This document shows, piece after piece, positions 1-32,000 of a DNA stretch of 32,000 nt. Every line of letters begins with the position of its first letter. Position 1 is the first letter of the stretch. The notes beneath the pieces are model-generated. The model saw nothing but the letters and a program-made list of their open reading frames with translations. It had not been told where the DNA came from and searched no databases. This stretch comes from an uncultured Opitutales bacterium (GTDB lineage Bacteria > Verrucomicrobiota > Verrucomicrobiia > Opitutales > Intestinicryptomonadaceae), in the NCBI GenBank assembly GCA_934660865.1, contig CAKUIA010000017.1, forward strand, positions 30,303-62,302, in the 5' to 3' direction. Both the position numbers and the translations under genes were made by a program.

Positions 1-41
1 TATTTTTTCTTATATACGGCACATTTTGCGTATTCCAATTT

Positions 42-1208
42 TTGTCGGGAAGCGTTTTCGAAGGTGCGTTTGCCTCGCGCGAAAATTCGGTGCAAATGTA
101 TTTGTACATTGCCGTGTTTATTATAACCATAATAGGCATTTTGCCGCATTCGACAAAACTTAAAGGGCAAGACAGCATGTTTTACCTTGTTATTGTCTAT
201 ATGCTGTACTATGTGGTTGTCACGGTTTTCTATCTGCTATTAACCCATATTGACGACATTAAATATATTGGTACGGGTGTTATAATGTCGTCGGTATCGC
301 CGCTGGTGTTTCTGTTTTTTTACCATTGCGCAAAGGAAAGCGACATTTCGCTTCGCAAGTGTGTTATAGGTTTTTCGATACTGTTGTTTATCGATACCTG
401 CGCAACGCTAAGGCTTTACAACTTTTCGTTTGAGTATTCAAACTGGGTGGTTATAATGCAGTTTTACACTTTGTTTTTTATTTTGCCGTGGATGCTGTGT
501 ATACGAAAAAGATTTGTAAACATAGCCATCTTTTTTGTATTTGCATTGTTGACCGCATATTCGGCAAAGCGAGGGGCGTTTTTAACTTTGTTGGGAAGTA
601 TAATGGTTTTTTACATGCTAAAAAGCTATATAAAAAACAAAAATTTGGCTTCGGTTTTACTGTATCCCGTCATTATAATCCCGCCGGTTTTATGCCTTAT
701 TTTCTGCTTTATAGACTTTTCATTTATGATGGAAAAGATGGAGTCGATTTCCATCGACAGAGGATCGGGCAGATTGGATATTTACCAGCTAATATTCGAT
801 ACGTATAAAAATTCCGGTTTCATGATGCAGTTTTTCGGCAACGGCGGCTATTACGGAGCAAAGGATATTACAATGCAGGTGGAAATTCACGGCGCGCACA
901 ACGACTTTTTACAGGTATTGCTCGATATAGGAATACCCGGGCTTATTATCCTGTTTAGCATGATCTACATTTTGGTAAAACGGTTTTTTACATTGGTAAA
1001 AAGCAGCTCTTTTATTGCTCCCGCCTACGGGACAACGCTTGTTATGATTTTAGTTCTGTCGAATGTAAGTACCGTCTTTTGCGGAAACTTTACTACAATA
1101 CCTATTTGGGCGTTTTGGGGCTATATAATAGGGGCAATGAATGCAAACAACTACAACAATTTCCTAATGTATCCCCCGCAGGATACTAATTTTCTATGGA
1201 AAAGGTAA
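42..1208 (+). CDS. O-antigen ligase/polymerase (Wzy_C-type) multi-pass membrane protein
   Basis: 388-aa ORF that is hydrophobic throughout. The loop motif HGAHNDFLQVLLDIGIPGL fits the H-x-H-N-x-(F/Y)-L...G-x-x-G signature of the O-antigen ligase/Wzy_C family. The track start is TTG and the frame stays open back to base 3, so the true 5' end may lie outside the window. An alternative ATG is at 96. Confidence 0.65.
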   Translation: MSGSVFEGAFASRENSVQMYLYIAVFIITIIGILPHSTKLKGQDSMFYLVIVYMLYYVVVTVFYLLLTHIDDIKYIGTGVIMSSVSPLVFLFFYHCAKESDISLRKCVIGFSILLFIDTCATLRLYNFSFEYSNWVVIMQFYTLFFILPWMLCIRKRFVNIAIFFVFALLTAYSAKRGAFLTLLGSIMVFYMLKSYIKNKNLASVLLYPVIIIPPVLCLIFCFIDFSFMMEKMESISIDRGSGRLDIYQLIFDTYKNSGFMMQFFGNGGYYGAKDITMQVEIHGAHNDFLQVLLDIGIPGLIILFSMIYILVKRFFTLVKSSSFIAPAYGTTLVMILVLSNVSTVFCGNFTTIPIWAFWGYIIGAMNANNYNNFLMYPPQDTNFLWKR

Positions 1209-2203
1209 ACATATTAACGGGCTCTAAAAGCCCCGTGTTCTTAAGGCAGCTAGACACCGAAAGATTCGCGGGAAGTTTCGAGTTTTTCGAGAACAGCAAC
1301 GAGGATATTTTGTGGGACTACGTTGTTGTATACGAAGAATGCCCAATGCCGAAAAAAATTCGATGCAAAAAGGGCGGTTTATACTTCTTTTCGGGCGAGC
1401 CGAGCGATTCGCGTTTTTACGGAAAAGGTTTTCTTTCGCAATTCGACCACGTTATTGCCACCCATAAAAACATTAAAAACAAAAATTTTATAAACTCGAA
1501 TACGGCGCTAAATTGGCATTTCGGCAGGGGCACTGCAAGCGGCAAAATAAACTTCGATTTTGCAATGCTAAAAGCAATGCCGTTGCCCGAAAAACAAAAG
1601 AATATATCGGTAATAACTTCGCGGCTTAATATGATGCCGGGGCACCTAAAACGCCTTAAGTTTTTAGACGCCCTGCGCAGCCGCTATGGCGACAAAATAG
1701 ACTATTTCGGAAAGGGCGTTAGATTTATAGACGACAAGGCCGAGGCTATTTTGCCCTACAAATTCCATATTTGTTTGGAAAATTCGCCCGAAAAAAATTA
1801 TTGGACGGAAAAGTTTGCAGACCCCCTTTTGGGTTTTACCGTTCCCATATATTTCGGCGACAAATCCATTTTCGACTACTTCGACAAAAACGCGTTCTAT
1901 TTTATAGACATAGGCGAGCCCGACAAGGCGTTCGAAATTATAGACAAGATTTTGGATAATCCCGACGCAATATATGCCGAAAAACTGCCGTATTTGACGT
2001 CCGAAAGAAATCGCCTTTTAAACGACTATAACTTCTTTACGGTGTTTGCAAACTATGCAAAAAAATTCGGCATAGAACAGTCGGAAGTTTTGCACACTTT
2101 GTATCCCGTAAGCTCGTTCTTTGGGGGCAAAGTAGGGCGCTTTGTTCTCCGTTTAAAAAGGGGGCTGTACAAATTATATTCTAAAATTTCGGCGTCATGC
2201 TAA
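1196..2203 (+). CDS. GT10-like alpha-1,3/4-fucosyltransferase family glycosyltransferase
   Basis: 335-aa ORF whose ATG overlaps the upstream gene by 13 nt. YKFHICLENSPEKNYWTEKFADPLLGFTVPIYFG matches the conserved KF-x-L-x-FENS-x3-4-Y-x-TEK...P-I-Y-x-G motif of GT10 fucosyltransferases such as Helicobacter FutA. Confidence 0.7.
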   Translation: MEKVNILTGSKSPVFLRQLDTERFAGSFEFFENSNEDILWDYVVVYEECPMPKKIRCKKGGLYFFSGEPSDSRFYGKGFLSQFDHVIATHKNIKNKNFINSNTALNWHFGRGTASGKINFDFAMLKAMPLPEKQKNISVITSRLNMMPGHLKRLKFLDALRSRYGDKIDYFGKGVRFIDDKAEAILPYKFHICLENSPEKNYWTEKFADPLLGFTVPIYFGDKSIFDYFDKNAFYFIDIGEPDKAFEIIDKILDNPDAIYAEKLPYLTSERNRLLNDYNFFTVFANYAKKFGIEQSEVLHTLYPVSSFFGGKVGRFVLRLKRGLYKLYSKISASC

Positions 2204-3123
2204 AAATCGGCATAATAGTTGCAGTCTACAATTTGTCCGACAAGTTGGACGACCTTTTAAATTCTCTTGAAAAGCAGGATTTGCCCGAAAGCGAATTCGA
2301 GGTGATTTTTGTAGACGACGGCAGCCAAGACAATTCGGCGGAAATTATCCTGGGCAGAAAACGCGCCAACTGGAAAGTGGTTAAGCAGCCCAACAAAAAG
2401 CAGGGGGCTGCGCGCAACAACGGTTTGGCCCATTCCGCGGCGGAATATGTTTGGTTTGTAGACGGCGACGACGCCATTGCCCCAAATTGCCTTGGCAAGT
2501 TGTATTCAACGGCAAAGACAAACAATTTAGACGTGCTTTTGTTTAAAATAAACAAGGTAAAACAAGGGAGCGTTATAGGGCAAATTCCCGAAAACGAGTT
2601 TGCCGCGCAAAACAGGGTGTTAGGCGGTGCAGACTATCTGAATATGCGCCAACTTACCCTTTGCTCGGTTTATATATACAAACGCAGTTTTTTGACGGAA
2701 AACAGCTTGCGTTATATAGAAGGTGTATTTTTTGAAGATTCCGAATTTATGCCGCGCGTATTTTGCCTTGCAAAAAGAATTATGTTTATTCCAATGCCGG
2801 CGTACATATATATAGAAAGGACAAACTCTACAACAAAGTCGTTTACGGCAGAAAAACTCGTATCTTCGGCCGCGGCAACAATGCAAATGTGCACCAATGC
2901 GACTTTGGCCGGAAAAAATGTTTGCTCGGCAATGCACTACTATGCCGCAATGCAATTCAACACAACTTTTGCAATTTACAGAAAACTTAAAAACAAAAAA
3001 GCCGTGCAGCTTAACAAATCCTTAAAGCGCAAAGTTGTAGCGTCTATGTTGCGGGCAAAACGGCCAAAATATTTTGCCGAGGGAGTTTTTCTGCAATTAT
3101 TTTGGAGGTTTATATTCAACTAA
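2197..3123 (+). CDS. family 2 glycosyltransferase
   Basis: 308-aa ORF with a 7-nt overlap with the upstream gene. The N-terminal GT-A signature is IIVAVYN...EVIFVDDGSQDNS...QGAARNNGL...WFVDGDD (DxD). Confidence 0.85.
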   Translation: MLKIGIIVAVYNLSDKLDDLLNSLEKQDLPESEFEVIFVDDGSQDNSAEIILGRKRANWKVVKQPNKKQGAARNNGLAHSAAEYVWFVDGDDAIAPNCLGKLYSTAKTNNLDVLLFKINKVKQGSVIGQIPENEFAAQNRVLGGADYLNMRQLTLCSVYIYKRSFLTENSLRYIEGVFFEDSEFMPRVFCLAKRIMFIPMPAYIYIERTNSTTKSFTAEKLVSSAAATMQMCTNATLAGKNVCSAMHYYAAMQFNTTFAIYRKLKNKKAVQLNKSLKRKVVASMLRAKRPKYFAEGVFLQLFWRFIFN

Positions 3124-3140
3124 AGAATGCTTAAATTTTT

Positions 3141-4028
3141 ATGAATACATTAAAAAGATTTATATTGAAATTTTTAAATGCCTGCATTTTGTTTTCGGAA
3201 AACTTCAAGAAGAAAATTCCCGTTACAATTCCCGTATTTAACGGAAATTTGCTTGACGGCCGCACCGCGTTGATAACGGGCGGCACACAGGGAATAGGCT
3301 TTGCCGTTGCCGACGCATTTGTTAAAAACAATGCAGCGGTTGTAATTACGGGCAGAAACCTTGAACGCATAAACACCGCTTTAAACGCCTTAAAAAGCGG
3401 CAATCCGGGAAAGTCCGACAAAATTTTCGGCATTGTAATGGACGTTTCAAAACCCGAACTATTCGACGCAAAGATAGACGAAATTTCGCGGCTAATAGGC
3501 GGACAAAAAATTGATATTTTGGTGAACAATGCGGGGATAATGCGCGGCTCTTTCGAAAACGCGACCGAAAACGATTTTAACGAAGTATTAAACACAAATG
3601 TAAAGGGCACATTTTTCCTTTCGCGCACCATGGCAAAATATATGGTAAAAAATAAAATCGCGGGCAATATCCTTAATGTTGCGTCTTCCTCCAGCCTAAG
3701 GCCTGCAATTTCGCCGTATACGCTGTCGAAATGGAGCATTAGGGGAATGACAATGGGGCTTGCGAAATCTTTGATAAAATATAACATTGTCGTAAACGGC
3801 ATAGCCCCGGGGCCCACGGCAACACCTTTGCTTGTAAACCCAATGCAGGAAAGCATTTCGTGCAAAGAATCGCCAAGCAAACGCTTTGCAACTTCGCAGG
3901 AAATTGCAAATATGGCCGTGGTTTTAACAAGCGACCTCGGCAAAATGGTAGTAGGCGACATTGTCTATATGACGGGCGGTTGCGGGAATTTAACCTACGA
4001 CGACATAAACTACGATATAAACCTTTAA
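3141..4028 (+). CDS. short-chain dehydrogenase/reductase (SDR) family oxidoreductase
   Basis: 295-aa ORF with the Rossmann motif TALITGGTQGIGFA (TGxxxGxG), an NNAG motif, and the catalytic Y-x3-K as YTLSK. Confidence 0.85.
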   Translation: MNTLKRFILKFLNACILFSENFKKKIPVTIPVFNGNLLDGRTALITGGTQGIGFAVADAFVKNNAAVVITGRNLERINTALNALKSGNPGKSDKIFGIVMDVSKPELFDAKIDEISRLIGGQKIDILVNNAGIMRGSFENATENDFNEVLNTNVKGTFFLSRTMAKYMVKNKIAGNILNVASSSSLRPAISPYTLSKWSIRGMTMGLAKSLIKYNIVVNGIAPGPTATPLLVNPMQESISCKESPSKRFATSQEIANMAVVLTSDLGKMVVGDIVYMTGGCGNLTYDDINYDINL

Positions 4029-4037
4029 AAGCATTTT

Positions 4038-5081
4038 ATGCAAAAGGCGGTTTTCGACAAGTTCGCTTTCCTGGCATTTTATATGTCGCTGCTGGTAGTC
4101 GGCATACACCTTTGTGTCGACACATTTTATAAATTCGATTTCAACAATCCCGCAGATGTGGTTGTCTACAATCAAATTTATTTTGTACGCAACGTATTGG
4201 CTTTAATTGCGGTTCCAATGTTTTTTATAAAGTCGGGAATTTTGTTCTTTTACAATTTTACGCCCAAAGATTATTTCAGAAAAATTAAACGAAGGTTTTC
4301 TTCCATATTTATACCGTTTTGCGTTTGGAATGTGCTTTGCTATTTATTTGATTTAACGGTTTGCAATTTTCCGCTTACGGCAAAATTCATACAAAACAGA
4401 AGCGTAGATTTCGGCCTGTCGGAATTTTTTTGCGCCGCATTTTTTTACACAAACAATCCCGTAAACTGGTTTTTGTTTCAGTTGATGTTTTTTGCGGTAA
4501 TTTCGCCCGTATTCTATTATTTGGCGAAAAACGTTTATGTTGCGGGAGCCGTTATTTTTATATGCCTTTGCGATATTGCGTGTGTAAACAAATTCTTCGA
4601 ACAATTTCATTTGCTGTATTTTTCGGTGGCGTTCGGCGTGTATTTGTTCGGAGCCGTAATCGGAATGCACTATAAACAACTTTTAGGCACAGTATATAAA
4701 ACGGGCGCTGTCGCAATTAGCTGGGCGGCTTTTGCATTGTTTTTATTGGCAATATTCTATGTAAGAACGCATAATATTGCGATAATTCCCGTAAATTTCC
4801 TAAAAATGGGCGCAATTATAAGTTTGTGGATTGGATTGAGCAGGGCGAAAATTTCCCCAAAATGGTACTATGGGGCGTCTTTTATAATTTACGAATCGCA
4901 GGTAATTGTAGCTTCGGCAATCTTAAAAGTAATTTTAATTTTACTGCCAAATAACAGCTTTTTTGCAGCGCTTAATTTCTACGCAACCATAGCGTTAAGC
5001 GCGCTTGTAAGCATTTGCATTTATAGCTTGGCAAAAAAATATTTCCCTAAAATCTTTGCATGCCTAAACGGCGGCCGGTAG
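4038..5081 (+). CDS. acyltransferase family 3 (sugar O-acyl/acetyltransferase) membrane protein
   Basis: 347-aa multi-pass membrane ORF. The early conserved His (LLVVGIH) and the VPMFFIKSGILFF segment resemble the V-P-x-F-F-x-I-SG-(F/Y)-L block of acyltransferase_3 proteins. It sits in a glycan-locus context. Confidence 0.6.
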   Translation: MQKAVFDKFAFLAFYMSLLVVGIHLCVDTFYKFDFNNPADVVVYNQIYFVRNVLALIAVPMFFIKSGILFFYNFTPKDYFRKIKRRFSSIFIPFCVWNVLCYLFDLTVCNFPLTAKFIQNRSVDFGLSEFFCAAFFYTNNPVNWFLFQLMFFAVISPVFYYLAKNVYVAGAVIFICLCDIACVNKFFEQFHLLYFSVAFGVYLFGAVIGMHYKQLLGTVYKTGAVAISWAAFALFLLAIFYVRTHNIAIIPVNFLKMGAIISLWIGLSRAKISPKWYYGASFIIYESQVIVASAILKVILILLPNNSFFAALNFYATIALSALVSICIYSLAKKYFPKIFACLNGGR

Positions 5082-5113
5082 TTTTTTTAACGTAGCTTTT
5101 ATTAAGCGCCAAC

Positions 5114-5141
5114 AAGGCAAATTTTTATATAAATTTGCCTT
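5114..5141 (+). terminator. possible intrinsic terminator after the plus-strand glycan genes
   Basis: Perfect 11-bp inverted repeat aaggcaaattt / aaatttgcctt with a 6-nt loop (ttatat), 33 nt after the stop at 5081. The stem is AT-rich and the downstream T-tract is weak (ttataat). Confidence 0.4.
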
Positions 5142-5319
5142 TATAATCCATAAAAACAATTCCTTTTCAAAAGACAGGCTTTTTGAGACACATAACAGCA
5201 TATAAATATCTCATTGATTTATAGTATATTACAAAAATTAAAACTAAAGCCTTGTTTGTCGCACAAGGTATATTATGTCTACTTGCATAACATAGGTTGA
5301 CTTTCTATAAAAGATTTCT

Positions 5320-5970
5320 ATGCTCGCCAGAGTGATGAAATTGATATTAAAAGTCCTGCTTGCAATGCTTGTTTCATTTGCTTTTGTATCTGTTGCAAAC
5401 GTATTTCCTGCCGCAAATATTTCAAACGCGGCAAATTTAGATGTTGTAGAAATTCTGTTATGCGAATTGGACAATTCTAAATTTCATTCGCAAATCGAAA
5501 AAATCGAAAATCAATCGATTCCCTACATGCTTACAGAAATTGTTTGGAACGATTGCAAAATGAGCAAAAACGCTGATTTATTGCTTCCGAAAGAATATTG
5601 TAAAACCGATATTGGTGTATTTTGCTCTAATGAGATGAATTTAAAAGCATTTTCTAAATGTCTATCAAAACTAATATCATTGGGGAAAATGTTGCCAACA
5701 GGATTGATATCCGGCACCGACTTATTGCCGAACGCCCCAAAAAATTTACCTTTTGCAATTACAAGAATTACCATTTTTAACGGAAAAGAAAAAATCTCCA
5801 TTCTTTTCAATGATATAAACTATATTTGGGGAAAGAAAGATATATGTAAGACAAATATGGTTGCAGCTAATGTTAACGCTTTTATAATCGAATATGCCAA
5901 TATAATTGCGTCTTTCAACGATACAGAAGCTTTTAATTGTTTCTTCCCTACCCTAAAACTGTATAACTAA
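5320..5970 (+). CDS. hypothetical exported protein (AT-rich islet gene 1)
   Basis: 216-aa ORF. The N-terminus MKLILKVLLAMLVSFAFVSVANVF (from the internal ATG at 5335) looks like a signal peptide. I recognised no family motif. Confidence 0.5.
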   Translation: MLARVMKLILKVLLAMLVSFAFVSVANVFPAANISNAANLDVVEILLCELDNSKFHSQIEKIENQSIPYMLTEIVWNDCKMSKNADLLLPKEYCKTDIGVFCSNEMNLKAFSKCLSKLISLGKMLPTGLISGTDLLPNAPKNLPFAITRITIFNGKEKISILFNDINYIWGKKDICKTNMVAANVNAFIIEYANIIASFNDTEAFNCFFPTLKLYN

Positions 5971-5983
5971 TCTTAAAATTATT

Positions 5984-6319
5984 ATGAAAAACATCGTTTC
6001 AGTCTTGTTTTTTAGTTTAGTTGCGATGGCATTGTGTGCGGCAATGCCGAATACCGTTGCCCATTCCGATAAATTGAATGCGGATACTAAAGTTATAGAT
6101 ATACAACTTGATAAAGAAAATGCGGTAAAAATTGCGGAAACCGTGTTATGCCATATTTACGGGAATAAAGTCTTATATCAAAAGCCGTGGCGCGTCGAGG
6201 AAAGCAAAGAATCTTATATCATCAAAGGGCAATTACCTTCCAATACGCTTGGGGGTACGGCAATGGTAGAGATATCAAAGAAAACCGGTCAAGTTCTGAA
6301 TTATTCCCACGGCAAATGA
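5984..6319 (+). CDS. small exported protein resembling NTF2-fold immunity proteins (Imm-NTF2-like)
   Basis: 111-aa ORF with a signal peptide (MKNIVSVLFFSLVAMALCAA). The body pattern is ENAVKIAETVLCHIYGNKVLYQKPWRV...YIIKGQLPSNTLGGTAMVEISKKTGQVLNYSHGK. It matches my memory of the A-x-x-IAE-x-(I/V)L-x3-YG...P(F/W)...W/Y-x-(I/V)-x-G-x-LP...GG...(I/V)-x-K-x-(D/T)G-x-(I/V)L...H-x-K consensus of NTF2-fold polymorphic-toxin immunity proteins. Confidence 0.5.
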   Translation: MKNIVSVLFFSLVAMALCAAMPNTVAHSDKLNADTKVIDIQLDKENAVKIAETVLCHIYGNKVLYQKPWRVEESKESYIIKGQLPSNTLGGTAMVEISKKTGQVLNYSHGK

Positions 6320-6434
6320 GATTAACAAAATTTTGTTTATGCAATATAATTTTGGCGATATTTCGCCGTGGCGTTTCATCTTAACCCAACAAATCTTCAA
6401 ATATGAAATACACTAAAGACTTAAGTATACGGAT

Positions 6435-6824
6435 ATGAAAAACTATATAAATAAAATTTTGGCACTGGCCCTATTTTTTCTTTTGCATGTCAATGCCTTC
6501 GCAGAAAATATTGAAAACGGCATTTGTGTTTCATACAAGGTTGTACAAGCCCGGGAAATTGAAACAACTTTTTTTAAAGATTCATCAAATGCAAAGCCAA
6601 TGCCGAACGATTTGTATGTAATTGGTTATATCCGCCAAAATATACCTGTAAAATACGATGTGTCGTGCACGTTATATTTTTACAACCCCGGACAACGCGG
6701 CTTAAAGAGAATTGCAAAAATCGGTTGGATTGGCACGGGCAAATTCTTTTTATTGCAACTGGGCAGCAAGGATATTTATAGCAAAGATTTGCAATACGAA
6801 ATAAAAATTGACATGCGAAAATAA
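6435..6824 (+). CDS. hypothetical exported protein (AT-rich islet gene 3)
   Basis: 129-aa ORF with a signal peptide MKNYINKILALALFFLLHVNAFA|EN. No recognisable motif. Confidence 0.5.
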   Translation: MKNYINKILALALFFLLHVNAFAENIENGICVSYKVVQAREIETTFFKDSSNAKPMPNDLYVIGYIRQNIPVKYDVSCTLYFYNPGQRGLKRIAKIGWIGTGKFFLLQLGSKDIYSKDLQYEIKIDMRK

Positions 6825-6884
6825 TTGGACAAGGCGATTTTTTTGAAAGACTGTTTGCAATACTAAGCATAACATAAAATAGCC

Positions 6885-7265
6885 ATGAAATTTATAAAAT
6901 ATATAACAGTTATTTTGCTGATATTGGTTTTTATGTTATGCGCAATTAACCATTTGGTATTTAAAATAGGATACGGTATTCCGGGCGGTGAAATAGATTT
7001 TGTAGGGCTTACAAAAATCGACGCTATAAAAAAGCTTCAGGAAAAGAAAATTGGAGATTTAATATTAATATTTGTAGGCGGCTATAAAGGAAGAAGTTAT
7101 AAAAATATAAACGAAGTTGAAAAAGACCCGTATATAATACAGTCGAAGATTTTGGGTGTAAACTGTAAACAAGCGGGCAATGTCAATTATATGCAAATTC
7201 TTTTTTTTGATGAAACAGAACGCGTATATAAACAAAAAATTAGCTATTCATTTGACGGGCCGTAG
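6885..7265 (+). CDS. hypothetical membrane-anchored protein (AT-rich islet gene 4)
   Basis: 126-aa ORF with one N-terminal hydrophobic helix (ITVILLILVFMLCAI). No recognisable motif. Confidence 0.5.
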   Translation: MKFIKYITVILLILVFMLCAINHLVFKIGYGIPGGEIDFVGLTKIDAIKKLQEKKIGDLILIFVGGYKGRSYKNINEVEKDPYIIQSKILGVNCKQAGNVNYMQILFFDETERVYKQKISYSFDGP

Positions 7266-7497
7266 CTTGCATTTTTAATATACTTACAATTAAAATGTTA
7301 TGAAAACAAAAAAATTAGATATGCAGTTTCATATGGCAATTCGCTGTTTTCTAGATTAAACTTTTCGCGGCCGTTTGGTTTTGTGTTGTTAACAGATAAA
7401 TGGCTTGTGTTCGGGCGGCGTATTTTACGCAAACGCAACAAAAGTTCTCTGTATTTTGATAAAGCCCTACCCTTATTTTTTCGGGTGTTTTGTGGGG

Positions 7498-9030
7498 TTA
7501 GTGTTTGTGGAGTTTTTGCTTTATTTGTTGCATGAGGGCGGATTTTTCGGATTTGGTTAGGCCGAATGCAAATATTGCAAACAAAACCAAAATTTCGGTA
7601 GATGCCGTATCGAACACGAATTTTGCAAAAGCAAAATCTATGCGCACAAAGTTTATCAAAATTTCCGAAAATGCCGTTGCAAACGCGCAAACGGCAAAAA
7701 TTCTGGCGGCAACCTCGGTTATGTAGGCCGATATGCTTATGTTATACGCCTTTTTTGCCATAACAATTCTTGAAAGCGCAACAAGCGATATCATTGCCAC
7801 CAAAACAAAATATACATAACTTGGGCTAAAGCCGCATTTTAGGAATACATACGAAATCGGAATGTTTAAGCTATTGATTATAAACAGGATAATTTCGTAG
7901 GTCTTAATGTTGCCCTCCGCAAACAAGCCTATTGCAAACGGCCACGAAACCGTGTCTATTATTATCGAAATCGCCAGCAAAACCACAAACGAATTTGTGT
8001 AGGCCGGATACTCACCAAGCCATAAGTACAGGAAATAATCGGCCCTTGCAATTATGGGGAAAGCCAATGTGGCCATCAAAAAAAACGAGAATTTGGAGCT
8101 TAAAAAAACGGTTTTTTGCATTGCGGGCAAATTTTTGTCGGCATACAGTTTTGTTATTTGCGGCTGGGCCGACACTAAAAAGGTATTTACAAAGCTTGCA
8201 AGCGTAGATGATATTTGAACCGAAATGCCCCTTGCCGCGTTTACCGCATTGCCGAAAAACAGGTTCAGCATTATGTTAAGCCCCTGGTCTCTGATAATCG
8301 ATGCGCCGTTGCCCAAAAATGCCCAGCCGGTGAAAATTCCCATATTTTTCAATATGCCGAAATCTACCTCAAAACGCTGTTTGTATTGCCCGAACTTAAA
8401 TTTTACAAATACCGAGCACAAAGCCAAAACCGCGACTATGACAAGGGTATTTAGCGTTGCAAACAGCGGCAGTTTGTCGAAGTCCGCAAACAGCAGGCAG
8501 ACTGCCACAAGCAGCTTGCAAAGGGCTTCGAACACCCCTTTAAAGGCGTAAAACGACATTTTTTCGTAGGCTATTATTATTGCGTCGAAAGGAACGTATA
8601 ACATTCGCAACGCAAAGCTTATGCAGGCGCAAAGCAGCACATAAATTGCGGTTTCAACCCTGTCGTGGGCAATAACCATTTTGTTGCATATAAACCAATA
8701 GCCGCCCGCAAAGGCCAAAATGCACAAAATTGCACCCAAAAAGGCCTGCATAAACAATGCGGTAGAAAACAGTTTTTGGATTTTTGCGACGTTGTTTTTG
8801 CCCAATTCGTAGGTGATAAATCTGCTAATCGAAACGGGTATTGCCCCCGTAACAATTTCGAACATTGCAACAACGCCGTATACTACATTGTATATGCCGA
8901 AATCCTCTACACCAAGCTGTTTAAGAACAACCCTTGTAGAGAAAAACCCGACAAAAACGCAAAATATTTGCCTTAAAAACAAATATAAAGTGTTTTTTAA
9001 AAGCCTTTTCTTCGACGCAACGTAAGCCAT
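7498..9030 (-). CDS. wzx: Wzx-type oligosaccharide flippase (MOP/polysaccharide biosynthesis protein family)
   Basis: ~510-aa multi-pass membrane ORF. The N-terminus LKNTLYLFLRQIFCVFVGFFSTRVVLKQLGVEDFGIYNVV is typical of the Wzx/RfbX family. The track start at 9036 is TTG, so I prefer the ATG at 9030 (MAYVASKK...). Confidence 0.8.
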   Translation of the reverse strand: MAYVASKKRLLKNTLYLFLRQIFCVFVGFFSTRVVLKQLGVEDFGIYNVVYGVVAMFEIVTGAIPVSISRFITYELGKNNVAKIQKLFSTALFMQAFLGAILCILAFAGGYWFICNKMVIAHDRVETAIYVLLCACISFALRMLYVPFDAIIIAYEKMSFYAFKGVFEALCKLLVAVCLLFADFDKLPLFATLNTLVIVAVLALCSVFVKFKFGQYKQRFEVDFGILKNMGIFTGWAFLGNGASIIRDQGLNIMLNLFFGNAVNAARGISVQISSTLASFVNTFLVSAQPQITKLYADKNLPAMQKTVFLSSKFSFFLMATLAFPIIARADYFLYLWLGEYPAYTNSFVVLLAISIIIDTVSWPFAIGLFAEGNIKTYEIILFIINSLNIPISYVFLKCGFSPSYVYFVLVAMISLVALSRIVMAKKAYNISISAYITEVAARIFAVCAFATAFSEILINFVRIDFAFAKFVFDTASTEILVLFAIFAFGLTKSEKSALMQQIKQKLHKH

Positions 9031-9057
9031 CTGCAAAGATATATTGCCGCAAAAAAA

Positions 9058-10800
9058 CTACCTTAACACTTTCTTTAGCAGTTCTATTCCCCGGCTAGGT
9101 ATCATTTCCTTTACCGATTTGTATATTTTGCTTTTTTTAGACAGTGTAATTTCGCCTATAAGTTTCAGCGCGGCGCTTTCGTCGTCGCTGTCGGTAAACA
9201 CTTCGAACAGCATAGGTTTGTCGATTTTCGGCGAAAGGAATTTTTTGCAGTTTTTTTCGAAACCGTCTTTGTCGGTTGCGCACATATATTCAAACCCCAA
9301 ATCGGTTGCGTAGTGTTTTACAAGCTCGTGAGATTTGTTGCCGTAGTGGCCGCCTGCCGCAATAAACTTGTCGGCGTCGCTGCCGAAACGGCTTGCGGGG
9401 TGGCTAAACAGTCTAAATTCTGCGCCTTTGCCGTTGTTTACAAGCAAAATTCTAAGGTTTTTGCCCAGGTTTTTATTGCCCAGGCTGTTCATGTCGTAGA
9501 AAAACGACAAATCGCCAATAACGCCGAAATACAGCTTGTTTTTGTCGGCCAAAGACGCGCCTATCAACGACGACATACACCCGTCTATGCCGAACCCGCC
9601 CGTGTTTGAATAGCACAAAACGCCCTTCGGCAAATCAAACAAATTCCATGCCCTAAGCGAGTTTAATATTGCAAAATGCACAACGCTATTTTCAGGAATT
9701 TTACCCGCCATTTTAGAGGCTATCCAAATATTCGAAAACGGAAGCTCGGGGATATTGTTTTTAATTTCGTTTACAAGCGAATTTTGCGATTCCAATTTTG
9801 CGATTGCGCTGGATGTTCCGCCGCTTGGCTGCGATTTTGCGTAGTGCCCGAAAAAGCTTTCCTCGGGCATTTCGAATATTTTGGATATGCACTTAAATGT
9901 GTCGCGCATTTCGCCGTCGTCGCTTACCCTCCATACGCTTTTGGCCTTTACGCCAAACAATGTGTATTCGCCGGAAATTTCGCCTATATGTACGGCCAAA
10001 TCGAAAGTTTCCTTTTTTATGTACGCCTGCGAAAGGTATAAAACGCTGTTGAATTTGTATTTGCCGAAATAATTGCTGGTGTGGTCGCCAAACACAACCG
10101 CGTTGTAGCGGCTGCAAAAGGCGTCTAGCTTTTCCTCCAAACTTTTCGGCCACTTTTTGTGCGAGCCTATAATTATGGCTATCTTTTCGGAATTCAAATC
10201 GGGGAATTTGTCGGTCAGCGTAATTCTGTCGATTTTCTTTGCAGGCGGCAATGTTTCAACCGAAAAATCTTTTGAATAGCTTGTTTCCAAATTTATGTGC
10301 ACTGGGCCGCCGCCGTTGCGGAACAATTCCGAAATTGCCTTGTTTGCAAGAAGATTGCAACCCCACTCGTCTTCGGCCGACTCGATGTTTTTTAGAAAAA
10401 CGCTAATTTTTGCGACATCGTTGGGCAGCGAATTGCGGTCTATCACCTGCGGGATATTGTTGCCTATCCTATACTGGTGTTGGGTTGAAGTAATCGCCAA
10501 AACGGGAATTTTTCTGTAGTAGGCTTCGGTTAATGCGGGCAAATAGTTTCTTGAAGCCGTTGCCCCCGTGCAAGTTATGGCAACGGGCTCGTTCGATTCA
10601 ACAGCCAAGCCGCACGCCATATATGCCGCCGAACGTTCGTCTGCCGACGAATACATCTCGAAATACGGATCTTGTTGCATACTGGCAACTAGCGTATAGT
10701 TTGTCGTTCCCGGCGACGCTATGACCTTTTTTATTCCGTATTGTTTCATTAACGAGAGAACAATCTGCACATTGCGTTCGGCTGAATAAAAATTTTTCAT
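9058..10800 (-). CDS. thiamine-diphosphate-dependent enzyme (MenD/acetolactate-synthase-like fold) in a glycan locus
   Basis: 580-aa ORF. The N-terminal Pyr domain ASPGTTNYTL...ADERSAAYMACGLA...ITCTGATASRNYLPALTEAY resembles MenD/ALS. The C-terminal ThDP-binding motif GDLSFFYDMNSL-x13-LVNNG fits GD(G/S)-x24-27-NN. Confidence 0.8.
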   Translation of the reverse strand: MKNFYSAERNVQIVLSLMKQYGIKKVIASPGTTNYTLVASMQQDPYFEMYSSADERSAAYMACGLAVESNEPVAITCTGATASRNYLPALTEAYYRKIPVLAITSTQHQYRIGNNIPQVIDRNSLPNDVAKISVFLKNIESAEDEWGCNLLANKAISELFRNGGGPVHINLETSYSKDFSVETLPPAKKIDRITLTDKFPDLNSEKIAIIIGSHKKWPKSLEEKLDAFCSRYNAVVFGDHTSNYFGKYKFNSVLYLSQAYIKKETFDLAVHIGEISGEYTLFGVKAKSVWRVSDDGEMRDTFKCISKIFEMPEESFFGHYAKSQPSGGTSSAIAKLESQNSLVNEIKNNIPELPFSNIWIASKMAGKIPENSVVHFAILNSLRAWNLFDLPKGVLCYSNTGGFGIDGCMSSLIGASLADKNKLYFGVIGDLSFFYDMNSLGNKNLGKNLRILLVNNGKGAEFRLFSHPASRFGSDADKFIAAGGHYGNKSHELVKHYATDLGFEYMCATDKDGFEKNCKKFLSPKIDKPMLFEVFTDSDDESAALKLIGEITLSKKSKIYKSVKEMIPSRGIELLKKVLR

Positions 10801-10878
10801 TATATGTATGTAAAGTATATCGCCAAAATGGCAAAAAATGCCGATTCGAGCAAGAAAATCTTTTTTTTTGAAAATCCC

Positions 10879-11337
10879 CTACAATCTTTTGTTTTTAAAT
10901 GCCGAGACTATACCCAAGCACCCCGAAAGGATTTCGTTGTAGGCGGCGGCAAAGTCGCCCGTATACCACGGGTCGTCAACTTCGGTGTTGGCGGTGTCGG
11001 AAAATTCGGGCAGCAAATGCACCTTGTTTTTCAGGTCGTTGCCGCATATGCGCTTTATGTTGGCTAAATTGCTATTGTCCATACACGCAATAAGGTCGAA
11101 TTTTTGCAGGTCTTGGGCCGCCATTTTTCGGGCAAACTTGCCGTCGCATGCAATGCCGTGTTTTGCCAATTCGCGCCTTGCCGGCGGGTATACCGCATTT
11201 CCCAGTTCCTCGCTGCTTACCGCGGCCGATTCGACATAAAAATTAAGCCCCTCTTTTTGCGCCAAATCTTTCATTATAAATTCGGCCATTGGGCTTCGGC
11301 AAATATTGCCGTGGCATACAAATAATATTTTATACAT
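10879..11337 (-). CDS. low-molecular-weight protein-tyrosine phosphatase
   Basis: The P-loop ILFVCHGNICRSPMAE fits C-x5-R-S. A C-terminal D-P general-acid motif (VDDPWY) is present. Start chosen at the ATG at 11337 (MYKILFVC), not the 20-codon upstream extension in the ORF track. Confidence 0.9.
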   Translation of the reverse strand: MYKILFVCHGNICRSPMAEFIMKDLAQKEGLNFYVESAAVSSEELGNAVYPPARRELAKHGIACDGKFARKMAAQDLQKFDLIACMDNSNLANIKRICGNDLKNKVHLLPEFSDTANTEVDDPWYTGDFAAAYNEILSGCLGIVSAFKNKRL

Positions 11338-11443
11338 ACTTAATTTACCTACGTTTTTAAAGCGCCAAAGTCTTATATGTTGTTGCGTTGTTATCAAGAA
11401 TTTTCCGCTTTTTGCGGCTTTGCTACACTACCCCATAAAAGTA

Positions 11444-11471
11444 TTGACTGCCCCGCTATTTTTTGTAAAAA
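11444..11471 (+). promoter_or_regulatory. candidate sigma70-type promoter for the tandem beta-propeller genes
   Basis: TTGACT (11444-11449), a 16-nt spacer, then TAAAAA (11466-11471), about 28 nt upstream of the ATG at 11499. This is pattern match only, and the promoter consensus of this organism is unknown. Confidence 0.3.
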
Positions 11472-11498
11472 TCGGTCTACTAACCTTAATTGTATTAT

Positions 11499-12809
11499 AT
11501 GATGAATTTAAAACGTTTTTTGTATATTGTGCCGCTTTGTGCGTTTTCGCTTTGCGCTTATGCCGAAAAAACTTTGCCAAACGGCGATGTTGTGAATTTG
11601 CACCCGCGGGTAAAGGACGAATACCTTGAGCAAGACGCCCCTTTGAAAATGCTTTTGGACGAAACCGAAAACAATCGCTGGAGGCAAACCCGCATACAAA
11701 TTCCCGACGGAACCGTTCACTACACCGGCTACTACAGCAAAAACCACTGGGGGCCTAAAAACGACTATTTTGTGTGCCTAATAAGGCGCAAGGGTTTGCC
11801 GCGCGGGGCTTCGGTTTTGTGCAAATATGTGTTAAAAGAAAGGGCGTTGCGCGAGCTTTGCATAATAAGGGGCGAGGCAACCTACGACCACACGCGCAAC
11901 ATAGTGTGGGGGCTTCAGGGCAACAGGTTTTACAAGATAGACCTTAACAAACCCGTAAGCCCCACCGAATTTGCGCCCGAATACATATTCCAAGACTCGA
12001 TGAAAAATTCGTATCTATACGGGCCTTTGGAAATAGACGAAAAGCGCGGTTTGGCGTTTTTCGGGATAGGCGTTGAAGACAAGGCAAAAAAGGAGGCGGC
12101 CAACGCCCTTGTTAAGGAGAAAAAAGACCCCCGCTTGGAATACATAGGCGAGCGCTCCTTTATGGTGTTGGACATAAACACGGGCAAGCTTTTAAAGCGT
12201 ATCCCCATGGGCGGCAACTTTCATGCAAATCACTGGATAGCAATGCCCGACGGCGAAAACATTGTTTTTGCGCACGAGGGCATAACCGACACCATTGCCG
12301 ACCGCATAAACATGATAAACTGGAAAACGGGCGAAAAGAAATGCCTGCATAGCCATATAATAGACAAAAAATCGGGCAGAATGCTCGAGTGCATTGGCCA
12401 CGAAATGCGCGGCGGCGACTATATTAACGCGGTAAGGTATGCGCAGTCGGAATTGGGCAGCGCCATTGTAAGAGTAAAAAAAGACGGTTCCGACTACCAC
12501 ATTGCCGACTACGACAGCTATTGGCATTCTTCCACAAACCCCGACACCGGCGAAATTATAGTTGCCGATACAATGTGGTGGGGCAAACACAATGTGCGCA
12601 ACAAAAAGAAGGACCACGGCTACATAATAAGGCTTGATATGAAAAACGGCACAAAGGAAATCCTTAAGGAGATAAAAATTAACGCGCAAAACGGTTCAAA
12701 CCACCCCCACCCTTCGCTTAACGGCGACGGCACAAAAGTTCTCTTTAGCGAACCTGCCGACGACAAATACGAAAACAATTCGCTAACTTTGCTTGAATTG
12801 GTAAAATAG
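11499..12809 (+). CDS. secreted beta-propeller protein, oligogalacturonate-lyase (PL22)-like, paralog 1
   Basis: Signal peptide MMNLKRFLYIVPLCAFSLCAYA|EK. The His-rich conserved blocks ANHW, FAHEG, DRIN-x-INWKTG, ECIGHEM-x-GG, DGSDY, YWH, ADTMWWG and the C-terminal H-x-H-P-x5-DG-x-(V/L)-x-F are shared with the next gene. They are reminiscent of the metal-binding H-x-H and TolB-like blades of PL22 lyases. The track start 11490 is TTG; ATG codons lie at 11499 and 11502. Confidence 0.5.
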   Translation: MMNLKRFLYIVPLCAFSLCAYAEKTLPNGDVVNLHPRVKDEYLEQDAPLKMLLDETENNRWRQTRIQIPDGTVHYTGYYSKNHWGPKNDYFVCLIRRKGLPRGASVLCKYVLKERALRELCIIRGEATYDHTRNIVWGLQGNRFYKIDLNKPVSPTEFAPEYIFQDSMKNSYLYGPLEIDEKRGLAFFGIGVEDKAKKEAANALVKEKKDPRLEYIGERSFMVLDINTGKLLKRIPMGGNFHANHWIAMPDGENIVFAHEGITDTIADRINMINWKTGEKKCLHSHIIDKKSGRMLECIGHEMRGGDYINAVRYAQSELGSAIVRVKKDGSDYHIADYDSYWHSSTNPDTGEIIVADTMWWGKHNVRNKKKDHGYIIRLDMKNGTKEILKEIKINAQNGSNHPHPSLNGDGTKVLFSEPADDKYENNSLTLLELVK

Positions 12810-12822
12810 GAGGAATTTTATT

Positions 12823-14037
12823 ATGAAGATTGCATTTTCGATTATGCTGACGCTGCTGGCCTGCAGCCTCTTTGCCGCCGACAACAAACCAAAATATAAG
12901 GACGAAGCCCCGCAACCCGACGTATACAAGGAGGTAAAACGCAACTGGAGGCAGCACACATTGCAGCTTGAAGGCCGCCATGTGATGCGCGCGTATTATA
13001 CGCACAATTCCTTCGGCAAAGACAATAAAACCGTAGTGTGCTATTCGCACGACAAAAATTTCGGCGACCCGCGCATTCATATATACGATATAGCACAGGG
13101 CAAATTCGTAAAAGAGGTTAAACTCGACAAAATGTTTTCGGGGCAAAACCGCACATTGGGCGCAATCTATTGCGCCTCGCAAAACAGCGTGTATTTAACG
13201 CACCGCAATAAAATATACAAAGTTAACCTAAACGACGGCAAAACATCGGTGTTTTTCGAACACCCGATAAAAACCGCGGCGCTCCATAGCGGCGACATAA
13301 ACAGAGCCGAAACTTTAATGGTTATGGGCGTGTATGCAAACAATCCCGACAAAAAGGAGCAATACAGCTATCTGGGTTTTTGCGTGATAGACCTAAAAAC
13401 GGGAAAGGCCGTAAAAGACGTCGGTATGGGCAACTACCGTTTTGTTGCAAACCACTACCAGTTTATGGACGACAACCCCGACCATATAATGTATGCGCAC
13501 GAGGGCGAAACTTCTACAATTCCCGACCGCATAAACCGCATAAATTGGAAAACGGGCTGGCACAAGATTTTGCACAACCACTATCTGGACAAAAACAACG
13601 GCTCGCTTATAGAGTGCATTGGCCACGAAATGACTGGCGGCAACAAGATTGTGGCCGTAAGGTACTCGGTTAGCAAAATCCCCGGGGCTTTGGTTGCTAT
13701 GAATACCGACGGCAGCGACTACAAGGTTATAGACTACGACAACTATTGGCACTGCTCGATAAACGCCGACGGCACCGTTTATGCCGCCGACACCATGTGG
13801 TGGGGCAACACCAAGCGCGTTTCCGGCGACGTAAAAAACCCGAAAACCTGGGTGATTTTGCTCGATTCAAAAAGCAAGACAAAGGAAATTATAAAGTCGT
13901 TTAGGGGCGAAAACAAACACAACTACTACCATTCGCACCCCGCAGTAAGTAGCGATGGGCGCCTTGTATATTTTACCGAAGGCGGCGGCGAATTTGTAAA
14001 GGCCACCCTCTTCGAATTGCTCGACAAATCGCTTTAA
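12823..14037 (+). CDS. secreted beta-propeller protein, oligogalacturonate-lyase (PL22)-like, paralog 2
   Basis: 404-aa ORF with a signal peptide (MKIAFSIMLTLLACSLFA). It is preceded by one of the few strong RBSs in the window (TAGGAGGA, 12808-12815). Its C-terminal ~230 aa are collinear with the upstream paralog (see the shared blocks above). Confidence 0.5.
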   Translation: MKIAFSIMLTLLACSLFAADNKPKYKDEAPQPDVYKEVKRNWRQHTLQLEGRHVMRAYYTHNSFGKDNKTVVCYSHDKNFGDPRIHIYDIAQGKFVKEVKLDKMFSGQNRTLGAIYCASQNSVYLTHRNKIYKVNLNDGKTSVFFEHPIKTAALHSGDINRAETLMVMGVYANNPDKKEQYSYLGFCVIDLKTGKAVKDVGMGNYRFVANHYQFMDDNPDHIMYAHEGETSTIPDRINRINWKTGWHKILHNHYLDKNNGSLIECIGHEMTGGNKIVAVRYSVSKIPGALVAMNTDGSDYKVIDYDNYWHCSINADGTVYAADTMWWGNTKRVSGDVKNPKTWVILLDSKSKTKEIIKSFRGENKHNYYHSHPAVSSDGRLVYFTEGGGEFVKATLFELLDKSL

Positions 14038-14045
14038 AACCCTGC

Positions 14046-14090
14046 AAAAAAATCCGCCCCGTTTTTTCGGAGCGGATTTTTGTTTTTTTG
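14046..14090. terminator. bidirectional intrinsic terminator between convergent genes
   Basis: aaaaaaatccgccccg-tttttt-cggagcggatttttgttttttt forms a GC-containing stem with one mismatch. It is flanked by an A-run on the left and a T-run on the right, so it can terminate both the plus-strand gene ending at 14037 and the minus-strand psd ending at 14103. Confidence 0.7.
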
Positions 14091-14102
14091 CCAATATTGT
14101 TT

Positions 14103-14990
14103 TTATTGCAAAATTTCGCCGCAAACATCGCCTACATGCGCGTAATATTCAATGTTGTTTAGGCTGCATTCCAAAAGTTTTGGCTTAAATTCAACAAAGC
14201 CTTTTTGGAAAACGCAAACTACGCAGGAGCCGCCGAAAAGGAATTTGCCCATTTGGGCTGCGGCCTTAACGTTTGCGCCAATTTCGTCGAAATTTATTAT
14301 GCCGCCTACATTTGTAGCCCCTATTTGCACAACGGCGCAATAGGCCCCGCTTTTGTGGCGCAAAATGTTTACAACCCTCTCGTTTTGCAGCAGATAGTTT
14401 AAGCCCCTGCAAAGCGCTATCGGGCTAACCGAATTTAAGTGCCCTTTTATGCGTTTTCTAGCCTCTATTGTTCCCGAAATCGGGTAGTGAAACCTGTGGT
14501 AGTCTACTGGGCTTAGCCTTGAAATAAGAACCGAGCCTCCATCGAAAAGCTTGGCACATTCGGCGCAGCCCAAAAGGGTTGCAATGTCCAGCTTTTGCCC
14601 TTTTGCGTAAAAAAAATAGTTTTCGCCTATATTTTGCGCCGCTAAATTGCGCGAATCGGCGGGGAAAAATACGCAATTTTCTCCGCCTTTGGCGGTTCTT
14701 GCCTCGGGCAAAAGCTCCCTTGCAAAAAAGTCGTTAAAATTGGCAAAGTTTTTTTGGGGGCAGTCGTCTAAATTTATGGAGTGGGCCTTTGCAAATTTAG
14801 GCCCCGCGTTTTTGCTTATTTTTGAATTTGCCCAAACCCCGAAAATTTTTGAAAAAACCTTCCTTTTAACAAGCGCCCATAAAGCCAGTTTGCCGACGGC
14901 ATTTGAATAGAGGAATTTCAGGAAAAACTCGGCGGGAACTTCCTCGTTTTCGTATTTATTTGTGTGGGAATTGAAAATTTTTATCGCCAT
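14103..14990 (-). CDS. psd: phosphatidylserine decarboxylase proenzyme
   Basis: It has SPVDYHRFHYPISG and the self-cleavage motif FLFGGS (the G-S site generates the pyruvoyl group). Start chosen at the ATG at 14990 (MAIKIFNSH...), which overlaps the recD2 stop as ATGGCGATAA. The 28-codon upstream extension lies inside recD2. Confidence 0.85.
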   Translation of the reverse strand: MAIKIFNSHTNKYENEEVPAEFFLKFLYSNAVGKLALWALVKRKVFSKIFGVWANSKISKNAGPKFAKAHSINLDDCPQKNFANFNDFFARELLPEARTAKGGENCVFFPADSRNLAAQNIGENYFFYAKGQKLDIATLLGCAECAKLFDGGSVLISRLSPVDYHRFHYPISGTIEARKRIKGHLNSVSPIALCRGLNYLLQNERVVNILRHKSGAYCAVVQIGATNVGGIINFDEIGANVKAAAQMGKFLFGGSCVVCVFQKGFVEFKPKLLECSLNNIEYYAHVGDVCGEILQ

Positions 14991-17161
14991 TGGGTGTCCT
15001 GGTAAGATAGCAGCCTTTGTTTTAGCCCCGTATCGCGCTTTAGCGATTTGTCGTTGGCTATGGCCATTTGCCATGCGTATGGTTCGCCGATAATAAACGC
15101 CTTTTTCTTTGCTCTTGTCAATGCAGTATACAATAAATTGCGCTGCAAAAGCATAAAGTGGCTTTTCATTAAAATCAAAACTATCACGGGAAATTCGCTG
15201 CCCTGCGACTTGTGCACGCTAACAGCATACGCCAGGCGCAAGTCGAAGGCGTCGGTTTTCGTAAATTCGGCGGTTTTGCCCTGGAAATCCACGTCCAACA
15301 CATCGTCGGAAATGCCGCTTAAAATGCCCATATCGCCGTTATAGACGTCAAGCAGATAGTTGTTTTTTGTCTGTATAAGCTTGTCGCCCTTTTTGAACAA
15401 AGTTGCCCCGATACGCGTACTTTGGGTATTTTTGTTTAAACGCTGCTGCAAAGTGTCGTTTAAAGCCCCAATGCCGGCCTGCCCCTTGTGCATGGGCAGC
15501 AAAAATTGCACGTCGTTAACGATGTCTATTTCGGGCATGCTTTTTGGGATTTCGTTTTCGAGCAGGTACAATGCGGTTTTTACGGCATTTTCGGGGCTGT
15601 CTACCGCAAAAAATTCAACCTGTCTAAAGCAGCTTATGTGCGCAGAGGCCCTATATTGCGAAAGCGTGTTTTTGCCTTCAAGTATGTCGTGGGCAATGTC
15701 TACAATGTCGGAATTTTCGCTTTGCCTGAAAATTCTTTTTAAAACAACGGTCTTAAAAATTCCGCTTTCTATAATGTCCTTTAAAACATTGCCCGCCCCC
15801 ACGCTTGGCAGCTGGTCTATGTCGCCTACAAGCAAAAGGTGCGCGCTTTCTTTTAGGGCTTTAAAGAGGGCGTTTGCCAGCTTTTCGTCCAGCATTGATG
15901 ATTCGTCTACAATCACAAAATCGGCCTCGAGCTTTTTGTCGCGCCCGAAAGTAAAGCCTCCCGTTTGCGGGTTATACGCCAATATTCTGTGAATTGTCTG
16001 CGCCGGCATATTGCAGCTTTGCGCCATTCTTTGCGCAGCCCTGCCCGTGGGAGCCGCCAAAATCACCCTTACTTTTTTTGCGTTTAAAATTGCAGTTATT
16101 GCCCTTAGCACCGTCGTTTTGCCGGTGCCCGGGCCGCCCGTTATAACGCAAACCTTGTTTTTAATGGAATTTTTTACCGCCGAAATCTGTTCGGGCGACA
16201 AGTTGGTGCCGAACTTTTGCTGCGCCCATAGCACCGCCTTTTCCACCGCAATTTTAGGCAGGCCGGAAGGCTCTTTGTTTATCGCGTTAAGGCTTTCGGC
16301 AATGCGCCTTTCGCATATCGCATTGGCCTTTAATTGAACAAAATGCGAATTTACAAGAACAAGCTCGCCAATATTTATCATTTCAAGCAGGCGCTCTTTG
16401 CACAAGGCGGCGTCTACCGCCAAATTTTGCGAGGCGGTTTCTATCAAAATGTCTATGTCGGCCATAGTATGGCCCAGTTGTTCGAATTCGCTTAGCGTAA
16501 AGCTTAGCCCCGCCTTTACCCTAAATACCGACTCGTTTGCAATGCCCGAATTAAGGGCAATTTGGTCGGCCGTTTTAAATCCTATGCCGCCTATTTCCAT
16601 AGCCAGCTTATACGGGTTTTCGGCTATAACATTAAGGGCTTTTTCGCCGTACTTTTTAACTATGTCGGCGCAGTGTTTTATGCCGACACCGTAGGTTCTA
16701 AGCTTCATTACAACATCGCGCAAATTGCGCTGTGCGTCCCACGATTTTTTTATTTCCCGTACGCGCTTTTCGCCAATGCCTGCAACCTCCCTTAGGCGCG
16801 CGGAATCTTCGTCGATAATTTTCAGCGTATTTTCGCCGAATCGGTTTACGATTTTTTCGGCATAGCCCTTGCCGATTCCCTGAATTAGCCCGCTGCCCAA
16901 AAATTTTTTTATGCCGTATAAAGACGACGGCAGCTTGCTTTTAAAGGAAACGGCCTTTAACTGGTCGCCGTAGCTTTTGTGGTGCAGCCAATAGCCCTTA
17001 ACTTCAAGCGTTTCGCCGCATTGTATGGAGGGCAACGTGCCCGTTATTGTAAACGAACTTTTGTCGGAGCTTTTTATTTGGGCCACGCAATAGTTGTTGT
17101 CTTCGTTGTAAAAAAGTATTTTTTCTACAACGCCCTCTACGGTTGACAGCGCGCCGTCCAT
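14981..17161 (-). CDS. recD2: RecD2-type SF1B ATP-dependent DNA helicase
   Basis: It has Walker A ITGGPGTGKTT, Walker B FVIVDESSM, VGDIDQLPSVGAGN, an HhH-like GIGEKRVREI, and the C-terminal AYAVSVHKSQGSEF. Start chosen at the ATG at 17161 (MDGALSTVEGVV...), which shares one base with the HAD stop (TAATG). This gives ~726 aa, typical for RecD2. Confidence 0.85.
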   Translation of the reverse strand: MDGALSTVEGVVEKILFYNEDNNYCVAQIKSSDKSSFTITGTLPSIQCGETLEVKGYWLHHKSYGDQLKAVSFKSKLPSSLYGIKKFLGSGLIQGIGKGYAEKIVNRFGENTLKIIDEDSARLREVAGIGEKRVREIKKSWDAQRNLRDVVMKLRTYGVGIKHCADIVKKYGEKALNVIAENPYKLAMEIGGIGFKTADQIALNSGIANESVFRVKAGLSFTLSEFEQLGHTMADIDILIETASQNLAVDAALCKERLLEMINIGELVLVNSHFVQLKANAICERRIAESLNAINKEPSGLPKIAVEKAVLWAQQKFGTNLSPEQISAVKNSIKNKVCVITGGPGTGKTTVLRAITAILNAKKVRVILAAPTGRAAQRMAQSCNMPAQTIHRILAYNPQTGGFTFGRDKKLEADFVIVDESSMLDEKLANALFKALKESAHLLLVGDIDQLPSVGAGNVLKDIIESGIFKTVVLKRIFRQSENSDIVDIAHDILEGKNTLSQYRASAHISCFRQVEFFAVDSPENAVKTALYLLENEIPKSMPEIDIVNDVQFLLPMHKGQAGIGALNDTLQQRLNKNTQSTRIGATLFKKGDKLIQTKNNYLLDVYNGDMGILSGISDDVLDVDFQGKTAEFTKTDAFDLRLAYAVSVHKSQGSEFPVIVLILMKSHFMLLQRNLLYTALTRAKKKAFIIGEPYAWQMAIANDKSLKRDTGLKQRLLSYQDTQWR

Positions 17162-17844
17162 TACAGCGCCGAACCGAAAAAGCGTTCGGACATTTCGGAA
17201 AAGTCCGAGTAAACGCCGAGCGCGTTTTTGGCTTTCTTTAAAAGCTCCGATTTTGCAACGGTGCCCGTTGCAACCAAAGCGCATTCAATGCCGGCGTTTT
17301 GCGCCGAGTTGTAGTCGTATAGCGAGTCGCCCACAACAAGCGCGTTTTCGGGAGCAAGTTTCATTTTGCCAAGAGCTGCTAACGTAAATTCCCTGTCGGG
17401 CTTGCGGGGCGAATGTAAGGTAGTTCCCGTTACCGCGCAAAAATACGGCAAAATGCTCAATTTTGCCAAAATCTCGCGGGCGGCGTGCTCTTCTTTGTTT
17501 GTAAAAAGCGCAATTTTATACTTTTTTTTGCGCAAAAATTCCAAAAATTCTACCGTGCGCGGCATTAAGGTAAGGCCGTCGAACATAAAGCGGTAGAAAT
17601 TTTCGGTATATATTTCGGCCAAGCGCATTGCGTCTTTTTCGCCGAAAAGCTTACCCATTGTAATAAGTATAGAGCCGCCTACGCTGTTTACCGTATCTTC
17701 GAAATCGGGTGCTTCCAGCCCAAGCTTTCTGGCCGAATACGACGCGCACGAATGAATTGCGTGGAAATTATCCACCAATGTCCCGTCTAAATCGAACAAT
17801 ATGCCTTTAATGTTGCCCTTTTCCACCTTAAGCCGTATCCCCAA
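17161..17844 (-). CDS. HAD-superfamily hydrolase (phosphoglycolate phosphatase-like)
   Basis: Motif I is ILFDLDGTLVDN, motif II is LFTNK, and motif IV is VVGDSLYD. The track start 17844 is TTG, and a GTG at 17826 is an alternative. Confidence 0.8.
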   Translation of the reverse strand: MGIRLKVEKGNIKGILFDLDGTLVDNFHAIHSCASYSARKLGLEAPDFEDTVNSVGGSILITMGKLFGEKDAMRLAEIYTENFYRFMFDGLTLMPRTVEFLEFLRKKKYKIALFTNKEEHAAREILAKLSILPYFCAVTGTTLHSPRKPDREFTLAALGKMKLAPENALVVGDSLYDYNSAQNAGIECALVATGTVAKSELLKKAKNALGVYSDFSEMSERFFGSAL

Positions 17845-17854
17845 AATTATCCCG

Positions 17855-17888
17855 AAAAAGCCTATTTCTTTGTTGAAATAGGCTTTTT
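17855..17888 (-). terminator. intrinsic terminator after the small lipoprotein gene
   Basis: Perfect 10-bp stem agcctatttc / gaaataggct with a 6-nt loop, flanked by aaaaa and ttttt. Read on the minus strand it follows the stop at 17914 and ends in a T-run. Confidence 0.65.
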
Positions 17889-17913
17889 GCTAAAGGCTTA
17901 TGAAAATTACAGA

Positions 17914-18165
17914 TTAGTAATCTTCTATCGAGATTGCGCCCCACAAGAACTGTGTTCTGTTGCCGGAGGGCAATTCCATACCGTAAACCTCGTCGGACCT
18001 GATAATGTCGGAAGTGTCTTTAGTTACCTCGTAGCATGCGGGTTCGAAAGTAAAGATACCCAAAACCGTTGTTTTGTTGTGTGCTACCTGATCGTTAGAC
18101 GAGCAAGCCGACATTAAGCCGGAGATTAGTACTGCGGATAATAAAAATAAATTACGAAGTTTCAT
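17914..18165 (-). CDS. small hypothetical lipoprotein
   Basis: 83-aa ORF with the signal plus lipobox MKLRNLFLLSAVLISGLMSA|C. No recognised family. Confidence 0.6.
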   Translation of the reverse strand: MKLRNLFLLSAVLISGLMSACSSNDQVAHNKTTVLGIFTFEPACYEVTKDTSDIIRSDEVYGMELPSGNRTQFLWGAISIEDY

Positions 18166-18314
18166 ATACGAACTACTCTAGCATATTGTTTTTATAAATC
18201 AACTCTTTTTTGATAAATTTTTACAAAATTATTAACTTGAACAATAGCAAAGCAAATCGCATAATAAACGCCTAGTTATATTTCACACGTAAATTATAAA
18301 TATCGAAAGTATAT

Positions 18315-19250
18315 ATGAACAGACGAAACTTCGTAAAAACGGCGGTTTTGGGGGCATCTGTGTTCGGTGCCGCAAAAACTTTTGCCGACGACAAACCCAA
18401 CGCAAAAAAATTCAACGTTAAATTCGCCCCACACTTCGGGCAGTTCGACGCAAGCGCGGGCAAAGACCCAGTAGACAAAATAAAGTTCTTTGCCGACTGC
18501 GGCTTTACCGCTTTTGAAGACAACGGAATGATGAAACGCCCCGTTGCCGTGCAGGAAGCCATTACAAAGGAAAGGGAACGCCTCGGAATGGATATGGGCA
18601 TATTTTTGGCGTATGCAAACTTTAAAAGCCCGCTGATGATTTCGAACAGGTTTGAATTGAAAGACCGCAACGAAGACAAAAAAGGCGTAAGGGAATTTCT
18701 TAAAAAGCAAATGCAAGACGCCGTAGAGTGTTCCAAGCGCGTACACACAAAGCTTTGCACGGTAGTTCCCGGCTGTTTCGACGAGCGTTTAGACTATGGC
18801 TACCAGTTTGCAAACGTTATGGACAACCTTAAGTTTTGCTCGGAAATTTGCGAAAAGGCGGGTTTGGTTATGGTGCTGGAACCCCTTAACCCCAAAAACC
18901 ACCCCAATTTGTGGCTAAAAACCATAAACCAGGCATATGCCCTGTGCAAAGCGGTAAACAGCCCGTCTTGCAAAATTTTGTTCGATATCTACCACCAGCA
19001 GATAACCGAGGGCAATATCATTTACAATATAAAACAGGCCTGGAGCGAAATAGGCTACTACCAGATGGGTGAAGTTCCCGGCCGCAAAGAGCCCTGCGAC
19101 GGCGAAATAAACTACAAGAACATCTTTAAGGTGTTAAAGGAAAACGGCTATAACGGTGTTATAGGCATGGAACACGGCCAAAAAGCCAATACAAAGGAAG
19201 GCGACCAACACCTTATAGACAGCTACAAAGCCATAGATTTAGACGCCTAG
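18315..19250 (+). CDS. hydroxypyruvate-isomerase-like sugar-phosphate isomerase/epimerase (xylose-isomerase-like TIM barrel) with Tat signal
   Basis: The N-terminal twin-arginine motif is MNRRNFVKTAVLGASVFGAAKTFA. The C-terminal blocks LEPLNPKNHPN, ILFDIYHQQITEGN, YYQMGEVPGRKEPCDGEINY and GYNGVIGMEH match the Hyi-family pattern iEplN..d.p...l.fDiYH.Q...G......H.Q.a..PgR.EP..GEiny...GY.G.iG.E. Confidence 0.8.
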   Translation: MNRRNFVKTAVLGASVFGAAKTFADDKPNAKKFNVKFAPHFGQFDASAGKDPVDKIKFFADCGFTAFEDNGMMKRPVAVQEAITKERERLGMDMGIFLAYANFKSPLMISNRFELKDRNEDKKGVREFLKKQMQDAVECSKRVHTKLCTVVPGCFDERLDYGYQFANVMDNLKFCSEICEKAGLVMVLEPLNPKNHPNLWLKTINQAYALCKAVNSPSCKILFDIYHQQITEGNIIYNIKQAWSEIGYYQMGEVPGRKEPCDGEINYKNIFKVLKENGYNGVIGMEHGQKANTKEGDQHLIDSYKAIDLDA

Positions 19251-19280
19251 TTTTCGGCAAAAATATATAGCTAAAATACA

Positions 19281-19310
19281 AAAAAGAGCTTTTAAAAAGG
19301 CTCTTTTTTT
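19281..19310 (+). terminator. intrinsic terminator
   Basis: aaaaagagcttttaaaaaggctcttttttt forms the stem agagctttt / aaaag(g)ctct with one bulge, followed by a 7-T run, 31 nt after the stop at 19250. Confidence 0.6.
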
Positions 19311-19326
19311 GTAAGTATCGCCCGCA

Positions 19327-20127
19327 ATGAAAATAATGTGCGCACAAATAGACGTAAAACAGGCCGCCTTTGCCGAAAATCTGCAAAGGGCAAACGAATG
19401 TTGCGCAAGCGCACACGCAAACAACTGCGATTTGGTTGTTCTGCCCGAAATGTTTACGGGCGGTTTTAACTATGCAAAAAACAGGGCGTTTTTGCGCGAA
19501 AATGCGGATTTTTTTAAAAAGAGCCTGGGCGAAATCGCAAAAAACAATTCCGTTGCCGTTTGCGGCTCTATGCCCGCATTGGCAAACGGCGATTGCGTAA
19601 AAAACAGGCTGCATTTTTTCGACAAAACGGGCTTTGAACTTTGCGCCTACGACAAAATGCACCTGTTTAGCCCCTTTCACGAAGACAAATACATAAGCAG
19701 GGGAACTGCCCCCGTTATTTTAAACGGTTTTTGCGGCTTTAACATAGGGCTTGCAGTTTGCTACGATTTGCGCTTTCCAGAACTTTTCAGGCAAATGGCG
19801 TTTGCGGGGGCAAATATGTTTATTGTTGTAGCCGCCTGGCCGCACCCGAGGCTTGGGCATTTTACTACATTGTGCAGGGCGCGCGCCATAGAAAACCAGG
19901 CATATATGGTTGCGGTAAACCAGTCGGGCACCGAGAATTTCGGCTCTAAAAGCGCAAAATATTTCGGGCTAAGCCAAATTATAGACCCGTGGGGCGAAGT
20001 TCTCGCCTGCGCAAAACAGGACGCACCCGACAATGTTTGCGCCGAAGTTTTCCCCGAAACGGCAACCGAAGTGCGCGAAAAAATACCCGCCTTTAAAGAC
20101 GCATATTTCTACAAAAATTGTAGATAA
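19327..20127 (+). CDS. carbon-nitrogen hydrolase (nitrilase superfamily, omega-amidase-like)
   Basis: The catalytic E-K-C triad sits in its usual contexts: VVLPEMF, YDKMHLF, LAVCYDLRFPE. Confidence 0.85.
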   Translation: MKIMCAQIDVKQAAFAENLQRANECCASAHANNCDLVVLPEMFTGGFNYAKNRAFLRENADFFKKSLGEIAKNNSVAVCGSMPALANGDCVKNRLHFFDKTGFELCAYDKMHLFSPFHEDKYISRGTAPVILNGFCGFNIGLAVCYDLRFPELFRQMAFAGANMFIVVAAWPHPRLGHFTTLCRARAIENQAYMVAVNQSGTENFGSKSAKYFGLSQIIDPWGEVLACAKQDAPDNVCAEVFPETATEVREKIPAFKDAYFYKNCR

Positions 20128-20185
20128 AGACGGCGCATATTGTCGAATTGCATAAAGGCTGCATTGCAGCGCAAATTCCGCATTT

Positions 20186-20674
20186 CTATTCTTTTGCGGA
20201 GGCTTTTTCGGGCAAAATAACCTTCGCTTTTGCCGAAAATTCCACATAGCCGCATACATGCGAATTGCCCGAAATTTCGCTTGTTGTTTTTGTGTCGTAC
20301 AAATTGCTGTAGTACTGCGTGCTTTGCGTTGCGTTTTCGGCGTTTTCGTTGGCGCAGGCCGAGCTTGCATAAAACATTGCAATGCTTGTAAGCATAAGCG
20401 AAAACACGGCGGCCCACTCCAGCGCAACCTGCTTTGGGTTTTCCTTTTTTGCCTTTTCGGGCAAAACCCCCTCTACAGGCAGCGGCGCAAACTTTGGTTT
20501 TTTTCCGTATATTTTGCACGACGCCATATATATTCGGCAATTTTCGTAAAATATGTTGGCAAATTCGGGGTTTTCCCTTATCGCCGACACCAAAAGGCGA
20601 AGCTCCTCGCAGGTAGCTTCGCCGTCTAGGTAAGAGCTTACAATCTCCTGAAACCTGTTTTTAGAAAGCGCCAT
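20186..20674 (-). CDS. anti-sigma factor (single-pass membrane protein)
   Basis: It begins 2 nt after the ECF sigma stop (TAGGAATG). The N-terminus FQEIVSSYLDGEATCEELRLL resembles anti-sigma N-terminal helices. It has one TM helix (ALEWAAVFSLMLTSIAMFYA) and a short ~60-aa extracytoplasmic tail. Confidence 0.6.
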   Translation of the reverse strand: MALSKNRFQEIVSSYLDGEATCEELRLLVSAIRENPEFANIFYENCRIYMASCKIYGKKPKFAPLPVEGVLPEKAKKENPKQVALEWAAVFSLMLTSIAMFYASSACANENAENATQSTQYYSNLYDTKTTSEISGNSHVCGYVEFSAKAKVILPEKASAKE

Positions 20675-20676
20675 TC

Positions 20677-21255
20677 CTATTTTTCGGCGTTAAGCTTTTC
20701 CCTTAAAAAGTCTCTTGCGCGCGACAATCTGCTTTTTACGGTGCCAACCCCTATGTTCAGTTTTTCGGCAATCTCTTCGTACGAAAGGTCGTCTTCGTTC
20801 CTAAGTTTTAAAACCTGGGCGTAAATTTCGGGCATTTGCGCCATTGCCCTGGGCAAAAACTCTTCAAGCTCGTTGGTAATGTTGGCCTCGCTGGGAGTTT
20901 GCATTTCGCATTTAATAACATCGCCAAAGGTTATGCTTGCGCCATCGTCGCCCAAAACGGGCTCTTCAAACGAAACGCTTGCGTGCCTTTTTCTGCGCCA
21001 CCAATACCAGCTTTTATTTTTGGCCAAATTAGTGGCAATGCGGTACAGCCAGGTAGACAAAGCGCAGTCGCCCCTAAAATTCGAGATTGAATTTCGGGCT
21101 TTAATAAAGGTGTCTTGGGCAACTTCCTCGGCGTCCTGCCTGTTGTTTAGTATTTTGTTTGCCTGATTTAACACCATAGCGTAGTTGTCCGAAACAAGCT
21201 TTCCGAAAGCCTTTTCGTCTCCGCAACGCAATTTAGTAAGTACTGTATCTTCCAT
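20677..21255 (-). CDS. ECF-type RNA polymerase sigma-70 family factor
   Basis: Region 2 is DAEEVAQDTFIKARNSISNFRGDCALSTWLYRIATNLAKN. Region 4 HTH is LSYEEIAEKLNIGVGTVKSRLSRARDFLREKL. Confidence 0.9.
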   Translation of the reverse strand: MEDTVLTKLRCGDEKAFGKLVSDNYAMVLNQANKILNNRQDAEEVAQDTFIKARNSISNFRGDCALSTWLYRIATNLAKNKSWYWWRRKRHASVSFEEPVLGDDGASITFGDVIKCEMQTPSEANITNELEEFLPRAMAQMPEIYAQVLKLRNEDDLSYEEIAEKLNIGVGTVKSRLSRARDFLREKLNAEK

Positions 21256-21312
21256 ATATCTTTGTTATGCGGTTATCATAGCACTTAAGCTGACAACCCG
21301 TCAATAGTTTTT

Positions 21313-21337
21313 GGACAATTTATTTTCGTATTTGTTC
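21313..21337 (-). promoter_or_regulatory. candidate autoregulated ECF-type promoter upstream of the sigma gene
   Basis: The minus strand reads TCGAAC-N17-GTCCAA (GAAC at 21337-21334, GTCC at 21316-21313), about 58 nt upstream of the sigma ATG. It resembles the generic ECF GAAC...(C)GTC architecture. This is pattern only. Confidence 0.25.
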
Positions 21338-21411
21338 GAAATAATTTGCGTTTTCTATTGTAATTAATCTCTCAAATAGTTTAAATTGCTTCGAAATATA
21401 TCGCATGTAGT

Positions 21412-23151
21412 ATGAAATTTTTTGGAAACTCAAAGAAATCAATCGGAAGAAAAGCCGTTTTGTTAAACTGCATAAACGGGCAAATTTCGCAGGCGGACGA
21501 ATTTCCCGCAAAAATAGGCGATTCGGAAAATTGCGCGCTAAAGGCAAACGAAGTGTTCGAAGCCCTGGAGCTTTCCTGCGGGCAATCGGAGGGCTTTACA
21601 TTAGGCAGGTGCTCCGACGACAGCGTTCTTATAAATTCAAAAGTTCCCGAAACCGAAACGGTTGTGGAAAACGGCGAATGTACAATACAGTTTTCAAACG
21701 GCCTGTATATGCTATTTTGCGGCGAAAACGCCCTTAAAAAAGCGCAAAACATAGATTTGTCGCGCTGGTTTTTGTTCGACGCAATAAACGGCCGAATAGA
21801 AGACGAAGTTCCCTTTGTTTCGCTTAAAAACTCGGTTGTAAAGCGCGGGCTAACGGGCGCAGGCTTGGCCATAGCCCCCAAGGGGGCCGATTTGGGCTTT
21901 TTCTATTCGCAGGTATTTAACGAAGGCAGCGCCGATGTAGCTTTAGACGTTGCCCCCGTTTCGTACAACTCGCATGCGATAACCTGCCCCATGTGCTATT
22001 TAAGCTTCGACATAGGCGACGCGCTAAGCATAGCCTCGCACGAAAGCCTTAGGGGCGACACCGTTTTAGGCCCCGACGAAATGCTTAGGTTTTTACCCGT
22101 TTCGTTCAACGAGCACGGCATTGCCCTAGACCCTATGGGGCTGCCCGCCCCCGACATTGCGTGTCCGCACTGCCGCAAAAAACTGCCGTCGGGCTTTTTG
22201 GATTTAGACGCAAAAATATTTTCGATTGTAGGCGCGCCAAGTTCGGGCAAGTCGTATTATTTAAGCGTGCTTATTAAAGAGCTTAAAGACGTTTTGGCCC
22301 AGCGTTTCGGCGTAAGCTTTAAAGACCTAGACCCTAGCGGCAATATGATGCTTACATTGATGAAAAACAAGCTCTTTTCGGCCACAACAAGCACCGACGC
22401 AATACTGGCAAAGACTGCTTTTGAAGGCGCAATGTACGAAAAATACCCGCGCTTCGGCAAAATGGTGGCTTTGCCAAAACCGCTAACCTACTCTATTTCA
22501 AACGAAAAGATTTCCGACAAAGCCCTTGTGTTCTACGACAATGCAGGCGAGCATTTCGAGCCCGGCATAGATTTGGAGGACTCGCCGGGGGCAATGCACG
22601 TTGCAAGCAGCGCCGCAATATTCTTTCTTTTCGACCCGGCCTCGAACAGGGGCTTTAAGGAAAAGCTGCGCGACCACCCCGACCCACAGCTTAAAATCAA
22701 GGGCCGCGTAGACCAGCAAGACACCATTATGTCGGAAATGGAAGTTCGCATTAAGCGAATTTCGGGAATGGAATCGGCCGCAAAAATAAAGAAGCCGCTT
22801 GCCGTTATAATAAACAAATTCGACATTTACAAAGACCTTTTAGACGGGCCTTTGCAAGACTACTATAAAGACGGTGCGCTGGACCTTTCGGCGGTAAAAA
22901 ACAACAGCGATAAGATAAGAAAATTTATGATGGCAACCGAGCCTTCAATAGTGTCTACCGCCGAGTCGCTTTCCGAAAACACAATGTTCTTTGCCGTAAG
23001 CCCGCTTGGGCATACCCCCATAAAGATAGAAAGCGGCGAATGCGCGGGCATGATTGCCCCCGACATAGAAAAGCTAAACCCGATGTATGTGGAAGTTCCC
23101 ACAATTTGGGCGATAAGCCAAACAATAGACGGGCTAATTAAAACCGTATAG
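21412..23151 (+). CDS. P-loop GTPase with N-terminal uncharacterised region and split zinc ribbon
   Basis: 579-aa ORF. It has two CxxC pairs, CPMC (21985-21996) and CPHC (22162-22173). After them come G1/Walker A GAPSSGKS (22231-22254), G3 DNAG (22537-22548), G4 NKFD (22813-22824) and a G5-like FAVSPLG. The first ~190 aa match no family I recognise. Confidence 0.75.
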   Translation: MKFFGNSKKSIGRKAVLLNCINGQISQADEFPAKIGDSENCALKANEVFEALELSCGQSEGFTLGRCSDDSVLINSKVPETETVVENGECTIQFSNGLYMLFCGENALKKAQNIDLSRWFLFDAINGRIEDEVPFVSLKNSVVKRGLTGAGLAIAPKGADLGFFYSQVFNEGSADVALDVAPVSYNSHAITCPMCYLSFDIGDALSIASHESLRGDTVLGPDEMLRFLPVSFNEHGIALDPMGLPAPDIACPHCRKKLPSGFLDLDAKIFSIVGAPSSGKSYYLSVLIKELKDVLAQRFGVSFKDLDPSGNMMLTLMKNKLFSATTSTDAILAKTAFEGAMYEKYPRFGKMVALPKPLTYSISNEKISDKALVFYDNAGEHFEPGIDLEDSPGAMHVASSAAIFFLFDPASNRGFKEKLRDHPDPQLKIKGRVDQQDTIMSEMEVRIKRISGMESAAKIKKPLAVIINKFDIYKDLLDGPLQDYYKDGALDLSAVKNNSDKIRKFMMATEPSIVSTAESLSENTMFFAVSPLGHTPIKIESGECAGMIAPDIEKLNPMYVEVPTIWAISQTIDGLIKTV

Positions 23152-23160
23152 GGCAAAACA

Positions 23161-24465
23161 ATGGCATACGAATTGATTTACACAAGTTTGCCCTCGGGCA
23201 TTATGGCGGGTCGCTCGGGCTTTTGCGTTGCAGCCTACACCGAAAATATGCCCGAAAGGCTGGTTTTAATGGTCGAAAAATTCAGCAATTTCGACCATTG
23301 CGGCATTTCCGAAAAATATTCGCTAAACAAGCTTTGCCATTCCAATATAGACTATTATGTGCTAACGCGTTCGGCCGATTGCGGCAAAGACTATACGGGG
23401 CGCACAAACTTCATTTCGCACCATTTGGTTTTGTCGGCAAACGAAATCGCAAAATATCCGAACCCAGCCGACATTCTTTTGCACTACAACTGGCTAAATT
23501 CCTACACAAAAGCCCCGCAAAAAATAAAGGAGCCGCCCGATTTGTCGAAAATACCGTTCGAAAAGCACGTTCCCTGCAAAACTTGGGGCGAAATTTTTAA
23601 AGACGCAGGCGTTGCGGCTTTCCCCCGCATAAAGGACGATTGCGAAATATACGCTTCAAAGCAGTTCTCCCAAAAAACCATACTAAAGCTTTTTGCCGAA
23701 TCTTTGGCGCTAACGGTAAACGGCAAATCGGCGTGGAGCTACACGTTTACAACGGCTTTGGGCTCAAGCGAGGTTGCGTTGTCGTATAAATGGAAAGTTT
23801 TCGCTAACCGTTCAAAAGATTCGAGAAACCCGAACGCCATAGATTTGGATTTGCAAAAAGCCCCCTCTTTTGCCGAATGCAGGCTAAGCGAATATGCAAG
23901 AAGCGGCGTTTTAACCAAAGCCGAAGCCCTGTCGCTTACCGCCGCAAAACCGAAAAAAGCCAACACCAAATTTACGGTTGTAAACACAAAGCCCGAACGC
24001 ACATTCCAGCCTATATATGTATATTCGGTTGTAATCGCCATATTGTGCTCGCTAATTGTTGTTTTGGCCTTTTCGCTGCTGGGCGGCAACAATGCCGACG
24101 AATACGAAGACTACCCCGAATACGGCGGCGAATCTTTTGCGCAAATAGCAAAAAGGATAGACAACGCCATTGCCCGCAACGACTATTCTTCGGCCTCGGC
24201 AATTTGGTTCGGCTACGAAAACAGGGAAATCAGAAAAGACTACATATCCTTTGTAAATTCGAAAATAAGAAACTCGATAGCCGAAAACTTGCGGGATTTT
24301 GAAAACGCGCTAAATAGTTCCGACACTATAAGCCAAAAACAGGTAGAGAAAATGACAAAAGCGTGCTCAAACGCCGAAAAATACCTCGAAAAGAGCGACT
24401 TTCCCGACAAAAAATCGCTTTTAAAACGCACAAAACGCCTGCTAGAGCAACTTTCGAAAGAATAA
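23161..24465 (+). CDS. single-pass membrane protein with GAP1-N-like (GTPase-associated protein) N-terminal domain
   Basis: 434-aa ORF starting 9 nt after the GTPase stop. The N-terminus MAYELIYTSLPSGIMAGRSGFCVAAYTENMP resembles the (Q/E)L-x-YTS...G-x-x-G-x-(A/S)GF-x-(V/I)-x-A-x-(S/T)-x-x-(M/I)P opening I recall for GTPase-associated protein 1 N-domains. One TM helix lies at ~24013-24087 (IYVYSVVIAILCSLIVVLAFSLLGG), followed by a ~115-aa helical tail. Confidence 0.4.
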   Translation: MAYELIYTSLPSGIMAGRSGFCVAAYTENMPERLVLMVEKFSNFDHCGISEKYSLNKLCHSNIDYYVLTRSADCGKDYTGRTNFISHHLVLSANEIAKYPNPADILLHYNWLNSYTKAPQKIKEPPDLSKIPFEKHVPCKTWGEIFKDAGVAAFPRIKDDCEIYASKQFSQKTILKLFAESLALTVNGKSAWSYTFTTALGSSEVALSYKWKVFANRSKDSRNPNAIDLDLQKAPSFAECRLSEYARSGVLTKAEALSLTAAKPKKANTKFTVVNTKPERTFQPIYVYSVVIAILCSLIVVLAFSLLGGNNADEYEDYPEYGGESFAQIAKRIDNAIARNDYSSASAIWFGYENREIRKDYISFVNSKIRNSIAENLRDFENALNSSDTISQKQVEKMTKACSNAEKYLEKSDFPDKKSLLKRTKRLLEQLSKE

Positions 24466-24468
24466 TTT

Positions 24469-27216
24469 ATGAACTGCCAACTTTTAATAGTAAAAATACA
24501 GTCGCTTTTAAACGGCAAAAGCATACCGAACGAAAGCGAAATAAAAAGCCTGTGCGACGAATACAACGCCGTGCGCAATATGTGCGCCGACAGGCTACAG
24601 CGGTGCGTTGCCCTTATTCGCTCGAACAGGGACTATTTGGCCTTGCAGATTGCCGAAAGCGAACCGCCGGTTTTGGACACAATAAACCTGCTTGAATTTA
24701 AGGGCCTGCCCGAATGGCGCGCGCTGTGCGGCGAATACAACGCCGAATGTGCCCCCGATTTCGACGGATATTACATAGAGCTTTTGCAGTCGCTATACAC
24801 AAAGGACATAGGTCAAAACCACCCTCTTTACAGAGACTACCGCAGGGCAATGCGCAGCCGCAACTACGACGACGCGCTTAAAATAATCAAGACAATTTCG
24901 CGCATAAATTCGAATAACAACGACATTAAAGCCGAATATGTGCGCCTGCTAAAAAGCCGGGTAAACGAAAAGCTGGCCGAAATAAAAACCGCCCTGCAAA
25001 ACAACGACGCAGAGCGAGCCTTAAAGCTGTTCGCCTTTTTGGACGCAAACAGCTCGGAATTCGACACCGACAGCGACAGCTGGCGCGAAGTCTGCCAAAA
25101 AATCGGCGAGCTTAAACTTCAAAACGCAAAGGACGGCGCAAAAGACATTGTGCGCCGCCTAGGCGTGGTAGATGTGGAAAAAGACTACCGCGAGGCAATC
25201 TCGCTTTTCAACGAATTAAAGCTGCTTGTGTCGGAATATCCCGACATAGTTTCGCAAGGCGATTTGGACAAAGCCGAAGCCCTGAAAAACAAAGCCTTTG
25301 TTTTGAAGGACGAACGCGAAAAAACGGAACTTTCCGCCAGGGCCAAAACGGCGGCGCTTTTGGCTTTCGAAAGCGATTCAAAAAAGGGCAAAACCCTTGC
25401 GCAAAGACTGGCAGACTTTACCGAATTGCAAAACAAATACGGCAAATATTTCGACGAAAATACGGCAAAAAAAGTTTCCCAAAAAGTTTCGTCTATAAAG
25501 CACGCCTTAAAGATAAAACGCCTTGCAAAGCTGGCGCTTGCGTGTTGTGCCCTTGCATTTTTGGCCGTTTGCGCCGCGCTTTGGCGCAATAACAGCGTAA
25601 AAAACGGGCGCGTAAATTCGGCAAAGTCCGAAATCTTAAAAATGCAAAATCTGCAAAGCATAGGCGAAATAAAAAATTCGCTTGCGTATTTCGGCAAACA
25701 ATATGCCGAATTTGCTCCTCAATTTGAAAGGGAAATTGCAAACGCCGAAAACACCCTGCAAATGCTCGAAAGCAGAAAGGCGAAGATAGAAAAATCGCTG
25801 GAAAGTTTGGGGAAAATTAAAGCCGACACCATAAATTCGAGCACTTTTAAGGCGGCTAACGCCGAATTTGCGGCTTTGGAAGAAAGCGCGCAAAAGCTTC
25901 CCCCGCTCGACGAAAGCGAAATCTCCGAAAAAATACAGGCCACAAAACGCCGCTTCGGCATTTTAATGGACACCGTAAAAAACTCTTTCGAAAGGGAATT
26001 TTCGGCTGCGGCTAACGATGTAGAAAACTGCCTTTCGGCGGTTTCGAGCGACTACGGCAAAAGCTTCGAAAAATCGGTAGTCGAGTTGGGCGCGAAAGTA
26101 AAAACGCTAAAAGACATTGTTGAAAAATATTCTAGAATAGTGCCTTTGCACCCCCTAAACCAGACAAAATACAACGACTATATTTCGAAATATACCGCAT
26201 TTACCGTAAGGCTGCACGACATTAAAAACGCGGAAAACGCGATAAGCAACGCGCGTTCGCTGGACGAGTTTTATTCGGCCCTAACCCAGTTGTCGGCAAT
26301 AAACCCGCTGCCCGAGCGCTTTGCAAAAAACATAAAAATTGCCCAGTCGCAAAAAGAAAGCCTCCTTTACGGCGACTTGGCCGAAAAAATCGGAAAGAGC
26401 GCCTTTAAATGCGCAGGCAAAGAATTTTCCTTCGCCAAAATAGACCTCCTAAACGAATGGGAACAGCTATTCGACATATACGAATATGCCGATAAAGACG
26501 GCAAAAAAGTGTATACAAGCAAAATCCTTAAGGAAAGAACCAACGAATGGCCCGGCGGCTACGAAATCATACAAACCGGGCGCCAGTTTTCGCGCGACGG
26601 CTCGCTAAGGCACATATTGCGCCGCAAGCTTGTTTCGGGCGCGTACGTTAAGGTAAACGAGCTTCTTGCTGGCAAAACCCCCGCAAAGGAATCGCTATTT
26701 TTGGCAAATTTGGCGCGCAAACGCCCCTCTTTGCCCGAAGCTTTAAACGCAATAGCAAATGCCGACATTAACGGTGCATTTAAAGCCTATCTCGAATACT
26801 CGCTTTTTACCGCCCCGAATACCGACGACATTTCAAGCGGAACCGCATATTCCGAAAGCGCTATGGCGCGCAAACGCCTGGTACTCGAAAAAGCCGCCGA
26901 CCTTGCTCCGCTTTCTTGGCTGTATGCCGACAAGGCCAAAGTAGACGACATTAACTTTGCCCTATATTCGCAAAAATCGCCCGACTACCTAAAGGAGGCA
27001 ACCGAAACAAAAAACCTTGCAAAGACAATGCTCGAAAACCCGAAAATTTTTGTAGGCTATGCCGACGAGCTTTCGGTTGCGCATTTTTGCGGCGAAAACA
27101 GCGGCACAATTTTCGGGATTTCGGCCGCAAACGGCAAAGTTGTTGTTATATACGAAAACGGCAAGCTGGTGGAAAAACCCGCAATATTTTCGCCCCTGCT
27201 AAAGGCGCATAAATGA
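24469..27216 (+). CDS. large (915 aa) bitopic alpha-helical/coiled-coil membrane protein, unknown function
   Basis: It starts 3 nt after the previous stop. The sequence is rich in K/E/A/L heptad-like stretches. A single central TM helix LAKLALACCALAFLAVCAALW (~25525-25593) splits a ~355-aa N-terminal part from a ~540-aa C-terminal part. I recognised no catalytic motif. Confidence 0.6.
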   Translation: MNCQLLIVKIQSLLNGKSIPNESEIKSLCDEYNAVRNMCADRLQRCVALIRSNRDYLALQIAESEPPVLDTINLLEFKGLPEWRALCGEYNAECAPDFDGYYIELLQSLYTKDIGQNHPLYRDYRRAMRSRNYDDALKIIKTISRINSNNNDIKAEYVRLLKSRVNEKLAEIKTALQNNDAERALKLFAFLDANSSEFDTDSDSWREVCQKIGELKLQNAKDGAKDIVRRLGVVDVEKDYREAISLFNELKLLVSEYPDIVSQGDLDKAEALKNKAFVLKDEREKTELSARAKTAALLAFESDSKKGKTLAQRLADFTELQNKYGKYFDENTAKKVSQKVSSIKHALKIKRLAKLALACCALAFLAVCAALWRNNSVKNGRVNSAKSEILKMQNLQSIGEIKNSLAYFGKQYAEFAPQFEREIANAENTLQMLESRKAKIEKSLESLGKIKADTINSSTFKAANAEFAALEESAQKLPPLDESEISEKIQATKRRFGILMDTVKNSFEREFSAAANDVENCLSAVSSDYGKSFEKSVVELGAKVKTLKDIVEKYSRIVPLHPLNQTKYNDYISKYTAFTVRLHDIKNAENAISNARSLDEFYSALTQLSAINPLPERFAKNIKIAQSQKESLLYGDLAEKIGKSAFKCAGKEFSFAKIDLLNEWEQLFDIYEYADKDGKKVYTSKILKERTNEWPGGYEIIQTGRQFSRDGSLRHILRRKLVSGAYVKVNELLAGKTPAKESLFLANLARKRPSLPEALNAIANADINGAFKAYLEYSLFTAPNTDDISSGTAYSESAMARKRLVLEKAADLAPLSWLYADKAKVDDINFALYSQKSPDYLKEATETKNLAKTMLENPKIFVGYADELSVAHFCGENSGTIFGISAANGKVVVIYENGKLVEKPAIFSPLLKAHK

Positions 27217-27599
27217 AAAAATACAAAGTATATTGGAAAGGCCGCATTGTGGGCGAATACGGCCGCGCCGAAATTTTGGCTGCGCTAAACTACGGCAAGC
27301 TAGGCATGCTGCATTCGGTAGACTTGGGCAACGGCGAAATTGTGCCCATGCAAAGCTTTGTGGATTTGCAGCAAATTGCCGACAGCAAACCGCAAACTTC
27401 GCCTGCAGCGGTTTTGGCCGCCTATTTCCTTAGCGGATTGTGTTTTTTGGGCTGGCCGTTTTTGGCGGTTTTTGCGCCATACTGTTATTGGATATACCGC
27501 AAAGGGCAAAAAAAGGCGGCAGCCTACACTTTGGTTTTGTCGTTGGCGTTTTCGGTATTGGGCGCGCTTTTCTTTTATATAATGGGTAAACTCGGCTAA
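27213..27599 (+). CDS. small 2-TM membrane protein with GYF_2-like (DUF4339-type) N-terminal domain
   Basis: 128-aa ORF whose start overlaps the previous stop (ATGA). The N-terminus YKVYWKGRIVGEYGRAEILAALNYGKLGMLHSVDLGNGEIVPMQSFVDL follows the spacing of GYF_2 domains but lacks their conserved Trp residues. Two hydrophobic helices follow (AAVLAAYFLSGLCFLGWPFLAVF; AAYTLVLSLAFSVLGALFFYIMG). Confidence 0.45.
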   Translation: MKKYKVYWKGRIVGEYGRAEILAALNYGKLGMLHSVDLGNGEIVPMQSFVDLQQIADSKPQTSPAAVLAAYFLSGLCFLGWPFLAVFAPYCYWIYRKGQKKAAAYTLVLSLAFSVLGALFFYIMGKLG

Positions 27600-27703
27600 A
27601 AAAATTCCGTTTAAACTCATATTATGCTTGCAAAGGCAACCGTTTTATAAAAAATCTTTCAACACATATCAAATATAACTTACTAAACAATTTTAAAAAG
27701 ATT

Positions 27704-28267
27704 ATGAAAAAACTATACGCAGTTTCCTTAATGTTGGCGGCAATGTTTATGCTTTCGGCTTGCGAATCGTGGGACAACCCCTCGCCTTCCGATACTAACG
27801 CAGCCATGGGTTCGGCCGACAAAAACGGCAACTTGCCCGACGGCTCGTACGGCGCCGACGCCGAAGGCCTTAAAGGTCGCGGCATTAACTCGCTAGACGG
27901 TTTTGACCCCAACAACATCAATCCCGAAGATATCGTTTGCACGGTTTACTTCGGTTTCGACCAGTATGCAATTCCCGCCTCCGAAAGGGGCAAATTGAAG
28001 GAAGCGGCTCAATTCTATTCGGCCAACCCCAATGTTAAAACGGTTTTGGTAGGCCGCACCGACTGGTACGGCACCGAAGAATACAACCTTTTGCTTTCCG
28101 ACAAAAGGGCTTCGGCTGTTAGCGAATATTTGGAAACAAACGGCGTAAACGCCGCCAATATGGAAAGACTTCCCGTAGGCGAAGCAAACGCAACCCCCGA
28201 TGTCGATAAAAATTCGCCCCAGGCAAAGCAAGACCGCAGGGTTGAAATTGTAAAACTTACAAAATAA
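27704..28267 (+). CDS. pal: peptidoglycan-associated lipoprotein (OmpA C-terminal domain family)
   Basis: The lipobox is AAMFMLSA|C. The OmpA_C block is VYFGFDQYAI...VLVGRTDWYGTEEYNLLLSDKRASAVSEYL...QDRRVEIV. Confidence 0.85.
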   Translation: MKKLYAVSLMLAAMFMLSACESWDNPSPSDTNAAMGSADKNGNLPDGSYGADAEGLKGRGINSLDGFDPNNINPEDIVCTVYFGFDQYAIPASERGKLKEAAQFYSANPNVKTVLVGRTDWYGTEEYNLLLSDKRASAVSEYLETNGVNAANMERLPVGEANATPDVDKNSPQAKQDRRVEIVKLTK

Positions 28268-28287
28268 GCCCATAGCTAAATTTACCC

Positions 28288-28318
28288 AAAAAGCCGCGCC
28301 CATTGGTGCGGTTTTTTT
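28288..28318 (+). terminator. intrinsic terminator after pal
   Basis: aaaaagccgcgcc-cat-tggtgcggttttttt forms a GC-rich stem with one G-U pair, followed by a 7-T run, 21 nt after the stop. Confidence 0.75.
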
Positions 28319-28418
28319 GTGCCCGTAAAAATCGGGTTATTTGCATAAAATTTACTTTACTAAGCTTTATAATTTCTATAGCGTAAACCCTTACACGTTT
28401 ACCAACAATATTAGTTAA

Positions 28419-30014
28419 ATGAATCTTAAAAAATTCTGTATATATACCGCGGCGCTTTGCTCGGCTTTGTCGGCATTTGCGCTGGAAAACCTAATTCCCG
28501 AAACCCCGCAAAAAAATTCCATGAACACCTGGTGCACATGGGGTTCGCAAAGCAATGTTATAGGCCGATATAAAGACCGCATAAAAAGAGGCAAAACCGT
28601 GCCCGACTATGCGAAAGACATTACAAAAGTTTCGCAGCGCGACGGCATTAACGAGGAAACCGTTTTCGGCGAAAACGGCTGGGCAAAAAATTGGGGCGGT
28701 ATTAGGAAAGACTGCTACTTTATTTTGGACGACGGCTGGGACGTTGGCTATTACGAAAGACCCGCAGTAAACATTTCGGTTTTCGGCTCGCACATATTAA
28801 ACGAAACAAGGTTTCCCTCGGTTAAGGGAATGTCGCCGCAGGAAAGGCTAAAATGGCTAAACGACAAGCTTGTTGCCAACGGCTGGCTTGGCGGCGCGCT
28901 GTGGATTAGCGCGCAAAAATTCGGCGAAAACTACGGGCGCAACAAAATTAGCCCCGAAAACCAAATCGAATTTTGGAAAGAACGCATTGCCTGGAGCAAA
29001 TACGCAAATATAAGGTATTGGAAAGTAGACTGGGGAATACACTGTCTTGATGTCGGCTTTAGGAAAATGCTTACAAAGCTTGCCGCAAAAGAGTTCCCCG
29101 AACTGATTATAGAAAACGCGTATCCCGCACTGCCGGCAAACTTTATAAACAACATACAATTCAAAGACGGTAAGTATTTCGGCGACGGCAAATTTGCCAA
29201 TACTCCGCGCAAAGAGCTGGACAAGCTCGACGAAATTTTGGAGTTTTCCACCCTGTTTAGAACCTACGACACCTACGGCAATTCGGTTACCTTAGACCGT
29301 TGTGTATACGAGCTAAATTTCGGCTACGAAGAACAGCTTAATTTGTTTTTAACCTGCGAAGACAACCCCAAAATTGGAGCCGGCCTTGCAAGCTTTTGCG
29401 GCGAAATGAGGGCTATAGACCACAGGCGCGCGCGCGAATTTACGGCCTTTATCCACTGGCAAAGGATAGCGCCCGCCTTGGCGGCAAAAGATTTGCCGAT
29501 TAAAGTTTCAAACGAAAGGCTTAGCGAATTTAAAAAAGTAAGGAATTTGCCCGACGCTTTCAAAAAACGCACCGACCAAAGTTTGCCGCCCATCGAACAA
29601 AGCGCTCCCGCGGTTATCGTAAGGGGCAATATGGATTTGCCCGAAGTTAAAGTTGCCCAAAAAGACGCCTTGCAACCCTACGTTTTGGCCACAAAACACA
29701 CCAACGCAACCTTGTGCGTGTCTTTTGTAGAGCGCGACGAAAACCGCAATTACCAGACAGACACATTTGTAAACGAAAACTGCCTAAACCGCAAAATAGG
29801 AGTGTTCGGGCAATTCAATACGCTTACTTTTACGCTGCCCGACAATACAAAAAACGTAAAAGTTTTTGTGCAGGATTTAACCGAAAAAACGCCCAAAGAA
29901 ATTAAAAACTTTTCGGTAAACTACAATAAGCTTACAATAGGTTTCAACGACTTGGGCTTCGAAAAGCTTGCAAAAAAATATCCGGCATTCGTGCTTTTTG
30001 TAAAAAAAGGATAG
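28419..30014 (+). CDS. secreted glycoside-hydrolase-like protein (clan GH-D / alpha-galactosidase-like TIM barrel)
   Basis: 531-aa ORF with a signal peptide (MNLKKFCIYTAALCSALSAFA). NTWCTWGS, YFILDDGWD and RYWKVDWG parallel the WNSW, (I/L)DDGW and (Y)-x-K-x-D-x-(N/C) blocks of GH27/GH36 enzymes. The assignment is tentative. Confidence 0.45.
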   Translation: MNLKKFCIYTAALCSALSAFALENLIPETPQKNSMNTWCTWGSQSNVIGRYKDRIKRGKTVPDYAKDITKVSQRDGINEETVFGENGWAKNWGGIRKDCYFILDDGWDVGYYERPAVNISVFGSHILNETRFPSVKGMSPQERLKWLNDKLVANGWLGGALWISAQKFGENYGRNKISPENQIEFWKERIAWSKYANIRYWKVDWGIHCLDVGFRKMLTKLAAKEFPELIIENAYPALPANFINNIQFKDGKYFGDGKFANTPRKELDKLDEILEFSTLFRTYDTYGNSVTLDRCVYELNFGYEEQLNLFLTCEDNPKIGAGLASFCGEMRAIDHRRAREFTAFIHWQRIAPALAAKDLPIKVSNERLSEFKKVRNLPDAFKKRTDQSLPPIEQSAPAVIVRGNMDLPEVKVAQKDALQPYVLATKHTNATLCVSFVERDENRNYQTDTFVNENCLNRKIGVFGQFNTLTFTLPDNTKNVKVFVQDLTEKTPKEIKNFSVNYNKLTIGFNDLGFEKLAKKYPAFVLFVKKG

Positions 30015-30138
30015 TAAAAGCACGGGCAATCAAGGAACGAAAAGGTTTTTTTAGAGCGTTTTGTAGACAAAATTTATATTGACAAAACGGCTTAAAAAAC
30101 CTTTCATTCTTTGGTATATTCAAACTATAACACAGACT

Positions 30139-30897
30139 ATGAAAAAAGCTATAATATCAATCGTATCGTTGTTTGCGGCGTTCTCTTTTGCGAACGCACA
30201 GCAGCAAGTTAACGTACAACCCGCACAACAGCAAGTTAGTGCTGCACAGCCCGCACAACAACAGGTTGCCCAAAAAGCAAAGCCCGAATTTACATCGGCT
30301 TTGGGTAAAAACTATGTAGGCTTCGGCCTCGGCGGCGGCAATCTCGACGCTGGCATGGGCGGCAATAGCGCAATGTTGGGCGTTGCATTGGAAGGCAACA
30401 TCAATGTATTCCTTTCCGACGACGAAAGCTTCGGTTTGGACGTAAACGTTCCCCTAAAATATAACTTCTACGGCGTAGACGCGGGCGACAACTACCAAAC
30501 ATTCAACTTCCCGTTGAATTTCCGCCCCTTCTATAGATTTGTAGCGGCCGAAAACTTTGTAATTACCCCCTATGCCGACTGCGGCTTTGGCGGTATGTAC
30601 TCGCACTTCAACTCCAGAGATGTTGAACCCGACGGTATCAACCTTACCTGGAAATTGGGCGGCGGCGTAGAATTTTCGTTTGCCAAGAACTTCTCGTTCG
30701 CGGCAAAATATTCCTACAACGCAATAGGCGGCAACTACTTCATCTCGCACTACACAACAGTAGGCGGCGAATTTTCGTGGAAATTCTCGTTCCACATGGT
30801 TGCCTCCATCGAATACGGCCACGACTTCTACCCCACCCACTTCACAGGCATAGACGATGCCGACTGGGGTATGCTCAAGCTCCGCTACGAATTCTAA
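30139..30897 (+). CDS. outer-membrane beta-barrel protein (OMP_b-brl/OmpW-like) with Gln-rich N-terminal linker
   Basis: Start taken at the ATG at 30139 (MKKAIISIVSLFAAFSFANA|QQ signal peptide). It has alternating-hydrophobic beta-strand patterns, Gly/aromatic girdles, and the C-terminal LKLRYEF ending in Phe, as is typical for OMPs. Confidence 0.75.
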   Translation: MKKAIISIVSLFAAFSFANAQQQVNVQPAQQQVSAAQPAQQQVAQKAKPEFTSALGKNYVGFGLGGGNLDAGMGGNSAMLGVALEGNINVFLSDDESFGLDVNVPLKYNFYGVDAGDNYQTFNFPLNFRPFYRFVAAENFVITPYADCGFGGMYSHFNSRDVEPDGINLTWKLGGGVEFSFAKNFSFAAKYSYNAIGGNYFISHYTTVGGEFSWKFSFHMVASIEYGHDFYPTHFTGIDDADWGMLKLRYEF

Positions 30898-30917
30898 TTA
30901 CAAAAAGAATTCACCAC

Positions 30918-30948
30918 AAAAAAGCCGCCCTCCCGCGGCTTTTTTTTG
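30918..30948 (+). terminator. intrinsic terminator after the OMP gene
   Basis: aaaaaagccgc-cctccc-gcggctttttttt forms the stem agccgc / gcggct followed by an 8-T run. Confidence 0.75.
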
Positions 30949-31367
30949 TGCCCGATAAAAACCTCAACTTTGAAAAAGGCATTGCCCAAAAATTTGCTAA
31001 CTCATTAAAGAGGTACTCAAGCGAAAAACATTCTTGATTTTGATTTTTTTTGTGCAAATTACAAAGCTTAGAGACATTCCCTAAATTTACAGCCAAACAC
31101 AGCTACTACAGTAAGGTTGGTTGCCACCACGTTCCTTTCCTGTTTAATATCCAAGCCGAACAACCTAAAAATATATCTCTGTTTCGTATTCTTTGCCACT
31201 GAATATCTCCACTGCTAGCATATTGCCAGATACATCTTTTTTGTTGTGAGAGTTTAATAAAGCTGCAGCTTCGCTTTTGGTTAAGAAAGTTCCCATTGTT
31301 CACGTCATACTATTGCAGTTCTCACTTTGGGAGCTTTCTTTATATATTGATATTTAAGGTATCCGTA

Positions 31368-31924
31368 TTTTCAATTCACGCGCTCGCGAGGAGCGCGACG
31401 ATACAGCCTATAGTTGGGACGACGCCGCCCAAATAGTTTCAATTCACGCGCTCGCGAGGAGCGCGACCTCAATTTGTTTAAAATCACTGTTTTTATCTTC
31501 GTTTCAATTCACGCGCTCGCGAGGAGCGCGACATATTCTTTTGCCTCATATTCTTTTGGAGCAAAAGTTTCAATTCACGCGCTCGCGAGGAGCGCGACTA
31601 ACGGTATTTATTCACTCTCTTTTCGCAAAAAGTTTCAATTCACGCGCTCGCGAGGAGCGCGACTTGGCAGAAAGTATATAGCCAAGGTTATGTATTTGTT
31701 TCAATTCACGCGCTCGCGAGGAGCGCGACTGCCAGTTTCACGAACACCCTGTACGACTTCGTGTTTCAATTCACGCGCTCGCGAGGAGCGCGACAAACCG
31801 TGTCGGCAATGGAATCGAACTCTTTGGTTTCAATTCACGCGCTCGCGAGGAGCGCGACTCCTTGTACATAGCTTGCTTGCCCTTTGCACCGTGTTTCAAT
31901 TCACGCGCTCGCGAGGAGCGCGAC
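31368..31924 (-). CRISPR. CRISPR array, 9 repeats / 8 spacers, type I-C-like repeat
   Basis: The 32-nt repeat on the plus strand is GTTTCAATTCACGCGCTCGCGAGGAGCGCGAC, starting at 31368, 31436, 31501, 31567, 31632, 31698, 31763, 31827 and 31893. Spacers are 36, 33, 34, 33, 34, 33, 32 and 34 nt. The reverse complement GTCGCGCTCCTCGCGAGCGCGTGAATTGAAAC has a 7-bp GC stem (CGCGCTC/GAGCGCG) and ends in ATTGAAAC, as in type I-C repeats, so transcription is inferred on the minus strand. The leftmost repeat has a variant outer base (T instead of G), consistent with it being the trailer-end repeat. Confidence 0.95.
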
Positions 31925-32000
31925 AGTATGGGATTTTATCTACCTATTTTTATTTGTTTGCAACGGTTTTTTTGCGAAACTTTTTTGTTCTTTTATTTTT
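31925..32000 (-). promoter_or_regulatory. probable CRISPR leader (partial, runs off the window)
   Basis: An AT-rich, T/A-tract-rich 76 nt lies immediately upstream of the first repeat in the inferred minus-strand orientation. It contains no ORF. Confidence 0.45.

Follow-up and report, generated by a model that had tools for sequence, protein, structure and literature searches.

The four-gene operon at positions 21412–27599 of the window, as we call the whole 32,000-nucleotide stretch of DNA that was analysed, is the form taken in Verrucomicrobiota by the DO-GTPase/GAP1-N2 system, a 'GTPase-centric' type of system known from computational prediction (Kaur, Burroughs, Iyer & Aravind, eLife 2020, PMC7159879). 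Its core is constant, single-copy-looking and vertically inherited across Opitutales. With a probability of roughly 0.45, we read the operon as a GTPase module for trans-envelope signalling that is inherited vertically and has a housekeeping role, rather than as a mobile immune system; its mechanism is one that we infer. The DO-GTPase/GAP1-N2 family was already known from the 2020 prediction, and a reading related to a trans-envelope GTPase module is already in print; new here are the constant four-gene order across Opitutales and Chthoniobacteraceae and the linkage to an extracytoplasmic function (ECF) sigma factor.

Operon architecture and genomic surroundings

Four plus-strand open reading frames (ORFs) fill the region, with intergenic spacings of 9 nt and 3 nt followed by a 4-nt ATGA overlap, an arrangement on which the ORF list and the original prediction are identical. 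A gene for a soluble GTPase is co-transcribed with three genes for membrane proteins, and hydropathy agrees with the predicted transmembrane (TM) helices, one each in genes 2 and 3 and two in gene 4. The flanks are also those that had been claimed: an ECF sigma gene upstream, a Pal-like gene downstream and a CRISPR array 3.8 kb away. The features of the locus are as follows.

20186–20674, minus strand: 162-aa candidate anti-sigma factor; the sigma gene precedes it at a distance of 2 nt
20677–21255, minus strand: ECF-type sigma-70 factor, 192 aa, divergent from the GTPase operon
21313–21338, minus strand: ECF-type promoter candidate CGAAC-N17-GTCC, facing the sigma gene, with 57 nt between its end and the sigma start codon
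21412–23151, plus strand: gene 1, 579 aa, soluble; FHA-like/zinc-site/DO-GTPase2-type GTPase
21445–21735, plus strand: gene 1 residues 12–108, degenerate FHA-type β-sandwich (AF2 pLDDT 77–92)
21985–22173, plus strand: gene 1 residues 192–254, Cys4 zinc site (CPxC ... CPHC), with CPMC at 192–195 and CPHC at 251–254
22195–23148, plus strand: gene 1 residues 262–579, large G domain (~318 aa), with G1 GAPSSGKS at 274–281, G3/Walker B DNAGE at 376–380 and G4 NKFD at 468–471; candidate G2 T335 and candidate G5 SPLGH at 530–534
23161–24465, plus strand: gene 2, 434 aa, GAP1 protein, starting 9 nt past gene 1
24028–24084: gene 2 TM helix, residues 290–308 (hydropathy)
Gene 2 residues 309–434: acidic, helical tail, predicted to be periplasmic (hydropathy, positive-inside rule)
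24469–27216, plus strand: gene 3, 915 aa, bitopic protein of an unannotated family
25522–25578: gene 3 TM helix, residues 352–370 (hydropathy)
27213–27599, plus strand: gene 4, 128 aa, divergent GYF_2-type N-domain and two TM helices
27704–28267: OmpA-family lipoprotein (OmpA/Pal-like gene), downstream of the operon
31368–31924: CRISPR array, a true array of nine 32-nt repeats, 3.8 kb downstream of the operon

The four-gene unit is a real operon. Its ORFs are not chance ones, because dozens of species have orthologues of all four in this order and dN/dS of the operon genes against the closest relatives (L001 and L002, of the same species) is 0.06–0.18, indicating purifying selection. The OmpA/Pal-like gene and the CRISPR array are species-level neighbours, the array being common only to these same-species relatives. 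The absence of a recognizable effector, as originally described, is borne out by profile searches, in which none of the four proteins matched a nuclease, protease, NADase or kinase domain, and by PADLOC-DB 2.0, in which none matched a defence model (best hits mad8, E = 0.025, and AbiTi, E = 0.0085, both short partial matches).

The GTPase

Gene 1 has more than 1300 homologues. The copy in the window scores 21.3 bits against Pfam DO-GTPase2 (PF19993), under the 27-bit cut-off, and the precomputed annotation places PF19993 on many gene 1 orthologues and on more distant relatives. The original prediction had staked itself on the conservation of the GTPase motifs among homologues, and their residues are indeed invariant or at least 95% conserved (n = 76 orthologues), with the G1 residues and DNAGE invariant throughout. 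NKFD, proposed as G4, is present at 468–471; within it only K469 and D471 are invariant, the N being clade-specific and most orthologues carrying GKxD. The two CxxC pairs, GAPSSGKS and DNAG were all found as described.

Foldseek matches of the AF2 model (mean pLDDT 72) are TRAFAC GTPases: eRF3/EF1A, atlastin-3, GBP1 and G-alpha. Among full-size G domains, the best target-normalized TM-scores are those of atlastin-3 (TMt 0.45) and GBP1 (0.42). The fold match is a generic TRAFAC one, because translation factors and G-alpha rank equally high and all TM-scores are below 0.6.

N-terminal to the G domain lie two accessory modules. The CPxC and CPHC pairs are invariant and enclose a very conserved segment of ~55 aa; 15 residues of the zinc site reach at least 95% conservation in the 76 sequences (C192, P193, C195, W196, F199, D203, H210, R214, D216, R226, F227, C251, P252, H253 and C254). 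AF2 confidence in this region is low (pLDDT 31–48). The two pairs give four Cys, and thus one zinc site rather than two. The other module, an N-terminal FHA-type domain, was missed by the original prediction. A profile of 24 orthologues brings up the FHA domain of KIF13B (E = 0.008), as well as those of KIF1B, EssC and afadin; PF00498/PF16697 are annotated on gene 1 relatives in Chthoniobacter and Prosthecobacter, which bear the NCBI name 'FHA domain-containing protein'. The region gives no Pfam match in the window copy. Across the 76 orthologues the canonical phosphothreonine-binding Arg and Ser of FHA domains are replaced and not conserved, and C20 alone reaches at least 95% conservation; N75 is conserved only within the 16-sequence A1 set. 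In these respects gene 1 resembles the FHA adaptors of membrane machines (EssC, YscD-type), which likewise place an N-terminal FHA-type β-sandwich lacking the phosphothreonine-binding residues on a membrane-working NTPase. Unlike in those machines, the domain sits on a GTPase and not on a secretion ATPase or ring protein, with no secretion genes nearby.

The membrane partners

Gene 2 opens with the MAYELIYTS...GRSGF sequence noted in the original prediction, and the GTPase–GAP1 dyad that had been predicted is present. Residues 1–129 are a GAP1-N2 domain (PF20013; Pfam E = 2.9e-18), matched in 25 of 25 orthologues. Next to it, residues ~140–235 (with W142, W192 and W211) are probably a GAP1-M-like region, on an assumed alignment register to longer orthologues: two of these match GAP1-M (PF20014; E = 2.1e-05 and 0.018) at their own residues 150–243, and the window copy gives no match. 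GAP1-C has no Pfam match in the window copy or any of the 25 orthologues; in its place, after the M-like region, stand the TM helix and the helical tail.

Gene 3 follows GAP1 in every related locus. Its N-terminal half is helical and cytoplasmic, with a conserved motif, HPLYRDYRRAMR, at residues 118–129; beyond the TM helix come a periplasmic helical bundle and a C-terminal α/β domain (residues ~655–915). Genes 2 and 3 have long helical or coiled stretches in front of and beyond their membrane helix, on either side of the membrane. Searches with the gene 3 sequence gave no Pfam, NCBIfam or PADLOC match, and Foldseek against the PDB with the AF2 model (mean pLDDT 85, pTM 0.40) returned only TPR-like noise (TM-score <0.1). 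Among solved structures, no relative of the family is detected by sequence or by fold. The family is large: with a cut-off of E < 1e-30 the gene 3 profile picks up 281 cluster representatives, most of them full-length. This is the first description of this family of hundreds of clusters as a core partner of GAP1-N2.

Gene 4 carries a divergent GYF_2-type domain (residues ~4–55) and TM helices at 66–84 and 107–125 by hydropathy. The expected match to GYF_2 (PF14237) was obtained for 8 of 20 orthologues, with a best E of 8.9e-08 and a collinear alignment; the window copy falls under the Pfam threshold and, in the W-K-G...G-P-[FY] signature, shows GEYG where SGPF is expected. The orthologue profile finds a GYF/DUF4190 protein of Chthoniobacteraceae at 3e-16, and a gene of this type comes next after gene 3 both in distant freshwater loci and in Chthoniobacteraceae. 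The positive-inside rule puts the GYF domain on the cell exterior, which is at odds with a cytoplasmic adaptor role. Gene 4 shows no similarity to SLATT or a known pore former.

Relation to described DO-GTPase/GAP1-N2 systems

Verrucomicrobia are among the listed carriers of DO-GTPase/GAP1-N2 systems, in which the GTPase has a Glu after DxxG (Walker B) as the DO-GTPase hallmark and usually two N-terminal zinc ribbons, and whose partners include GYF and TM-rich proteins and two-TM pore-forming effectors (SLATT) (PMC7159879). The operon shares a TRAFAC GTPase with the Walker B Glu and an N-terminal zinc ribbon, a GAP1 protein immediately downstream that bears GAP1-N2 fused to a C-terminal TM segment, and further TM components. 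It also shares a GYF plus TM partner with the planctomycete versions, with a single GYF domain here and a pair there.

There are differences as well. The operon lacks GAP1-C and has one Cys4 site instead of two zinc ribbons. FNIII, which forms rapidly evolving repeats in DO-GTPase/GAP1-N2 systems, has no match in the four proteins or their orthologues, and the model of gene 3 shows helices and an α/β domain. Three features of the operon do not appear in the main text or the searched supplement of PMC7159879: a GTPase bearing an FHA-type domain, a third protein that is bitopic, conserved and ~900–1050 aa long, and linkage to an ECF sigma/anti-sigma pair.

The family has been filed as immune or conflict machinery of multicellular prokaryotes, and Kaur et al., the only group to have studied it, read it as such (PMC7159879). 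That the operon is uncharacterized, as first supposed, agrees with the literature searched, which holds no experimental study of DO-GTPase/GAP1 systems: the 2020 computational survey treats the family, and there is passing mention elsewhere.

The ECF sigma/anti-sigma pair

The divergent upstream gene matches Sigma70_r4_2 (5e-17), Sigma70_r2 (1.4e-13) and Sigma70_ECF (3e-07) in Pfam. Its neighbour, the candidate anti-sigma factor, has no Pfam match and is therefore assigned from position and topology only, with a cytoplasmic N-domain, a TM helix at 83–101 and a periplasmic tail of ~60 aa (N-in by hydropathy and the positive-inside rule). The original prediction had noted the pair as lying upstream, which it does, but it is more than a neighbour: among the top 80 species-level loci, drawn from 400 genomes with a relative, a divergent sigma gene sits directly upstream of the operon in 58 (identity mostly 41–63%, 35–96% overall). 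Most gut-clade loci keep the candidate anti-sigma gene in synteny with the sigma gene and the operon, and the physical link between the core and the divergent pair holds in two large clades of Opitutales.

As in other pairs of an ECF sigma factor and a single-pass anti-sigma factor, a self-directed promoter (GAAC-N16–17-GTC) accompanies the sigma gene and TM anti-sigma gene beside the operon in most Opitutales. The motif G[AG]AAC-N16–17-[CT]GTC occurs in the same relative place on the sigma strand in 28 of 61 sigma/GTPase intergenic regions (shuffles: mean 3.8, maximum 9, n = 300), and on the GTPase strand in none of the 61. The promoter faces the sigma side only, so there is no evidence that the sigma factor drives the GTPase operon. 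This lack of an ECF-type promoter towards the operon distinguishes the arrangement from a plain ECF sigma/anti-sigma pair, as does the absence of the pair from the locus in several lineages: it is missing beside the operon in marine and termite Puniceicoccales, Chthoniobacteraceae and Prosthecobacter, and is therefore not a universal partner. Its place is taken by a BlaI/BlaR1 pair in Chthoniobacteraceae and by an Rrf2 regulator in Prosthecobacter. To our knowledge, no ECF group with a GTPase/GAP1 complex as its input has been described.

Distribution, inheritance and selection

Several lines of evidence support inheritance of the operon as a stable unit. First, the order of genes 1–2–3(–4) is kept in nearly all of the top 80 loci, which include dozens of Opitutales species, in keeping with the suggestion that the four genes travel together. 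The four-gene core recurs in Chthoniobacteraceae, and Prosthecobacter retains the first three genes (gene 3 HMM E-values of 1e-104 and 3e-84, respectively).

Second, each assembly is represented once among the top 80 loci, and sequence identity drops with taxonomic distance for all operon genes together.

Third, the operon lies among housekeeping genes that depend on the lineage (rplU/rpmA, purL, NAD kinase, RecD2 and PS decarboxylase), and has no match in the collections of viral contigs, phage records and plasmids that were searched. MotA/ExbB and trypsin-like genes are added to related operons in one other lineage only.

Within this conserved frame the genes evolve at different rates. Genes 2–4 outpace the GTPase gene by a factor of two to three, and their amino-acid identity to the closest relative is 79–84%, compared with 94–99% for most flanking genes. 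The faster evolution of genes 2–4 counts against the housekeeping reading, as it fits an arms race too; so does the definition of the family as a conflict system (PMC7159879).

A proposed trans-envelope GTPase module and its alternatives

Of the original label, 'signalling/conflict', the conflict half is the weaker, because composition is constant, inheritance vertical and the context housekeeping, with no match in the mobile-element collections searched. Effectors and accessories that vary between close relatives are a hallmark of conflict systems, whereas here Opitutales and Chthoniobacteraceae share the families of genes 3 and 4 and their order. Fixed composition, order-wide retention and housekeeping context are a poor fit to the conflict label of DO-GTPase/GAP1 systems.

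In the housekeeping reading, the whole complex would be a trans-envelope molecular switch. Docking at the membrane is expected from the TM predictions and positive-inside topology of genes 2 and 3. The large exterior part of gene 3, together with the tail of GAP1, would relay the state of the periplasm or cell envelope through the membrane, and the cytoplasmic GAP1-N2/M domains would determine which nucleotide state the GTPase, probably working as a dimer, is in or whether it is recruited to the membrane. For the FHA, zinc and GYF modules we suggest a role as protein–protein adaptors that keep the complex assembled. Its output would be regulatory or structural rather than a toxic effector, and would most plausibly modulate the neighbouring anti-sigma/sigma pair or envelope homeostasis; that the operon acts on the anti-sigma factor (reverse coupling) is something that we purely infer. 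A bolder and rather doubtful version would make the core a phylum-wide, vertically inherited 'G-protein-coupled' trans-envelope sensor of Verrucomicrobiota: gene 3, bitopic and with its large periplasmic domain, would be receptor-like and set the nucleotide state of the GTPase through GAP1, and the GTPase would control the ECF pair, or BlaR/BlaI or Rrf2 in other orders. Under this version bacterial transmembrane signalling would gain a new principle, and at least this branch of the 'conflict system' family would be housekeeping.

We consider it unlikely that the operon is an anti-phage or conflict system, in which the gene 3 exterior and GAP1 tail would sense an invader at the envelope, the GTPase and GAP1 would set the threshold, and gene 4 or the complex would depolarize or permeabilize the membrane (abortive infection). 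Membership of a family read as conflict systems by Kaur et al., with GYF, TM-rich and SLATT partners, speaks for it, as do the faster divergence of genes 2–4 than of their neighbours, the trypsin-like and MotA/ExbB genes of the other lineage and the nearby CRISPR array. However, operon composition is fixed among relatives, and the operon is retained phylum-wide in differing housekeeping contexts, including in a cultured gut isolate. All genes have dN/dS far under 1, PADLOC and the phage, plasmid and viral-contig collections yield no match, the array and the other flanks are common only to the same-species relatives, and gene 4 resembles neither SLATT nor a pore former.

A membrane-remodelling or cytoskeleton-like GTPase, following the logic of atlastin, GBP or dynamin, is quite improbable. 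Here a G-domain dimer on helical membrane proteins would shape, tether or divide membranes or the envelope. The ~318-aa G domain has its best full-size matches in atlastin-3 and GBP1, dimerization-dependent membrane GTPases, and Kaur et al. infer DO-GTPase dimers and 'complexes akin to cytoskeletal structures' for GAP1-N2 systems (PMC7159879). The large G domain and a membrane association through partner proteins recall atlastin, GBP and bacterial dynamin-like proteins, including LeoA-type defence GTPases; the long helical segments of genes 2 and 3 on either side of the membrane and vertical conservation across the phylum would also suit a cell-biological role. Yet Foldseek does not single these GTPases out from translation factors and G-alpha. 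Gene 1 has no Pfam dynamin, GBP or atlastin match, no PADLOC membership, no sequence relative in the PDB, and no TM helix, stalk or paddle-like element of its own; its accessory FHA domain and zinc site differ; and signalling is the role suggested by the transcription modules to which the operon is linked (ECF pair, BlaI/R, Rrf2).

That the four ORFs are chance neighbours or decaying remnants without joint function has practically no probability left: only the unannotated state of genes 3 and 4 favours it, and it is refuted by the synteny and selection data, namely order and tight spacing kept across orders of the phylum, purifying selection and invariant GTPase motifs.

If the operon is a housekeeping envelope switch, it would represent a new GTPase route for information across the bacterial membrane, and the reading of the wider family would change. 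Chthoniobacter and Prosthecobacter include cultured species; the carriers seen here in these groups are metagenome-assembled genomes. Elsewhere cultured carriers exist, so that function is directly testable: they are Intestinicryptomonas porci and Puniceicoccaceae Marseille-Q1082, and in one cultured gut isolate the operon lies on a 1.77-Mb contig.

A four-gene operon in an ordinary chromosomal setting

The operon comprises four same-strand genes, of which gene 1 encodes an intact predicted GTPase and the other three encode partners anchored in the membrane by predicted transmembrane (TM) helices. The coordinates of the original prediction were reproduced exactly by our ORF listing, including the spacings of 9 nt between genes 1 and 2 and 3 nt between genes 2 and 3 and the 4-nt overlap of genes 3 and 4, and all of the motifs and TM helices that it quoted were located in the ORF translations and by hydropathy. 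The flanking features that it named, an ECF sigma pair, an OmpA/Pal-type gene and a CRISPR array, were likewise found as given.

Features of the operon and its surroundings (window coordinates; genes 1–4 from the ORF listing)
21412–23151, + strand: gene 1, FHA-like/zinc/GTPase protein
23161–24465, + strand: gene 2, GAP1 protein
24469–27216, + strand: gene 3, 915-aa bitopic protein
27213–27599, + strand: gene 4, predicted GYF_2 protein with two TM helices
20677–21255, − strand: ECF sigma factor (Sigma70_r2/r4, E 1e-13 to 1e-17, Pfam)
Next after the ECF sigma gene: single-pass protein of 162 aa, candidate anti-sigma
21313–21338, sigma side: ECF-type promoter candidate (motif G[AG]AAC-N16-17-[CT]GTC)
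3′ of the operon: OmpA-family lipoprotein, found by Pfam search
31368–31924: genuine CRISPR array, nine copies of the 32-nt repeat GTTTCAATTCACGCGCTCGCGAGGAGCGCGAC, spacers of 32–36 nt

The CRISPR array has an AT-rich flank at 31925–32000, no cas gene anywhere within the window and no match in Rfam, which also returned no structured RNA or riboswitch in the operon leader or anywhere else in the window. The loci of the closest relatives, two gut Opitutales metagenome-assembled genomes (MAGs; L001 and L002), stop short of the array, and the flanks of other loci are not conserved. The remaining window genes comprise an O-antigen/LPS glycosyltransferase cluster and genes for a MatE-like protein, a TPP enzyme, an LMW phosphatase, RecD2, phosphatidylserine decarboxylase, a HAD hydrolase, a xylose-isomerase-like protein and a CN hydrolase. 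This is ordinary chromosome, with no defence island, and annotation of the operon with PADLOC and NCBIfam gave nothing significant.

A low-GC stretch at 5001–8000 (0.32–0.36, versus 0.44–0.48 elsewhere in the window) sits in the O-antigen/LPS cluster, where Wzy_C, GT10, GT2, SDR and acyltransferase genes lie at 42–5081; its ORFs at 5320–5970, 6435–6824 and 6885–7265 had no Pfam match, and the stretch could be a serotype cassette gained by horizontal transfer. The mechanically called ORFs for RecD2 (14981–17284, −) and phosphatidylserine decarboxylase (14103–15074, −) overlap by 94 nt at 14981–15074, and the real start of the latter is probably further downstream than called.

A verrucomicrobial variant of the DO-GTPase/GAP1-N2 system

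Profile searches upheld the proposed assignment to a GTPase and GAP1 dyad, with a probable GYF_2 partner. GAP1-N2 matches residues 1–129 of gene 2 (E 2.9e-18, Pfam) and is present in all 25 of the gene 2 orthologues tested. GAP1-M was matched in two longer orthologues at their residues 150–243, which we expect to correspond to a conserved region at about residues 140–235 of the window protein (W142, W192 and W211). GAP1-C was not detectable in gene 2, where a TM helix (residues 290–308) and an acidic helical tail replace it. Because GAP1-N2 is a GTPase partner, this domain of gene 2 must be cytoplasmic, and the TM helix comes next. Paralogy of the GAP1 tail and the post-TM region of gene 3 was not accepted (hhalign probability 28%).

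The window copy of gene 1 scores 21.3 bits against DO-GTPase2, under the Pfam cut-off of 27; many of its orthologues and relatives bear PF19993. Residues conserved at 95% or more across 76 gene 1 orthologues comprise GAPSxGKS, K334-T335, FYDNAGEHFEPG, K469/D471 and G533-H534, and a Glu directly after DxxG is a hallmark of DO-GTPases (PMC7159879). The N of the NKFD motif is clade-specific, most relatives having GKxD. Two CxxC pairs, which are predicted to form a single Cys4 zinc site, enclose 55 residues that rank with the best-conserved parts of gene 1.

At the N terminus of gene 1, residues 12–108 form a confident β-sandwich in the AF2 model, and a profile of 24 orthologues matches four FHA domains in the PDB, those of KIF13B (E 0.008), KIF1B, EssC and afadin. 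Chthoniobacter and Prosthecobacter relatives of the GTPase carry PF00498/PF16697 and the NCBI name ‘FHA domain-containing protein’. The phosphothreonine-binding Arg and Ser of FHA are not conserved in gene 1 orthologues, suggesting that the N terminus is a degenerate FHA domain serving as an adaptor. A second GYF-like domain at residues 115–170, resembling gene 4, was rejected (hhalign probability 0.1%, no Pfam match).

The system defined computationally by Kaur et al. 2020 (PMC7159879) consists of a DO-GTPase with zinc ribbons and a downstream GAP1 protein with N, M and C domains, together with an FNIII-repeat protein, variable lineage-specific components and frequent TM segments; planctomycete GAP1-N2 systems have a GYF and TM-rich partner (PMC7159879). 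Our locus shares the GTPase, zinc, GAP1-N2 and TM features of the GAP1-N2 system, and probably the GYF feature, but lacks FNIII, GAP1-C and a variable effector. Sigma factors, FHA, MotA/ExbB and Opitutales are not mentioned in the text and supplement of PMC7159879. In the literature that we searched, only Kaur et al. 2020 treat the DO-GTPase/GAP1-N2 families, a mention in later literature being that DO-GTPases are predicted to act in membrane-related stress. The system is real and conserved, and no experimental study of it was found in that literature; what is new here is how the verrucomicrobial variant is put together, along with evidence that it behaves as a core module of the cell as opposed to a mobile defence system.

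Genes 3 and 4

Gene 3 matched nothing in Pfam, NCBIfam or PADLOC. In its AF2 model, which is locally confident (pLDDT 85), a helical N-terminal half is followed by a TM helix (residues 352–370), a helical bundle and a C-terminal α/β domain. Foldseek gave only TPR-like noise as structural relatives, and the profiles of genes 1, 2 and 3 gave only P-loop or coiled-coil noise against PDB sequences. When 1.84 billion representatives were searched with the gene 3 profile, 281 relatives, mostly full-length, were found at E<1e-30; the family is large and unnamed. Two loci (L083 6497–9661 and L084 6408–9572) hold a full-length gene 3 homologue (HMM E 4e-136) with no GTPase or GAP1 gene, indicating that the family can occur outside the GTPase context; there its neighbours are a PBP_like_2 gene on one side and a methyltransferase gene on the other, with RecA just upstream and a GYF_2+CD225 gene 3 kb upstream.

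Gene 4 appears to combine a GYF_2 domain with two TM helices. In the window copy, the GPF signature has been lost and the score lies below the GYF_2 threshold; 8 of 20 orthologues match GYF_2 (best E 8.9e-08). Its topology is ambiguous because the inter-helix loop is rich in Lys and Arg. In the window clade, the gene 4 signature SGPF of the GYF domain (residues ~8–18; window 27213–27280) reads GEYG, and a conserved proline-rich motif in the N-domain of gene 3, LPxPPPFD (residues ~92–100; window 24469–24800), reads APDF. The association between the GPF signature and LPxPPPFD is weak (Mann–Whitney p 0.03, Fisher p 0.21, with kinship between sequences ignored); as a weak lead, the GYF domain of gene 4 may co-vary with a proline-motif ligand in gene 3.

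Conservation, selection and mobility

Gene 1 is about 94% identical between the window and the two gut Opitutales MAGs. Scanning a single genome for each species identified 400 genomes with a relative, and the best 80 of the 400, from gut, rumen, freshwater, termite and marine sources, all belong to Opitutales, Opitutia, Puniceicoccales or unclassified Verrucomicrobiota; each assembly is listed once among these 80 loci. The order gene 1–gene 2–gene 3 is kept in nearly all loci with enough flank (tblastn and ORF mapping), and gene 4 comes immediately after gene 3, distant freshwater and marine loci included. The Chthoniobacteraceae core consists of an FHA-GTPase, GAP1-N2, a gene 3 homologue (E 1e-104) and a GYF/DUF4190 protein, and the Prosthecobacter core is without gene 4. 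Identity drops in step for all genes (GTPase 41–65%, GAP1 25–50%, gene 3 22–46%, gene 4 24–37%).

An abortive-infection system, with the two-TM protein of gene 4 as its membrane effector, is in our view rather unlikely. No operon relatives were found in viral contigs, phage records or genomes, or plasmids, and the operon flanks are housekeeping genes that differ per lineage, such as those for ribosomal proteins L21/L27, purL and NAD kinase in a gut relative. Against L001/L002, dN/dS (gene 1, 0.065; gene 2, 0.14–0.16; gene 3, 0.14; gene 4, 0.18) falls inside the range of neighbouring genes; gene-wide positive selection on the operon was rejected at these values of 0.06–0.18, from a comparison with two close sequences.

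Some loci depart from the common layout. In a freshwater relative (L042 9815–12313), an insert of about 2.5 kb separates the GTPase gene from the GAP1 gene, and the sigma gene is 7 kb off. In a marine Opitutae-like lineage (L081 7622–12492, L082 5659–8183 and L085 10196–14840), the same GTPase–GAP1–gene 3 core precedes two GYF_2 genes, one of them with RDD, together with a MotA/ExbB-family gene and trypsin-like genes; L085 has two GAP1-N2 genes. The MotA/ExbB and trypsin-like genes were rejected as partners, being confined to this distant lineage and found neither in the window nor in any of the 80 Opitutales loci.

Proposed mechanism

Our preferred reading, held tentatively at a probability of roughly 45%, is that the operon encodes a housekeeping trans-envelope switch. 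Lys/Arg residues around the gene 3 TM helix number 5 versus 3, and gene 3 would have its N terminus inside, with ~545 residues outside the membrane. The complex would report envelope state to the GTPase, with the FHA domain, zinc segment and GYF domain acting as putative adaptors, and its output may be regulatory or structural.

The AF2 model of gene 1 has a pLDDT of 72, and a profile search against PDB sequences found no sequence relative of gene 1 among PDB chains. In Foldseek, the modelled G domain matches eRF3/EF1A, atlastin-3, GBP1 and G-alpha; an atlastin/GBP-like membrane-remodelling machine, to which the atlastin-3 and GBP1 matches would point, is unlikely, the matches also taking in eRF3/EF1A and G-alpha.

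Transcription modules beside the operon

In 58 of the 80 loci, an ECF sigma gene, usually with a candidate anti-sigma gene, lies immediately upstream of gene 1 in divergent orientation, at an intergenic distance of 33–490 nt in most loci with the divergent sigma. The motif G[AG]AAC-N16-17-[CT]GTC occurs on the sigma side in 28 of 61 intergenic regions (shuffles: mean 3.8, maximum 9), in most of these 28 at 36–105 nt upstream of the sigma gene. None of the 61 regions has the motif facing the GTPase operon, and none of the operon genes in the window has it upstream on the + strand. We therefore rejected the ECF sigma as driver of the operon; the sigma factor is probably autoregulated, as its promoter motif suggests, and the operon is not visibly within its regulon. 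A good ECF-type consensus match, GAAACTTTTTTTGCCGTATTTTCGTCG, at 25452–25478 (−) lies antisense within gene 3 and is probably due to chance, since there are 15 loose matches across the window.

The ECF pair is missing at marine and termite Puniceicoccales loci. In a Chthoniobacteraceae locus (L087 18285–21279), a BlaI/BlaR1-type pair (Penicillinase_R + Peptidase_M56) follows the four-gene core, and in the Prosthecobacter locus (L088 8046–8591), a divergent Rrf2 regulator takes the position of the Opitutales ECF sigma. The recurrent neighbour of the operon would thus be a transcription module of some kind and not any single one.
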